Of a stretch of 64,000 nt of DNA, positions 1-64,000 are shown piece by piece; position 1 is the stretch's first letter, and the number at the start of each line of letters is the position of its first letter. The translations under genes and the position numbers were made by a program. The stretch is from an uncultured delta proteobacterium (GTDB lineage: Bacteria > Myxococcota_A > Polyangia > Polyangiales > B10-G4). The notes beneath the pieces are model-generated. The model was given only the letters and a program-made list of their open reading frames with translations. It was not told where the DNA came from and searched no databases. The stretch covers positions 320,001 through 384,000 of the forward strand of contig CAVSGI010000010.1 in the NCBI GenBank assembly GCA_963727445.1, read 5' to 3'.

Positions 1-45
1 ACCAGATCCTTAGTCTGGCGCGTCTGCCAATTCCGCCACTTCCGC
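1..45 (-). tRNA. tRNA-Leu, 5' part only (3' part runs off the window); anticodon reads AAG
   Basis: Reverse complement of 1-45 is GCGGAAGTGGCGGAATTGGCAGACGCGCCAGACTAAGGATCTGGT: acceptor-stem start, Leu-type D arm (GGCGGAATTGGCAGACGC), anticodon stem CCAGA/TCTGG with 7-nt loop CTAAGGA. Confidence 0.93.
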
Positions 46-83
46 AGATTGGGTCGGCGAAATTAGCCGTCGCCCGCCGTTTG

Positions 84-539
84 TCAAGCCACGCTCATGA
101 CCCGCGTCAGGCGCAGGACCACGGGCAGGTTCACCAGGGCGCCGAACATCTGAATGGCCCCGCTCGAGCTCGCTTCGAAGACTGCTCGGGTGTTCTCTCC
201 CCGCGGGTCCGGCAGGCCCAGCCGGGGCACGATCTCCATCAGCGACATGCGGGTGATCCAGTCGCTCTCGGCGCGGATGGTGAGGTCCGGGATCCCGACG
301 ATCCCGTCGTAGACCACCAGGCCCCGCCAACTGAAATGCAGCGTGATGGCGACCCGCGCGTCGCTCACGACCATGGCGATGCGGCCCCTGAGGCGGTCGA
401 AGTCGCGGCGCTTGTCGGGGTGGTCGGCGATGTTCTGGCGGATCAGCTCCGACACCATCAAGGCGAAGCCGTTTTCGTCGGCGCCCTCCGCCAGCTCGAT
501 GCGCGGGGGGGGCGGTGCGCGGTGTCCGACAGGCTCCAA
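84..539 (-). CDS. SCP2/sterol-carrier-like hypothetical protein
   Basis: 151-aa ORF starting 3 bp after the stop of the upstream SCP2 gene; 'PDLTIRAESDWI...GAIQMFG' resembles an SCP2 fold. Confidence 0.55.
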   Translation of the reverse strand: MEPVGHRAPPPPRIELAEGADENGFALMVSELIRQNIADHPDKRRDFDRLRGRIAMVVSDARVAITLHFSWRGLVVYDGIVGIPDLTIRAESDWITRMSLMEIVPRLGLPDPRGENTRAVFEASSSGAIQMFGALVNLPVVLRLTRVMSVA

Positions 540-542
540 GGC

Positions 543-974
543 TCAGCTCTCGTCGACGAAGGTGGTGTCCACGTTGGTCGCGCTCACCACCAGCTGCCGC
601 GAAGACTCGACGTACTTGAGCATCGTCGGCAGGTGACCCTTCGTGAGCTTGAGCTTGCCCTGCATCATCGCCTTGATCGGGTCGTGCATGCCCCGAACGA
701 CCTCTTTCCACATGGGATAGGGCGCGACGATGATGAACGGCGCTTCCTGCACCGCGTCCATGCCGTGGACGAACTTGGTGCCGTGACACTGTCCCCCGCC
801 GACGTCGAGGATCATCCCGGTGTCCTCTGCGATGCCCTTTTCCGGGTCGGCCTTGATCACCATCGCGACCTTGCCGTGGGTCCAGTCCTTGCCCGCTGTC
901 CGATACGCCTCGTTCGCGTTCACCGCGTCGGCGTATGCGTCGGTCCAGTCCTTCGAGGGGAAGAGATGCGCCAT
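543..974 (-). CDS. SCP2 sterol/lipid-binding domain protein
   Basis: MAHLFPSKDW...ANEAY..AGKDW and 'DPIKAMMQGKLKLTKG' are typical SCP2 motifs; in-frame ATG chosen at 974. Confidence 0.8.
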   Translation of the reverse strand: MAHLFPSKDWTDAYADAVNANEAYRTAGKDWTHGKVAMVIKADPEKGIAEDTGMILDVGGGQCHGTKFVHGMDAVQEAPFIIVAPYPMWKEVVRGMHDPIKAMMQGKLKLTKGHLPTMLKYVESSRQLVVSATNVDTTFVDES

Positions 975-1039
975 CGGCGCGTGCTTATACCGCTTGGTTG
1001 CCCTGTGCAAACAGCCATGCGGTTGGTAGGAGTCTTCGG

Positions 1040-1810
1040 GTGGCGGTCATCCTCACCTCCGAGCTCCTCACGCGGCACGGCTTCGCGCACGGATTCTCCC
1101 TGAGAACCGGCGGGGTCTCGGAGCCGCCCTTCGACAGCCTCAACCTGGCCCGCACGGTGGGCGATGACCCGGAGGCGGTGGCGGAGAACACCCGCCGCTT
1201 CGCCGAGGCCCTCGCGCCGGGCCAGCCCCCGGCGATCTTCGAGGTGAGCCAGGTGCACGGCGCGGTGGTGCGCGAGGTCGGCGAGGGCGAGGGGGTGGCG
1301 GCGGTTCGCGAGACCGAGGCCGACGCCCTCGTGATCGGCGCCTCCGCGGGGGCGGTCGCCGTGCGCACCGCCGACTGCGTGCCCATCCTCGTGGGCGACC
1401 GCGAGAGCCGGACGGTGGCCGCGATCCACGCCGGGTGGCGTGGCACGGTGCGGGGGGTGATCGGCGCCACCTTCGAGGTGCTGTCCCGGCGTGGGGTCGC
1501 GCCGGGGTCGCTGGTGGCTGCCATCGGGCCGCACATCCGGCTCGACGCGTTCGAGGTGGGCGAGGACGTGGCGAGGGAGATCGCAGCGGCGGCGCCCGAC
1601 GAAGAAGACGTGATTTGCTGGGACGAGCCGCGACCCCACGTCGACCTCTCGCGCGTCGTGCGCGCGCAGCTCGTGGGGCTCGGTGTTGCGCGCGAGGCCA
1701 TCGACGACGTCGGCGGCTGTACCTTCACGGAGGCGGCGCGCTTCTTCAGTTACCGGCGCGACCACGAGCGCTCCGGCCGCCATCTGTCCGCCATCGCGGG
1801 TACGCGATAG
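1040..1810 (+). CDS. pgeF: PgeF/YfiH family protein (purine nucleoside phosphorylase/peptidoglycan editing factor)
   Basis: Motifs HGFS.R.GGVS, SLNL, QVHG, TADCVPIL, AIHAGWRG, IGPHI, FFSYRR; GTG at 1040 follows a GGAG Shine-Dalgarno. Confidence 0.92.
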   Translation: MAVILTSELLTRHGFAHGFSLRTGGVSEPPFDSLNLARTVGDDPEAVAENTRRFAEALAPGQPPAIFEVSQVHGAVVREVGEGEGVAAVRETEADALVIGASAGAVAVRTADCVPILVGDRESRTVAAIHAGWRGTVRGVIGATFEVLSRRGVAPGSLVAAIGPHIRLDAFEVGEDVAREIAAAAPDEEDVICWDEPRPHVDLSRVVRAQLVGLGVAREAIDDVGGCTFTEAARFFSYRRDHERSGRHLSAIAGTR

Positions 1811-1818
1811 AGTGAAGC

Positions 1819-3111
1819 GTGTCGTCCCGCTTGCTCTTGGTCCTGCCTCTGCTGCTCGTCCCGCCCGGCGTCGTCGCTTCCGGGTGTGCGGGCACCGAGT
1901 GCAATTTCAACTCGCAATGCCCGCGCACGCACTACTGCTACGAGAACCGCTGCTATCAGGACTGCCAGCGCGACTTCGACTGCGACACCGGCGAGGTGTG
2001 CAGCGCGGTGGGGCAGTGCGTGCCCGAGGGGACGCTCGACTCGGGGATGCCGCCGGCCGACTCCGCCATGCCGCCGGTCGACTCGGGGATGCCGCCGGCC
2101 GACACCGGGACGCCGCCAGCCGACACGGGGACGCCGCCGACCGACACGGGCACACCGCCGATGGATACGGGGACGCCGCCGACCGACACCGGCACGCCGC
2201 CCACGGATACCGGCACCACCACCGGCAGCGGCGGCTACCTCGATCGCTGCACGGGTGACTCGGACTGCATGAGCGGGCGCTGCGTGGTGGACATCGGCTC
2301 TTCGCGTATGTGCACGCGCACCTGTACTCAGGACTCCGACTGCGCCGACGGGCATCTGTGCGGCGGCGGGGTCTGCCTGCGGGACGACACCGGCACGCCC
2401 TGCGCCACGAGCACGCCCGCGACCTGCAACGCCGGCTACTGCGTGGGCCCCTCGGGCTCCACCGGCGCGTGCACCAAGCAGTGCACGAGCTCGGCGACCT
2501 GCCCGGCGGGCTACGCATGCACCAACGTCAGCGGCACCTTCGTGTGCGTCGACATCGAGAAGTCGTGCTCGGCCGCGGCGGATTGTGCGACCGGGCTCTG
2601 CATCCCGGGCCTCGGCTGCACCTCCACCTGCCGGAGCGCGGCGGACTGTCCGGCTCGGATCTCCGGGCTCGCCGCTTACACCTGCGCGGTGGCGCGCGGC
2701 TCGTCGGTTCCTATCTGCGATCCCCCGTCCGACATCGCGGGCGACGACCCCATCGGCGCGACCTGTCCGGCGGTGGGCACCTTCGCGTGCCGCAGCGGCG
2801 TCTGCGACACGGACGCGACGCCGGTGCCCATGTGCACCCAGGCCTGCACGCCCGAGGGTGGATGCGCGCCCGGCTTCGGTTGCTACCCGGTCTCGGATGG
2901 CGCCGGCGGCTTCGTGCTCGCGTGTGCCCGCGCGGGGACCGGCGCTCTCGGGAGCCCCTGCGCCAGGGCGTCGGATTGCGACTCCGCTCTGTGCCACAGC
3001 ATCTCGTCGAGCATGGGCGTGTGCACACGGTATTGCGCGGATGCTCTGTGCCCTACGGGCTGGAGCTGCGTACCGGAGCCGCTGGTGGGCCTGCCCATCT
3101 GCCGCCCCTAG
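1819..3111 (+). CDS. Cys-rich secreted/lipoprotein with Pro-Thr-Asp-Gly linker (myxobacterial type)
   Basis: Hydrophobic N-terminus ending VASGC, repeated disulfide modules (C..D.DC..G.C), tandem DTGTPP(T/A) linker. Confidence 0.8.
   Translation: MSSRLLLVLPLLLVPPGVVASGCAGTECNFNSQCPRTHYCYENRCYQDCQRDFDCDTGEVCSAVGQCVPEGTLDSGMPPADSAMPPVDSGMPPADTGTPPADTGTPPTDTGTPPMDTGTPPTDTGTPPTDTGTTTGSGGYLDRCTGDSDCMSGRCVVDIGSSRMCTRTCTQDSDCADGHLCGGGVCLRDDTGTPCATSTPATCNAGYCVGPSGSTGACTKQCTSSATCPAGYACTNVSGTFVCVDIEKSCSAAADCATGLCIPGLGCTSTCRSAADCPARISGLAAYTCAVARGSSVPICDPPSDIAGDDPIGATCPAVGTFACRSGVCDTDATPVPMCTQACTPEGGCAPGFGCYPVSDGAGGFVLACARAGTGALGSPCARASDCDSALCHSISSSMGVCTRYCADALCPTGWSCVPEPLVGLPICRP
2038..2214 (+). repeat. 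Imperfect 21-bp coding tandem repeat, about 8 units, encoding D(S/T)G(M/T)PPx
   Basis: Consecutive units such as GACTCGGGGATGCCGCCGGCC and GACACCGGGACGCCGCCAGCC. Confidence 0.85.
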
Positions 3112-3180
3112 GCTGCTCCGCCCACCTGACGCGGCGCGGCTTTTGGCCGTCCCCCATTCGTGGTATCGCTTGGCCCCTCC

Positions 3181-4020
3181 ATGGGCTGGTTCGAAAAGGG
3201 CAAGGCGACCACCGACGCCGCCGACAAGAAGACCCTCGGCGAGGGGGTGTTCCGTCGATGCGACGACTGCGGTGAGACGGCCCTCGAGGAGAGCTTCACC
3301 GCCAACGACGAGGTCTGCCCGGGCTGCGGCTACCACTACCGCCTCAGCGGCGAGCGCTGGGTGGAGCTGATCCTCGACGAGAACTCCTTCACCGTCTACG
3401 ACACCGGCCTCACCAGTGGCGATCCCCTCGGCTTCGTCGACTCCAAGGCCTACCCGGATCGGGTGGTCGCCTCGCGCAAGAAGACCGGCCTCGACGACGC
3501 CGTCATCACCGGTGAAGGGCAGCTCGCCGGGCGCGACATTCAACTCGGTGTGTTCATGTTCCGCTTCATGGGCGGCTCGATGGGCTCCGTCGTGGGCGAG
3601 AAGCTCACCCGCATGTTCGAGCGAGGCGCCGAGAAGAAGCAGCCGGTGATCCTCTTGTCGTCGAGCGGTGGCGCCCGCATGCAGGAGGGGATTCTCTCGC
3701 TGATGCAGATGGGCAAGAGCGTGGCGGCGCTCGGGCGGGTGCGCGACGCGGGCGTGCCCTTCATCAGCGTGCTCCTCAATCCGACGACCGGCGGCGTCGC
3801 CGCGAGCTTCGCCCTGCTGGGCGACGTGAACGTCGCGGAGCCGAAGGCGTTGATCGGCTTCGCGGGCGCGCGCGTGATCGAGCAGACGATCCGGCAGACC
3901 CTGCCGGAGGGCTTTCAGCGGGCGGAGTTCCTGCTCGAGCACGGCATGGTGGATGTCATCGCGCCGCGTTCGGAGATGCGCGAGACCCTCGCGCTGATCC
4001 TCCACCACCTCTGCGACTGA
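3181..4020 (+). CDS. accD: Acetyl-CoA carboxylase carboxyltransferase beta subunit
   Basis: Zn finger CDDC...CPGC, FMGGSMGSVVGEK, SGGARMQEG, PTTGGV.ASFA, LPEGFQRAEFLLEHGMVD. Confidence 0.97.
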   Translation: MGWFEKGKATTDAADKKTLGEGVFRRCDDCGETALEESFTANDEVCPGCGYHYRLSGERWVELILDENSFTVYDTGLTSGDPLGFVDSKAYPDRVVASRKKTGLDDAVITGEGQLAGRDIQLGVFMFRFMGGSMGSVVGEKLTRMFERGAEKKQPVILLSSSGGARMQEGILSLMQMGKSVAALGRVRDAGVPFISVLLNPTTGGVAASFALLGDVNVAEPKALIGFAGARVIEQTIRQTLPEGFQRAEFLLEHGMVDVIAPRSEMRETLALILHHLCD

Positions 4021-4034
4021 AGAAGAGCTTCGAA

Positions 4035-5352
4035 GTGCCCTCGTCGTACCAGGACGCCATTCGCCGGCTCTACGGCCTCAGGAATCGCGGCATGAAGCTC
4101 GATCTCGATCGGGTGGTGGAGGCCGCGCGGCTGCGGGGCGACCCGCAGCGCGAGATGGGGTTGGTGGTGCAGGTCGCCGGCACCAACGGCAAGGGCAGCA
4201 CCGCGGTGATGATCGAGTCGATGGCGCGGGCGGCGGGGTATCGCACGGGCCTGTTCACCTCGCCGCACATGCATCGCTTCGGGGAGCGGATCCGGATCGA
4301 TGGCGTGCCCCTGGGAGACGACGCGCTCGAGCCGCGGATCGCCGAGCTCCTCCACGCGACGGCCCAGCCCGGCTTTCCGGAGCTGAGCTTCTTCGAGATC
4401 GCGACGCTCCTGGCCTTCGAGGCCTTTCGGGACGCGCGCACCCACGTCGCCGTGCTCGAGGTGGGGCTGGGCGGGCGTCTCGACGCGACCAGCGTCGCGG
4501 CCGCGGACGTGGGCGTGATCACCAAGGTGTCCTTCGATCACTGCCGCATCCTGGGGAGTGACCTCGCGCAGATCGCGACCGAGAAGGCGGGGATCATCCG
4601 GCAGGGTGCGCGGGTGGTGAGCGCGCGACAGCATCCGCACGCCTTCGACGTGCTCGAGCGCATCGCGGAGGATCGGGGCGCGCACTTGTCGATGTTGGAT
4701 CGCGACTTTCACGTGCGGCCGAGCGGAGACGGGCAGCAGCGGATCGACGTGGTGATCCACGGGGCGACGCGCGTCGACGTGCCGCCCGAAGACGATCCGC
4801 GGGCTCACGGTGGGGCTCGCGGGCTCCCACCAGGTGGACAACGCGGCCTGCGCCGTCGCGGCGGTGGACGCGCTTCGCGACAAGGGCGCGCCGATGGAGG
4901 ACGCGGCCATCGCGCGCGGGCTCGCGGAGGCGTCCTGGCCGGGGCGCCTCGAGCGCATCGAAGCGGCGCCCCCCGTGATCCTCGACGTCGCGCACAACCC
5001 CGACGGCTGCGCGATCCTGGCGTCCTATCTGGCGACGCGTCCGCGCAAACGGCGCGCCCTGGTCTTCGGCGCCATGCACGACAAGGATCTCGACGGCATG
5101 CTCCGTCCGCTGGAGGGCCTCTTCGCGCATCGGGTCTGGACGCGGCCGAACATGGATCGCGCCGAGGAGCCCGCGCGCCTCGCGCAGCTGTCGTACGGCG
5201 AGGTGGTGCGTGACGTCGGTCGCGCCGTGCGGCGCGCTCAGAGCCTGGTCGGTGAGGAGGGGGAGGTCGTGGTGGCCGGCTCCATGTTCGTGGTCGCCGA
5301 AGCGCGCGCCATGCTCCTCGACCTCGGCGGAGAAGAGCTGATCGGGATGTAG
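4035..5352 (+). CDS. folC: Folylpolyglutamate synthase/dihydrofolate synthase; apparent frameshift near 4760-4800
   Basis: VAGTNGKGST, FTSPH, LEVGLGGRLDAT in ORF 4035-5213; HQVDNAA, WPGRLE, LDVAHNPDG, AGSMFVV in ORF 4810-5352; conserved accD-folC order. Confidence 0.93.
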
Positions 5353-5376
5353 TCGGCCCGCGGGCCGCGATCTCCC

Positions 5377-6252
5377 TTGACACTCGAGGGCTCCGCCCGC
5401 GAACGTCCACGCGTGAGCTTTGCCGGGCGTGAGGTCGTCTGTTTCGAGGGTCGACGCGCGGCGGAGATGGCCGAGATGGTGCGCGCGCGAGGCGGCGTGC
5501 CGATCAGCGCGCCCACGATGGTGGAGAGCCCGCTCGACCCCGGGCCGGACGTGATCGAGCTCGTTTCGCGTTTGCGGAAGAGCGACCTCGACGCGGTTCT
5601 CTTTCTGACCCGCGGCGGCGTGACGGCGCTCCCGGGCGCGACCCGGACCATCTGCTCCAACGACGAGCTGGTGGCGGCGCTGCGCGCGATCCCCCTCGGC
5701 GCGCGCGGGCCCAAGACCCAGGCGGCGCTGCAGAAGCTGCTGGGCGAAGGGGAGGGTGAGATCGTCCTGTCCGATCGCCCGCATCGCTGGCAGGGGCTGA
5801 TCGAGGCGATGGACCGGGCTCATCCGCTCGGCGGGATGGCGGTGGCCATCATCGAGCACGGCGTCCGGCCGGTGGGGCTTCGGAGCGAGCTCATCGACCG
5901 GGGCGTCGAGGCGCTCTCGGTGGCGCTCTACCGGTGGGTGTTGCCCGACGACATCTCGCCGGTCACCGACGCGATCACCCGACTCATCGACGGTCGGGCC
6001 AATATCGCGCTCTTCACCAGCGGACCGCAGATCGACGGGCTGATGGGTGTCGCGGCCGAGCAGGATCTCGACGAGCCGCTCCTGCACGCGCTGTCCCGCG
6101 CGCTGGTGGGCGCCGTCGGGTATGTGACCGCCGAGCGACTTCGGACCTTCGGCGTCGAGGCGGATTTCGTGCCCATCGAGGCGCGAATGGAAGATCTCGT
6201 ACGCGACGCAGCGGGCCGTGCGGCAGACTATCTGGGAGAGGACCCAACATGA
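5377..6252 (+). CDS. hemD: Uroporphyrinogen-III synthase family protein (start may be the GTG at 5413)
   Basis: EGRRAAEMAEMV..RGG.P, ARGPKT, LYRWVLP, FTSGPQI; its stop overlaps the hemE start. Confidence 0.8.
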   Translation: MTLEGSARERPRVSFAGREVVCFEGRRAAEMAEMVRARGGVPISAPTMVESPLDPGPDVIELVSRLRKSDLDAVLFLTRGGVTALPGATRTICSNDELVAALRAIPLGARGPKTQAALQKLLGEGEGEIVLSDRPHRWQGLIEAMDRAHPLGGMAVAIIEHGVRPVGLRSELIDRGVEALSVALYRWVLPDDISPVTDAITRLIDGRANIALFTSGPQIDGLMGVAAEQDLDEPLLHALSRALVGAVGYVTAERLRTFGVEADFVPIEARMEDLVRDAAGRAADYLGEDPT

Positions 6253-7270
6253 GCGTGTTCGAGGACGCCTGTCGCAAGAAGCCGACGCCCTACACCCCGA
6301 TCTGGATCATGCGGCAGGCGGGCCGCTATCAGAAGGAGTACCGAGCCATCCGGGAGAAGGTGAGCTTCATCGAGCTGTGCAAGACGCCCGATCTCGCGGC
6401 GCAGGTGACGCTGTTGCCGATCGAGCAGCTGGGCGTCGACGCGGCCATCATCTTCGCCGACATCCTGTTGATCCTGGAGCCTCTCGGGATCGGCTTCGAG
6501 TTCGCCAAGGACCACGGTCCGCGGATTCACCACCCGCTCCGCAGCGCGGCCGACGTCGACCAGGTGGCGGAGGAGATCGACGCCGCCGAGTCCCTCGGCT
6601 ACGTGATGGAGTCGATCCGGAAGACGCGGGCGGGGCTGCCGGAGGGCGTGCCGCTGATCGGATTCGCCGGGGCGCCCTTCACCCTCGCGAGCTACGTGGT
6701 CGAGGGCGGCGGCTCCAAGAACTACTACCACGCGAAGAAGCTGATGCTCGGCGACGAGGGCGCGTGGAACGTGCTGATGGCGAAGCTCTCGAACGCGCTG
6801 GTGGGCTACCTGAACGCGCAGATCGCGGCCGGGGCACAGGCGGTTCAGCTCTTCGACAGCTGGGTCGGGGCCTTGTCGCCGAGCGAGTACAAGCGCTACG
6901 TCCAACCGCACGTGAAGAGCATCTTCGATCGGCTCGACGCCAGCGTGCCGCACATCCACTTCGGGACGGGCAATCCGGCGCTCTATCCGCTGATGAAAGA
7001 AGCGGGGGGGACGTGATCGGCGTCGATTGGCGCGTCGACCTCGGCACGATCTGGAACGAGCTCGGCGACGTGGCGATCCAGGGCAACTTGGATTCGGCGG
7101 CGGTGCTCGCGCCGCGCGAGGCGATGAAGCGCGAGGCGAGCGCGGTGCTCGCGTCGGCGGGCGGTCGCGCGGGGCACATCTTCAACCTGGGGCACGGCAT
7201 CATGCCCGAAGCGGACGTCGATCAGGTGCGCGCGCTCGTCGATCACGTGCACGAAGAGAGCGCGCGCTGA
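6249..7270 (+). CDS. hemE: Uroporphyrinogen decarboxylase; apparent 1-bp deletion in the G run at 7004-7010
   Basis: PIWIMRQAGRY, DAAIIFADIL, PLIGFAGAPFTLASY, QLFDSW; continues in another frame with DVIGVDW, QGNLD, HIFNLGHG. Confidence 0.95.
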
Positions 7271-7277
7271 GCTCCGC

Positions 7278-8690
7278 ATGAAGGTCGTGGTCATCGGCGG
7301 GGGGATCAGCGGCCTCGCGGCGGCGCACCGCGTGATGGAGCGCGATCCGAGCGCCGAGGTGACGCTCCTCGAGGCGACCTCGCGGGTGGGCGGGTTGATC
7401 CACACCGAGGTGACCGACGACGGCTACGTGATCGAGCGGGGCGCGGAGTCGATCATCACCGACAAGCCCTGGGCGCTGGACCTCGCCAAGCGTCTGGGGC
7501 TCGGCTCGGAGATCGTGTCGACGGTCGCCGCGCGACGCGGGGCTTACGTGGTGTCGCGCCGCAAGCTCGAGCGGATCCCCGAGGGCTTTTCGCTGTTGGC
7601 GCCGATGCGCATCGGGCCGTTCTTGAAGACGCCGATTCTGTCGCCGGGCGGCAAGGCGCGCGCCGCGCTCGACCTGGTGCTTCCGCGCGGGCGTGCCGAT
7701 GACGAGAGCCTGGCCGATTTCGTGCGGCGCCGCTTCGGGCAGGAGCTCCTCGACCGCCTGGCGCAGCCGCTGGTCAGCGGCATCTACGGCGCGCCAGCGG
7801 ACAAGCTGAGCCTCGAGGCGACGATGCCGCGCTTCGTCGAGATGGAGCGCGAGGGGCGGAGCGTGAGCCTGGCGCTCAGGCGCCGGCAGCGGCGCGCGGC
7901 GCGGGGCGGGAAGGGGACCGGCGGCGAGGCGGCGTCGGGGGCGCGCTATGGGCTCTTCATCAGCTTTCGGCTCGGCAACCAGATGCTGGTGGACGCGCTC
8001 GCGCGGGCGCTCGGGGAACGAGTGCGGCTCGACGCGCCGGTCGAGTCGCTCGGGCGCGTGGGGGACGGGTGGCGGGTGCAGGCGAAGGGCGAGACGCTCA
8101 CGGCGGACGCGGTAATTGTCGCGCTGCCGGCGCATCGTGCGGCGCCGCTCGTCGATGAAGCGGCGCCAGGGCTCGACGATTCGCTGCGGGAGATCCCTTA
8201 CGGGTCGGCGGCGACCGTCACCTTCGCTTTTCGTCGCGAGGAGATCGCGCATCCGCTCGACGCGTATGGGTTCGTGGTGCCGGCGATCGAGCAGAAGGCG
8301 GTGCTGGCGTCGACGTGGCTGAGCCGCAAGTGGCCAGGGCGCGCACCGAGCGGCATGGAGCTGATCCGGGTCTTTCTCGGCGGCGCGGGATGTCCTGAGG
8401 CGCCGCGCTGGGACGACGAGCGTCTGCTGCGCTCGGCGCGCGAAGAGCTCGAAGAGCTCATGGGCGTGAGGGGCGAGCCGACGCTGGTGCGCATCGACCG
8501 CTACCTCGACGCCATGCCTCACTACTACGTCGGCCACAAGAAGCGCGTCGCCGCCATCCAAAAGAGGGTCGCCCAGCTCCCCGGCCTCCACCTCGCCGGC
8601 AACGCCTACGAAGGCGTCGGCATCCCCGACTCCATCCGCGTAGCCGAACGAGCCGCCGACTCCGCCACGGGAACGCTCCACACTTCCTGA
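7278..8690 (+). CDS. hemG: Protoporphyrinogen/coproporphyrinogen oxidase (HemY/HemG flavoprotein)
   Basis: VIGGGISGLAAA FAD motif, ERGAES, PLVSGIYG, LAGNAYEGVGIPD; follows hemE. Confidence 0.93.
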   Translation: MKVVVIGGGISGLAAAHRVMERDPSAEVTLLEATSRVGGLIHTEVTDDGYVIERGAESIITDKPWALDLAKRLGLGSEIVSTVAARRGAYVVSRRKLERIPEGFSLLAPMRIGPFLKTPILSPGGKARAALDLVLPRGRADDESLADFVRRRFGQELLDRLAQPLVSGIYGAPADKLSLEATMPRFVEMEREGRSVSLALRRRQRRAARGGKGTGGEAASGARYGLFISFRLGNQMLVDALARALGERVRLDAPVESLGRVGDGWRVQAKGETLTADAVIVALPAHRAAPLVDEAAPGLDDSLREIPYGSAATVTFAFRREEIAHPLDAYGFVVPAIEQKAVLASTWLSRKWPGRAPSGMELIRVFLGGAGCPEAPRWDDERLLRSAREELEELMGVRGEPTLVRIDRYLDAMPHYYVGHKKRVAAIQKRVAQLPGLHLAGNAYEGVGIPDSIRVAERAADSATGTLHTS

Positions 8691-8700
8691 CTCCCCCCCC

Positions 8701-8857
8701 ACGGGGACGGTCTACACTTTTCAACTTTCCTCCCCACCACTCCGCCACGGGGACCGGTCCGCGACGGGGACGGTCTACACTTTTCAACTTTCCTCCGCGG
8801 GACGTACCGCCACGCGGACCGGCTCGGCGCGAAAGTTGAAAAGTGTAGACCGTCCCC
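8701..8857. repeat. Intergenic repeat cluster 1: direct copies at 8701-8733 and 8764-8796 and an inverted copy at 8831-8857 of core GGGGACGGTCTACACTTTTCAACTTTC
   Basis: Exact matches read directly; lies between the convergent stops of hemG and the 8859-10025 gene. Confidence 0.95.
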
Positions 8858-8858
8858 C

Positions 8859-10025
8859 TCAGAGGGGGGCGTCGGGGAGGTAGGCGGTGTGCACGTGGCG
8901 GCCGGCGGGGGGGAGGTGCGTGCGGCGGCGGTCGATGAAGTTGGTGAGGGCGCTGGGGTCGGGGGTGGCCGTGAGGGTGGGGGTCTCGTGGAGGGTGGCC
9001 TCCCGGGCCATGAGGCCGACGAAGTCGGGGGCGTGGGGAAGGCCGATGTCCCAGGGCAGAGTGAGGGCGAAGGTGAGGACGTCGGGGGCGCGGTAGGTGC
9101 GCGGGTCGAGCGCTTCGAGCGCGCGGGCGTCGCGCATCACCAAGAGGCCCGCGGGGATCCGGCCGGCGCCGGGCTGGTCGAGGTCGCCCGCGATGTCTTT
9201 CGCGATGGCCGCCGCGAGCGGAGCGTCGTCCGGTGAGAGGGCGATCACGCGCCGCGGGCGCGGCCACAAGATGCGGAGCGCGTGCGCGAGCCCCGCGACG
9301 AGCGCGCCCTGGCGCGTGCCGTCCACGACGACAGTGTCGTAGCGCCCGCCGTGCGGACCGCATGCGTCGAGCAGCAGCGCCCCGTGCTCGAGGAAGTAAT
9401 AGTCGCGCGCGTCGGGCGGATCCGCGTCGGGCGCGATCGGCGCCCGTGAGAGCGCCGCGTCGAGCTTCCCCAGAAGGCGTGGCCCAGAGCCGAGACGCGC
9501 GAGCTGCGCGCGGCTCGCCCGCGCCGTCTCGACGTCGCCCATTAAGAGCGACGCCCACGCGAACTCGAAGAGCGCCCCCGGGTCATCCGCCAGATTCGGG
9601 TGCAGCGCCAGCGTCTCCACCACCTCCCGCGGGCGCCCCGCCCGCGCGAGAGCGATCGCGGCCTCGCTCCGCAAGACCGCGTCAAAAGGCGCCAGCGTCA
9701 TCGCCGAGCCCAGGACCGCCGCCGCGAGCGGCGCGTCCTCCTCGCTCAAGAGCCGGCTGCCCAGCTCGAATGCACGCTGCACGTCCTCAGGCGCGTCCGC
9801 CGCCCGGTCGAAGAGCTCGGCGAGCTCGCGCTTACCCACGCCGCGAAGCGCCTGCGCCGCGAGCTCGTACGCCGCCGCGCCCGGCGCGCTCAAGAGCGCC
9901 GGGCGTAGCGCCGCGAGCGCACCCTGCGCATCGGCCGCGTCGAGCCGCGCGCGCGTCTCGCGAAGCGCCTCGTCGGCGCGCGCGCGCCGCCTGCGGCCTT
10001 CGCCCAGCCGGCTCCAGAAACCCAC
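8859..10025 (-). CDS. Hypothetical protein with N-terminal TPR-like helical repeats
   Basis: 388-aa ORF with Ala/Leu-rich helical repeats ('ALARAGRPREVVETL', 'LAPFDAVLRSEAA'). Confidence 0.65.
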   Translation of the reverse strand: MGFWSRLGEGRRRRARADEALRETRARLDAADAQGALAALRPALLSAPGAAAYELAAQALRGVGKRELAELFDRAADAPEDVQRAFELGSRLLSEEDAPLAAAVLGSAMTLAPFDAVLRSEAAIALARAGRPREVVETLALHPNLADDPGALFEFAWASLLMGDVETARASRAQLARLGSGPRLLGKLDAALSRAPIAPDADPPDARDYYFLEHGALLLDACGPHGGRYDTVVVDGTRQGALVAGLAHALRILWPRPRRVIALSPDDAPLAAAIAKDIAGDLDQPGAGRIPAGLLVMRDARALEALDPRTYRAPDVLTFALTLPWDIGLPHAPDFVGLMAREATLHETPTLTATPDPSALTNFIDRRRTHLPPAGRHVHTAYLPDAPL

Positions 10026-10037
10026 GAGCTTCGCGCG

Positions 10038-10973
10038 CTAGAAGTGGAGCGCGAGGTGACCGGTCGCGCGGAGCTGGAAACCGACCGCGTCGCCATTCTC
10101 CTGCAGATCCACGCCGCCGATGTTGCACATCGCCCCACCGCTGCTCGTACACATGTCCAAGCGCTGGCGCGTGAGATTGAGGAACGCCACGTCGACGCCG
10201 CCCCCGATACTGATGTACGGGTTCAGGTAGATGTCGAGCCCCGCGCCAGCCTCGATCGTCAGGCCGTAGACGCTCACCGAGCTGTCCATCAGGGAGTTCA
10301 CGTTCACCTGACCCATCCACGCGTAACCGATGCCCGCGCGGAAGTAGGGCTCCATGAAGAGGATCGGGATCCGGAGCCCCAGGTCGAACATCAGCGACCA
10401 GATGTCGAAGGGATTGTCAGCGGCCGGATAGCTGCCCACCGTGCCACGCGCCCCGAGGGTGAAGAGGAAGAGCTTGAAGCCGGCAGCGACGTGGCCGGCA
10501 TAGCCCGAACCCTTCAGCTGCTCCACGCCGGGAATGAAGTTCTGGCTCTTGAACGCCGCGAGGTTGGCCCACGAGTAACCGAAGCCCGCCTCGATCCACA
10601 GGAAGTCCGCATCGCGCCCATCGTCCTCCTCCTCCTCGCGCGCCGGTGGCGGCGGCGTGGAGCTCTGCGCCGAAGGATGGATCACCGGCGCGGGCTGGGC
10701 CTGAGGCTGCGCCTGCTGCTGCGGTTGCGGCTGAGGCTGCGGAGCTGGCTGCGGTGCCGGCGCGGGTGCAGGTTGGGGTGTGGACGTCGTCGTGGACGCG
10801 GGCTGCGGATCCGGCTCCACATCGCTTTGACCCTCGGCGGTCGGGGCAGGCGCCTCATCCGCGGTGGGCGTGGCGTTCGGGTCGGCGGGATCGCTCCCTG
10901 TGCCGTCCTGCGCGAGCGCTGGCGAAGCGGCCGCAGAAATCACAAATACGACGAAGACAAGACGAAGACTCAT
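10038..10973 (-). CDS. Outer-membrane beta-barrel protein with Pro/Gln-rich N-terminal linker
   Basis: Signal peptide (MSLRLVFVVFVISAAASPALA-QD), PQ-rich linker, alternating beta strands (EPYFRAGIGYAW, GAGLDIYL), C-terminal Phe. Confidence 0.8.
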   Translation of the reverse strand: MSLRLVFVVFVISAAASPALAQDGTGSDPADPNATPTADEAPAPTAEGQSDVEPDPQPASTTTSTPQPAPAPAPQPAPQPQPQPQQQAQPQAQPAPVIHPSAQSSTPPPPAREEEEDDGRDADFLWIEAGFGYSWANLAAFKSQNFIPGVEQLKGSGYAGHVAAGFKLFLFTLGARGTVGSYPAADNPFDIWSLMFDLGLRIPILFMEPYFRAGIGYAWMGQVNVNSLMDSSVSVYGLTIEAGAGLDIYLNPYISIGGGVDVAFLNLTRQRLDMCTSSGGAMCNIGGVDLQENGDAVGFQLRATGHLALHF

Positions 10974-11004
10974 GACAACAGGGTCCCGGCCCAGCGCGCC
11001 CCCG

Positions 11005-11217
11005 TCAATCCTGAGCGTCATCTCCCCGGACGGGCGCACCGAAATCGTCCTCCAGGCGGTAGCGCTCGTCGAGCCAGTGGCCCAGATCGATGGTCCGGCA
11101 GCGCGCGGAGCAGAAAGGGAAGGCGCTCGGCGCTTCGGAAGCCTTCGCTTTCGCGGCCGAGGCCTTGCCGCAGACGGGGCAGCTCGACCCACCTCGGTCT
11201 CGTCCATGGGTGCTCAT
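11005..11217 (-). CDS. yacG: DNA gyrase inhibitor YacG
   Basis: CPVCGK...FPFCSARCRTIDLGHWLDERYR matches the YacG signature. Confidence 0.92.
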   Translation of the reverse strand: MSTHGRDRGGSSCPVCGKASAAKAKASEAPSAFPFCSARCRTIDLGHWLDERYRLEDDFGAPVRGDDAQD

Positions 11218-11264
11218 CCCCATTGCTATAGCACTTCTGGGCGAGGCGATCGCGCCGCCCTGCG

Positions 11265-11425
11265 AGTGCCTGGTTCGATGACACGGAAGGGTTCTCGCTC
11301 GTTCGTCGGCCGCCTCGCGGCATCGGGCGACCTCGAATGTGTACTGCACGTCCATCGGTTTCCCTCCTTGCGACGCGACCGACGCCCGTCGCGATCTCCT
11401 CTTCCGTGTCATCGAACCAGGCACT
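11265..11425. mobile_element. MITE-like element, long copy (161 bp), perfect 25-bp terminal inverted repeats
   Basis: AGTGCCTGGTTCGATGACACGGAAG (11265-11289) and its exact reverse complement (11401-11425); homologous to 19593-19677. Confidence 0.75.
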
Positions 11426-11436
11426 ACGGTAGGTCG

Positions 11437-12336
11437 GTGAGGTCCGACCGCACCCAGCTCTGCGCGCGCTGTCGCATCCGTTTCGCCCGCGCCCACGGAA
11501 CGACCTGCCCGGTTTGCGATCGAAGCGACGCCGTCTACGACGGACGCAAGGCTTCCGAGGATCCGCGGGTGGCGCGCATCCTCGCGCGCCGGCCCCGCGG
11601 GAGCCGGGGCTGGATCGGCCTCGACGTCTCGCGCCCGGTGAGCGGCGAAAGGCGCCGCGGCCTGGTCCTGCTCGGCGCCGTCCTGGGTATCGGCGTCGTG
11701 GTGCCGCTCCTCGCCGAGCGCCTGGGTCTGTCGCCGCTCGCTCCGGTGCTGATCCTCCTCGCCCTCGTCGCGTGCTGGGTCGGTCTGCGCGCCCTCTTCG
11801 GCCTCGCCTCAGCGCCGAAGGAGACACACCTCGGCCTCGCCATTCACATGCCACTGCCGGCGCCTCGCTCTCCGGAAGCGCGCCGGCTGCGGGGCCGCGT
11901 TCGTCTCCTCGCGCCGGTGAGCGCTCCCCTCAGCGGCGTGCAGGTCGCGGCCTTCCGCCTGACGGGCGACGCCTGGGGCGGTCCCGTCGACGACGCGGGC
12001 GGCGGCGTGATCGACGTGGTCCCCGACGACGGAGGCACACCCATCCGCGTCGATCTCTCGGCCGCGACGATCGCGCTCGACGTCGAGGAGACGGCCGGTG
12101 CCGTGCCCGCGACGGACACCCTCGCGCGGTTCCTCGAAGAGCGCTGGCTCTATCCGGGGCGCGGTACGGTGCACGTGGCGGAGGCGCTTCTCGACGACGG
12201 CGATCCCATCGAGCTCGACGCCATCGTCATCGCCGAGAACACCGCCGAGGGATATCGCCAGACGCGCACCGTGCAGGTGGCCGAAGACCACGCGGACACC
12301 GGCACCATCGTTCGGCGGCCGCGCGGCGTGATATGA
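11437..12336 (+). CDS. Hypothetical membrane protein: N-terminal Zn ribbon, two TM helices, soluble C-terminal domain
   Basis: CARC...CPVC and two hydrophobic segments; GTG at 11437 chosen just downstream of the MITE. Confidence 0.6.
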   Translation: MRSDRTQLCARCRIRFARAHGTTCPVCDRSDAVYDGRKASEDPRVARILARRPRGSRGWIGLDVSRPVSGERRRGLVLLGAVLGIGVVVPLLAERLGLSPLAPVLILLALVACWVGLRALFGLASAPKETHLGLAIHMPLPAPRSPEARRLRGRVRLLAPVSAPLSGVQVAAFRLTGDAWGGPVDDAGGGVIDVVPDDGGTPIRVDLSAATIALDVEETAGAVPATDTLARFLEERWLYPGRGTVHVAEALLDDGDPIELDAIVIAENTAEGYRQTRTVQVAEDHADTGTIVRRPRGVI

Positions 12337-12343
12337 CCGCTCG

Positions 12344-13726
12344 GTGGTGGGGGAAGAAGAGTACGGCACGACCAAAGAGCGAGTGGCGTGGATGTTCTTC
12401 GACTTCGCGAACTCCTCTTTCCCCACCATCGCCCTGACCGCCTTCGGCGGCCCCTACTTCACAGGCGTCCTCGCGGGCGAAGAAGTCGACCTCGGCATCT
12501 TCCGCCTGGGCCCCGCCGCCGCATGGGGCGCCGCGATCTCCATCGCGATGCTTCTGGTCACCCTCAGCTCGCCGCTCATGGGCGCGCTCGCCGACCGCTC
12601 GGGCAAGAAGCGTATTCTGCTCGGCATCTACGTCGCGCTCTGCGTGGCGGCGACCACCGCCCTCGGCTTCGTGCCGCCGGGTCATGGCGCCGAAGCCTTT
12701 CTCCTCTACATCGTCGCCATCTTCAGCTTCGAAGGTGGCTACGTCTTCTACAACGCGTTCCTCCCCGAGCTCGCGCCCCCGGAACGCATCGGTCGCCTCT
12801 CCGGCAACGGCTGGGCGTTCGGCTACATCGGTGGCCTCCTCGCGCTCCTGCTCTGCATGGGCCTCGTGCCAGAGCAATACGACCCCGAGCACGCGGGCGC
12901 GGCGGCGAACATCTATTTCATCGTCGCCGCCTGGTACGCCGTCTTCTCGATTCCAGCGCTCACTTTTCTGCGCGACCGGCCGCCTCAAGAGCACGCCCAC
13001 GACGTCGGGTACTTCCGCAGCGCTGCCCGCGAGCTCGCGCGCACCTTCCGGACCATTCGCGCCTATCGCATGGTGCTGATCTTCCTCGCCGCCTACTTCC
13101 TCTACAACGACGCGATCACCACGGTGATCGAGTTCGTCGGTATCTACACCAAAGAAGTGCTCGCGTTCACACCCGCGGAGAACGCGATCATCTTCCTGGT
13201 GCTCAACGTGGTGGCCGCGCCCGGTGCGATGGTTTTCGGCTACGTCCTCGATCGCATCGGCGGGCGTCGCGCGATCAGCATCACCCTGGTCCTTTGGGTG
13301 GTGGTGGTGGTCCTCGCGGCACTCACCTCTTCGAAGGCCGCCTTCTGGGGTGTCGCGGCGCTGGCGGCCGTCGTGATCGGGGCCACCCAGGCGTCGAGCC
13401 GTGCGCTGATGGCGCGCCTCGCGCCGAAGAAGCGGGTCGGCGAGTTCATGGGCTTCCTGGCGCTCTCGGGGAAGGCGTCGGCGGTGCTCGGGCCGACCAT
13501 CTACGGGTTCGTGGCGACGGCGGCCGCGGCTACGTACGGAATCCGGACCGGTCACCGCATCGCGATCAGCGTGATCGGGAGCTTCTTCCTCGTAGCCCTC
13601 TTGGTGCTCTCCCGCGTGGACGAGGAGGCGGGCAGGCGACAGGCCGACGAGGAAGATCGGGAGATCGAGGCGCGCGAGCGAGCCGAGAGCGAGCGGAGGG
13701 AAGAGGGTTCCGCCGGCGCCGGTTGA
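12344..13726 (+). CDS. MFS transporter (UMF1/Atg22-like family)
   Basis: AWMFFDFANSSF, GALADRSGKK, FYNAFLPEL, GWAFGYIGG, QASSRALMARL; about 12 hydrophobic segments. Confidence 0.88.
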   Translation: MVGEEEYGTTKERVAWMFFDFANSSFPTIALTAFGGPYFTGVLAGEEVDLGIFRLGPAAAWGAAISIAMLLVTLSSPLMGALADRSGKKRILLGIYVALCVAATTALGFVPPGHGAEAFLLYIVAIFSFEGGYVFYNAFLPELAPPERIGRLSGNGWAFGYIGGLLALLLCMGLVPEQYDPEHAGAAANIYFIVAAWYAVFSIPALTFLRDRPPQEHAHDVGYFRSAARELARTFRTIRAYRMVLIFLAAYFLYNDAITTVIEFVGIYTKEVLAFTPAENAIIFLVLNVVAAPGAMVFGYVLDRIGGRRAISITLVLWVVVVVLAALTSSKAAFWGVAALAAVVIGATQASSRALMARLAPKKRVGEFMGFLALSGKASAVLGPTIYGFVATAAAATYGIRTGHRIAISVIGSFFLVALLVLSRVDEEAGRRQADEEDREIEARERAESERREEGSAGAG

Positions 13727-13796
13727 GCCCCACGAGAGAGCCGATTCGTGTTTTAGTGAGCCCAAGCGCGCCCCGGCGCGCCCAGTCGAAGGAACG

Positions 13797-15788
13797 ATGA
13801 AGAACCGAGCAATCCAAGCTCTCGCGCTCTCCCTCCTCACCGCCTGTGGTGGCGACGCCGCCCTCGAGGGTCGCTTCGTCGCGGTCCACAACACGCTGAC
13901 CTCCATGGGCCTGGCCCAGACGGGACCCATCAGCGAGGGCTCCCTCGGCGAGGGGAGCGACGCGGCCATCGAGCAGGAGCTCGCTGCGGGCGAGTGTTAC
14001 ACCTTCGTCGCGCTGGGCAGCAGCGGTGTCGACGACCTGGACGTGATCGTTCTCGACGAGTCCGGCCGCGAGCTGGCCCGGGACGACACCCGGGATCGAC
14101 AGGCCGCCGCCCACTTCTGCCCCGAGCGAGAGGGCACACATCAGATCGTGGTGCGCATGACCGAAGGCGACGGCGAGTACACCATCAGCAGCTGGTCCGG
14201 CGGGGTGAGCGGGCTCGGTGGAGGCGGCGGCGGAGCACGCCGCGCAGCGCGGGGCGGCGGTTGCGAATCGCCGATCGCGCTCACCGTAGGCCGGCCGATG
14301 CGGGGCACGACTCAGGACGGACCCAACGCGATGTCGGGCTCGTGTGCCGAAGGCGCAGCGCCCGAGCAGGTGTACCGCCTCGAGGTGGAGGAGCGCTCGC
14401 AGCTCCGCGCCGTGCTGTCGTCCACCTACGATGGCGTGCTCTACATCATGAGCGCCTGCGGCGATATGCGCAGCGAGCTCGGTTGCAACGACGACAACCC
14501 CGACACCACCCGCTCGCAGCTCGACGTGACCCTCGATCCTGGCGAGTACTTCCTGGTGGTCGACGGCTACGGTGAAGAGAGCGGCGATTTCGATTCGGTG
14601 ACCCAGCTCTCCGAGCTCCGTCCGGTCAGCGCCGTCTGCGGCGAGGCGACCACGCTGGTCCCGGGCCAGCCGGCGAGTGGGACCACCAGCGGCGTTCCCA
14701 ACTACTTCCAGGCGACCTGCGCCGGCGGCGCCCGCTCGGCGGATCGCGTCTATACCCTGGACGTCTCGTCGCGGTCTCGCATGCGCCTGAGGCAGCAGTC
14801 CGATCACGACGGCGCCCTCTACGTGCGTCGGGCTTGTGACGACCCCACGTCGGAGATCGCCTGCAACGACGACTTCCGCGACGAGCATCACTCGCTGATC
14901 ACCACGGTGGTCGACCCCGGCCGGTACTACGTCTACGCCGATGGCTACGGCTCCAGCGCGGCGGGGAACTTCACGCTCTCCGTGGACCTGACCTCGGAAT
15001 CGGGCGGTGGAGCGCAGGGCGACGCCTGCGCGGCACCGGCCTCGCTCCAGTACGGTCAGCAGATCGATATCGACACCATCGAGGCGCGCGACGACTACGC
15101 GGGGAGCTGCGGCGGCCAGGCCGGGCCGGACGTGGTCTACGAGCTCTCGGCGCGCGCGCGTTCACGCGTCACTGTGAACCTCGAAGAGGTGGAGTTCCCT
15201 GGCGCCATCTACCTGCAGCGCACCTGCGGCGACGCGAACAGTGAGGTCGCCTGCGAGCAGATCACCGCCGAGATGGTGGCGGAGGGTCAGCCAGTCTCCC
15301 TGGACACCACGGTGGGCGCCGGCACCTATTACCTGGTCATCGATGGCGCCCGCGCCGACACCTTCGGCGCGGGCAAGCTGACGGTGCAGGTGGCGGATCT
15401 CGCCGCTCTGAACGCGATGTGCCGCCGCGCTCCGCGCATCCGCCCGGGTCAGCCGATCAGCGGCAGCACTGTCGGCGAGTCCAACGACCTACAAGCGACC
15501 TGCGCGGGCGGCGCGCAGAGCAACGACATGGTCTATCGACTCACCCTGCCGCGGCGCCAGATCGTCCGGGCGAGCCTCGAGACCCCCGACTACGACGGCG
15601 CGCTCTACATCCTCCGAAACTGCGGCGACGCCACCAGCGAGATCGCTTGCAACGACGACGAGCAGGACAACCGTCACTCCCTCATCGAGACCACCCTCGA
15701 CGCAGGGACGTATTACGTGGTGGTCGACGGCTTCCGCACCGGCAACGCCGGTCCCTTCACACTCGACGTCCAGACGTCGAACCCCTGA
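13797..15788 (+). CDS. Lipoprotein with multiple PPC-like (pre-peptidase C-terminal) beta-sandwich repeats
   Basis: Lipobox LLTAC; repeated modules 'DxVYxL...DGALY...C...SEIACNDD...GxYYVVVDG'. Confidence 0.8.
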   Translation: MKNRAIQALALSLLTACGGDAALEGRFVAVHNTLTSMGLAQTGPISEGSLGEGSDAAIEQELAAGECYTFVALGSSGVDDLDVIVLDESGRELARDDTRDRQAAAHFCPEREGTHQIVVRMTEGDGEYTISSWSGGVSGLGGGGGGARRAARGGGCESPIALTVGRPMRGTTQDGPNAMSGSCAEGAAPEQVYRLEVEERSQLRAVLSSTYDGVLYIMSACGDMRSELGCNDDNPDTTRSQLDVTLDPGEYFLVVDGYGEESGDFDSVTQLSELRPVSAVCGEATTLVPGQPASGTTSGVPNYFQATCAGGARSADRVYTLDVSSRSRMRLRQQSDHDGALYVRRACDDPTSEIACNDDFRDEHHSLITTVVDPGRYYVYADGYGSSAAGNFTLSVDLTSESGGGAQGDACAAPASLQYGQQIDIDTIEARDDYAGSCGGQAGPDVVYELSARARSRVTVNLEEVEFPGAIYLQRTCGDANSEVACEQITAEMVAEGQPVSLDTTVGAGTYYLVIDGARADTFGAGKLTVQVADLAALNAMCRRAPRIRPGQPISGSTVGESNDLQATCAGGAQSNDMVYRLTLPRRQIVRASLETPDYDGALYILRNCGDATSEIACNDDEQDNRHSLIETTLDAGTYYVVVDGFRTGNAGPFTLDVQTSNP

Positions 15789-15791
15789 GCC

Positions 15792-16916
<1,125 letters not shown>

Positions 16917-16984
16917 GTCCCTACAGACCCGATTACGCCCGGAGGCCCTCTGGGGTCAAAAAAAGCGACCGGGTTCGCGGGGGA

Positions 16985-17062
16985 GAAAGTTGAAAAGTGT
17001 AGACCGTCCCGGTTTGGAAGCCGGGGTTGGGGGGAGAAAGTTGAAAAGTGTAGACCGTCCCC
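16985..17062. repeat. Intergenic repeat cluster 2: two direct copies (16985-17010, 17036-17062) of GAAAGTTGAAAAGTGTAGACCGTCCC(C)
   Basis: Same core as cluster 1; the second copy ends 2 bp from the stop codon at 17065-17067. Confidence 0.95.
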
Positions 17063-17064
17063 GT

Positions 17065-17961
17065 TCAGCGGGTGACTTGTAGGACGGCTTGGGCGAGGAG
17101 GTCTGGGACCTCTTCCTGGAGGAAATGGCCGGCCTGGGTCTCGCGTACGCTCGCTTGGGGCAGGGCGCGCTGGTGGCGTGCGAGGGCCCGGCCGAGGATG
17201 GGGTCACGCTTGCCCCACACCAGGGCGGCCGGGCCTCTCCATCCTTCGACCCACGCCCCGACCTCGTCCATCACCGGCGTCGAGGGATGGGATTCGGCGT
17301 CGGGCACCATGCGCGCGAGGCCGAGCGGCGCCGCGCGGTCGAGAACGTGACGTAGGGGCCACGCATACGCGCCGAGCTCGGCGGGGCCGAGGCTCCGCCG
17401 ATCGCCCTGCACTCGTCGCATCACCGGCACCGGAAAGAGCAAGCCGCGGAAGACCGCGTCGCTGACCACCGGCATGTGGGAGAAGCGGTGGAAGGGCTTC
17501 GAGCGGAAGGGCCGCGCCGGGGGGAGCACCGCCGTGTTGGCGAGCACCAACCCGCGCACCCGATCCGAGAGCGCGTGACCGACGCCAGTGGCGATCGGTC
17601 CGCCCCAATCCTGACCGACAACGACCAGGTCTTCGGGCGCCAGCGCCTCCACCAGGTCGCGCACCAGCGCGATGTGTCGGTCCAGCCGATGTTCCTTCGG
17701 GCGGCGCGGCTTGTCGCTCAGGCCGAGGCCGAGAAGGTCCGGTGCGACGCAGCGCACGCCCTCGCCGCGCAGAAGCGCGATCACCTTTCGCCATAGATAG
17801 GACCAGGTGGGATTGCCGTGAACGAGGAGCACCATCGGGCCCGTGCCCTCGTCCACGAAATGGATCTGGGTGCCGTCGACGTCGGCCATCCGTCGTCGAA
17901 AAGGCATGGCGCGCGCGAGGAAACGCGGGAGGCGCGGCGCCTCGGCGAAGGTGACGCTCAC
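17065..17961 (-). CDS. Alpha/beta hydrolase, haloalkane dehalogenase-like
   Basis: LLVHGNPTWSYLWR, APDLLGLGLSDKP, GQDWGG (Asp nucleophile), AGHFLQEE; GTG start overlaps the regulator stop (GTGA). Confidence 0.88.
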   Translation of the reverse strand: MSVTFAEAPRLPRFLARAMPFRRRMADVDGTQIHFVDEGTGPMVLLVHGNPTWSYLWRKVIALLRGEGVRCVAPDLLGLGLSDKPRRPKEHRLDRHIALVRDLVEALAPEDLVVVGQDWGGPIATGVGHALSDRVRGLVLANTAVLPPARPFRSKPFHRFSHMPVVSDAVFRGLLFPVPVMRRVQGDRRSLGPAELGAYAWPLRHVLDRAAPLGLARMVPDAESHPSTPVMDEVGAWVEGWRGPAALVWGKRDPILGRALARHQRALPQASVRETQAGHFLQEEVPDLLAQAVLQVTR

Positions 17962-18545
17962 GAGTCGCCTCCGCGCTCTTTCGGCCGGAGCGCCACCACG
18001 CTGAAGCCCACCGCCGGCCCGTCGCTCTCGTTGTGATAGCTGTGCGGTTGATCGCCGGCGAAGGCGGCGACGTCCCCCTCTTCGAGATCGATCCGCTCTC
18101 CCGAGGTCCAGAGCGTCAGCTTGCCCTCTTCGCAAGCGAGGTATTCGGCGGTGCCCGGACGATGGGGGACGCCCGGCATGCGCGCGCCCGGCTCGAGGGC
18201 GATGCGATCGATCTCCATGCCCGGGATGGGGTGGGGCAGGAGCTTGTCGATCCGCGCCGCGCCGCGCGCACGCGTCAAAGTGGGGAGCTGCCCTTTGCGA
18301 AAGACCTCCAGCCCCCCGCGGGGCGGGCTGAGGAGCTCCTCGACGCTGAGCGACAGGGCCTGCCCGACCTTGCTCAGGACGGCGAGGGTGGGGTTGGCCG
18401 AACCGGTCTCGAGATTGGCCACCGTCGAGCGCGGCACCCCGCTCTTCTTGGCGAGCTCGGCCTGCGTCATGTTGCGGCGCTCGCGGACGTACTTCACGTT
18501 CGCGGCCAGGTGCTCTGCCAGCGGCGCAGCGGGGCTGTCGACCAT
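17958..18545 (-). CDS. XRE-family HTH regulator with C-terminal cupin
   Basis: MTQAELAKKSGVPRSTVANLETGSANPTL; cupin motifs H.PGTAEY and AGDQPHSY.N. Confidence 0.9.
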   Translation of the reverse strand: MVDSPAAPLAEHLAANVKYVRERRNMTQAELAKKSGVPRSTVANLETGSANPTLAVLSKVGQALSLSVEELLSPPRGGLEVFRKGQLPTLTRARGAARIDKLLPHPIPGMEIDRIALEPGARMPGVPHRPGTAEYLACEEGKLTLWTSGERIDLEEGDVAAFAGDQPHSYHNESDGPAVGFSVVALRPKERGGDS

Positions 18546-18565
18546 CGGCCGGAGTATAGAGCGAG

Positions 18566-19594
18566 ATGCGCGAGATCACCCATCGCTACCGCGACCCCCT
18601 CGACGTCGTCTGGACCGACGCCGCGCGGCGCATCGGCCTGACGATCGCGCGCAGCGCCGAGTGCTATGCCTCCACCGATGGACGGGGGACGCTGATCATC
18701 GGCGCGACCGAGACTCTCGACCCGGACGACTCCCTCGCCCAGATGGTCTTTCACGAGCTCTGCCATTCGCTCGTACAGGGACCGGAGTCCTTCGAGCGCG
18801 TCGACTGGGGGCTCGACAACGTGGGGGACGGCGACCTCGCTCGAGAGCACGCCTGCCTCCGTGTGCAAGCCGCCCTCGCCGCCCCCCTCGGGCTGCGCCA
18901 CTTCCTCGCGCCCACCACCGAGCACCGTGCTTTCTACGACGCGCTCTCCGCCGATCCCTTCGCGGGCGACGACCTCTCGGTCCGTCTCGCTCGCGCCGCC
19001 GCCGCGCGCGCCTCGCGGCCACCCTGGGCGCCCCATCTGATGAACGCCCTGGAAGCGACGCGTGCGATCGCCACCGCGGTGGGCGAGGCGGCGACTGGCG
19101 AAGCGCGCTCGCTCTACGCGCGCATCGACCCGCCGATCCCCGCGCACCCGTCCGGTCTCGAAGGCGCACCGCACGCGGTGGGGCGGTGCCGGCGATGCGC
19201 GTGGCGGTACGAAGGCGGGCCGGGCAAGAAGGTCGATCGCTGCCGGCAGGCCGAGGGGGCGCGGGTCGATCCCGACTGGCAGGGTTGCGCGCGCTTCGAA
19301 GAGGCACTGGAGTGCACCGAGTGTGGCGCGTGCTGTCGCGAGGCCTACGGCGCGGTGGAGGTGAGCGCGCGCGACCCCTTCGCCGCCCGCCACCCCGAGC
19401 TCGTGACGAAGAAGAGCCGACGTCTCGAGGTTCGACGCGACGGGGATCGCTGCGCTGCCCTCGAAGGCGGCCGGAGCCTCCACGAGCCCTATCGCTGCGT
19501 GGTCTACGACGACCGCCCCCGCACCTGTCGCGACTTCACGCTCGGGAGCGAGAACTGCCTCGTCGCTCGTCGTCGCGTCGGCCTGAGCCGCTAG
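18566..19594 (+). CDS. HExxH domain fused to a YkgJ (CxxCxxCC) cysteine-cluster domain
   Basis: FHELCH in the N-terminal part; CTECGACC...CAAL...CVVYDDRPRTCRDF at the C-terminus. Confidence 0.75.
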   Translation: MREITHRYRDPLDVVWTDAARRIGLTIARSAECYASTDGRGTLIIGATETLDPDDSLAQMVFHELCHSLVQGPESFERVDWGLDNVGDGDLAREHACLRVQAALAAPLGLRHFLAPTTEHRAFYDALSADPFAGDDLSVRLARAAAARASRPPWAPHLMNALEATRAIATAVGEAATGEARSLYARIDPPIPAHPSGLEGAPHAVGRCRRCAWRYEGGPGKKVDRCRQAEGARVDPDWQGCARFEEALECTECGACCREAYGAVEVSARDPFAARHPELVTKKSRRLEVRRDGDRCAALEGGRSLHEPYRCVVYDDRPRTCRDFTLGSENCLVARRRVGLSR

Positions 19595-19677
19595 TGCCTG
19601 GTCCAATGACGTAGAAGGGTTCTCGCTCGTTCGACGCCCGTCGCGATCTCCCCATCCACCTCATTGGACCAGGCACT
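19593..19677. mobile_element. MITE-like element, short copy (85 bp), with a CTAG spanning each end
   Basis: AGTGCCTGGTCCAATGA...TCATTGGACCAGGCACT inverted repeat (20 bp perfect counting flanks, 19590-19609/19661-19680); shares internal GAAGGGTTCTCGCTCGTTCG and GACGCCCGTCGCGATCTCC with the 11265 copy. Confidence 0.75.
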
Positions 19678-19686
19678 AGCGACGCC

Positions 19687-20847
19687 TCAGTCGAGGACGC
19701 GCAGCAGGGTGACCTTCAGATAGTCGCCCTCGACGAAGGCGGCGATGTGCGGGTGATCCGCCGCGGCGCGCGCGCGACTCAGCACCTGGGTGATGCGCTT
19801 CGCCTTTCGCGCGCCCTCGGCGAGGGTCTCGTCGAAGGCGTCCGGACGCACGTGGCTCGAGCACGACGCTGCCAGGTAGAGGCCTCCGTTCGACAGCCGC
19901 CCGAGACAGGCGGCGTGAAGCTGCGCGTAGGCCTCGAGGGCACCTTCGAGGGCGTCGGCGCGGGGCGCGAAGCTCGGCGGGTCCGCGACGATCACGTCCC
20001 ACCGGCCGCGATCGGCGTCGAGGAACTTCCGCGCGTCCGCGGCCACCCCGCGATGCACCGCGGGCGCGAGCCCGTTTTCGCGCCAGCTCTCCTCGGCGAG
20101 AGCGATGGCGGGCGCCGCCAGGTCCACCGTCACCACCTCGCGGGCGCCTCCGAGCCCCGCCGCGACCGAAAAGCCGCCGGTGTAGCCGTACAGGTTCAGA
20201 ACGCGCGCGTCCTTCGCGATGCCGCGCACGGTGAAGCGGCTCTCGCGATGATCGAGGAAGAGCCCCGTCTTCTGGCCCCTGGCGATGTCGGCGACGAGCT
20301 TCATCCCGTGCTCACGCACCACCACGCGATCGCGCGCCGGGCCGAAGCGGATCTGGGCGCGGCTCTTCGGCCCGCGCCCGCTTCGCTCCACCAGCGTCTC
20401 GACCCCGCGCGCTTCGAGCGTGTCGCGCAGCGGAGCGAGGATGGCCTCGCGATGCGCCGCGACCGCCTCCGTGTCGAAGCGCAGCACGGCCGCGTCTCCA
20501 TACACGTCGCAGACGACGCCCGCGAGGCGGTCGCCCTCGCCGTGGAGCAGCCGGTAGGCGTCGGTGTCGGCGGGCACCACGCGATCGCGGAGCTCCGCCG
20601 CTCGCTCGATCCGCTCCGCGAAGAACGCCGCATCGATGGGACGGTCCTCGGTCGTCCACACCCGCACGGCGATGGGGCCCTCGTCCGCGACCCCCCGGGC
20701 GAGGAAGCGGCCGCGCCAATCGAGGACGGTCACGATCTCGCCGCGGGAGGCCCCGCCTTTCAGCGCTTCGCGGTAGAGCCAGGGATGGCCGCGCTTGACG
20801 GCGCGCTCCAGGGGTCGGCGGAGGGAGAGGGCGGGGGTGCGGGCCAC
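19687..20847 (-). CDS. RlmI-family class I SAM-dependent rRNA methyltransferase
   Basis: PUA-like GHPWLY, YRLLHGEGDRLAG, GQKTGLFLDHR, VLNLYGYTGGFS, DPPSFA, SCS. Confidence 0.9.
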   Translation of the reverse strand: MARTPALSLRRPLERAVKRGHPWLYREALKGGASRGEIVTVLDWRGRFLARGVADEGPIAVRVWTTEDRPIDAAFFAERIERAAELRDRVVPADTDAYRLLHGEGDRLAGVVCDVYGDAAVLRFDTEAVAAHREAILAPLRDTLEARGVETLVERSGRGPKSRAQIRFGPARDRVVVREHGMKLVADIARGQKTGLFLDHRESRFTVRGIAKDARVLNLYGYTGGFSVAAGLGGAREVVTVDLAAPAIALAEESWRENGLAPAVHRGVAADARKFLDADRGRWDVIVADPPSFAPRADALEGALEAYAQLHAACLGRLSNGGLYLAASCSSHVRPDAFDETLAEGARKAKRITQVLSRARAAADHPHIAAFVEGDYLKVTLLRVLD

Positions 20848-20870
20848 GGCGCTATGGTAGTGTCTTTCGC

Positions 20871-21656
20871 ATGTCGACACGGGCATGGCTGGTTGGTCTC
20901 TGTCTCGGAGCGGCGGCTCTCTTCGCGGGCTGTCTCGCGCCCCGCGCGGTGGACCTCCACGGCAAGAGCTGTCCCTGCGCCGAGGGCTGGGTCTGCGACA
21001 CCGCCACCGATACCTGCATCTTCAACGGCAACGGGAGCGGTGGCGGCGACGGAAGCGTCGTGACCGACTCGGGCGCTGGGGACACCGGCCTCCCCGGCGA
21101 CGGGGGTGGTGACACCGGGACGATGACGGACGGCTCGCCGATGGATACCGGCATGGCGGGCGCGGTGATGGTCTTCGTGGAGGCCGAGTCCGGGATGCTG
21201 CAGGCGCCGATGGCGACCGGCACGGACGCCGCTGCATCGGGGGGAAGCTACGTCTCCTCCGCGACCGCCTCTGCCGACATCGCGAACCCGATGGGCACCG
21301 ACGGGCGGGTCCGCATCAGTTTCGACGTCCCGGCGATGGGCACCTACCGCATCTGGGGCCGCGTCAAAACCGGTCCGGACGACGGCATGGGCAACAACGA
21401 CCCCGACTCGTTCTGGGCGTGCGTCGACGCCGATCCCCCGAACGCCACCGATTGCATCCAGTGGAACAACATCCCGGGCAACGACGCCTTCGAGTGGGAC
21501 GACATCCACGACAGCGACAACGGCGACATGGCCGTCGACTTCACGCTCGCCGCCGGCGCCCACCAGCTCGACGTCTACGTGCGTGAAGCCGGCACTCAGC
21601 TCGACCGGGTGCTGGTCACCGACGACCTGACGCTGATGGCCGCGTCGATTCCCTAG
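20871..21656 (+). CDS. Lipoprotein with C-terminal carbohydrate-binding-like beta sandwich
   Basis: Lipobox FAGC, 'CPCAEGWVC' module, Gly/Asp linker, VEAESG...GTYRIWGRV...DSFW...REAGTQLDRV. Confidence 0.72.
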   Translation: MSTRAWLVGLCLGAAALFAGCLAPRAVDLHGKSCPCAEGWVCDTATDTCIFNGNGSGGGDGSVVTDSGAGDTGLPGDGGGDTGTMTDGSPMDTGMAGAVMVFVEAESGMLQAPMATGTDAAASGGSYVSSATASADIANPMGTDGRVRISFDVPAMGTYRIWGRVKTGPDDGMGNNDPDSFWACVDADPPNATDCIQWNNIPGNDAFEWDDIHDSDNGDMAVDFTLAAGAHQLDVYVREAGTQLDRVLVTDDLTLMAASIP

Positions 21657-22069
21657 TCGAAGGTCCCCGACAGGCTCACGGACCCGGGCCCTATCTCGAG
21701 TCGTGCGGTGTTCCCGCTCGCGCCGGTGCGCGAAGGCCGGGTGAACTCCACGGCGGTCCAGCTGATGCCGAAGAGCAAGAGGGAGCCGCCGAGGACGAGC
21801 ATGACGTTGGAGAGGGTGGTGAAGGAGTCGCCGGTGGCGACGCTGCCAGCCGCGGTCTCGTGGACCGGATCGTTCTCGGCCGAGTCGTAGGCGCTCCCGG
21901 CCAGCGCGGCGAAGATGCCGCCGAAGGCCAGTCCCACACCCCCGACACCCATCACCACCAGGGGAGCCGGGCTCGGGGGGTCCTGGGCCTGGGCCGGAGC
22001 GGGGGAAGAGCTGAAAACGACGACAGCCATGGCCGTCACGACGAAAGACGCTCGCCAGCGGGAGATCAT
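21653..22069 (-). CDS. Hypothetical secreted/membrane protein
   Basis: Signal peptide ending AQA, two hydrophobic segments, C-terminal 'GPGSVSLSGTF' typical of myxobacterial proteins. Confidence 0.65.
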   Translation of the reverse strand: MISRWRASFVVTAMAVVVFSSSPAPAQAQDPPSPAPLVVMGVGGVGLAFGGIFAALAGSAYDSAENDPVHETAAGSVATGDSFTTLSNVMLVLGGSLLLFGISWTAVEFTRPSRTGASGNTARLEIGPGSVSLSGTFD

Positions 22070-22181
22070 CGGCGCCGAGGATAACAGGACCCCGGTCGTG
22101 GGTGGCGTCGCTCTCGTCCGGGTGGTATATCGCCGCCGCTCCCTCGGGAGCCGGGCGCCGAAGCTTCGGCCCAGGCGTTCG

Positions 22182-22270
22182 AAATCACACACACTTCCCG
22201 GTCAAACGGGCGAACCGGTGCCCCTCCCTTCCGAGGGGTCTTCGTTCCGCGGGAAGTGGAGGCCAAACCG
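22182..22270 (+). promoter_or_regulatory. rpsB (S2) leader, putative autogenous regulatory RNA
   Basis: CACACAC-ACTTCCCG...CGGTGC...CGGGAAGT-GGAGGC: ACTTCCCG/CGGGAAGT pair, and the CACACAC, GGTGC and GGAGGC motifs match my recollection of S2 leaders; directly upstream of rpsB. Confidence 0.65.
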
Positions 22271-22279
22271 GAGGAAGTC

Positions 22280-23248
22280 ATGACCGAGAACACCACGCCG
22301 GCCGACAAGGCCGAAGAAGGCGCCGAGCAGTCGGCCGCCGCAGCCGACGCCCCGCCCCCCGCCGCTCCCGCCGCTCCCGCCGAGGCCTCGCCCGAGGCTG
22401 CAACCGAGAGCAGCGCGATGGCTACCGTCGGCAACTCGCCCGTCGCCAGCGGAGACCTGCCCATCGGCCTGCGCGCCCTGATCGACGCGGGCGTGCACTT
22501 CGGGCACCAGACCCGCCGCTGGAACCCGAGGATGCGCCCCTACATCTACGGCGCCCGCAACGGCATCCACATCATCGACCTCGACCAGACGGCGCTGCTC
22601 TTCAAGCGCGCCTACGAGTTCGTCGTCGAGGCGGTCGCCCGCGGCGGCCACGTGCTCTTCGTCGGCACCAAGCGCCAGGCGGTGGACGTCATCCGCGAGG
22701 AGGCCGAGCGCGCGGGTCAGTTCTACGTCACCGGCCGCTGGCTCGGCGGCACGCTCACCAACTTCCGCACCGTGAAGGGCGCCATCGAGCGCCTGCGCGA
22801 GCTCGAGCGCGATGTTCGAGGACGGCACGGCCGAGGCGCTGCTCCAAGAAGGAGCAGATGCGCCTCCGCCGCGAGCAGGAGCGGCTCGAGAAGTTCATCG
22901 GCGGCATCAAGATGATGAACACGCCTGCCGTCGCGTCCTCTTCGTCATCGATCCCGCACCACGAGCACATCGCGGTCCGCGAGGGCGCGCAAGCTCCACA
23001 TCCCGATCGTCGCGCTCACCGACACCAACTGCGATCCCGACCTGATCGACTTCGTGGTGCCGGGCAACGACGACGCGATCCGCTCGATCAAGCTCATCAC
23101 CTCGCGCATCGCGGACGCCTGCATGGGGGCGCAGCAGCGTCGCCGTGAGTGCGGTGCAGCAGGGCTACGCTCCGCCAGAGCTCGGCGGGGCGTGCAGGTC
23201 GAGTTCCAGCGTGGCCGCCGTCGTGGTGGTCGCGGCAGGGCCGTCTGA
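22280..23248 (+). CDS. rpsB: 30S ribosomal protein S2; several apparent frameshifts between about 22810 and 23200, so the 3' end is approximate
   Basis: [41 protein letters not shown]...[12 protein letters not shown] in other frames. Confidence 0.95.
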
Positions 23249-23280
23249 AGCGGTCGTTCATCTCGAGAAGAGGCAGGAAG

Positions 23281-23958
23281 ATGACCAAGGTCACCGCTCA
23301 GCAGGTCAAGGCGCTGCGTGATCGCACCGGCGCCGGCATGATGGATTGCAAGAACGCGCTCATCGAAGCCGAAGGCAACGAGGACGCCGGCAGTCGACAT
23401 CATCCAGAAGAAGGGGCTGGCCAAGGCGGCGAAGAAGGCCGGCGCCATCGCCGCCGAGGGCGTGATCCACGCCTACATCCACCCCGGCAGCCGCGTCGGC
23501 GTGCTCGTCGAGATCAACTGCCAGACCGACTTCGTCGCCCGGAACGAGGAGTTCCAGGAGTTCGTGAACAACGTCGGGATGCAGATCGCTTCGATGACGC
23601 CGGAGTTCGTCAGCGAAGAGAGCATCGACGACGCGACGGTCGAGGCGAAGAAGGAGTTCTTCAAGGAGCAGCTCGAGGAAGAGGAGCGGCAGACCGGCAA
23701 GAAGAAGCCCGCCGCCGCCCTCGACAAGATCATCGAAGGCAAGGTGAACAAGTGGAAGGAGGAGGCTTGCCTCCTCGACCAGGCCCTCGTCACGGACGAG
23801 GAAGGCCGCACCGTCGGTGACATCCAGAGGCGCTCAGCGGGAAGATCGGCGAGAAGATCAGCGTTCGCCGCTTCGTCCGCTACGAGCTCGGCGAGGGCAT
23901 CGAGAAGAAGAAGGTGGATCTCGCGGCCGACGTCGCGGAGACCCTCGCGGGCGCCTGA
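23281..23958 (+). CDS. tsf: Elongation factor Ts (short form); apparent frameshifts near 23388 and 23825-23840
   Basis: [29 protein letters not shown]...[31 protein letters not shown]. Confidence 0.95.
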
Positions 23959-23968
23959 TGGTCACTCG

Positions 23969-24700
23969 ATGACCGAGCTCGCTTACTCGCGCATGATGTT
24001 GAAGCTCTCCGGCGAGGCCCTCTGCGGCCGCGTCGGGGGCTTCGGCGTCGACCCCGAGACGCTTCACACCATCAGCGTCGAGCTCGCGGAGGTGGCGAAC
24101 CTCGGGGTGGAGCTCTCCATCGTCATCGGCGGCGGCAACATCTTCCGCGGCCTGAGGGGCAGCGCCTCGGGGATGGACCGCGCGAGCGCCGACTACATGG
24201 GCATGCTGGCGACGGTGATCAACGGCATCGCGCTCCAGGACGCGCTCGAGAAGCTCGGGGTCAGCACGCGTCTGATCAGCGCTCTCGACATCCGCCAGGT
24301 CGCCGAGCCGTACATTCGGCGGCGCGCGGTGCGGCACCTCGAGAAGAGGCGGGTCGTCATCTTCGTCGCCGGCACCGGCAATCCCTACTTCTCCACCGAC
24401 ACCGCGGCGGCGCTGCGCGCGATGGAGATCCAGGCGCAGGTGCTGCTCAAAGCGACCAAGGTCGAAGGGATCTACGACAAGGATCCCGCCGAGCACGAAG
24501 ACGCCAAGATGTTCCGGCGCATCAGCTACGACAGGTTCCTCACCGAGCGGATCGGGGTGATGGACTCCACCGCCGTGACGCTGTGTCGCGAGAACAAGCT
24601 GCCCATTCGCGTGGTCAAGCTCGCGAAACGAGGGAACATCAAGCGGGTGGTCCTGGGCGAGGACCTCGGGACGCTGGTAACCGAGTCGGGAGAGGGGTAA
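23969..24700 (+). CDS. pyrH: Uridylate kinase
   Basis: [42 protein letters not shown]; rpsB-tsf-pyrH-frr order. Confidence 0.97.
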
Positions 24701-24710
24701 AACCCCGCCC

Positions 24711-25268
24711 ATGCTCGACGAGATTCTGGAAGACCTGAAGTCTGCCGGCGCCAAGGCGCACGATTCGCTCAAGCGAGAGCTCACCCGCATCCGAACGGGG
24801 CGCGCGAACCCGGATCTGCTGCAGTCGATCAAGATCGACTACTACGGCACGCCCACGCCGCTGCAGCAGATGTCGAACATCACCGTTCCCGAAGCGCGCA
24901 TGCTGATGGTGAAGCCCTTCGAGAAGAGCATGGTGAAGGTCGTCGAGAAGGCGATCATGGAGGCCGGGCTCGGGCTCAACCCGATGTCCGACGGTGAGCT
25001 GCTGCGCATTCCGATGCCGCCGCTGACCGAGGAACGGCGCAAGGAGCTCGCGAAGGTGGCCCGGGCCGCAGGCGAGGATTGCAAGGTGGCCATCCGCAAG
25101 GCCCGCCACGACGCCAAGGACATGATCGACGAGATGCAGAAGTCCGGCGACGCGAGCGAGGACGACTGCGAGCGCGCCAAGAAGGAAATGGAAGAGATCG
25201 TGAAGGGCCTCGGCGCCCGCACCGACGAGATCGTCGCTTCGAAGGAAGCCGACATCATGGAGGTCTGA
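24711..25268 (+). CDS. frr: Ribosome recycling factor
   Basis: IRTGRANP, DYYG, PPLTEERRKELAK, KEADIMEV. Confidence 0.97.
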   Translation: MLDEILEDLKSAGAKAHDSLKRELTRIRTGRANPDLLQSIKIDYYGTPTPLQQMSNITVPEARMLMVKPFEKSMVKVVEKAIMEAGLGLNPMSDGELLRIPMPPLTEERRKELAKVARAAGEDCKVAIRKARHDAKDMIDEMQKSGDASEDDCERAKKEMEEIVKGLGARTDEIVASKEADIMEV

Positions 25269-25299
25269 GAGACCCCGGAGCGGGGTACCATTGGGGTGA

Positions 25300-27309
25300 A
25301 TGTGGCTCCTGCTCCTCTTCGCGTTCGGCTGCGGCGGCGACGACTCGATCAGCGATGCATCGACGGGTGACGCGACCGCCGACGGAGGTCTCGGCGTCAC
25401 GCCGCCGGCCTCCGCATCTCCCCCGGTGCTGACGCCCTGCGCCAGCGGCTGGCTCGAGGCCGATGTGGACGGCTTCACCATCTGTGAGCCCTGGGCCGAC
25501 GTGACGGTGCCCGACTGCACGGACATCGCAGGGGGCGCGGCGCTCCCGGGACAGAGCGCCTGCGTCTCCCTCGGCACGCCTTGCCCGGCGGGCGACTTTC
25601 CGGAGGGGCTTCCCGCCGGCGCGACCGTGCACCACGTGTCGGCCTCCGCCGCGGCAGGCGGCGACGGTTCCGCCGGCGCACCCTTCGCCACCATCGGTGC
25701 AGCGATGAGCGTCGCGCGCACTGACGACGTCATCGCCATCGCCAAGGGTCGCTACGACGAGATCGTGGTCGCGCGCGCCGGCGTGACGCTCTGGGGAGCC
25801 TGCCCCGCAGAGACCGTCCTGACCTCGTCTTCGCCCCATCGGGACGACGGCGTGATCGTCCTCGGCGGAAATGGGATCGTCGTCCGCAATCTGAGCATCC
25901 GGGACGGCGCGCGATCCGGGATCTCGACCGGGAGTAGCAACGCCGGCGCGATGATCGAGGACGTCGTCATCGACGGCGCCGCGAGCTGGGGCGTGTATCA
26001 GGATGCCGGTGCGCTCTCCCTCGATGGGGTGGCGCTGAGGAACACCGGCGTGGCCGCGCTCGCCGTCGTCGGGGGCGAGATGGACGCCGGCCGCTTGGAG
26101 ATCCTCGCGAGCGGAGAGCTCTCCGTCTATGCCGAGGGGACGAGCGCGACGGCGCGGGTCTCGGATGCCACGATCCGCGAGACGCGGCCCGACGCGGGAG
26201 GTGACTTCGGCTGGGCCCTCCTCGCCCAGGGAGGAGCCACGATCGAAGCGACGCGCGTGGCGATCGTCGACAACCACGACGCCGCGGTGTCCGCCGGTCC
26301 GACGGGGCGCATCGTCCTCCACGATGCGCTCGTGGCCCGGACCGCGACCCGCATGTTCGACGACGCCTGGGGCCGCGGGATCAGCGCCCAGAACGGTGCG
26401 GTCGAGGTCGAGCGCGTGAGCGTCCTCGACAGTCACGTCGAGGCCATCCACCTCGACCAGCCGGACAGCGATTCGTCACTCCGCGACGTCTTCGTGGCGC
26501 GGATCCTTCCCCGCATGGACGGCCGCGGTGCGCGCGGCCTCGCGCTGTCCAATGGGGCCACCGCGATTGTGGAGCGCATCGCCATCGTCGACGGCGCCGA
26601 GACGGGTGTCTTCGTCCACGGCGAGGGGACCGAGCTCACCATCAGCGACGTCACCGTCCGCGACATCGAGTCGCAGCCCTCCGACCAGCTCTGGGGACGC
26701 GGCATGAGCGCCGACCAGAGCGCCGTGCTCACGGTGGAGCGCGCGCTGATCGAACGCTGCCGCGACGTGGGCCTTCTGGCACGCGCGGGCTCTACTCTGG
26801 TGGCGCGCGACGTCGCCATCCACGACGTGCGCAGCCGTGCGCTCGACCTCTCCTACGGTCGGGGCGTGGAGGTCTCTCTCGACGCCACCGCCACCATCGA
26901 GCGAGCGGAGATCGCGCGGGTACGCGAGGCGGGGGTGCTCGCGGCGGCCGGGAGCACGGTGCAGCTCTGTGACCTGGTGATCGACACGGTGCTGGCGCGC
27001 GACTGTGCACAGAGCGGCTGCGCCGACGGGCCTGCGACCTACGGGATGGGCCTCGCCGCGGCGGCGGCCACCATCGACGCGACCCGCTTCTCCATTCACG
27101 ACGCCCATCTATGCGGCGCGCAGATCGCCGACGAAGGAGCGCTGGACCTCAGCGTGGGCACGATCAGCGGCGCCGAGGTCGGCGTGTGCATTCAGGTCGA
27201 CGGATACGATATCGACCGCCTGACCGACCAGGTCGAGTACGTCGACAACGGCGCCAATCTCGAAGCCACCTCGCTGCCCGTTCCGGCCACGGGCGACGCC
27301 GCGCCCTGA
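25300..27309 (+). CDS. Lipoprotein with right-handed parallel beta-helix repeats (paralog of 33130-35349)
   Basis: Lipobox FAFGC; GDGS..APFATI..A; repeated 'G..G.G......GAT...ER..I.D....GV' units. Confidence 0.8.
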   Translation: MWLLLLFAFGCGGDDSISDASTGDATADGGLGVTPPASASPPVLTPCASGWLEADVDGFTICEPWADVTVPDCTDIAGGAALPGQSACVSLGTPCPAGDFPEGLPAGATVHHVSASAAAGGDGSAGAPFATIGAAMSVARTDDVIAIAKGRYDEIVVARAGVTLWGACPAETVLTSSSPHRDDGVIVLGGNGIVVRNLSIRDGARSGISTGSSNAGAMIEDVVIDGAASWGVYQDAGALSLDGVALRNTGVAALAVVGGEMDAGRLEILASGELSVYAEGTSATARVSDATIRETRPDAGGDFGWALLAQGGATIEATRVAIVDNHDAAVSAGPTGRIVLHDALVARTATRMFDDAWGRGISAQNGAVEVERVSVLDSHVEAIHLDQPDSDSSLRDVFVARILPRMDGRGARGLALSNGATAIVERIAIVDGAETGVFVHGEGTELTISDVTVRDIESQPSDQLWGRGMSADQSAVLTVERALIERCRDVGLLARAGSTLVARDVAIHDVRSRALDLSYGRGVEVSLDATATIERAEIARVREAGVLAAAGSTVQLCDLVIDTVLARDCAQSGCADGPATYGMGLAAAAATIDATRFSIHDAHLCGAQIADEGALDLSVGTISGAEVGVCIQVDGYDIDRLTDQVEYVDNGANLEATSLPVPATGDAAP

Positions 27310-27346
27310 GGCGTTCGCCCGATCACGGGTGCTATCCTCCATCTCC

Positions 27347-28060
27347 ATGTCCTTTAGGTGGCGGTTCGGAGTCGGGCTCGGGGTTCTGGGCGCTTTCGGC
27401 GCGGCGTGTGGGGGCGGCCACATGTCGTTGCCACCCGACGAATCGACCGACCTCGAGAGCGGCGGTGGCGACGTGCGCGAGGCTGAGAACCCGCGGCCCG
27501 TGGGGGCGGCGTTTCCCGCCGCCGCCGAGATCCAGGAGGCCTCGGCGAGCGGCGCGATCGAACGGATCGCGCCCGAGGCGCGCCCAGGAGGGACGATGGC
27601 GACGCGGGTGGTGATCGCGGGCGACGCCGAGGAGGCCCAGCGCTCGTTCCTCGTCATGCTCCCCGACGAGGTGCCCCTGCCCTTCGCCGTCGGCGACACG
27701 GTCGCCCTCCGCATCGAGACACTCCCAGGTCCGCCGACCTGGCAGCCCATGGATCTCGTCGTCACGGACGCGGATGGAGGATTGCTCCTCATGAACGGCG
27801 TCACCGCGCCGGACGGCTGGAGCCTGGAGATCGCCGGCGAAGCGGCGAGCGTCGATCGCGGCGACTACGACGAAGTCGAGCGCTACGTGAGCCTCACGCA
27901 CGAAGGGACGACGGCTGTCACCGATCGCGGTCGCTGGCGACGCCTCGAAGCGCCCGACGGAGCGTGGTTCGTCGCGGGCAGCGCGAGGGACGTGGAAGGC
28001 GACTCTCTTCCGCCGGATAGCGGTCCATCCCACGCCATCATGATCGTTCGCGGCCGCTGA
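27347..28060 (+). CDS. Hypothetical lipoprotein
   Basis: Hydrophobic leader ending GAAC; ORF fills the gap between genes. Confidence 0.6.
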   Translation: MSFRWRFGVGLGVLGAFGAACGGGHMSLPPDESTDLESGGGDVREAENPRPVGAAFPAAAEIQEASASGAIERIAPEARPGGTMATRVVIAGDAEEAQRSFLVMLPDEVPLPFAVGDTVALRIETLPGPPTWQPMDLVVTDADGGLLLMNGVTAPDGWSLEIAGEAASVDRGDYDEVERYVSLTHEGTTAVTDRGRWRRLEAPDGAWFVAGSARDVEGDSLPPDSGPSHAIMIVRGR

Positions 28061-28148
28061 ACGGCCCGCACACCGACTCGGCATAGTCGCGCCCTGCCGG
28101 TCGTCAAGGACACCTTGTCTACGCGACACGTGTGACTAGGGCACCGGT

Positions 28149-28530
28149 ATGGACACGAACAAGCTCGATACGAATGCGCTCTTCACTCAGTACGTCAACG
28201 TCGTCAACAAAGCGCTCACCAGCCACGAGGAGTTCCCGTTGAAGCAGCTCACCAAGGCGGGTGAGAAGCTGGTCGACGGAAAGGAGATTGGAGCGGCGGT
28301 CTACAAGACCGACCCGAACAAGCCGCACGACTACTTCACTCTGACGATACGCGACGGCAGGTTTCACGCCGAGCAGGGCAAGCACCATCCCGACATCGAA
28401 TGGAAGGTGAAGCAGGAGCATCTCGAAAACGTCGTGGAGCACCCCGACGAGTTCATCGCCCACCCGTTGAAGCTCGATTCTCGACTGGCTCGGAACGCGC
28501 TTCGGTCGGTCGGGCTCGGGCGAGGCCTGA
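28149..28530 (+). CDS. Small hypothetical protein of about 126 aa; apparent 1-bp insertion near 28479
   Basis: Protein-like sequence up to 'HPLKLD' that turns Arg/Pro-rich in frame; shifting +1 gives LDWLGTRF...EA* ending at 28530. Confidence 0.65.
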
Positions 28531-28638
28531 GTCCGGCGGCGCGACCGGCGCCGAGCCGCCGGCTCTCCTGCCAGGGAACTGTCAGGATGAGGCGCTTCTC
28601 CCCTTGTGCTTTCGCGCGAGGGGCGCCAACGATCCCCC

Positions 28639-29889
28639 ATGCAACGGGTGGAGGCGCTCCTCGAGCGATACACGGCTGTCCGCCGCCAGAGCATGGCGCT
28701 TTGCGAGCCGCTCGCGGTGGAAGACCTCGTGGTGCAGAGCATGCCGGACGCGAGCCCGCTCAAGTGGCACCTCGCGCACACGACCTGGTTCTTCGACACC
28801 TTCGTCGCCGGGCCCGGCGGACGGCCCGTGGGGTCGGATGCCTACCGGCACCTCTTCAACAGCTACTACGAGACGGTGGGCTCTCCTTTTCCGCGTCCGC
28901 TTCGGGGCACGCTCTCGCGGCCGACGGTGGCCGAGGTGCGCGCCTATCGGCGCCGCGTCGACCAAGCGGTTCCGCTTGCGGTAGAGGAAGCCGCCAGCGA
29001 CACCGCGCTCTTCGCCTCGCTCCTGCGCGCCCTCGAGATCGGCATCCACCACGAGCAACAACATCAGGAGTTGATGCTCACCGACGTGAAGCACGCGCTC
29101 GGATCGAATCCGCTGAGGCCCGCCTACGACGCGACGCTCGATCTGGCGCCCGCGGTCGCTGCGCCGATGGAGATGGTGGGATTCGAAGGGGGCGTGCACG
29201 AGGTCGGTCACGCGGGTGACGGCTTCGCCTACGACAACGAGAGCCCCCGCCACCGCGTCTTCGTCGAAGACTTCTCCCTCGCGTCGCGCCTGGTGAGCAA
29301 CGAGGAGTTCGCCGCCTTCGTCGAGGATGGCGGCTATCGCTCCTCTGCGCTCTGGCTCGACGAGGGGTGGGCCTGGGTGCGCGAGCAGGGCATCGAGGCT
29401 CCGCTCTACTGGGATCCGGTTGGCGGCGGTCATGCCAGCTACACGCTCGCTGGGGTGAAGCCCCTCGACCCACACGCGCCCGTCTGCCACGTGAGCTTCT
29501 TCGAGGCCGACGCGTATGCACGCTGGGCGAACAAGCGTCTTGTCACCGAAGAGGAGTGGGAGGTCGCCGCGGCCACCGTCGATGCGTCGAGCCGCGGGAC
29601 GCTGCAGGACGACGGGGTTCTTCATCCGGTCGGGCGGCCGGCGCGCGGGAAGGTGCAGCACCTCTTCGGCGAGGTGTGGGAGCACACCGCGAGCGCCTAC
29701 CGACCGTATCCGGGCTTTTCGCCGCTCGGCGGCGCGCTCGGCGAGTACAACGGCAAGTTCATGAGCGGACAGATGGTGCTCCGCGGCGCGTCGTGCGCGA
29801 CGCCCGCGAGCCACCTCCGGGTCACGTACCGAAACTTCTTCGCGCCGCAGAAGCGGTGGCAGTTCACTGGCTTTCGCCTGGCCGAATAG
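28639..29889 (+). CDS. egtB: Ergothioneine biosynthesis sulfoxide synthase EgtB
   Basis: QSMPDASPLKWHLAHTTWFF, LFNSYYE, HHEQQHQELMLTD, GEYNGKFM, RWQFTGFRLA. Confidence 0.96.
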   Translation: MQRVEALLERYTAVRRQSMALCEPLAVEDLVVQSMPDASPLKWHLAHTTWFFDTFVAGPGGRPVGSDAYRHLFNSYYETVGSPFPRPLRGTLSRPTVAEVRAYRRRVDQAVPLAVEEAASDTALFASLLRALEIGIHHEQQHQELMLTDVKHALGSNPLRPAYDATLDLAPAVAAPMEMVGFEGGVHEVGHAGDGFAYDNESPRHRVFVEDFSLASRLVSNEEFAAFVEDGGYRSSALWLDEGWAWVREQGIEAPLYWDPVGGGHASYTLAGVKPLDPHAPVCHVSFFEADAYARWANKRLVTEEEWEVAAATVDASSRGTLQDDGVLHPVGRPARGKVQHLFGEVWEHTASAYRPYPGFSPLGGALGEYNGKFMSGQMVLRGASCATPASHLRVTYRNFFAPQKRWQFTGFRLAE

Positions 29890-29897
29890 GGGGACCG

Positions 29898-30935
29898 ATG
29901 AGTGACGAGCGACGTTATCGTGTGCTGACGGAGGCCGACGTTCGCCCGCTCAGAGACGAGCGCCGAGAGCTCGCCCTCGAGGTGCTCCTCGGGCTCAGCG
30001 ATCGGCCGAAGCGCCTGCCGTCGAAGCACTTCTACGACGACGCCGGCAGCCGCCTCTTTCAGCAGATCATGGGCCTCGACGAGTACTACCTCACGGCGTG
30101 CGAGACGCAGATCCTCGAAAACCACGCCAAGGAGATCGTCTCGCGCTTCGTCGGGAAACGGATCAATCTCGTCGATCTCGGCGCCGGCGACGGAAAGAAG
30201 ACGCGGATTCTCCTCACCGAGCTCGAACGGCAGGGCGTGGACGCGCAGTACGTGCCCATCGACATCTCCGAAGGCGCGATGAAGGTCCTGCTCGAGGGGA
30301 TGGACGCCCAGGACGTGCACGTGCCGATTCGAGGCATCGTCGGGGAGTACGCGGACGGACTCCGATGGACGAGCCACGCTCACGCCGACCGCTCGTCGCT
30401 GGTGCTCTTCCTCGGCTCGAACATCGGCAACTTCAACCGTCCGCAGGCCCGCTCGTTCCTGCGTCAGCTCTGGAACCACCTGCGCCCCGAGGACTCCCTG
30501 CTCGTCGGTTTCGACCTCAAGAAGGACATCGACGTCCTGCTCAGCGCCTACAACGACTCCCAGGGAGTGACGGCGGCGTTCAACAAGAACCTGCTCTCGC
30601 GGATCAATCGGGAGCTCGATGCGAACTTCGACCTGAGCGCCTTTCGCCACTACGGCACGTACGACGTGCACTCCGGCGCCATGGTGAGCTATCTGGTGAG
30701 CCTGGAGCGGCAGCGCGTCGAGATCGGCGCCCTCGACCACGCCTTCGAGTTCGCCGCCTGGGAGCCGGTGCACACCGAGTACAGCTACAAGTACCTCCCG
30801 ACCGACATCGAAGCGCTCGCCGACGACACCGGCTTCTTCCCGGTCGCCCAGTACTTCGACGACCGCCAATACTTCACCGACTGCCTGTGGCGCGTGAAGG
30901 CGCAGCACACCGTGAAGTCCGCCGTGACCGGCTGA
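29898..30935 (+). CDS. egtD: L-histidine N-alpha-methyltransferase EgtD
   Basis: LPSKHFYDDAGSRLF..I..LDEYY, DLGAGDG.KT, FLGSNIGNF, AYNDSQGVTAAFN.N, HTEYSYKY; follows egtB. Confidence 0.95.
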   Translation: MSDERRYRVLTEADVRPLRDERRELALEVLLGLSDRPKRLPSKHFYDDAGSRLFQQIMGLDEYYLTACETQILENHAKEIVSRFVGKRINLVDLGAGDGKKTRILLTELERQGVDAQYVPIDISEGAMKVLLEGMDAQDVHVPIRGIVGEYADGLRWTSHAHADRSSLVLFLGSNIGNFNRPQARSFLRQLWNHLRPEDSLLVGFDLKKDIDVLLSAYNDSQGVTAAFNKNLLSRINRELDANFDLSAFRHYGTYDVHSGAMVSYLVSLERQRVEIGALDHAFEFAAWEPVHTEYSYKYLPTDIEALADDTGFFPVAQYFDDRQYFTDCLWRVKAQHTVKSAVTG

Positions 30936-30950
30936 CGCCCCCCGCGGCCA

Positions 30951-33095
30951 TCAAGGGAGCCGCTCGACCAGCTGATAGCTCCGGGTGAGGGTCTCGCCAT
31001 CGCGATCGAGGGTGATGGTCAGCTCGGTCGAGCTGCGCGCCTCGGCATACGCCTCGAGCGCTGCTTCGGGTCCGTCGATGGCGGCCCCGTTGACCGAACG
31101 GATCGAATCCCCGTTCTGTATCCCGAGCCGGTCCAAGAGCGAATTGGAGCGAATGCCGAAGAGCTTCATCCCGACGGGGTTTCCGTCTTCGATGTCGGGA
31201 ACGAGGCGGGCCAAGCGAAACACGTCGAGGTCGGGGCGTTCGGCGAGCTCGCGCGTGACGAGGTAGTGCCCCTCGCTCTGTTCGCGGATGCCGCGCTCGA
31301 CCGCCTCGGCCATGGGAGGCAGGTCCGTCGCCGGGGGGGCCTGGTCGGCGGCCAGGTCGGGGATCTCCGGCCGGCCGTCGAGAGCCGCCACCACGCGGAG
31401 CTCGGCTGCAGCCACGCGCGCGGCGGCGGTGATGAATGCGCTGGGCGTCGCGTCTTCGCCGAGCTCGAGATAGACATCTCCACTCGCTGTCTGTACAGCG
31501 CCGCTGCCATCGATCCGGATCTCGCTGCCCTCGTCGCCGAGGGGGGACAAGGTGAGGGCCGCTTCGGCGTCTGCGCCCACCACTGCGTGATAGGCGCGGG
31601 AGTACCGCTGGGGGCGGGGAACGGCGCTCGGCAGATGGACGATGGCACCGTTCATGCTCTGTGCGAAGGAGGCGAGCATCGGAAGGGCGCGTTCGATCTC
31701 GAGACGCTCCTCGGGGCTGAGCGCGGGTTCGGCCGAGCCTACCAGCGCGACCCGAGAGACTCCGGCGATCTCGGCGGCGCGAAGCACGGCGCGGAGGGTT
31801 TCGGCGGTGACCCGACGATCGACGGCGAAGCTCGAGAGGTCCTCCGGCGCGTCGACGTCGGCGTTCGGGCCCGTGACGAGGCCGAGCTCTGCCGCGAGGT
31901 CGGTGGGATGGTCCAGGGGGATGCGTCGCGCGGGCGCGGCGGTGGGGACGAGCGCGTCGGGCAGGAGCAACGCGCCGGGAGTGACGATCAGGTCCATGCC
32001 CGACGCAGCGACGTACGCGGGCTCGAAGGACTCGACCCCGGCCCAGGGCGTGGTCGCCTGCGCCGCGACGTCACCTTCGGCCCCTCGCACGACCACGCCG
32101 TCGACGAGCGGAGCGGTGAGGAGGAGGAGCGCGACCAGCCCGCCACCGACGAAGCCCCCCACGGTGGGGCGGGCGCGCGTCCACGCCCAGACCACCATCG
32201 CCAGGAGCGGAGGTGCCGTGAGCGCGAACGCCCAGGTCGAGACGCTTCGAAAGACGGCCACGTCCCGCGCGCTGCTGGCCAGGACGGAGCCCACGCCGTG
32301 ACCGACCGCGGCCAGGCCGTCCATGACCTGGACCATGGCGCCGGTGGCGCTGGCGCTCGTCGCGGCGACGAAGGCGAGGCTGAGCGCGGCGACCGAGGAG
32401 ACCGCGAGCGCGGCGCTCCTGTGCCGTGGCGCGTCGCGTCCGACTGCCGCGCCCGCCAGGGCCACGCACGGCAAGGAGAGGGCGGCGACGCCGAGGGGAG
32501 CGAGGGGACCCTGAAGGCCCCAGACGGTGAGGAGCCACACGGCGACGCCCAGCATTGGCAGCGCGGTGAGCGCGAGCGCGGCGGCGGCCGCTTTGCGGTT
32601 CGGCGCGCGCTGTCCGGCGGCGGCGAGGGCGAAGCCCAGCGCGACGCCCGAGAGCGTGCCCGCCGAGAGCGAGGCGCCGATGAGGTGGGAGAGGCTGACC
32701 AGGAGGACGCCTTGCGCGGTCACCGCGGTGCGCGTCGCCGGATCGGCGAAGCCTAGCGCGCTCTCGACCTGGTAGGTGGCGAGACGTGTGCCCGCGAGGC
32801 CGACGAGCCAGGGAAGCGTGGCTACGCCGAGGGTGACGAACGCGGGAACGCGCTTGGTCAGACCGCCCAACAAAAGGAGCACCCCGCAGAGGACGGGCAC
32901 CAGGGCGAATGGCAAGAGCAATGCGTAGGAGACCGGATCGAGCGCTCCGACCGCTTCCGTCGAACGCACGCCCAGGGCGACTCCGACACAACAGGTCGTG
33001 CCGAAGACCAGCGGCATCACGGCGGCCACGCCGGCGAGGGCCTTGCTCGGCTCGCGCGGCGTCGTCGTCGATGCTTCCTCCGGGCGAGCCGTCAT
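30951..33095 (-). CDS. Multi-pass membrane protein with C-terminal GspC-like PDZ domain; putative ExbB-like and ExbD-like regions
   Basis: C-terminus 'GMKLFGIRSNSLLDRLGIQNGDSIRSVNG...LDRDGE'; about 8-9 TM segments at the N-terminus. Confidence 0.65.
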   Translation of the reverse strand: MTARPEEASTTTPREPSKALAGVAAVMPLVFGTTCCVGVALGVRSTEAVGALDPVSYALLLPFALVPVLCGVLLLLGGLTKRVPAFVTLGVATLPWLVGLAGTRLATYQVESALGFADPATRTAVTAQGVLLVSLSHLIGASLSAGTLSGVALGFALAAAGQRAPNRKAAAAALALTALPMLGVAVWLLTVWGLQGPLAPLGVAALSLPCVALAGAAVGRDAPRHRSAALAVSSVAALSLAFVAATSASATGAMVQVMDGLAAVGHGVGSVLASSARDVAVFRSVSTWAFALTAPPLLAMVVWAWTRARPTVGGFVGGGLVALLLLTAPLVDGVVVRGAEGDVAAQATTPWAGVESFEPAYVAASGMDLIVTPGALLLPDALVPTAAPARRIPLDHPTDLAAELGLVTGPNADVDAPEDLSSFAVDRRVTAETLRAVLRAAEIAGVSRVALVGSAEPALSPEERLEIERALPMLASFAQSMNGAIVHLPSAVPRPQRYSRAYHAVVGADAEAALTLSPLGDEGSEIRIDGSGAVQTASGDVYLELGEDATPSAFITAAARVAAAELRVVAALDGRPEIPDLAADQAPPATDLPPMAEAVERGIREQSEGHYLVTRELAERPDLDVFRLARLVPDIEDGNPVGMKLFGIRSNSLLDRLGIQNGDSIRSVNGAAIDGPEAALEAYAEARSSTELTITLDRDGETLTRSYQLVERLP

Positions 33096-33129
33096 CGCCG
33101 TCGAGGGTACACGCCGAGGGCAATCGCAG

Positions 33130-35349
33130 TCAGAGGCCGCTGGAAGGCTCAGGGATGGGCAAGCCGCTCGCGTCCAGATTTCGCTGGTTGTCTCGGTAGA
33201 GGACTTCGTCGTTGATGCGCGCCTGGTCGAAGCCCGCCGTCTGGATGTTGGCGCCGATGGGATTCGACGAGACGACGCCGCTGTGCAGGTCCATCGTGCC
33301 TCCGCCCGCGAGCTGGATGCCGGCCAGCGCATTGCCGTCGACGACAAAGTCGCGGGCATCGAGCTGGGCGTTCGAATAGGCGCCGAGGCCGACGCCGATG
33401 CCGGCGCCACTGCAGCTGGAGGTGGCGCAGGCGCGCTCCGCCGTGTCCCGCACCTCGACGTCGACGAGCTCGACGGTGGTGCCATCGCCGCGCGCCGCGA
33501 TGGTAATCTCCCGGTTGTCGGTGAAGAAGCCTCCCTGGACGTTCACGGTGGCGCCATTCTGGGCGACGAGCCCGACGCCGAATTGTCCGCTCGCGGCTTC
33601 GCTCTCGGTGCGCCTGACCACCACGCTCTCGAGGGTGAGCGACGTGCCGGCGCCGTCGGCGCCGATGCCGGTCTCGTGGTTGTCCTCGACGAGCACCGAG
33701 GTCGCGCGCGCGTGGCTGCCGTCGCCCAGATACATGCCGCGACCGAAGCGCCCGTCGCTCGTCTGGCCGCGTGTGCCGCGGATGATGAGGTCGGTGATCT
33801 CGGCGTCGGCCGTCGCTCCCACGATGACGAGGCCCGCCTGCTCGTTGTCCTCGAGCAGAACGCGCTCGAGCTGCGCAGAATCCTCGACGTGGATCCCCTG
33901 ACCGAGCGTTCCATCCAGCCTGCGGCCGATGGTGTCGCGAATCGTCACGTCCGACAGGACGAGGGGCGTGCCCGTCCGCGTGGAGACGCCCGCGGTCTGG
34001 TTTCCGGCGAAGAGCGAGAGCGTGACCTGGGCGCTCGCGGCGTCCTCGAGACCGAGGCCGAATCCGTCGATCACGTCTCCCTCGGCGCCGGTGGTGTCGG
34101 CTACCACCAGGTGCTCCCCCTCGACGCGGCTACCCGAACCCAACGCGAAGACGCCCGCCTCGGCCGTGTTGGCCACGAAGACGCGTTCGAGCATCGCCAT
34201 AGAACCCTCGCTCAGGCTCAGCCCGCGCCCGAGACGCCCGTCCGAGGTTCGCGTGATGTCGCGGATGATCGAGTCGCGCAGCACGAGAGCGGTTTGAGCG
34301 TTGGTCATCGTGATGCCGCCGCTGACGTTGCGCTCGATCACGCTGGCGTCGAGGGTGATGTGGCCGCCCTCCGACACGTCGACGCCCTGCCCGAAGCGCC
34401 CGTCGGCCTGGGGCATCGTTCCGAAAAGCGCCAGCTCGCTGATCGCGGCGGAGGAACCGGCGCCGAGCACCCACAGGCCCGTCGCCAGGTTGCCCTCGAG
34501 GGTCACCTGCGCGAGCTCGACTGTGGAGCCATCGAAGACGGCGAGACCCGCGCCGGACTCGCCCGTCGCGCGCGCGCGTGTCTCGCGAACGACGACCCGG
34601 TCTCCGCTCGCGTGGGCGCCGTTTCGCACGACGACCCCGAACTCCCGCGCCCCCTCGACGGCGACACCGTGGAGCTCGACCGCGCCGGACTGCACCACGA
34701 CTCCGGGTCGCTCGCCAGAGAGGTGGACGTTGCGCACGACCGCGCCTTCCCCGAGCACCGTCACCACGCCGCTCGACACCGAAGCGCTCGTCGCCTCGAT
34801 CCCCGAGTCGGAGGTGCAAGCGCCCACCAGAGAGACGCCCGCCCTCAGGGATACGGCCTCCGAAGCCATGCCCCTTGCCAACGCGATCGTGGTGCCGGAG
34901 CTGGCGCGCGCGACGGCATCGGCAATCGTCGCGAAGGGCGCATCGCGCGAGCCATCCCCACTCGGCGCTGCACCCGGCTGCACGTACAGAACGTTCGTGG
35001 CCGGCAAATCCTCGGCCCACGCGCCCGCGGGGCAGGGAGCGCCAATCGGTGCGCACGCCGCCGTCCCGACGAAGCGAGCCTCTCCCATCGCGCAACCGTG
35101 CACCGTCCCCGACGCCCACGGCTCGCAGACCGTCACGCCATGAGCCGAGCGCTCGGTCCATCCATCCGGGCACGGCGTGAGCACGGGTGGCGCGGGCGAA
35201 AGGACCGCCATCCCGGCGTCGCCGCCCGCGTCCATCATGGCCGCGTCGGGTTCGCCTCCGTCGTCGCCGGTGCAGCCGAACAGCGCGAGGCATCCCACGA
35301 TCGTGCATCGGGCGAGCGCGATGAAGAGCGACCGAGCGAAAGCGCGCAT
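33130..35349 (-). CDS. Lipoprotein with right-handed parallel beta-helix repeats (paralog of 25300-27309)
   Basis: Lipobox LFGC; PPVLTPC..GW...CEPW; GDGSRDAPFATI; repeated DGRFGxG units. Confidence 0.82.
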   Translation of the reverse strand: MRAFARSLFIALARCTIVGCLALFGCTGDDGGEPDAAMMDAGGDAGMAVLSPAPPVLTPCPDGWTERSAHGVTVCEPWASGTVHGCAMGEARFVGTAACAPIGAPCPAGAWAEDLPATNVLYVQPGAAPSGDGSRDAPFATIADAVARASSGTTIALARGMASEAVSLRAGVSLVGACTSDSGIEATSASVSSGVVTVLGEGAVVRNVHLSGERPGVVVQSGAVELHGVAVEGAREFGVVVRNGAHASGDRVVVRETRARATGESGAGLAVFDGSTVELAQVTLEGNLATGLWVLGAGSSAAISELALFGTMPQADGRFGQGVDVSEGGHITLDASVIERNVSGGITMTNAQTALVLRDSIIRDITRTSDGRLGRGLSLSEGSMAMLERVFVANTAEAGVFALGSGSRVEGEHLVVADTTGAEGDVIDGFGLGLEDAASAQVTLSLFAGNQTAGVSTRTGTPLVLSDVTIRDTIGRRLDGTLGQGIHVEDSAQLERVLLEDNEQAGLVIVGATADAEITDLIIRGTRGQTSDGRFGRGMYLGDGSHARATSVLVEDNHETGIGADGAGTSLTLESVVVRRTESEAASGQFGVGLVAQNGATVNVQGGFFTDNREITIAARGDGTTVELVDVEVRDTAERACATSSCSGAGIGVGLGAYSNAQLDARDFVVDGNALAGIQLAGGGTMDLHSGVVSSNPIGANIQTAGFDQARINDEVLYRDNQRNLDASGLPIPEPSSGL

Positions 35350-35441
35350 GAGGGACCAGTGTGCCAAAAAGAAGAGGTGGCGACCCATCAAAGCGCTCGA
35401 CGCTCGTTGCTCGCGCGCGCGCCCAGCGGTAGAAGGGCCCG

Positions 35442-36911
35442 ATGGAGCGTCGCGAGCGACCCTATCTCTTTTATTCGGCGACGCGCGCGCTCTGCGGGAC
35501 CTGCCTTGCCACCGTCGACGCCAAGGAGCTGATCGAGGACGGCAAGGTCTGGCTCTGGAAGCGATGTCCGGAGCATGGCCAGGAGCGGGTGCTCATCAGC
35601 GACGACGTCGCGTACTTCAAGCTCTGCCGCGAGGTCTTCCTCAAGCCGCCCGAGCAGGTGGAGCGCTACAACACGCCCTTCGCCCGCGGTTGCCCGCACG
35701 ATTGCGGCATCTGCCCCGACCACGAGCAGCACGGCTGCGTCAGCCTCCTCGAGATCACCGACCACTGCAATCTGCGCTGCCCCACCTGCTATGCCTCGAG
35801 CGGACCGGAGCGCGACTCGGTCCGAACGATGGACGAGATCTGCGCGATGCTCGATCGCATCGTGGCGAACGAAGCGGAGCCCGACGTGGTGCAGGTCTCG
35901 GGCGGCGAGCCGACCACTCATCCTCGGCTCTTCGAGATCCTCGACGAGTGCCGGCGTCGGCCGATCAAGCACTTGATGCTCAACACGAACGGCCTGCGCA
36001 TCGCGCAGGAGCCGGGCTTCGCCGAGCGACTCGCGGCGTACCAGCCGGGATTCGAGGTGTACCTGCAGTTCGACGGAGTCTCCGACGAGGTGGCGCGCCC
36101 GCTCCGCGGTGCCGACGTCACCGAGCTCAAGAAGCGCGCCGTCGAACGGCTGAACGAGGTCGGGCTCTCCACCACGCTCGTCGCCACCATCCGGCGCGGC
36201 GTGAACGACGATCGCCTCGGTGAGCTCATCGCCTACGCCGCCGCGCAGCCCGCGGTGCGCGGGGTGACGCTGCAGCCCATCTACGACTCGGGGCGCAACG
36301 AGCACTTCGAGCCGGAAGGGCACCGCATCCCCTTGTCGGAGGTGCGGCGGCGTGTCGTCGAGCAGTTTCCGGCGCTCACCGCCGCGGACGTGATCCCGGT
36401 GCCCTGTCACCCCGACTGCCTGGCGATGGCCTACGCGATCCGTGGCGAGGGCGAGCGCTTTGCCGAGCTCACGCCGCTCACCCGGCACGTCCCCGCGGAG
36501 GTGCTCCTCTCGGCGGGCAAGAACACCATCGTCTACGAGGGCATGGCGAAGCAGATCTTCCGCACCTTCTCGACCGGCCATGGCCCCGAGGGTGCGACGC
36601 ACGCGCTTCGCGACCTCCTGTGCTGCCTGCCGCGGGTCGACGCGCTCCCGGAGCTCACCTACGACCGCGTCTTCCGCGTGCTGATCATGTCCTTTCTCGA
36701 CAAGCACACGCTGGACCTCCGCTCGGTCCGCAAGAGCTGCGTCCACGTCGCGTCTCGCGACGGCAGGCGCATGATCCCGATGGACACCTACAACATCTTC
36801 TATCGCGACGCGCCGGCGGAGAGCGAGCTGGTGGCGGCTTCGTCGCTCGGGCGCCGGTCGAGCCAGAAGAGCACGGCGAAGAGCGCGATGAACGCGAGCG
36901 ACGACCACTGA
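35442..36911 (+). CDS. Radical SAM protein of the tetraether lipid synthase (Tes/GDGT-MAS, MJ0619-like) family
   Basis: N-terminal CxxC...KRCPEHG, GCPHDCGICPDH, radical SAM motif CNLRCPTCYA, QVSGGEPT, LNTNG, YLQFDG, late SCVH...IPMDTYN. Confidence 0.88.
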   Translation: MERRERPYLFYSATRALCGTCLATVDAKELIEDGKVWLWKRCPEHGQERVLISDDVAYFKLCREVFLKPPEQVERYNTPFARGCPHDCGICPDHEQHGCVSLLEITDHCNLRCPTCYASSGPERDSVRTMDEICAMLDRIVANEAEPDVVQVSGGEPTTHPRLFEILDECRRRPIKHLMLNTNGLRIAQEPGFAERLAAYQPGFEVYLQFDGVSDEVARPLRGADVTELKKRAVERLNEVGLSTTLVATIRRGVNDDRLGELIAYAAAQPAVRGVTLQPIYDSGRNEHFEPEGHRIPLSEVRRRVVEQFPALTAADVIPVPCHPDCLAMAYAIRGEGERFAELTPLTRHVPAEVLLSAGKNTIVYEGMAKQIFRTFSTGHGPEGATHALRDLLCCLPRVDALPELTYDRVFRVLIMSFLDKHTLDLRSVRKSCVHVASRDGRRMIPMDTYNIFYRDAPAESELVAASSLGRRSSQKSTAKSAMNASDDH

Positions 36912-37528
36912 TAGAAGGTGAGGCCGAGGGCGAGCGTCGGCTCCGGCCGCACCCACTCGGTGAAGAAGCGGTAGACGAAGTAGGCGAGGAAGTAGAGCTT
37001 GATCCGCTGGCGCTCGAAGAGGCCGCGCTGGCCGAGCGCGTAGAGCACCACAGCCGCGCTGGCGTGAAAGAGCGCCTCGTAGATCTGCGTGGGATGGCGG
37101 GCGACGCCGTCGCCGAAGTCGACCGCCCAGGGAAGGGTGCTGGCCGCGCCGTAGCAGCAGCCCGCCCAGAAGCACCCGAGGCGGCCGACGGCGATGCTGG
37201 CCGCCAGCGGCACCGCGAAGCTGTCGCCGGTCTTGGTTTTCACGCCCGCGGCGAGCTTCGCCACCTCGACCCCGAAGTAGCCCCCGACCAGGCCGAAGGT
37301 GATGGTGCGCCCATCACCGAGCCACACGGTGCCGTCGAGCAGCCCCGCGGGGTCGGCGACGAGCCAGGGGATCTTGGCGAAGGTCGTGCCGCCGATGATC
37401 GCACCGAGGACGAGGGCGAGGCGCGTGAGCCGGTTCAGCGGCAGGGGTGGCGACAACTTGCGGCGCACCACCGCTCCCACCAGGACCGCGCTGCTCATGA
37501 TGAGCAGATAGACGAAGTCGACATTCAA
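36800..37528 (-). CDS. Prolipoprotein diacylglyceryl transferase (Lgt)-like protein, divergent paralog
   Basis: GRLGCFWAGCCYG, PWAVDF, RHPTQIYE, RFFTEWVR, multi-TM; TTG start overlaps the upstream stop (TTGA). Confidence 0.87.
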   Translation of the reverse strand: MNVDFVYLLIMSSAVLVGAVVRRKLSPPLPLNRLTRLALVLGAIIGGTTFAKIPWLVADPAGLLDGTVWLGDGRTITFGLVGGYFGVEVAKLAAGVKTKTGDSFAVPLAASIAVGRLGCFWAGCCYGAASTLPWAVDFGDGVARHPTQIYEALFHASAAVVLYALGQRGLFERQRIKLYFLAYFVYRFFTEWVRPEPTLALGLTFYQWSSLAFIALFAVLFWLDRRPSDEAATSSLSAGASR

Positions 37529-38085
37529 TACGCGCCCCCGAACGCCAGGACGCCGAAGCAGATGGCGATGAGGATGATGAAGGCAGCGACCGCCAAGAGG
37601 AAGACCAGACCGGTCACCACCACCACCGCGCCGAGGCCGATGGCCAGGGCCGTGGCGACCTCGCCCATCACGTCGCTGGCCATCGAGGAAGACTCTTCGG
37701 CCTGGTCCGCGCGCGCTGTGGCGTTCGCGGGCTGGGCACTCGGTGGGGCGCCGCTCGACTCGAAGGGCTTGCGGTCGCGCCAGAAGTCGAAGCGCTGCAC
37801 GTAGATGATGCGCGCCATCACCGCCACCACCGGCACCAGCATCAGCGCGTAGGGGACGAGGAGCCCCGGCCAAAGGAGCGCGAGCTCGAGCGCGACGCCG
37901 AGCATCACCATGAGCGCGAGGACGAAGCCGCCGATCCAGACGAAGCCCTCGAGCGGGGGCGCCGCGACAAGCTGACCCGTCGGCGCGGCCGCCGTTTCGG
38001 CGAGGGGGTAGCCGCAGAGCCAGCAGAACTTCGCGTCACCCTCGGCGCCGCTCCCGCAGCTCGGGCAGATACGGCCCGCCTTCAC
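37525..38085 (-). CDS. Zn-ribbon membrane protein with C-terminal hydrophobic helix ending ...IILIAICFG
   Basis: CPSC...CWLC at the N-terminus, two TM helices, low-complexity linker, long C-terminal TM; GTG start overlaps the upstream stop (GTGA). Confidence 0.75.
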   Translation of the reverse strand: MKAGRICPSCGSGAEGDAKFCWLCGYPLAETAAAPTGQLVAAPPLEGFVWIGGFVLALMVMLGVALELALLWPGLLVPYALMLVPVVAVMARIIYVQRFDFWRDRKPFESSGAPPSAQPANATARADQAEESSSMASDVMGEVATALAIGLGAVVVVTGLVFLLAVAAFIILIAICFGVLAFGGAY

Positions 38086-38705
38086 GAGGCCTCCTTCCGC
38101 GCGGCGTAGGCGTCGGCTGCCTCGCGAAGCGCCTTCATGAGCTGGCCGAGGGCGAGGCCGCTGAGCCCGAGGGCGAGGATGGTCATCACCTGTTGGTAGC
38201 GGGGGACGCGCATCTCGGGGCGGCGGAGCCAGGCATCGCCCACCAGCACCACGTAGCCGCCGATGGTGGCCAGGGTCGTGTAGCGGACCAGCGGGCGACT
38301 CAGGCGGAGGGGCGCGCCGGCGAGGATCACGAAGTAGGCGATGACCAGCGGGCTCTTCGGTCCGTCGGCGATCAAGAGGATCGACGTCAAGAGCACTACG
38401 TCGATGGTGGTGGTGACGTACTTCAGCGCCTCGGGGAAGCGCCGGCTGCGCATGGTGATGATCACGCCGAGCGCCGAGGCCATCCACGCCACCGCGAGCG
38501 CGGTGACCGCGGCGTGGAAGGTCTGGTCCACGCCCTCGACCCGCTCGAAGCTCAAGGAGCCGAGGTCCAGGCCGTGGTAGTTCAGGAGCTCGACCGCGTA
38601 GAAGCACGCGATGGCGAGGATCCGCATCAAGTTGGCCCGCTCTTCGCCGCGATACGACCACACACGACGAACGACGTGCCAAGCGCTCGGGAGTGCGTCG
38701 GACAT
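38082..38705 (-). CDS. Multi-pass membrane hypothetical protein
   Basis: About 6 hydrophobic segments; 'KYVTTTIDVVLLT...GPKSPLVIAYFVIL' resembles membrane anchor domains of cyclases/kinases, but no catalytic domain follows. Confidence 0.72.
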   Translation of the reverse strand: MSDALPSAWHVVRRVWSYRGEERANLMRILAIACFYAVELLNYHGLDLGSLSFERVEGVDQTFHAAVTALAVAWMASALGVIITMRSRRFPEALKYVTTTIDVVLLTSILLIADGPKSPLVIAYFVILAGAPLRLSRPLVRYTTLATIGGYVVLVGDAWLRRPEMRVPRYQQVMTILALGLSGLALGQLMKALREAADAYAARKEAS

Positions 38706-38756
38706 GGCCGGCACTGTCTCACGACGGCGTGAAAAATGGGTGGGGGAACTTCGCGA

Positions 38757-39731
38757 TCACTGCGCGGCCGTCGGGCGCGCGACGAGGGTGATCGCTCGCC
38801 GGTCCTCCTCGGCTCTGGAGAGCAAGCGGCTCAGGCGGTCGGCGACGGAGGTGCGGTGGGTCGGCAGGCTGAATGCGTCTCGGTCTTCGTGACATCGCGC
38901 GCAGGGCATCGTGGTGAGGGCTTGGGGGGCGCCGAGGTCGAGGAGGAAATCGTCCGCGCCGAGATCGGGAATGCGGCGAACCTCGGTCTCTTCGCGGAGC
39001 AGCAGCTCACCGCACGCGAGCGCGGCGCGATCGAGATGGAAGACGCGTGCTCTCGCCGGACCGTCTTCGTCGAGCTCGAGCAGCTCGATCTCGCCAGCGA
39101 CCCGCGAGAGGTACGCGGCGCCGGCATCGTCGAGGGCGACGAGCTGGCTCGCGAGGGCGCGCGCTTCGTGGTCACCCCGTACGAAGAGTCGAAAGACGCG
39201 TCTCAGCCCGAAGAGACGTTCGTGGGTGAGCACCACGTGCTCGGTGTCGAGCTCGCGCCAGCCGTCTCGCGAAGCGAGCACGTGCTCGACGATCGGCGGT
39301 GCGTCGACGCTGTCGAAGCGCGCGCCGGATGGGAGCGCGAAGCGGGTGATGAAGTCGTCGAGGGCGGCGAGCAGTGCCTGGCTCTCGGGTGACGAGATGC
39401 CCGTCGCGCGGAGGCGCGCCGCGGCCCCCCAGGCGTCTCCTTGTGTGACGACCGCCACTTCGGGGCGCACCTGACTCGCGTGGCGCGCCGGGACCCGGGA
39501 GAGCGCCGCGGTCAGCTCGCTGGCTCGGGCGAGCACGCCCTCGCTGTCGGCCGAGAGCAGCGCCGGCTCACCATTCGACGTCGTGACGGCGTACACGCGC
39601 GCGAGCGCCGCGCTCCCGTAGGATGGAGCGTCGCACGACGTCGTGGCTGGCTGGCGCACCTCTTCGTCACAACCGTCGCAGCTCCACAAGAAAAAGGGCA
39701 GCGCGAGGAGGAGCGCTCGAGGCCGATTCAC
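38757..39731 (-). CDS. Hypothetical lipoprotein with a single CxxCH (possible c-type heme site)
   Basis: Leader LLLALPFFLWSC; 'PCARCHE' near the C-terminus; GTG overlaps the acyl-CoA dehydrogenase stop. Confidence 0.6.
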   Translation of the reverse strand: MNRPRALLLALPFFLWSCDGCDEEVRQPATTSCDAPSYGSAALARVYAVTTSNGEPALLSADSEGVLARASELTAALSRVPARHASQVRPEVAVVTQGDAWGAAARLRATGISSPESQALLAALDDFITRFALPSGARFDSVDAPPIVEHVLASRDGWRELDTEHVVLTHERLFGLRRVFRLFVRGDHEARALASQLVALDDAGAAYLSRVAGEIELLELDEDGPARARVFHLDRAALACGELLLREETEVRRIPDLGADDFLLDLGAPQALTTMPCARCHEDRDAFSLPTHRTSVADRLSRLLSRAEEDRRAITLVARPTAAQ

Positions 39732-41656
39732 TCGGCGGCGTGGGCCTGCCCGTCGCGCTCGCGCGCCGCGAGCTCTTCGAGGAGGCGGTCGCCGGTGGTG
39801 GTGATCTCGTCCGCCCAGTAGCGGCAGCGCGGCTCGGCGCGCTCGAGGTAGCGCTCCAGCACCTCGCGGCGGTGCGGGTGCTTCTGCGCCTGTTCGAGGA
39901 GGATCTCGCAGACCATTTCGTCGGCGAGGAGCTTGGTCAGGCGTTCGGCGTGGAGCATGGCGAAGGCGAAGTCGCGCTTCGGATCCCAGTTCTTGAGGAA
40001 CTTGTCCGGCCACTCGGTGATGGGTTGGTCGGAGACCGAGCGGAACTTGTCGCCGGCCGTCTTGCGCAGCAGGTATTGCTTCACGCCGTCGGACAGGACG
40101 TTGATCTTCGCCACGCGGCGCTCGAGGGGGTCGCGTGCGGAGACCGAGCGCCAGCGTGCCTGCGCCGCGCGTCGCACGAAGCGCTGCGGGCTGTTCATGA
40201 TACCGCCGAGCGTGTCCTTCATGGCCATCAGCGACTGGATCTGGCTGGTGCCTTCGTAGATGGGCATCACCATCGCGTCGCGGAGGAGCTTCTCGGCGGG
40301 ATACTCGTTCATGTAGCCGTTGCCGCCGTGGATCTGGACGCAGCGGCGTGCCATCTGCACCGCCTTCTCACTGGCCAGGTACTTGAGGAGCGGCGTCGCG
40401 CGCCGGGAGAGGCGCTGCCGGCGCTTCGCCTCTCGCTCCATCTCCTCGGCAGACATGCCCGATTGCGAACCTCCAAAGCGCGCGCCGAGGAGAAACTTTT
40501 GTGCGATCTCCTCGTGGTATGCCGCCCAGACAGCCATCGCACGGACGGCCTGGATGTCCGTCTTCATCTCTTCGAGGTAGTCGGCGATCATCTCGTGCCG
40601 GTCGATGGTCTTGCCCATCGAGGGGCGCTCCTCGGCGTATGCAATCGCCGCGCGATAGGCGGCCTCACAGATGCCGATGCACTCGAAGCCCACGCCGACC
40701 CGCGCGTTGTTCATCAGTGTGAGCATGTGCTTGAAGCCTTCGCCCCGCTTGCCGATGAGGTCGGCCGGCGCGCGATCGAAGAGGAGCGCCGCGGTGGTCG
40801 AGCCGTGGTGGCCGAGCTTCTCCTCGACCCGCGTGATCTGCACGATGCGCTCGCGGGTCCCGTCTGCGTTCTCCCGATAGGTGGGCACCAGGAACATGGA
40901 GAGCCCACCGAGGCCCGAGAAGGGATCGTCGAGATCGCCCTGAGGCTCGGTGCGCGCGATGACGAAGTGGTACTTCCCGTGACCCGCGGTGATGAAGATC
41001 TTCTCACCGCTCACGTACCAGTTGCCGTCCTCGTCCTGCTCGCCGACCGTGCGGAGCTGCGCCATGTCGCTTCCGGCATGCGGCTCGGTGATGTCCATGC
41101 AGCCCCAGGCCTTGCCGCTGCGGATCTCCTCGATGTAGTCGGCCCACCGCGTGCTGACGATCCGCGCGTTTTCGGCGTCGATCTCGCTCGTCCCCTCGCG
41201 GATCGAGAAGATCAGCATCGCCATGGCCATGCCGCCGTGGAAGCTGTGATGCGCGAGCACCGAGACGTCGGCGCGTCCCATCATCTCCGAGTTCATGAAG
41301 TAGAGCAGCAGCGGACAGTTCATCCCGCCGAGCTCGCGCGGGATGGTCATCCCGTGCAGCTCGAGGGCGGCGATCTTGCGGAAGATCGCTTCGAACTCGG
41401 CGGGCTGCTTCGGCTCGCCGTCCACCAGCTCGACGCCCTCGCGATCGATCTTGGCCGCGTGCGGCGCGATCTCGTTGGCGGTGAACTCGCCGACCATCTC
41501 CGCGATCTCGCGGTAGAACTCGACCGCCTCCTTCGGATCTTTGAACGCGTCCTTGGCGCGGTAATCGAACTCGGTGAGCCGCACCAGCGGCTCCCAGTCG
41601 ATGCCTTCGCGCATGTAGTACTGGAGGTCTTCGTTGTCTTTGAAGAAGTTCGCCAT
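39728..41656 (-). CDS. Acyl-CoA dehydrogenase family protein
   Basis: MDITEPHAGSD, GEKIFITAG, EEKLGHHGS.T, MNNARVGVG, VQIHGGNGY..EYP, PIYEGTSQIQ. Confidence 0.93.
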   Translation of the reverse strand: MANFFKDNEDLQYYMREGIDWEPLVRLTEFDYRAKDAFKDPKEAVEFYREIAEMVGEFTANEIAPHAAKIDREGVELVDGEPKQPAEFEAIFRKIAALELHGMTIPRELGGMNCPLLLYFMNSEMMGRADVSVLAHHSFHGGMAMAMLIFSIREGTSEIDAENARIVSTRWADYIEEIRSGKAWGCMDITEPHAGSDMAQLRTVGEQDEDGNWYVSGEKIFITAGHGKYHFVIARTEPQGDLDDPFSGLGGLSMFLVPTYRENADGTRERIVQITRVEEKLGHHGSTTAALLFDRAPADLIGKRGEGFKHMLTLMNNARVGVGFECIGICEAAYRAAIAYAEERPSMGKTIDRHEMIADYLEEMKTDIQAVRAMAVWAAYHEEIAQKFLLGARFGGSQSGMSAEEMEREAKRRQRLSRRATPLLKYLASEKAVQMARRCVQIHGGNGYMNEYPAEKLLRDAMVMPIYEGTSQIQSLMAMKDTLGGIMNSPQRFVRRAAQARWRSVSARDPLERRVAKINVLSDGVKQYLLRKTAGDKFRSVSDQPITEWPDKFLKNWDPKRDFAFAMLHAERLTKLLADEMVCEILLEQAQKHPHRREVLERYLERAEPRCRYWADEITTTGDRLLEELAARERDGQAHAAE

Positions 41657-41659
41657 GCA

Positions 41660-42247
41660 TCACCTCTCGTCGAGGAAGAGGCTCGTGCGCGCAATGCGGA
41701 GCAGCTCCTCGTCGAAACTCTCGTCGTCTCCGTTGCCGGCCAGCGCGCCGAGCACCGGGCGGGCGGCCATCCCCGTGAGCACCAGGGTGATCACGTGGAC
41801 CAGATACTTCGCGGGATCGACGTCGGGGCGCACCAACCCCTCCTTCTTTCCCTGCTCGATGTAGTCGGTCAGAAGTGCGATGAAGGGCTGGATCGCTTCC
41901 GTGAGCTGCGCCTTCATCGCGTCCGGGCGGTCCATCAGCTCGCGGATCACCAGCCTCGCCCGGTCCGGGTCGGTCTCGAAGAAGCGGATGAGCTCGCGAC
42001 CGAGCGCGTCGAAGCGACCGTGGCCGCTGGAGATGGTCGAGAGCACCCGTGGCAGCACCTCGCCCCAGTGCCGGGACAACTCGTCCAGCACGCTCTGGCG
42101 GAGCGCGTCCTTGCTCGGGAAGTGGTAGAGCAGGGACGGCTTCTTGATCCCGACCTCGTCGGCGATGGCCGACAGGCTGGTCCCGTCGAAGCCCCGCCGG
42201 GCGAAGAGACGGGTGGCGGTGCTGAGGATCTGGGTGCGAACGTCCAA
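41660..42247 (-). CDS. TetR/AcrR family transcriptional regulator
   Basis: [43 protein letters not shown] start inferred. Confidence 0.92.
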
Positions 42248-42279
42248 AATGCCTCGTAAAAGCGGGCGAGAGGGCTCTC

Positions 42280-42314
42280 TACCGACCGGTCGATATCTGT
42301 CTACCGCACGGTAG
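42280..42314. promoter_or_regulatory. Two palindromic candidate TetR operators: TACCGACCGGTCGATA (42280-42295) and CTACCGCACGGTAG (42301-42314)
   Basis: Both palindromes share the TACCG half-site and lie about 30-70 bp upstream of the TetR gene. Confidence 0.6.
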
Positions 42315-42437
42315 GCAGGGATGCAAGAGGGCGCGAGCCGCTGTGGGGCCGTGAGGAATGACAGACCGCCCAATTCCAAGGGCGCCGAGATGTGCTTATG
42401 GGTCTCGCCCCAACGCAAAAACGGAGAAAGACACGAC

Positions 42438-44105
<1,668 letters not shown>

Positions 44106-44148
44106 GAACGCAGGCGAAGCGTAGTTGACAGGAAGCGCAGGCCGCGCG

Positions 44149-44334
44149 TCACGTGATGTCCCCGAGGAGCGTCGCTCCCCACGCCAACACGTAGACCGCG
44201 GCCGCGATCCCTGCGCCGATCGACGGGAGGAGCAGCGAGCGTTTGCGTCGCCGGGCGAGGACCGCCGCCGCCCCCAGGGCGAGCGCGGTGGTGGATGCCG
44301 CGACCATGGCGAGGTAGAGGGCGAGGGCGGTCAT
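44149..44334 (-). CDS. Small two-TM membrane protein
   Basis: ATG overlaps the upstream stop (ATGA); two hydrophobic helices around RRRKR. Confidence 0.55.
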   Translation of the reverse strand: MTALALYLAMVAASTTALALGAAAVLARRRKRSLLLPSIGAGIAAAVYVLAWGATLLGDIT

Positions 44335-45266
44335 GATTCGTCCTCGCATCGGAGGTCGTCCGGGGGAGGTCCGTGGCGCAGGTCGAAGGAGACCGCCGAA
44401 GTGAACGCGTCGAAGACCTCGACCCCGATGCCCGCGAGAGACGCGAGGGACACGGACTTCTCGGTCCACATGCAAAGCCGCACACCCTCTCCGTCAGCGT
44501 CGGGCACGTGTCCCGCGAGCGTGGCGTCGACATCCATCGAGTGCGCCCGGCCCGAGAAGCTCACGATGGCGGGACGGTCGGGATCGACGACCAGATGCAC
44601 CGCGTGGTAGCGGCCGTTCGGGACGAGCGTCATCTCGGAGGCGAGGCGGCCTCGCAGATCGATGAACCGCGCCTGGAACTTGCCTCGTTCGCGAACCCAG
44701 AGACGACCCCGTCCACCCGTCACGTGGAAGTGCAAGGGGGCGTGGCTGACGGCGACGGTCACATCGACGGTCCCCCACTCGATGCCGCGCACGTCCAACA
44801 CACGGCGGCTAGTCGGCGGCTCTTCGGCCGACGAAGCGCTGTCCAATGCCACTTCGATGGTGGGCTTGCCCTCGCCGTGGTTCACCACGACGACCCGCGT
44901 CTCCTCGGCGTACAGGTGGTCGACGTGAAGACCGCGATCGACGAGGGAGCCCCACAGATCGAGATGCGCCCGAACGTTTCGCAGTTGCAAGACCTCCTCG
45001 CCGTCCGGATGCCATGCGCGGATGCTGTTCATCCGAAGCGACGGCAACGACGTGGAGGTGATGCCGCGAACCTCCAGGCGCCCCACGACCTGCCCGGAAG
45101 CGAATCGGGACACCGCTGTCGCGAGGGCCGTGCGTCCGACGGGTGTGGCCAGATGTAGATACGCGCTCAGAAGCGTCACCAGGCCGACACCCAGGACCCA
45201 CGCTGCGATCGCCAACCCGCGCCGCAGGATTCGGCGTGTAAGGGGCTTGTCGGACTTCGAGCTCAT
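44331..45266 (-). CDS. Hypothetical protein with N-terminal TM anchor and beta-rich domain (AsmA/TamB N-terminus-like)
   Basis: Single N-terminal TM followed by 'TPVGR..LA..V' and beta-rich sequence. Confidence 0.55.
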   Translation of the reverse strand: MSSKSDKPLTRRILRRGLAIAAWVLGVGLVTLLSAYLHLATPVGRTALATAVSRFASGQVVGRLEVRGITSTSLPSLRMNSIRAWHPDGEEVLQLRNVRAHLDLWGSLVDRGLHVDHLYAEETRVVVVNHGEGKPTIEVALDSASSAEEPPTSRRVLDVRGIEWGTVDVTVAVSHAPLHFHVTGGRGRLWVRERGKFQARFIDLRGRLASEMTLVPNGRYHAVHLVVDPDRPAIVSFSGRAHSMDVDATLAGHVPDADGEGVRLCMWTEKSVSLASLAGIGVEVFDAFTSAVSFDLRHGPPPDDLRCEDES

Positions 45267-45300
45267 ACAGATGCGCCGTGCCGGCGATGACCGAGGTCCG

Positions 45301-45993
45301 TCAGATCACCGCGTCGATCACGTTCACGTCGACGATCGGTTGAACGACCGTGCGGATGTGGACGGAAGCGGGAAGGTTCTCGAAGGTGGGAACGGTGAGG
45401 GTCAATCCGAGGCGCGCATGCGCCTCCGTCTGGTTCTCCACCGCCGCCTTCAGGCGGTTCAGCGTGGTCATCGGCATGTCCTTCTCCAACGTCCCAGCCC
45501 GCGCCGCAGGGAGATCCGCAGCGGTGAAGATGACCTCTCCGTCGCTCGACAGCTCGAAGTCGGACACGGTTTCGGGGACGCGGATGGGGTTGCCCATCGC
45601 ATCGGAGAGCACGAATTCGGTGGCGTGGATGCGCGCGCTTCGAACCCCGTCGACTTCGAACCCATCGAGCTGATTGCTGACCTCTCGTGTTTGCTGCTCG
45701 TCGAAGATGACGACGTCCACGTCGGGAAGCGCGATCCGACATCCACTTCCCACACTCATCAGGGTGATCGTGTAGGTGTCGCCACTCGGATCCGGGACGG
45801 TGTACATCCCAGTCGGGCAGATGGTCCTGTCGATGCTGCCCAGTTCGTAGGTCGCGTCGAGCTCCACCGGATCGATGTCTCCCTCGCCGAGGGTGATGGT
45901 CACCAGATCCTGTACGGTGTTGCAGCCCGCGAGGAGCGAGAGTGAGAGAAAGAGGGGCGCGATCGCGCGCAAGTCGATTCTCGAACGTTGCAT
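45301..45993 (-). CDS. Hypothetical lipoprotein
   Basis: Lipobox LLAGC; 230-aa ORF. Confidence 0.7.
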   Translation of the reverse strand: MQRSRIDLRAIAPLFLSLSLLAGCNTVQDLVTITLGEGDIDPVELDATYELGSIDRTICPTGMYTVPDPSGDTYTITLMSVGSGCRIALPDVDVVIFDEQQTREVSNQLDGFEVDGVRSARIHATEFVLSDAMGNPIRVPETVSDFELSSDGEVIFTAADLPAARAGTLEKDMPMTTLNRLKAAVENQTEAHARLGLTLTVPTFENLPASVHIRTVVQPIVDVNVIDAVI

Positions 45994-46067
45994 GTAAGAC
46001 CGGTAGTCGCCGATCTCGTGGCGGCAAAGCGACGAGCTCGCGTGCAGGCGGCGCGGTCGTGCGGCGT

Positions 46068-47024
46068 TCAGCCTGCTGAAGCGCCTTCCTGCTCCGCGAC
46101 GACCTCGATTCCACCCGTGTCGAGCTCCGGCCCCGTCCTACGCCACGCTTCGAAGTAGACCTCGAGACGATCGACATACGCGTCCTTTCGCTCGGCGAAG
46201 AGCCGTCGCGCGAGGCGAATGGAGCGCCGTTCGAGCTCCGAGCGAACGCCGTCGGCCAATGTCGTCAGTGCCTCGATCTCCGAGCTGGAGATGGGAGCAT
46301 CCCGCACGACCGTGGCGAGGTCGGCGAGATCGTGTGCGTCTCCGAGCGCATCGCTCAAGTCGTGAAGGTTCGACCGTCGATGCTCGAGGATCGAGCTGGC
46401 CGTCGGGCGGAGCAGGTGCACGTGATACCGGGCGTACTTCACCCGTTTTCTCAGCTGGTGAAACGACTCCAACGTGGGCGCCTGCCCAACCTCCTCGACG
46501 CGTCTTCGCGCCCGCTCATGGGTCTTCGCGACGCCCGAGGCGATCGGTTCGAAGGCGTCGTCCACGCGCACCTCTCCCACGTCCAGCAGCCCGTCCTTGA
46601 TGAGCGCGGTCGCGCGTAGCATCGGAGCGTGGTCCTCCACCAGTTCCTGGGTCCTGCGAGAAGCCTCGTCGGAGAGCCACTCACGTACTTCGCCCAGCCC
46701 GTGGGGCGGAGTCAGGTCGCGGTGCGCACGCTGCAGCCTTTCGAAGGTCGCGAGTCGCGCATGCGCATCACGGTGTTCCGAGAGCTGTCGGGAGGCGTCG
46801 CGGAAGCGGGAGTTGGCGCGGGTGTAGACGTCACCGATCGCGGGGCGGACGAACCGTACGAGCGCTCGCAGCTTCTTGCATCGCTTCCTCACGTCGTGAA
46901 TCGCGTCCTCGATCCGTGACGGGTCGCGAACGCGCGCAGAGGCCACGGCTCGAGCAGTCTGCTCGCCCGCGATCCGGCGAATCGCCGATGTCAGGTCTTC
47001 GCCCCTTCCGAGCCGGTAGCTCAC
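46068..47024 (-). CDS. CHAD domain protein
   Basis: IHDVRKRCKKLRA, RDAH, HQLRKRVKYARY, LGDAHDL. Confidence 0.9.
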   Translation of the reverse strand: MSYRLGRGEDLTSAIRRIAGEQTARAVASARVRDPSRIEDAIHDVRKRCKKLRALVRFVRPAIGDVYTRANSRFRDASRQLSEHRDAHARLATFERLQRAHRDLTPPHGLGEVREWLSDEASRRTQELVEDHAPMLRATALIKDGLLDVGEVRVDDAFEPIASGVAKTHERARRRVEEVGQAPTLESFHQLRKRVKYARYHVHLLRPTASSILEHRRSNLHDLSDALGDAHDLADLATVVRDAPISSSEIEALTTLADGVRSELERRSIRLARRLFAERKDAYVDRLEVYFEAWRRTGPELDTGGIEVVAEQEGASAG

Positions 47025-47127
47025 GCGCCCCGGACGCGCTGCGCAAAGCCCTCGATGTATTCGGCGCGCTTCATCTTCATCTACGTCGTAGGACCGTTGG
47101 CTATCGGCGCAAGACGCGCCGGAACGC

Positions 47128-48415
47128 TCAGCGGCGTTCCCTCCGCGCCCCCAACCGTCCGACGCGCGGCACCAGAAAAAACGCGACCGCCGTAAACCCG
47201 GCGCTCACCGCCACCAACAGCGCGTAGGCCCCCTCCGCGCCGATTTCAGCAAGCCACGCGCTGTAGAACCAGCCACCGGCGGCTTCGGCGAGCCCAGTCG
47301 AGAGGTTCGACACGGACATGAGGATGGCGAAGACGGTGCCGGCGAGCGCGGGCGGGCAGTAGCGTGCGGCCATGTCGAACTGCACCAGCGACGCGAGCAT
47401 CGAGGTGAAGCCGAAGAACGCCGCCACCGCGTAAGCCGACGTCGGACCGCGGAGCGCCAGGAAGCAGAGCGTGGAGAGGATGGCGAGCCCCACGCAGGCC
47501 CAGACGAGTCGGACGAAGGCGACGCGCCGACAGAATCGCACCGTAGGTCGCGCTCGCCAGCACCGCCGCGACCGCCTGAACGGAAACCGTCTCCCCGTAG
47601 AGCGACTCGTCCAGGTGGAGGGCTTCGGTCATGTGGACGTAGGTGACGGAGGCGCCGAAGGGATTGAAACCCACGAAGAAGAGAAAGAGGGCGACGAGCA
47701 GGACCGCGGGATGCCGCGCCGTGGCGCCGAGCGAACGCGCGGCGCCTTTCAACGACGCCTCGCCCCGCGGCGCCGGCGGCTCGCGCACCAGGGTCAGCGC
47801 GACCACGAGCGCACCGCCCGCCGTGAGGGCGCAGATCGCGAAGCCCAATCTCTGCAGGCCGTGCTGCGACAGGTAGCCGCCGAGCCAGCCGGTGAGGATC
47901 GTGGCGGTGTACATCGCGCCCCATTGCATCGACTGCAGTGTCCCAGTGAGGCCTCGTGGCTGGCCTTCTTCCACCATCAGTGCATCGACCACCACGTCGG
48001 TGAAGGCGACGCCCACGGTGGGAACGAAGAGGAGCCCGAGAAGCAAGCCCACCGCACCATCGGGTACGTCGATCAGCCACAGGACGAAGAGCGCGGTGGC
48101 GGTGGCCAGGGTCCAGAGCACCAGCCATCCCTTTCGCCGCGAACCGAACACCGGGACGAAGTCGGTCGCGAGCCCGTAGAGGGGCTTGATCATCCACGGA
48201 ACGGAGAGCAGCGCGGCGAAGGCGCCGATGGCGGCGGCATCGTGCCCCCAGGAACGCAACAGGGAGCGCACCGGCTGCGCGATCAGCCCCTCGGTGGGCT
48301 CCGCCACCCCTTGCACGAAGTAGAGCGCACCGAAGACGAAGAGCAGTCGCCGCCGCTCCGGCGCGCGGTTGCCGTCGTCGGGAAGCATGCTCTCGTCTGG
48401 CGGCGGCATCTCCAT
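47128..48415 (-). CDS. MFS transporter (folate-biopterin BT1-like); apparent frameshift near 47535
   Basis: LYFVQG, PWMIKPLYGLATD, DVVVDALMVE; C-terminus (CPPALAGTVFAILMSVSN) lies in another frame. Confidence 0.82.
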
Positions 48416-48473
48416 GGAACATTTTTGATCAGCGCACCGGCGCGAGGCGACTCAGAGCTGCAAGGAGCCGAAC

Positions 48474-48725
48474 TTGATCTCGAAACGAACGCTTTGTGCC
48501 CTGTCGTTCCTCGTGTCCCTCGGTTGCGGAGGCGGAGCGGACGTGGGCCAGCCCTGCGACACCGTGGGCAGTCCCGATGAATGTGTCGCCAATGCGGTCT
48601 GCACCGACGAGCCGGGCGGAAACGTCTGCGCAGAGGTGTGCATGGAGGACACCGACTGCCCAGCCAGTTACTTCTGTGATTCCGTCCCCGGCAGCGCCCA
48701 GGATACCTGTCAGATCCGGCGTTGA
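48474..48725 (+). CDS. Small Cys-rich lipoprotein
   Basis: Lipobox SLGC; 'VGQPC...C...C..DTDCP..Y.C'. Confidence 0.7.
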   Translation: MISKRTLCALSFLVSLGCGGGADVGQPCDTVGSPDECVANAVCTDEPGGNVCAEVCMEDTDCPASYFCDSVPGSAQDTCQIRR

Positions 48726-48780
48726 TCACGCCCTGCGCGAGGCGGCCGAGCAAACGAGCGAGGGCCCCTCGAGACTCGGT

Positions 48781-51700
48781 TCAGTCGTCGAGGAGCTTCG
48801 GGTCCACGATGATCGACGGCAGGTCGCCGTCCTGCGACGGCTTCGGCTTGGGCTTCGGCGGCGGGAGGGGGATCTCGGCGGTCTCTGCTTCGGCGATGGT
48901 CGGCGGTGAGGCGATGCGCCGATTCGTGGTCACCTCAGGCACCTCTTCGTTGGCGAGAGCGGCGGCGGGGATCGGCGGTGGCGCGGGCGGGCCGCTGGCC
49001 TTTCGCGGCGGTGGCAGCGCCACCTCGGAGGTGACCTCCTCCTCTTCCTCGGGCGGTGCCGGGCGCTCGGAGGTGACGGCCTCGTCGTCCACTGCCTCCG
49101 GGGGACCCGAGACCGCGGTCTTCACGTCGCCTTCGTAGGGAGGCGGCGGAGGAGGACCGGAGACGGCGGTCTCGTCCTCCGGCTCCACCGGCGGCAGGGC
49201 CTCGAGACCCGAGGGCGGGCCCGAGACGGCGGTGGTGGGCTCCGGCTCCCTTTCGGGAGGTGGGGGTGGAGGGACGCGGCTCGACTGGGCGAGCCGGGCG
49301 ATCGCCTCGCGCGCCTCGGGATCGTCCGGCGCCAGCTCGATCACGCGCTTCCAGGTGTCCGCGGCCTCCCACGGGTTGTTCGCTTCCTCTTCCCAGAGCC
49401 TCGCGAGCTGCCGCAGGTGCGAGACGCGCTCCTGATCGTCGTCGAGGCGCGCGATGCGCCGCTCGAGAAGACCGGTGAGCTCTTGCACTCGGCCGGACTC
49501 GATCAGACAGAAACGCAGGCGCCGCATCACGCCTTCGTCGTCCGGGTTCATCGAGATGGAGCGCATGTAGGAGTCGATGGCGTCGCTCTTTCGGCCGAGC
49601 CGCTGCTCGTAGATCTGCGCCTGTCGCGCCACGAGCGCCGCCGCCTCGCGCCGGTCCGTCGACTCCGCGACCATCTTCGACAGGTGCTGATCGAGATGAT
49701 CGAGGAGGTCGCGCTCGACGGCGCTCTCTTCGATCGCGTCGAGAACGCCCTTCTCGGTCGGCGCGAGCGCCAGCGCCGTCTTGAGCACGCCGAAGGCGAC
49801 CTCCTGGAGGCCCAGCTTGGCCTTCATGCGTCTGGCCGCGCGAACCAGCGCCTTGGCGCGCGCCGCGTTGGGCGCGGCCGGGTCGTTGCCGCGGGATTCG
49901 TAGACGCGGACCAGTTGCTCCGTGCCCTCGCGACCCAGGCGCTCCGCCGCAGCCTCGATCCGATCGAGGAGCGTGTCTTCGTCTCCCGCTTCGTTCACCG
50001 CTTCGCGCAACATCTGTTGGACGATGCGGGACTTGCCCGCGCGATACGCGACCCGTGCACCGCGGCAGAGAAGCCCGACGGCTTCCTCGCCCCCGATGAG
50101 ATGCCCGCGGTCGACATAGGCCAGCAGCACGTCGTCCATCCGGCCCGAGCGCGGCGCGAGTGTCTCGAGCTCGTCGAGCAGCACCTCGTTGGTCGGCATG
50201 AGCGCGCTCACTCGGAGCAGCCGATCCACCGCCTCGTCGGACCGCCCGCGCGCGGTGAGGTAGTTCGAGTGGCGGAGCGCCAGCGCCACCGAGTCCGCTT
50301 CGGTCGGCGCCTTCTCGATCAGCTGCTCGTAGAGCGCATCGAGCTTTGCCGAAGCGCCTGCGGACTCGGCGAAGCGCTCCGCGCGATCCAGGAGCTCTTC
50401 GCCCGCGCCCACGAGCTCGAGCGCGCGGGTGGTGGCGGTGAGCGCTTCCTGGAATCGGCCGGCTTTGGCGAAGCGGTCCGCCGCCCCGACCACCAGGCGC
50501 AAGCGCTGAGCCGGCGCCTCGGCGCGCCCCGCGACCTCGATCAAGAACCAGGCGCGTGCGTTTTCGCTCTCCGCCTCGTCTGTATTGCTCTCGGTCGGGT
50601 GGGCCGCCTCGGTCGCTGCTTCGGCGACGATGTCGATCCACCTCTGACGGTCTTTGCGCGCGAGGCGGATGAGGTCGTCGAGGCGCGCGAGGAGACCACC
50701 CCAGTCCTCGCGTTCGGCGAGAGCCGGCAGCAGCGCGACGCGCGGGTCGATCTCGTCGGGGGCCATCTCCTCCCATCGAGAGAGCGCCCGAACCATGCCC
50801 GTCGTCTCTTTGAGAGGGCCCTCGTAGAGCTTGGCGAGGAGGCGGAGCACGTACCGCTTGCGCTTTCCTTCGGTCAGCGGCACCTGCGCCTCGAGCGCGC
50901 GCGCCTGCATCCGTTGGTCTCCCGTCTCTTTCGCCAGATTCTCCAGGTGCTCGAGGAGCGCCACGTTCTTCTGACCGAAGGACTTCGCGGCGTGGGCGAG
51001 GACCTTCATCGCGAGCTGCGGCCGGCCCAGATCGGTCGCGAGGATCTCGGCACGTTCGAGCGCGTGCCCACTCCTGACGTCCGGATCGGTGGTGACCGCC
51101 GCGAGGCGCGCGAGGATCACGTCGAGCCGCGCCGCGTCCCCTTCTTCGCGGGCGTCGTCACGGAGCTTCTCGAGCTCGGCGGCGTCGTTGGTGTCGCCCA
51201 CGAGCTGCGTCCACATCCGCAGCGCCTCGTCCGGATCCTGGAGCTGGTCGGCGGAGAGCCTCGCCATGCGCTCCTGGTGGACGCGGCGGCTCTCGGCGTC
51301 GAGGGCCGAGGAGAGCAGCAGCCCGAGCACGATCTTCTCTTCGCCGAAGCGCTGGGCGCGTCTCAGGGCTGCCGCGGCTTCGGCTGCGAGCTCGCGGTCG
51401 TCCTGCGCGAGCTCGAGAGCGGCCGTGAGCGCGTCGGCCGCTCGGTCCACGTTCGACAGGTGCTCCTCGGCGAGCTCCGCGATGCGCCGGTGGAGGCGGA
51501 CCGCCTCTTTGCCGCTCACCAGCTTCACCCACAGCTCGAGGAGCTCGAGCGCCGCGGCGTAGCGCTCCTGAACGATGGCCAGCTCTACCGAGCGTTCGAG
51601 CGCCTCGGTGTCCTCGGGGTGCGCTTCGCGAACGAGGGCCCAGGCCTCGGCCGCACGGGCGGTCTGACCCCACTCGTCGAAGAGGCGCGCGAGAATGCGA

Positions 51701-53475
51701 TAGACATCGGCGCGCAGCTCGGGGGACGCGGACTGCGCGTAGGCCTCGGCGCGTTCGAGGGCCGTCGACTCCGCGCCCGCGGTCTCCAGGGTCGCGCTCA
51801 GGTCTCGATGGACGCCGGTGACGCGGTCTCCTTCGACGATGCCGAGGAGAGAGAGGAGCGCTTCGGTGGCCTTGGTCTGATCACCTCGGAGGCCCCGATG
51901 CATCGTGGCGAGCTTTTCGAGGATCGGAACCCGCTGCTGCGGCGACAGCCCACCCACGTCTTCTTCGAGGAGCGCGGCGAGCTCGTCCCACTCTCCTGCG
52001 AGCTCGGCGAGGCGCACGCGATGGCTGCGCGCGTTCGCGGAGTCGGGCCCGGAGGTGAGGCCCTCGGCCTCGCGGAAGCACAAGAGGGCTGCGGGCACGT
52101 CCCCCAGCTCTTCCAGGAGCAGGCCGAGGGTGGGCAGATACTGCTTTCGACGACTGGGCGACCGCGAACAGACGTCCGCATAGACCTCGGCGAGCCCCGC
52201 ACGGTCGCCTTTGTCCGTCCGCACCCTCACCACCAGCTCGAGCGCCTGCTCGTGGTCCGGGTTCTCGGCCAGGAGCGCGAGGGCGTGCTCCGCGGCCCCT
52301 TCCGGGTCGCCAGGGGCGAGGATCGAAAAGAGCTTCTGATGGAGCTCGAGCTCGTCCGACTCCTCGATGACCTCGAAGCTGGCCTTCGCCCACCGTCGCG
52401 CCTCCACGCGTCGCTCCGCCGCATCGTGGAGCTCCACCGCGCGCAGGATCGCTTCGAGGTCGCCGCGCCGGGCGAGCTCTTCGAACCAGCTCAGCGCATC
52501 CTCGGGGCGACCGGCGGCGGAGAGCTCGCGCGCCAGACGCCAACGGACCTCGTCCGCCTTGGGCCCGTCGGGGAAGGCCTGGACGTGCTTCTCCCATCGG
52601 ATGAGCAGCTGGTCCGGCTCGTCGACGGCGAGCTCCTCGTAGAGCTCGAGCGCCGGGGAGTGCTCCGGGGAGACGTCCAGTGCCTCGCGCACGCACATGA
52701 TCTGGTCGTCGGGGTCCACCGCGTTGACCAGATCGACGAGGATGTCGGCGGCGGTGTAGCGATCCCGCGACCGCCGGTCCGGGTCGTCGGTCGTCTCCGC
52801 CCGCATCAGGAGCGTGTCCACCAGCTCGCGGCGGGTCTCGACGTCCGAGGGGAGGGTGCGGACCGCCCGCTCGAAGAGCTGCACGGCGAGGTCCATGTCC
52901 GCGAGGTGGTCGCGGACGATGCGCGCGCGGATACGGAAGAGCTCGGAGCGCCGGGTGCGATCCGGCTCCACGGCGATCTCGCTCTCCAGAATGTTGGACG
53001 CGTCTTGCCAGCGCTCGGTCTTGACCGCGACCCGGCGCGCCGCCTGGGCCACACCGATCTGCGAGGGGTCGAGCTCGAAGGCCCGCGCGTAGTGCTCGAA
53101 CGCTCCGTCGAGCCTCCCCGTTCGTTCCAGGGTGTGGGCGAGGCGCGCGTGCGTCGCGGCCATCTCTCGCGCGTCTCCTCTGGTCGCCGCCAGCACCTCG
53201 AGGCGCCGCGCCTGCTCGGTCGCGAGGCCGAGGTCGTCACCCAGCTTGGCCAGCGTCTCCTCGAGGAGCGCGGAGGCTCGTGCGTGGTCCGGAGCCTTGT
53301 CGATGGCCCCGCGCAGGTACGTCACGGCCTTGCGAGCTTTGTCGACCTCCAGGGCCCGCGCCCCGGCCTCGGCGAGGAGGTCGGCGGCCTGCCGCGGATC
53401 CGCACTGTTCTTCGCCTGTTTGGCGAGAACGCGAATACTCGGACGCTCGTCGTCGTTGCCGCCGAAGATGCCCAC
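48781..53475 (-). CDS. Very large TPR-repeat protein with Pro/Glu-rich C-terminal tail
   Basis: 1564-aa ORF with recurring TPR units (A...Y.RA.ELDP) and a tail with TAVSGPP repeats. Confidence 0.85.
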   Translation of the reverse strand: MGIFGGNDDERPSIRVLAKQAKNSADPRQAADLLAEAGARALEVDKARKAVTYLRGAIDKAPDHARASALLEETLAKLGDDLGLATEQARRLEVLAATRGDAREMAATHARLAHTLERTGRLDGAFEHYARAFELDPSQIGVAQAARRVAVKTERWQDASNILESEIAVEPDRTRRSELFRIRARIVRDHLADMDLAVQLFERAVRTLPSDVETRRELVDTLLMRAETTDDPDRRSRDRYTAADILVDLVNAVDPDDQIMCVREALDVSPEHSPALELYEELAVDEPDQLLIRWEKHVQAFPDGPKADEVRWRLARELSAAGRPEDALSWFEELARRGDLEAILRAVELHDAAERRVEARRWAKASFEVIEESDELELHQKLFSILAPGDPEGAAEHALALLAENPDHEQALELVVRVRTDKGDRAGLAEVYADVCSRSPSRRKQYLPTLGLLLEELGDVPAALLCFREAEGLTSGPDSANARSHRVRLAELAGEWDELAALLEEDVGGLSPQQRVPILEKLATMHRGLRGDQTKATEALLSLLGIVEGDRVTGVHRDLSATLETAGAESTALERAEAYAQSASPELRADVYRILARLFDEWGQTARAAEAWALVREAHPEDTEALERSVELAIVQERYAAALELLELWVKLVSGKEAVRLHRRIAELAEEHLSNVDRAADALTAALELAQDDRELAAEAAAALRRAQRFGEEKIVLGLLLSSALDAESRRVHQERMARLSADQLQDPDEALRMWTQLVGDTNDAAELEKLRDDAREEGDAARLDVILARLAAVTTDPDVRSGHALERAEILATDLGRPQLAMKVLAHAAKSFGQKNVALLEHLENLAKETGDQRMQARALEAQVPLTEGKRKRYVLRLLAKLYEGPLKETTGMVRALSRWEEMAPDEIDPRVALLPALAEREDWGGLLARLDDLIRLARKDRQRWIDIVAEAATEAAHPTESNTDEAESENARAWFLIEVAGRAEAPAQRLRLVVGAADRFAKAGRFQEALTATTRALELVGAGEELLDRAERFAESAGASAKLDALYEQLIEKAPTEADSVALALRHSNYLTARGRSDEAVDRLLRVSALMPTNEVLLDELETLAPRSGRMDDVLLAYVDRGHLIGGEEAVGLLCRGARVAYRAGKSRIVQQMLREAVNEAGDEDTLLDRIEAAAERLGREGTEQLVRVYESRGNDPAAPNAARAKALVRAARRMKAKLGLQEVAFGVLKTALALAPTEKGVLDAIEESAVERDLLDHLDQHLSKMVAESTDRREAAALVARQAQIYEQRLGRKSDAIDSYMRSISMNPDDEGVMRRLRFCLIESGRVQELTGLLERRIARLDDDQERVSHLRQLARLWEEEANNPWEAADTWKRVIELAPDDPEAREAIARLAQSSRVPPPPPPEREPEPTTAVSGPPSGLEALPPVEPEDETAVSGPPPPPPYEGDVKTAVSGPPEAVDDEAVTSERPAPPEEEEEVTSEVALPPPRKASGPPAPPPIPAAALANEEVPEVTTNRRIASPPTIAEAETAEIPLPPPKPKPKPSQDGDLPSIIVDPKLLDD

Positions 53476-53620
53476 GTCAGGCTGGGATGTTCGCCAGAAA
53501 ACGCGCCGACCGAAAGCCCAGTCATGTAGTCTTCGCCGAGAAGGTGAAGCCGACGACAGTCGACTCGACCCGCAGCCGAATTACCCGAGCCCTGGCCAAT
53601 CCCGCTCGAGTTCCTCGGGA

Positions 53621-55726
53621 ATGAGTGTCTCACGCGCACAACCCGGTGCCCGCCGCAGCTTCGAGCGAGAGGCGGGGACGCGACGAAAGTCGACCCGCGG
53701 CGCCATCGGACGAGCCTTTGGAGCCTTCTCCTTCGCCTATGCGGCTGCCCTCGTCTGGGCCCTGATCGACACCTTCTCCGGCGTGAGGCCCCAGCGCTTC
53801 GCGCTCGATTGCCTCGGGATCGCGACCGCTGCCTGGCTCGTCCCCGCTGGGGTCCTGGCCGTCTTCGCGCTGATCGTGCGCGCAGTCGTGGTGCGCGTCC
53901 GGCCGCTCCACGCGCTGCTCTTCCCCAGCCCGGGGCTGCTCCCCGGACGCCTGTCGGCGCTCCTTCTGGCCTCGACGGCGGTGTGGGCGATCGATCAGGC
54001 GGTCGGTCTGGTCGGACAGCGCTCGCTCACCACCCAGCGCTTCATGGCGGCGATCGCGGCCTTCGCCGTGGTGACCACCTTCGCGCTGATCCACCCGCGG
54101 CTCACGCGCGGGCTCGCGTGGCTCCTCGAGCGGTTGCCGCGAGCCTTCCGCCACCCGAGCGTCTTCCTGGTGACGCTCAGCGTGATGGTGGTGCTCTGGT
54201 TCCTCGTCGCCTGGTGGCTCGAGCCCGACTACGTGCGCGAGATCGGGTGGCAGATGCCCGCGTCGAATCTCGGGACCTTCGTGCTCGCGCTCCTCGGAGC
54301 TGCGGCCGGAAGGCGGACGGTCTACGTCGCCTCTCTCGTCGCCGGGCTCATGGTGGGTGTGGTCGTCTGGCATTTCGCCACCCCGCCGCCCGCGCTCGCG
54401 GTGCAAGCGGTGGAGAACCGCGGTCGGGTGACGCCGCGACTTGTGGCGCTCTGGACCATCTCGACCGATGACGGATTTTCGACTCCGGACGAGGTGCAGG
54501 CGTGCCGCCCCGCACAGGAAGTCGTCCCGCCGGAGGACATCGGAACGGTCGAGGATGGAGCGCCGGACATCGTGTTCATCACCGTCGACGGGTGGCGCTG
54601 GGATCACAGCAGCTTCGCTGCCGACAATGTGGGAGACCTGACCCCGCGCCTCTCGGTCCATGCGCGACGCGCGGCGATCTTCGAGCGCGCCTACTCACCC
54701 GCGTCGAGCACGCGTCAATCCTTCCGTTCGCTCTTCACCGGGCTCTACCCCGGCAGAGTCGGCGCGCCCGAGACCCCGGGCCTGCCGTGGGCGATGTCGC
54801 TGCCGGAGGAGCAGCCGACCATCGCGGCTTATCTGTCGGCAGCCGGCTACGAGACGATCGCCTTCATCTCCGAGAAGAAGGCCTTCCCCGAGCGCTACAA
54901 CGGCCTGTGGGGCTTCGACGAGATCGACGACCAGTACAGCGCCTACCAACTCCGCCATCGCTACACGGCCAGCTTCAAGATCAGCCACATCATCGGACGA
55001 CTCGCGCGACCCCCGAGCCTCACCGAGCCGCCGCGCTTCCTCTGGACACATCTGATCGAGCCCCACTATCCCTTCGTCTACGGCCCGGAGCTTCCCACCA
55101 CCGAGCGGCCGCCCTACCACGAGCGGCACAACCACTCGGTGCGCTATGTGGACCAGCAGCTCGACCGACTCCTCGAGTTCCTGAACGGGCGGGAGCGCAA
55201 GGACGACACCTGGGTGATCCTCACCGCCGACCACGGCGAGGCCTTCGGCGAGCATGGGTTTCGCCGGCACGGCGCCACGGTGTACGAGGAGGAGATCCAC
55301 GTGCCGCTGATCATCTGGGGGCCGGGCGTGCGGCCGGGCCGGCGCAGCGGCCCGGTCTCCACCATCGACCTCGTTCCCACCATCCTCGAGATGGCCGGGC
55401 TTCGTGTGCCGGAGTCGGTCTGCGGGACGAGTTTGATGCCGACGCTGATGGAGGGCGGCGAGCCCGAGCCGCATCCGATCTACGCCGCGGCCCTCCCGGA
55501 CGACACCACGGACTTCTTCGAGGTGGCCTGGATCGACGGCGACCGGAAGCTGATCCTCCACGCCGCGACCGGCGAGCTGGCGCTCTACGACCTCGGCGCC
55601 GACGCTGACGAGACCAAGAATCTCCTGGACGAAGAGCCGGATGCCGGGGACGCGATGGTCGAGTCCCTTCGGCAATTCTACGTCGACCACGGGATGGACC
55701 CGGCGGACTACCATCTGTCCGACTGA
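53621..55726 (+). CDS. Membrane-anchored sulfatase/alkaline-phosphatase-superfamily hydrolase or transferase
   Basis: Multi-TM N-terminus; PDIVFITVDGWRWDH, SLFTG.YP, HLIEPHYP, TADHGEAFGEHG, HVPLII. Confidence 0.85.
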   Translation: MSVSRAQPGARRSFEREAGTRRKSTRGAIGRAFGAFSFAYAAALVWALIDTFSGVRPQRFALDCLGIATAAWLVPAGVLAVFALIVRAVVVRVRPLHALLFPSPGLLPGRLSALLLASTAVWAIDQAVGLVGQRSLTTQRFMAAIAAFAVVTTFALIHPRLTRGLAWLLERLPRAFRHPSVFLVTLSVMVVLWFLVAWWLEPDYVREIGWQMPASNLGTFVLALLGAAAGRRTVYVASLVAGLMVGVVVWHFATPPPALAVQAVENRGRVTPRLVALWTISTDDGFSTPDEVQACRPAQEVVPPEDIGTVEDGAPDIVFITVDGWRWDHSSFAADNVGDLTPRLSVHARRAAIFERAYSPASSTRQSFRSLFTGLYPGRVGAPETPGLPWAMSLPEEQPTIAAYLSAAGYETIAFISEKKAFPERYNGLWGFDEIDDQYSAYQLRHRYTASFKISHIIGRLARPPSLTEPPRFLWTHLIEPHYPFVYGPELPTTERPPYHERHNHSVRYVDQQLDRLLEFLNGRERKDDTWVILTADHGEAFGEHGFRRHGATVYEEEIHVPLIIWGPGVRPGRRSGPVSTIDLVPTILEMAGLRVPESVCGTSLMPTLMEGGEPEPHPIYAAALPDDTTDFFEVAWIDGDRKLILHAATGELALYDLGADADETKNLLDEEPDAGDAMVESLRQFYVDHGMDPADYHLSD

Positions 55727-55762
55727 CGGCGCCGCCGATCCGGCCTACGATCGAAGCCGGAC

Positions 55763-56990
55763 GTGAACGCCGTCTACATCGCCGCATCGATCCCCCTCTT
55801 CTTCGTCCTCATCGCCGTCGAGGCATGGGCGAGCCGGCGTCAGGGTGAGGCGCGCTACGACTTCGCCGATTCGATCGCCGACCTCTCCTGCGGGATCAGC
55901 CAGCAGGTCTTGTCGGTCTTCTTCAAGGTGGGGGTGGTCGGCGGCTACGTCGTCGTCTACGAAGCGGCGCGCTTCACCACGCTCCCCGAGGGCGCATGGT
56001 GGACGTGGGCGCTCGGCCTCGTCGCCATCGACTTCGCCTACTACTGGGCCCACCGCGCGAGTCACCGGATCAACTTCCTCTGGGCGACCCACGTCGTCCA
56101 TCACCAGAGCGAGGAGTACAACCTCGCGGTCGCGCTCCGGCAGTCGGCCCTGCAGGGCCTCGCCTCGGTGCCCTTCTATCTGCCGCTGGCGCTGCGCGGG
56201 CGTCCCGCCGGTGGTCTTCGTCGCGGCCAAGACGATCGACACCCTCTACCAGTTCTGGATCCACACCCGCGCGATCGATCGGCTCGGGCCGCTCGAGTGG
56301 GTCATGAACACGCCCTCGCATCACCGCGTGCACCACGGCATCGATCGGCCGTACATCGACAAGAACTACGCGGGCATCTTCATCGTCTGGGACCGGCTCT
56401 TCGGCACCTTCGAGCCCGAGCGCGAGGAGCCCGCCTACGGCGCCGTGAAGCCCCTCCGGAGCTGGGATTGGCTCCGGGCCAACACCGCGGAGTGGGTGCA
56501 CATCGCGCGCATGTCGCGAAAGACACGCCGGCTCCGGGACAAGCTGCGGGTCTGGGTCGCGCCGCCCGAGTGGCGTCCGGCCAATCTCGGCGGTCCCGTG
56601 GAGATCCCCGACACACGCCGCGCGAGCCAGACCAAGTTCCACACCGAAGTCGACCGTGCCCTGAGACACCACGTGATGGCGAGCTTCGTTCCCGTCGCGG
56701 CGATGACGGTGCTGATCATCCTCTCTCCCAATCTCGCGCTGCCGCAGGCGGCGCTCGCCGTCCTGTGGGTGCTCCTCACGCTCTCTTCCTGGGCCGCGCT
56801 CTTCGAGGGAAGGGCGTGGGCGCGCTGGCTCGAGATCCCACGACTCGGGGGTCTGTTGGCGCTCATCGCTTGGGTCACCGCCGCGAGCTCGCACTTCGCG
56901 GTCGCGATCGGCGTCGCCTCGCTCTTCGTGCTCCTGACCTTCCCGCTCAGCCTCCGAGCCATTCGGCCGAGGGCGCCGGTGGTGGCGTGA
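55763..56990 (+). CDS. Sterol desaturase/alkylglycerol monooxygenase-like di-iron membrane enzyme; apparent frameshift near 56195
   Basis: His boxes YYWAHRASH and WATHVVHHQSEEYNL.VALRQ, then YQFWIHT and TPSHHRVHH...DKNYAG..IVWDRLFGTF in the second frame. Confidence 0.88.
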
Positions 56991-56993
56991 GGC

Positions 56994-57617
56994 TCAGAAG
57001 GAGATCTGCGCGCCCAACAGGACGTCGTAGCGTGTCAAGACCAGGCCGTTGACGAAGAAGTCGAGGCTCACCGGGCGCAGCCAGAAGCCGAGGCCTCCGT
57101 CGCCGACCAGGACCTTCACGTCGCCTGCGATTTGAATGTCGAAGTAGCCGCGTGTCTCGGTGCCGATGACCGACGAGGGGATGACGTAGAGGCCGAGTCC
57201 CGAGGCTGCGCTGGGGGCGAGCAGGATGGTGAGGTCGCCCCACTCCACGACCAGGAAATCGATGCCGATGCGCGCGCAGAACTGCAGGATGCTGTACTGG
57301 ATGAAGGACTCGCCCAGGGTGATCGCGCCGAAGACGCCCGGGTGATCGCCGAAGGGTAGGAAGTGGTAGCCGACCTCTTGGGTCAGCTTGAACTTCGTGT
57401 TCGATCCCGAGTTCAGGCCGAAGCTGAAGCCCAGACCAGCGGCGGCGTAGAACCGCCGCTCGTCATGACGGCTCGAGGCGCGCGTCTGCGGTGGAGGCGC
57501 ATCGTCGGCGTCGGCTGTGTGCGCCTGGTCCTCAGCGCTCTGCGCCTCGGCCGTCGTGGCGCAGCACAGGATCAGGCACGCGGCGACAAGCCATCCCAGG
57601 GTTCGGTTCGTTTGCAT
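56994..57617 (-). CDS. Small outer-membrane beta-barrel-like protein
   Basis: Signal peptide ending AEA, alternating aromatic/hydrophobic strands, terminal Phe. Confidence 0.65.
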   Translation of the reverse strand: MQTNRTLGWLVAACLILCCATTAEAQSAEDQAHTADADDAPPPQTRASSRHDERRFYAAAGLGFSFGLNSGSNTKFKLTQEVGYHFLPFGDHPGVFGAITLGESFIQYSILQFCARIGIDFLVVEWGDLTILLAPSAASGLGLYVIPSSVIGTETRGYFDIQIAGDVKVLVGDGGLGFWLRPVSLDFFVNGLVLTRYDVLLGAQISF

Positions 57618-57620
57618 GCG

Positions 57621-58226
57621 TCAGTCGCATTCGTTGTCTTGGTTGCACGTCCGGCCGGCGCCGCAGTCCTGGTTGGACAGGCACGCGTTGCAGCGCCCGT
57701 TGATGCAGTACGGCCGGCCGCTGCCGCAATCGGTCGAGTTTCCACATTCGCGGCATCGCCCGTTGCGGCAGTAGGGCTGGTCGCCCGAACAGTCGGCGTC
57801 GCTGCCGCACTGGACGCAGATCCCGCCAGAGCACACCTGGTCACCGTCACAGGTCGCGGCCGTCTCACAGCGCGGCCGACAGTTGCCGCGGGGGTCGCAG
57901 GCTTCGTCCGCGGCGCAGTCCCCGTCGCCCTGGCACTCGTGGCACCGCCCGAGGCTCGCATCGCAGAACGGCTCGTCGCCCGGGCAGTCGGCGTTCTCGA
58001 GGCATCGACCGCAGAGCCCGTTGTTTCCACAGATGTCGTCGCAGCTCGCGTTGCTCACGCACTCGACGCAGAAGCCGTCGGGGGCGCAGATGGGAGTGTC
58101 CCCGGCGCAGTCGCCGGCCCCGCCGCATGTCTGCCCGTGCCCACGGGCGGGAGGGCTGTCCCCCCCTCCACAGGCGGCGAGGAGAAGAGGGGCGAGGAGG
58201 ACGGAGAAGCGAAGAGATCGGGCCAT
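57621..58226 (-). CDS. Cys-rich lipoprotein with tandem C..xxDC....PxC..GxC modules
   Basis: Lipobox LLAAC; about 7 tandem Cys modules. Confidence 0.8.
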   Translation of the reverse strand: MARSLRFSVLLAPLLLAACGGGDSPPARGHGQTCGGAGDCAGDTPICAPDGFCVECVSNASCDDICGNNGLCGRCLENADCPGDEPFCDASLGRCHECQGDGDCAADEACDPRGNCRPRCETAATCDGDQVCSGGICVQCGSDADCSGDQPYCRNGRCRECGNSTDCGSGRPYCINGRCNACLSNQDCGAGRTCNQDNECD

Positions 58227-58258
58227 GCGCCTTGAGTCACCTCAGCCTGACGGATTGA

Positions 58259-59125
58259 TCAACCGAATGTCGAGGCCCGAGCGGACTCGCGGGCCAGAAG
58301 GAGCCGTTTTCGCTCGGCTCCCCAGCGATAGGCGCTCGTCTCGCCCACGGCCCGGATCACCCGGTGGCAGGGGACGAGCACCGCAATCCGGTTCTTGCCG
58401 AGAGCCGAGCCCACGGCCCGCGCCGCTCCCTTCGCTCCCACGGCTTCCGCCACCCGTCCGTAGCTGGCCACCTCTCCCGGACAAAGGGCGAGGACCGCTT
58501 CCCAGACCTTGAGCTGGAACGGGGTGCCGCGGAGCCACAGGGAGAGCGGCGCGCTGCCCGGGGCGTCCGTGCGGAACGCGCGGGCGACCACCGCTGCCGC
58601 GGAGGCGTCGTCGGCGACGAAGCGCGCGCGGGGGAGCTCGCCCTCGACGACCTTCAGCGGCGTGTCGACGCGAGGGCTCTCGACGAAGCTCATCGAGAAG
58701 ACACCCCGCCGCGTGGTGGCGACGAAGGTGTGGCCAAAGGGGCTGGGCGCGACGCCGTAGCGCACCTCGAGCCCGTCGCCCGCATCCTTGTACTGTCCCG
58801 GTGTCAGCGCCTCGGTCGTGACCATCAAATCGTGGAGCCGGCTCTGGCTGGTGAGCCCGGTGGTGGCGCTCGCATCGAGAGTGCTCGCGCCACGACGCAG
58901 GAGCGACTTGGCGTGCTCCTTCGTCAGGAACGCGAGGAAGCGCTTCGGCGGCACACCCGCCCAGCGCGTGAAGAGCCGACTGAGATGCGCCGGGCTGGTG
59001 TCCATCGCGCGCGCCAGCTCGGCGATCTGGGGGCGCTCCTCCTTCTGCGCGTCGAGCCATCTCAGCGCCTGGGCGACGCGGCGGTAGTCGAGCATCTCCT
59101 TGGGCGTCTCGAAGCGTGGGGTCAT
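58259..59125 (-). CDS. AraC-HTH plus methylated-DNA-[protein]-cysteine S-methyltransferase (Ada/Ogt-like)
   Basis: HLSRLFTRWAGVPPKRF HTH; GTPFQLKVW, ARAVGSA, active site VPCHRVI. Confidence 0.92.
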   Translation of the reverse strand: MTPRFETPKEMLDYRRVAQALRWLDAQKEERPQIAELARAMDTSPAHLSRLFTRWAGVPPKRFLAFLTKEHAKSLLRRGASTLDASATTGLTSQSRLHDLMVTTEALTPGQYKDAGDGLEVRYGVAPSPFGHTFVATTRRGVFSMSFVESPRVDTPLKVVEGELPRARFVADDASAAAVVARAFRTDAPGSAPLSLWLRGTPFQLKVWEAVLALCPGEVASYGRVAEAVGAKGAARAVGSALGKNRIAVLVPCHRVIRAVGETSAYRWGAERKRLLLARESARASTFG

Positions 59126-59233
59126 GAGGCTCGATTGTCGGGGTTTTGGCGGGTCATGCGATCCGATTTTTGTCCGGATCGCCGGTCCCGTTGGCGGTGT
59201 TTACTTCTGGACGGATGAGCCTATCTTCTCGCC

Positions 59234-59941
59234 GTGCCCACGGCTGTCCTCGATGCCCAGGGGATCACGAAGGTCTACCGCATGGGCGAGGTCGACGTTC
59301 ACGCGCTTCGCGGCGTGGACCTCTCGCTCCTGGAAGGTGAGTTTCTCGTGCTCGTCGGCGCGAGCGGGTCGGGCAAGTCGACGCTGCTCAACATCCTCGG
59401 CGGCCTCGATGTACCCACCGAGGGAAGGGTCTTCTACAGGGACTGGGAGCTCACCGATGCGGACGACGCCGAGCTCACGCGCTACCGCCGCGACAACGTC
59501 GGCTTCGTCTTTCAGTTCTACAACCTGATCCCGAGCCTGACCGCGCGCGAGAACGTCGAGCTGGTGACCGAGATCGCGCCCGACCCGATGGACGCGGCCG
59601 ACGCGCTCGCGTTGGTCGGTCTGGGCGACCGCGTCGACCACTTTCCGGCGCAGCTCTCGGGCGGTGAGCAGCAGCGCGTCGCGATCGCGCGCGCGGTCGC
59701 CAAGCAGCCTGCCGTGCTCATGTGCGACGAGCCCACTGGCGCCCTCGACTACAAGACCGGCATCAAGGTCCTCGAGGTGATCGAGCGGGTGAACCGCGAG
59801 CTCGGGACCACCACCGCCGTCATCACTCACAACGTTCCCATCGCCGCGATGGCCGACCGCGTGGTCACCCTCGCCGACGGACGCGTGGACTCGATCCAGG
59901 AGAACTCCGAGAAGGTCGCCGTTCAGGACATCCGATGGTGA
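59234..59941 (+). CDS. ABC transporter ATP-binding protein (LolD/MacB type)
   Basis: [31 protein letters not shown]. Confidence 0.95.
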
Positions 59942-62301
59942 GCCCTCTCGACAAGAAGCTCGTGAGGGATCTGAGCCGGATGGGTGGGCAGGTGCTCACC
60001 ATCTCGCTGGTGGTGGCGGCCGGTATCGCGGGCTACGTGGCGATGCGGGGGACCTACGCCTCGCTGATCTACTCGCGAGACGCCTACTACGAGCGCTATC
60101 GCTTCGCGGACGTCTTCGATCATCTCAAGCGTGCGCCCGACTCGGTGGCCGCCCAGATCCTGCAGATCGAGGGAGTGGCTTCGGTCTACACCCGCGTCGT
60201 CGAGCCGGCGACGGTTCCGGTGGACACGCTGCCCGAGCCGGCGTCGGGCTACCTGGTCTCGGTTCCGACCGACGGCCATCCGCTCCTCAACGACGTGTAC
60301 CTGCGGGCGGGACGCTACCTCGAGCCCGACCGCAGCGACGAGGTGCTCGTTCTGGAGTCCTTCGCGACGGCACACGACATACGCCCGGGTGACCGCATAC
60401 CGGTCGTGGTCAACGGCATCCTTCGGCGGCCGGTCGTGGTGGGCATCGCCATGACGCCCGAGTACGTGTTTCCGATGCCGGTCGGTGGCCTGAGCGCAGA
60501 CCCGGAGCGTTTCGCCGTCCTCTGGATGAACGAGGACGCGCTCTCCGCCGCCTTCGAGATGACCGGGGCCTTCGACGACGTGAGCTTGAGGCTTCAGCCG
60601 GGGGCATCCGAACGGGGGGTGATCACCGATCTCGACCGCGTCCTCGAGCCCTATGGAGGCCTCGGCGCCGTCGGTCGCGATCACCAGCAATCCAACATGA
60701 TCCTCAATGGCGAGCTGTCCCAGCTCGAGAGCTTCGCCACCGTGATCCCGATGATCTTTCTGGGGGTCGCCGCGTTCCTGCTGAACGTGGTCCTGTCGCG
60801 TCTGGTCAATCTCCAGCGCGTCCAGATCGCCGCCCTCAAGGCGGTCGGATATCCCGATCGCGACATCGGCATCCACTACGTGAAGCTGGTCCTGGTGATC
60901 GTGGCGATCGGGTCGATGATCGGAATCGCCACGGGCTCGTGGCTGGGCCGGGCGTTCACCAATCTGTACACCGAGTACTTTCGCTTTCCGGTGTTGGTCT
61001 ACCGGCTCAACGCGCAGGTCGTGATGGTGAGCGTGACCATCAGCCTGGTGGCGGGGCTCATCGGCGCGCTCGCGGCCGCGCGACGGGTGGCGCGCATGCC
61101 CCCCGCCGAGGCGATGCGCCCGCCGGCGCCGCCGAGCTTCAAGCCGACCTGGCTCGAGCGCCTGGGCTTCCACAAGCTGCTCTCGCCGAACGCACGAATG
61201 ATCGTGCGCGAGCTGGAGCGGCGGCCGATTCGCCTGATCCTCTCCAGCGTGGGCGTGGCCATGGCTGTGGCGATCCTGGTCGTCGGTCGCTTCAACGTCG
61301 ACGCGCTGGACTTTCTCATGCAGGTGCAGTTCCACGAAGCCTGGGCGGAGGACCTGAGCGTCACCTTTCGTAGCGCGGTGAGCGACCGCGCGATCCGCGA
61401 CCTGGCGCACATCCCCGGGGTCACACACGTCGAGGGCATGCGCACCGCGCCCGTGCGATTCAGAAATGGTCCGAGGTTTCGGGACGCAGCGATCGTCGGC
61501 TATCAGCACGGCGGCGAGCTGCGGCGACCCCTCGACGGGATGGGCCACGAGAAGGCGCTCCCCGATCAGGGCATCGTCCTGAGCCGCAAGCTCGCCGAGA
61601 TCCTGGAGGTGAGACCCGGGCAGACGGTGAGCGTCGAGGTGCGCGAAGGCGATCGCCAGGTCAAGGACGTGCTGGTCACCGACCTCATCGACGATTCCTT
61701 CGGCCTGATGGGCTACATGCGGCTGTCGACTCTGCAGCACTTTCTCGGCGAAGAGGATGTGGTCAATCAGGGGCTGATGCGCATCGACTCGCGCGACCTG
61801 GCAGAGATCCAACGACGGCTCAAGGAGCTGCCGGCGGTCCAAAGCGTGCTGCGCAAGCAGAACATCATCGATCTCTTCAACAAGCAGAGCGCCGAGATGA
61901 TGGTGGCGATGACGCTGATCATGACCCTCTTCGCGATGGTGGTCGCGGTGGGTGTGGTCTACAACAACGCACGCGTGGCGCTCTCGGTGCGGGCGCGCGA
62001 CCTGGGCAGTCTGCGGGTGCTCGGATTCTCCCGAACGGAGATCAGCGCGATCCTGCTGGGCGAGCTGGCGGTACAGCTGATCCTCGCGGTGCCGATCGGT
62101 CTGGGCATCGGAACCCTGATGGCCCACGGCGTCATGGCCGGCGTCGATCCGGAGCAGTATCGTATGCCGGTCATCATCAGCGCGCGCACCTACGCCTTCG
62201 CGGCGGTGGTGGCGCTGGCGTCTGGTGTGGCGAGCGCGCTGTTGGTTCGTCGGAAGCTGGACAAGCTCGACCTGATCGCTGTCTTGAAGACGAGAGAGTA
62301 G
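59935..62301 (+). CDS. ABC transporter permease (duplicated FtsX/MacB type)
   Basis: Two halves with '[10 protein letters not shown]' and '[15 protein letters not shown]'; start overlaps the ATPase stop. Confidence 0.93.
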
Positions 62302-62310
62302 GGAGGCCCC

Positions 62311-63567
62311 GTGAACGAGCCGCGGAAGAAGAACGAAAAACGAGGAAAAGTCGCGCTCAAGTGGGCCAAGCGTGTGCTGGGCATCCTCTTCGTCCTCGGG
62401 GTGATCGTGACCCTCGTCACCGCTTGGATGCCGAAGCCCGTTCCGGTCGACGGGACCCAGGCCGAGACCGGACGGCTCCTGGTCACCGTGAACGAGTCCG
62501 GGCGGACGCGCGTCAAGGATCGCTACGTGGTGAGCGCGCCCTTGGCGGGCAACGTGGCGCGGATCGGTCTGCATCCCGGTGATCACGTGGAGGAGGGTCA
62601 GGAGCTCGCGCAGATCTACTCTCTCGAGCCACCGCTGATGGACGCGCGCAGCCGCGAGCAGGCGACCGCGCGCGTGTCGGCGGCCCGCGCGGCGGCGCGG
62701 CAGGCGCGCGCGACCCAGGAGCGCATCTCCACCTCCGCGACCTTCGCAGCGCGCGAAGCGGAGCGGCAGCGCGGCCTGGCGGAGCGTGGCTCGGTGGCGC
62801 CGATAGCGGCGGAGCGCGCCGAGCTCGAGAGCAAGACGGCACAGGAGGAGCTGAGCTCGGCGGCCTTCGCCGTTCGGGTCGCGGACTACGAGCTCCGGGT
62901 GGCAGAGGCCGCGCTCAACCGGCAGGGCGGCCCCACCGGAAGGGCACCGGCCGCGACGGAGGAGGGCGACGAGCAGGTGATGGTGCACGCGCCCGTCGCC
63001 GGCAAGGTCCTACGGGTGATCCAGGAGAGCGAGGGTGTGGTGCAGGCCGGCACGCCACTCCTCGAGATCGGAGACGCGTCGGCGCTCGAGATCGTCGTCG
63101 ACGTGCTCACCAGTGATGCGGTTCACATCGAGCCCGGCGCCCGAGTGCTGATCGAGCGCTGGGGCGGACCCGAGACGCTGCACGGACACGTGCGCGTCGT
63201 GGAGCCCTCGGCCTTCACGCGGATGAGCGCGCTGGGCGTCGAGGAGCAGCGCGTGAACGTCATCATCGATCTCGACGAGGACTACGAGATCTGGCAATCG
63301 CTCGGCGACGGCTATCGCGTCGAGGCGCGGATCATCGTCTGGGAGGCGCCCGACGTGCTCCGCGTGCCCGCGAGCGCGGTGTTTCGTCACGGCGAGGGCT
63401 GGGCGCTCTACACGATCGAAGCGGGCGCAGCCAAGCTCACGCCGGTGGAGGTCGGGCACAAGAACGGTCTCGAGACCGAGATCACCTCGGGCATCGAGGC
63501 CGGCACGGAGATCATCCTGCACCCGAGCGATCAGATCACCGACGGGGTCGAGGTCGAGCTCCGCTGA
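62311..63567 (+). CDS. Periplasmic adaptor (HlyD/RND membrane fusion protein)
   Basis: N-terminal TM, VVSAPLAG, coiled coil, APVAGKVL, SALGVEEQRVNV. Confidence 0.92.
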   Translation: MNEPRKKNEKRGKVALKWAKRVLGILFVLGVIVTLVTAWMPKPVPVDGTQAETGRLLVTVNESGRTRVKDRYVVSAPLAGNVARIGLHPGDHVEEGQELAQIYSLEPPLMDARSREQATARVSAARAAARQARATQERISTSATFAAREAERQRGLAERGSVAPIAAERAELESKTAQEELSSAAFAVRVADYELRVAEAALNRQGGPTGRAPAATEEGDEQVMVHAPVAGKVLRVIQESEGVVQAGTPLLEIGDASALEIVVDVLTSDAVHIEPGARVLIERWGGPETLHGHVRVVEPSAFTRMSALGVEEQRVNVIIDLDEDYEIWQSLGDGYRVEARIIVWEAPDVLRVPASAVFRHGEGWALYTIEAGAAKLTPVEVGHKNGLETEITSGIEAGTEIILHPSDQITDGVEVELR

Positions 63568-63638
63568 AGGTCGGTCGGTTGTCTGGTCGCTGATGAAGAG
63601 TCCCCAGGCCGCGAGGTCCGAAGCGGCGCACATGCGAC

Positions 63639-63995
63639 TCAACCCGGGCAGAGCTCGATGTCGACCGTGATCTCGGTCGTCATGCAGGCGCTGACGTCGG
63701 CCTCGGTGGGGCCGTCGGTGATACAGCCGTCCGGCGTCTGGGCCGACACCTGCCAGGGTGCGTTGGTCTCCACCGGGCTGTCGGCGCATCCGTCGGTGCC
63801 GACGCGGGCCTCGTAGGGGACATCGCCCGGGTTCTGGATCATCGTCACGGTGGCGTCGGTCGCTGGGTTGCCGCTCGTGTCCCGAACGCACACCCGGAGA
63901 GTAGCGCGTCCATCACAAGCGTCCGCGCCGCTCGCGCCGTCGTCACCGCACGCCGCGGCGAAGAGCAGGATCCATCCGATCGGCGACAGGCGCAT
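63639..63995 (-). CDS. Small lipoprotein with carboxypeptidase-regulatory-like beta domain
   Basis: Lipobox FAAAC; 'VRDTSGNP..DATVT'. Confidence 0.6.
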   Translation of the reverse strand: MRLSPIGWILLFAAACGDDGASGADACDGRATLRVCVRDTSGNPATDATVTMIQNPGDVPYEARVGTDGCADSPVETNAPWQVSAQTPDGCITDGPTEADVSACMTTEITVDIELCPG

Positions 63996-64000
63996 GGTCA

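What the first reader, a model, noticed from the sequence alone, without database searches (positions are those of the whole stretch)
35442..38705. Candidate new system: Tes-family radical SAM enzyme clustered with a divergent Lgt and two small membrane proteins
Seen: a Tes/GDGT-macrocyclase-like radical SAM gene (35442-36911, +) abuts three minus-strand genes (38705-38082, 38085-37525, 37528-36800) coupled by GTGA/TTGA start-stop overlaps; the last is Lgt-like. Established: archaeal Tes/GDGT-MAS joins terminal carbons of lipid tails by radical C-C coupling, and Lgt transfers diacylglyceryl from phosphatidylglycerol to a protein Cys. Inference: the two enzymes form one pathway. The Lgt paralog may lipidate a dedicated Cys-bearing membrane protein, with the radical SAM enzyme then crosslinking the tails to give a macrocyclic or membrane-spanning anchor. 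Alternatively the protein may act as a carrier in bacterial membrane-spanning lipid synthesis. I know of no characterised pathway with this gene set.
Basis: partly seen in the sequence, partly recalled or inferred. Interest (0 to 1): 0.85.

Follow-up and report, generated by a model that had tools for sequence, protein, structure and literature searches.

The report
Four-gene lipid-anchor tailoring cassette
Four linked genes (a spare, altered copy of the enzyme that fastens lipid onto bacterial proteins, a relative of the archaeal enzyme that welds lipid tails together, a small membrane protein with one fixed cysteine, and a lone receptor-shaped membrane protein) recur together in many bacteria and likely give the small protein an unusual, radical-modified lipid anchor, a pathway I could not find in print.

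Summary
The four genes are real and at the stated coordinates. The radical SAM gene overlaps the Lgt-like gene tail-to-tail by 112 nt rather than abutting it. The pairing is not chance: 72 of 80 close radical SAM relatives have an Lgt-like neighbour, and 9 natural fusions exist. Small membrane proteins with a helix-end Cys flank the pair (64 of 90, against 30 of 212 genome-wide). The genome has three other Lgt copies, one beside lspA. The radical SAM enzyme has the Tes fold but is not Tes proper: it is below the family cut-off and its third-cluster site is remodelled. Best reading (0.45): the Lgt paralog lipidates Cys176 of the zinc-ribbon protein with a lipid whose tails the radical enzyme has modified, probably before transfer. 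No chemistry is shown. This scan has reported the three-part module before (116 findings in at least 95 genomes). New here: a four-gene subtype whose fourth gene is a stand-alone adenylyl-cyclase-type six-helix module, and evidence that the radical SAM partner has been swapped and re-linked.

The parts
35442..36911 (+). Tes/GDGT-MAS-fold radical SAM enzyme, 489 aa (P0001). Rubredoxin site C18/C21/C42/H45, N-terminal cluster C84/C88/C91/H94 and radical SAM motif C109/C113/C116 are kept; the C-terminal cluster site is remodelled (C322, C326, C394, C395, M416, S432, C433, D448)
   Evidence: model pLDDT 87.6; match to 7TOM Z 44.1, rmsd 2.3, 407 aligned
36800..37528 (-). Lgt paralog, 242 aa, TTG start (P0002). 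Keeps Y26, G99, D129, G142, R143, G145, G154, Y235, R239, E243, R246 (E. coli numbering); H103 is Thr77, N146 is Cys119; family-specific invariant E88 and K91
37525..38085 (-). Zinc-ribbon membrane protein, 186 aa, GTG start with a strong ribosome-binding site (P0003). CxxC...CxxC at 7-24, hydrophobic stretches 42-99 and 138-186, conserved Cys176 ten residues from the C-terminus; likely lipid acceptor
37558..37560 (-). Codon of Cys176 of P0003, the candidate modification site (context I-A-I-C-F-G, not a canonical lipobox)
   Evidence: sequence; aligned Cys in 8 of 8 rows; a Cys 4-14 residues from the end in the homolog of 13 of 13 relatives
38082..38705 (-). Stand-alone six-helix membrane protein, 207 aa (P0004), with the fold of the membrane module of adenylyl cyclases and ImcA and no catalytic domain; conserved E21, R28, Y36, H64, W74, D102, R134
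36800..36911 (.). 112-nt tail-to-tail overlap of the radical SAM and Lgt-like genes; the last ~30 residues of the radical SAM protein are unconserved read-through of the lgt antisense strand
   Evidence: convergent layout with a 60-nt overlap in same-genus genome G013
37525..37528 (-). TTGA stop-start overlap of P0003 and the Lgt-like gene
38082..38085 (-). GTGA stop-start overlap of P0004 and P0003

Best explanation
These four genes are one conserved membrane module in which the Lgt paralog likely attaches a glycerolipid to Cys176 of the zinc-ribbon membrane protein, and the Tes-fold radical SAM enzyme likely modifies that lipid's hydrocarbon tails, probably before transfer. SHOWN (computation): gene linkage across phyla, natural fusions, the conserved Cys, retention of the Lgt phosphatidylglycerol-binding arginines, the Tes fold with two intact auxiliary metal sites, separate housekeeping-type lgt copies, and the cyclase-type fold of the fourth protein. 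INFERRED: (1) the soluble radical enzyme docks on the cytoplasmic face of the Lgt paralog, as in the N-Lgt/C-radical SAM fusions, perhaps at the family-specific E88/K91 patch. (2) It abstracts H from an acyl tail of a phospholipid and links or cyclises tails, giving a macrocyclic or membrane-spanning donor. (3) The Lgt paralog transfers that glyceryl-lipid to the Cys at the outer end of an in-to-out helix. (4) The bulky -1 residue keeps the housekeeping Lgt and LspA off, so the product stays an uncleaved, lipid-stapled membrane protein. (5) P0004 binds P0003 or the lipid as a receptor-like partner. The exact radical reaction is the weakest step.
For: Linkage: 72 of 80, 68 of them co-directional and 52 within 250 nt. 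From the Lgt side, 35 of 43 loci have the radical SAM gene within 5 kb. No Lgt lies beside 21 archaeal Tes or 8 other bacterial-labelled relatives among the 38 loci; the other 9 have one. Fusions: 9 of 13. Helix-end Cys in 64 of 90 nearby small membrane ORFs against 3 of 15 distant ones and 30 of 212 genome-wide. Net positive charge precedes the Cys-bearing helix in 52 of 64. R143 in 70 of 70 and R239 in 69 of 70 neighbours; both are essential in E. coli (PMC4728403, PMC13251419). Tes binds bacterial phospholipids with the tails in the pocket (PMC9433317 section 5). Fold match to 7TOM is Z 44.1, rmsd 2.3, 407 aligned, next unrelated row 19.2. P0004 and the close Lgt subtype occur in the same 13 of 150 other genomes of the order. 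Membrane modules of mammalian adenylyl cyclases respond to fatty acids (PMC11606603).
Against: No experiment. H103, the proposed base and essential in E. coli, is Thr here and Val/Leu/Thr/Ile in 70 of 70 neighbours. A strict lipobox occurs in only 3 of 64. Archaeal-invariant C338, C455 and C470 align to C326 (Cys in only 15 of 77 close relatives), S432 and D448; Y459 is Val; a 21-residue archaeal segment is missing; residues 361-401 are poorly modelled, so the second lipid pocket is untested. The nearest named family is TrsS, not Tes. The last hydrophobic stretch of P0003 is about 45 residues and is preceded by acidic residues, so the side on which Cys176 lies is uncertain for this protein. 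In 4 of 13 relatives the radical SAM gene is on another contig from the P0004-P0003-Lgt block. 31 of 81 Lgt-linked loci had no Cys protein under the strict filter. Here the radical SAM gene cannot share a transcript with the other three.
Confidence: 0.45

Rival explanations
1. Cys as radical trap or carrier. The radical enzyme makes a lipid-tail radical and joins it to the small protein's Cys as a thioether, in place of the cluster sulfide that Tes uses. The Lgt-like protein presents or loads the lipid. The protein-lipid adduct is either the product or an intermediate to membrane-spanning lipids.
For: Tes stores its first radical as a C-S bond to the C-terminal cluster (PMC9433317), and that site is the part remodelled here. 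The residues after the Cys stay hydrophobic, so it may be buried. The Lgt base H103 is lost.
Against: R143 and R239, which bind the phosphoglycerol head, are kept. The Cys usually follows a positively charged segment by one full helix, which puts it at the outer side, away from a cytoplasmic enzyme. The radical SAM clade found in the co-directional four-gene operons and the fusion proteins keep all three Tes-type Cys.
Confidence: 0.15
2. Membrane complex with non-lipid radical chemistry. The Tes scaffold acts on another substrate, as may hold for its sister family TrsS. The Lgt-like protein, P0003 and P0004 form an anchoring or sensing complex, and the Cys binds a metal or forms a disulfide.
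For: TrsS scores above Tes and lies between archaeal Tes and this clade on the trees. P0004 is a receptor-type fold with no output domain. P0003 has a zinc ribbon. Such modules work through partner membrane proteins in ImcA-IsmP (PMC10904736).
Against: P0004 and the zinc ribbon are confined to a subtype (7 of 80; 20 of 43), whereas Lgt plus a helix-end Cys is general. It does not explain the kept Lgt arginines and a Cys placed like a lipoprotein Cys.
Confidence: 0.15
3. RiPP-like lipopeptide. The small proteins are precursors: the radical enzyme modifies the peptide, the paralog lipidates the Cys, and LspA releases a 5-17 residue lipopeptide, as in DAG-RiPPs.
For: 39 of 64 Cys lie within 17 residues of the C-terminus. 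Tandem arrays of variable paralogs occur (L009, L060, L066, L070). The genome has two lspA and two lnt genes above cut-off. DAG-RiPPs exist (PMC13056109).
Against: The tails share no sequence motif and are hydrophobic. The -1 residue is often Leu, Ile, Val or Thr, which by recalled knowledge blocks LspA. 25 of 64 have long tails, often with another helix. No protease, transporter or lspA clustered with the pair in the neighbour clustering. DAG-RiPPs use canonical lipoboxes and an MNIO enzyme.
Confidence: 0.12
4. Bulk membrane-spanning lipid (diabolic acid or brGDGT) synthesis, with the Lgt-like protein as lipid handler and the small proteins incidental.
For: Proposed for bacterial Tes homologs (PMC8941075). 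Many loci are from Acidobacteria.
Against: Tes homologs were absent from the diabolic-acid producers that carry Mss and present in only 3 of 14 iso-diabolic-acid-producing acidobacteria (PMC13159169). The Solibacter homolog is 40% identical to archaeal Tes, against 29% for this one. It does not explain the Cys enrichment.
Confidence: 0.1
5. Chance neighbours: an orphan radical SAM gene that happens to converge on an unrelated three-gene operon.
For: Convergent orientation was seen in 0 of 72 Lgt-linked relatives. The closest relative (L001, 78%) has no Lgt within 6 kb. The radical SAM tree does not follow the Lgt tree.
Against: It is the only gene of this family found in the genome. All 13 relatives with P0004 and this Lgt subtype also have such a radical SAM gene, 9 of them adjacent. 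Fusions are 51-57% identical to this Lgt.
Confidence: 0.03

Closest known systems
Tetraether synthase Tes / GDGT-MAS (M. jannaschii MJ0619; PDB 7TOL, 7TOM; NCBIfam NF045702)
   Same: Whole four-domain fold (Z 44.1, rmsd 2.3, 407 aligned). Rubredoxin, N-terminal cluster and radical SAM ligands are all kept; the Met439 position is Met here.
   Different: 29% identity to a Methanocaldococcus Tes; 239 bits against cut-off 450. Two of three archaeal-invariant C-terminal Cys align to Ser and Asp; Tyr459 is Val; Arg150 is His; a 21-residue segment is missing; new invariant C99, C322, C433. Almost always beside an Lgt-like gene, which archaeal Tes loci were not.
Radical SAM (seleno)protein TrsS (NCBIfam NF045646)
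   Same: Best named-family score (309.9); shares C99, E104 and the missing archaeal segment.
   Different: Below cut-off 490. TrsS-type rows form a separate clade, keep Arg150 and the three Tes-type Cys, and have no Lgt neighbour. I saw TrsS only as a table row in PMC13188914, with no function given.
Lgt, phosphatidylglycerol:prolipoprotein diacylglyceryl transferase (E. coli; PDB 5AZB/5AZC; PF01790, TIGR00544)
   Same: Pfam match above cut-off; profile match to 5AZB at E 9e-18; Y26, R143, G154, R239, Y235, E243, R246 kept.
   Different: 18% identity to E. coli Lgt and 21-27% to the genome's other three copies; 39 bits against 118.9; H103 lost; N-terminal arm and most of the periplasmic head missing; invariant E88/K91; candidate substrates lack a canonical lipobox and an N-terminal signal peptide. 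N146C is shared with the other three copies in this genome, so it is not a mark of this paralog.
DAG-RiPPs (PMC13056109)
   Same: A small gene-encoded substrate, a radical-type modifying enzyme and Cys lipidation.
   Different: They use the housekeeping Lgt, a canonical N-terminal lipobox and an MNIO enzyme acting on the peptide; 'radical SAM' does not occur in that paper's text.
Six-helix membrane module of class III adenylyl cyclases (AC9 6R3Q, AC5 8SL3, Rv1625c 7YZI/7YZK) and of the diguanylate cyclase ImcA (8WCN)
   Same: P0004 model matches at Z 14.5 (rmsd 3.3, 185 aligned), 14.0 (2.9, 176) and 13.5 (3.1, 184), next row 10.0. A distant sequence homolog (E 4e-41) is fused to a Guanylate_cyc domain.
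   Different: No catalytic domain: the best 150 family representatives are all 310 aa or shorter. Foldseek alone gave no match under E 0.001, and helical bundles can reach such Z values by chance.
Mss, bacterial membrane-spanning lipid synthase (PMC13159169)
   Same: Radical SAM enzyme that couples acyl tails in bacteria.
   Different: Described as only remotely related to Tes; I did not compare P0001 with Mss directly.

Membership tests
Tes / GDGT-MAS | NCBIfam NF045702 score at or above 450 | tested here: not met
   239.3 bits; control Methanocaldococcus Tes 749.4
Tes / GDGT-MAS | Rubredoxin C-x2-C-x20-C-x2-H, N-terminal cluster 3 Cys + His, radical SAM CX3CX2C | tested here: met
   C18/C21/C42/H45, C84/C88/C91/H94, C109/C113/C116; invariant in 77 of 77 close relatives; motif definitions from PMC9433317
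Tes / GDGT-MAS | Overall four-domain fold | tested here: met
   TM-score 0.78; Z 44.1, rmsd 2.3, 407 aligned
Tes / GDGT-MAS | C-terminal [4Fe-4S] cluster with 3 Cys + Met439 | tested here: inconclusive
   The paper's text and searchable supplement give no Cys numbers; I inferred C338/C455/C470 from invariance in 19-20 of 20 archaeal rows. They align to C326, S432 and D448 here, but invariant C322 and C433 lie beside two of them and may substitute. Model coordinates could not be measured.
Tes / GDGT-MAS | Tyr459, strictly conserved in archaeal homologs though not needed for activity | tested here: not met
   Val436; Ile/Met/Phe in close relatives
Tes / GDGT-MAS | Falls in the archaeal Tes clade | tested here: not met
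   Lgt-linked rows form their own clade (SH-aLRT 100), apart from archaeal and TrsS-type rows
Tes / GDGT-MAS | C-C coupling of terminal lipid carbons; two lipid pockets | not testable with these tools
   Needs enzyme assay; residues 361-401 have pLDDT about 40-50
TrsS | NF045646 score at or above 490 | tested here: not met
   309.9; control L128 545.3
Lgt superfamily | PF01790 above cut-off; R143 and R239 | tested here: met
   82.2 against 24.9; R116 and R187
Housekeeping Lgt | TIGR00544 score at or above 118.9 | tested here: not met
   39 bits; the genome's other copies score 99.6, 78.7 and 64.3, also below cut-off, so the test is harsh for this lineage
Housekeeping Lgt | His or aromatic residue at H103 | tested here: not met
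   Thr77; V/L/T/I in 70 of 70 neighbours; Y, F, Y in the other three copies
Housekeeping Lgt | Complements lgt depletion; transfers diacylglyceryl from phosphatidylglycerol | not testable with these tools
   Bench test
Canonical lipoprotein (P0003) | [LVI][ASTVI][GAS]C at the end of an N-terminal signal peptide | tested here: not met
   I-A-I-C at 173-176 of 186; 3 of 64 family Cys match the strict box; box as given in the abstract of PMC12462473
DAG-RiPP | Canonical lipobox precursor plus MNIO modifying enzyme, housekeeping Lgt | tested here: not met
   No canonical box; no MNIO among the Pfam hits of the window proteins scanned
Membrane adenylyl cyclase / ImcA (P0004) | Six-helix membrane module fold | tested here: met
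   Six helices at pLDDT 95; Z 14.5/14.0/13.5 over 176-185 residues; fused homolog
Membrane adenylyl cyclase / ImcA (P0004) | Attached cyclase domain | tested here: not met
   207 aa, stop before any catalytic domain; no longer homolog found (weak evidence)

The most novel reading that the evidence does not exclude
The module installs a new post-translational modification: a macrocyclic or membrane-spanning lipid, made by a Tes-type radical enzyme, stapled to an internal cysteine of an uncleaved membrane protein by a dedicated Lgt. In this subtype a cyclase-less receptor module reads or presents it. Most bacterial 'Tes homologs' would then make protein-bound, not free, cross-linked lipids, and the radical partner would be an exchangeable part that has been swapped between cassettes and re-linked more than once.
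Probability: 0.3. Interest if true: 0.9.

Novelty: categorically new. Interest (0 to 1): 0.74.

Why it matters
Bacterial relatives of Tes were flagged as unexplained in both founding papers (PMC8941075, PMC9433317) and are used as markers when hunting producers of the brGDGT climate-proxy lipids. A large branch of them turns out to travel with a dedicated Lgt and a cysteine-bearing membrane protein. That names the enzyme pair, the likely substrate and the residue, so the question can be tested by one co-expression and intact-mass experiment. If right, it adds a new lipid modification of proteins, a second use for Lgt-family enzymes, and a reason not to count these homologs as brGDGT synthases. 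This locus adds a fourth component that links the module to the lipid-responsive membrane domain of adenylyl cyclases.

Tried and rejected
Complex prediction of the radical enzyme with the Lgt paralog was not available, so binding between them is untested. The promoter scan found 0 sites and 3 terminator-like sites against 1.5 +/- 1.5 in shuffles, none informative. Single-sequence search of the Lgt paralog against PDB gave nothing meaningful; the profile did. phmmer with P0003 found 0 of 80 relatives; homologs appeared only through P0004 loci. Atlas hits for P0003 were all under 0.9, leads only. No longer homologs of P0004 among 7,998 candidates. The P0004 profile against PDB sequences gave only weak NarI hits (E 0.07 or worse), rejected. 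Foldseek on the P0004 model gave no match under E 0.001, though ImcA and Rv1625c ranked first and second. The alignment of P0004 was too variable for a pattern scan. The 418-aa ORF upstream (38757-40013) and the beta-helix gene (33130-35391) were considered as parts and rejected: the first hit none of the other fetched loci, the second only 1. N146C and E151C were considered as signs of a new Lgt chemistry and rejected, because the genome's other copies share N146C (3 of 3) and E151C (2 of 3). Neighbour clustering found no further gene shared across phyla: the MFS-acyltransferase neighbour is limited to 9 loci, mostly Burkholderiales, and the fatty-acid-hydroxylase-like neighbour to 4 myxobacterial loci. 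The Cys ligands of the Tes C-terminal cluster were not in the text or the searchable supplement of PMC9433317; one supplement file of scanned pages and the figures could not be read.

Full report
1. Observation. Three minus-strand genes are coupled by GTGA and TTGA overlaps. The plus-strand radical SAM gene converges on them and overlaps the lgt-like gene by 112 nt. The nearest relatives carry Sandaracinaceae and Polyangiales titles, so the host is probably a myxobacterium. The genome is 9.47 Mb and 85.6% complete.

2. The pair is conserved. An Lgt profile found an Lgt-like gene in 72 of these 80 loci: 58 upstream and 10 downstream on the same strand, 4 divergent, 0 convergent; 52 lie within 250 nt. 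Of the 8 without, 4 have a flank under 800 nt. Record titles span Myxococcota, Planctomycetota, Acidobacteriota, Pseudomonadota, Gemmatimonadota, Elusimicrobiota and others. From the Lgt side, 35 of 43 loci have the radical SAM gene within 5 kb. Nine of 13 longer homologs of the Lgt are N-Lgt/C-radical SAM fusions, 51-57% identical to it; earlier scan notes suggested looking for these. As a control, a motif scan gave 38 more distant loci: the 21 with archaeal titles and 8 bacterial-labelled ones have no Lgt nearby, while 9 bacterial ones do. Kin are not independent, and some rows may be one genome reached by two tools, so these counts show breadth, not a test statistic.

3. The Lgt is a spare copy. 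The genome has four Lgt-family genes. The copy on C27 lies directly behind lspA and scores best against TIGR00544, so it is the likely housekeeping enzyme. Against E. coli Lgt, P0002 keeps Y26, G99, D129, G142, R143, G145, G154, Y235, R239, E243 and R246. It has Thr for H103 and Cys for N146. N146C is shared by the other three copies. Loss of an aromatic or His at 103, a short head domain and invariant E88 and K91 are specific to the radical SAM-linked family. PMC13251419 lists Y26, H103, R143, N146, G154 and R239 as required in E. coli, and notes that H103 and N146 vary in distant Lgts (passages). PMC4728403 places the active site in the periplasmic half (passages).

4. The radical SAM enzyme has the Tes fold but is not Tes. 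The model (pLDDT 87.6) matches 7TOM at Z 44.1, rmsd 2.3 over 407 residues. The rubredoxin, N-terminal cluster and radical SAM ligands are invariant. It is below the Tes and TrsS cut-offs and in its own clade. After the radical SAM domain, archaeal Tes has three invariant Cys (338, 455, 470; numbering through a Methanocaldococcus homolog and the 7TOL alignment), which I infer to be the C-terminal cluster ligands with Met439; the paper's text does not number them. They align here to C326, S432 and D448. All Lgt-linked groups examined instead share C99, H160, C322 and C433, and C322, C433 and H160 separate them from archaeal and most TrsS-type rows. Asp can ligate Fe-S clusters (recalled), so the site may be rebuilt rather than lost. 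This is the site where Tes stores its first radical (PMC9433317 passages), so the reaction may differ.

5. The likely substrate. Around the pair lie small membrane proteins, often in tandem arrays, with a Cys at the end of a hydrophobic helix. With a filter that I set after seeing these examples, 64 of 90 small two-helix ORFs within 700 nt had such a Cys, against 3 of 15 beyond 2.5 kb and 30 of 212 in this genome. 50 of 81 Lgt-linked loci had at least one; several misses are visible by eye. Only 3 of 64 match a strict lipobox; 39 of 64 lie within 17 residues of the C-terminus. Net positive charge precedes the helix in 52 of 64 and negative in 8, which suggests an outward-facing Cys. P0003 is the local member. 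Its Cys176 aligns in 8 of 8 rows, and all 13 relatives in the order end in a similar Cys with Ile, Val or Ala at -1. Its last hydrophobic stretch is unusually long, so its own topology is uncertain.

6. The fourth gene. P0004 heads a family of stand-alone proteins of about 210 aa: 484 representatives at E 1e-10 or better, and the best 150 are all 310 aa or shorter. Its model (pLDDT 95.3) matches the six-helix membrane module of ImcA and adenylyl cyclases 9 and 5 at Z 14.5, 14.0 and 13.5, with the next row at 10.0. Foldseek ranked ImcA and Rv1625c first without significance. A distant homolog is fused to a class III cyclase domain, and 38 of 121 members hit Pfam 6TM_PilS at E 0.01 or better. 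Among 150 other genomes of the order, P0004 homologs and the close Lgt subtype (56% identity or more) occur in exactly the same 13, and a P0003 homolog follows P0004 in all 13. In the phylum of G152 (201 genomes), 5 genomes had a strong stand-alone hit: 4 have the radical SAM and Lgt genes beside it and the fifth has them together on another contig. The four weaker hits are not linked. Mammalian cyclase modules respond to fatty acids (PMC11606603, abstract and passages), and the ImcA helices bind a partner membrane protein (PMC10904736, passages). Lipid or partner binding by P0004 is therefore plausible but only inferred.

7. The locus is a mosaic. The Lgts that go with P0004 form one clade with the fusions (support 0.999; 18 of 19 marked rows, two of which are probably the same sequence), whereas their radical SAM partners fall into at least four clades. 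Holding 13 myxobacterial partners together is rejected (42 rows, p-AU 5e-7); I defined the group by P0004 presence but had already seen a first tree. G123 has an Lgt 66% identical to ours and a radical SAM only 34% identical. Of the 13 relatives, 6 have the order P0004-P0003-radical SAM-Lgt with the other clade (one broken by a contig end, one with frameshifts), 2 have the radical SAM gene of our clade behind the Lgt, 1 (same genus, across a contig break) has it convergent as here, and 4 have it on another contig. The simplest reading is loss of the original partner, replacement from another cassette, and re-linking in two ways. The direction is inferred. The convergent layout is thus not an assembly artefact, and it argues for selection on keeping the genes together.

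8. Mechanism. Shown: linkage, fusion, residues, folds. Inferred: the radical enzyme works on the cytoplasmic face, on phospholipid tails as Tes does (PMC9433317 section 5); the Lgt paralog moves the modified glyceryl-lipid to the Cys; the bulky -1 residue prevents LspA cleavage (recalled rule); P0004 partners P0003. I give this 0.45, and about 0.9 to the weaker claim that the genes act in one pathway. Rivals: Cys as radical trap or carrier 0.15; non-lipid chemistry in a membrane complex 0.15; RiPP-like lipopeptide 0.12; bulk membrane-spanning lipids 0.10; chance 0.03.

9. Literature. Searches combining Tes, GDGT-MAS, MJ0619, IPR034474, Lgt, lipoprotein, brGDGT, TrsS, lgt paralog and non-canonical lipobox listed no paper that describes this gene set; the library holds only Creative Commons PMC papers and bioRxiv. 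Read as passages: PMC8941075, PMC13459092, a review to 2025 that names no such system in the passages shown, PMC13159169, PMC13274423, bioRxiv 2022.04.07.487437, PMC13188914, PMC13056109 (abstract and passages). PMC12462473 was seen only as a listing with the start of its abstract. Supplements of these papers other than file 1 of PMC9433317 were not seen, and could hold neighbourhood analyses.

10. Earlier scan findings. The three-part module was already reported 116 times in at least 95 genomes. I had reached the same reading before the first look-up and tested it separately. Look-ups by the P0004 sequence, by look-alike place and by words for the cyclase-type fourth gene returned nothing.

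11. Verdict. A real, widespread module with no description found in print; function inferred, not shown. Categorically new as a system, although each enzyme belongs to a known superfamily. Interest 0.74.

Noticed in passing
window 6249-7267 (+): Uroporphyrinogen decarboxylase (hemE) is in two abutting ORFs covering profile positions 6-260 and 263-345: a split gene or a sequence error.
   Followed up: no
window 22418-24697 (+): rpsB matches only 112 of 216 profile positions, and one 412-aa ORF holds both EF-Ts and UMP-kinase-type domains: frameshifts or a tsf-pyrH fusion.
   Followed up: no
window 33130-35391 (-) and 25300-27309 (+): Two members of a secreted beta-helix protein family that is much expanded in this genome (many paralogs at about 30% identity on several contigs).
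   Followed up: partly
window 38757-40013 (-): Orphan 418-aa ORF with a hydrophobic segment, early Cys residues and a CxxCH motif near the C-terminus; no Pfam or NCBIfam hit, no paralog, not conserved beside the cassette.
   Followed up: partly
window 28606-30935 (+): DinB/FGE-sulfatase plus histidine methyltransferase pair, the egtB-egtD ergothioneine arrangement (names recalled; domains).
   Followed up: no
window 42441-44105 (+): groEL with no groES seen beside it; a TetR gene and an acyl-CoA dehydrogenase lie upstream on the other strand.
   Followed up: no
window 30951-33485 (-): Multi-helix membrane protein ending in a GspC-like PDZ region (NF041515, 120.6 against cut-off 150).
   Followed up: no
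G032, G050, G055, G057, G078, G086, G106, G111: Relatives in the order carry tandem pairs or triples of Tes-like radical SAM genes at 29-37% identity, with no hit to this Lgt in those genomes at E 1e-18: a different, unexamined arrangement.
   Followed up: no
L016, L021, L022, L024: In myxobacterial loci a fatty-acid-hydroxylase/desaturase-like gene (His-box motifs seen by eye) sits between or beside the divergent Lgt and the radical SAM gene.
   Followed up: no
L013, L014, L017, L023, L033, L037, L040, L071, L073: In these mostly Burkholderiales loci a long MFS-type membrane protein precedes the Cys protein, Lgt and radical SAM genes on the same strand.
   Followed up: no
L046, L048, L049, L080: In Vicinamibacteria the Cys protein has a soluble domain between an N-terminal hydrophobic segment and a C-terminal helix ending in a near-canonical box (L-V-G-A-C).
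   Followed up: no
L069 (JAHFFE/CAZXUC rows; record titled Halobacteriales archaeon): One locus with an archaeal title carries the bacterial-type Lgt, radical SAM and Cys-protein cassette; it could be transfer or a binning error.
   Followed up: no
P0005-P0013: Fusion proteins keep the three Tes-type C-terminal Cys but have Lys at the Met439 position and a degraded N-terminal cluster motif.
   Followed up: partly
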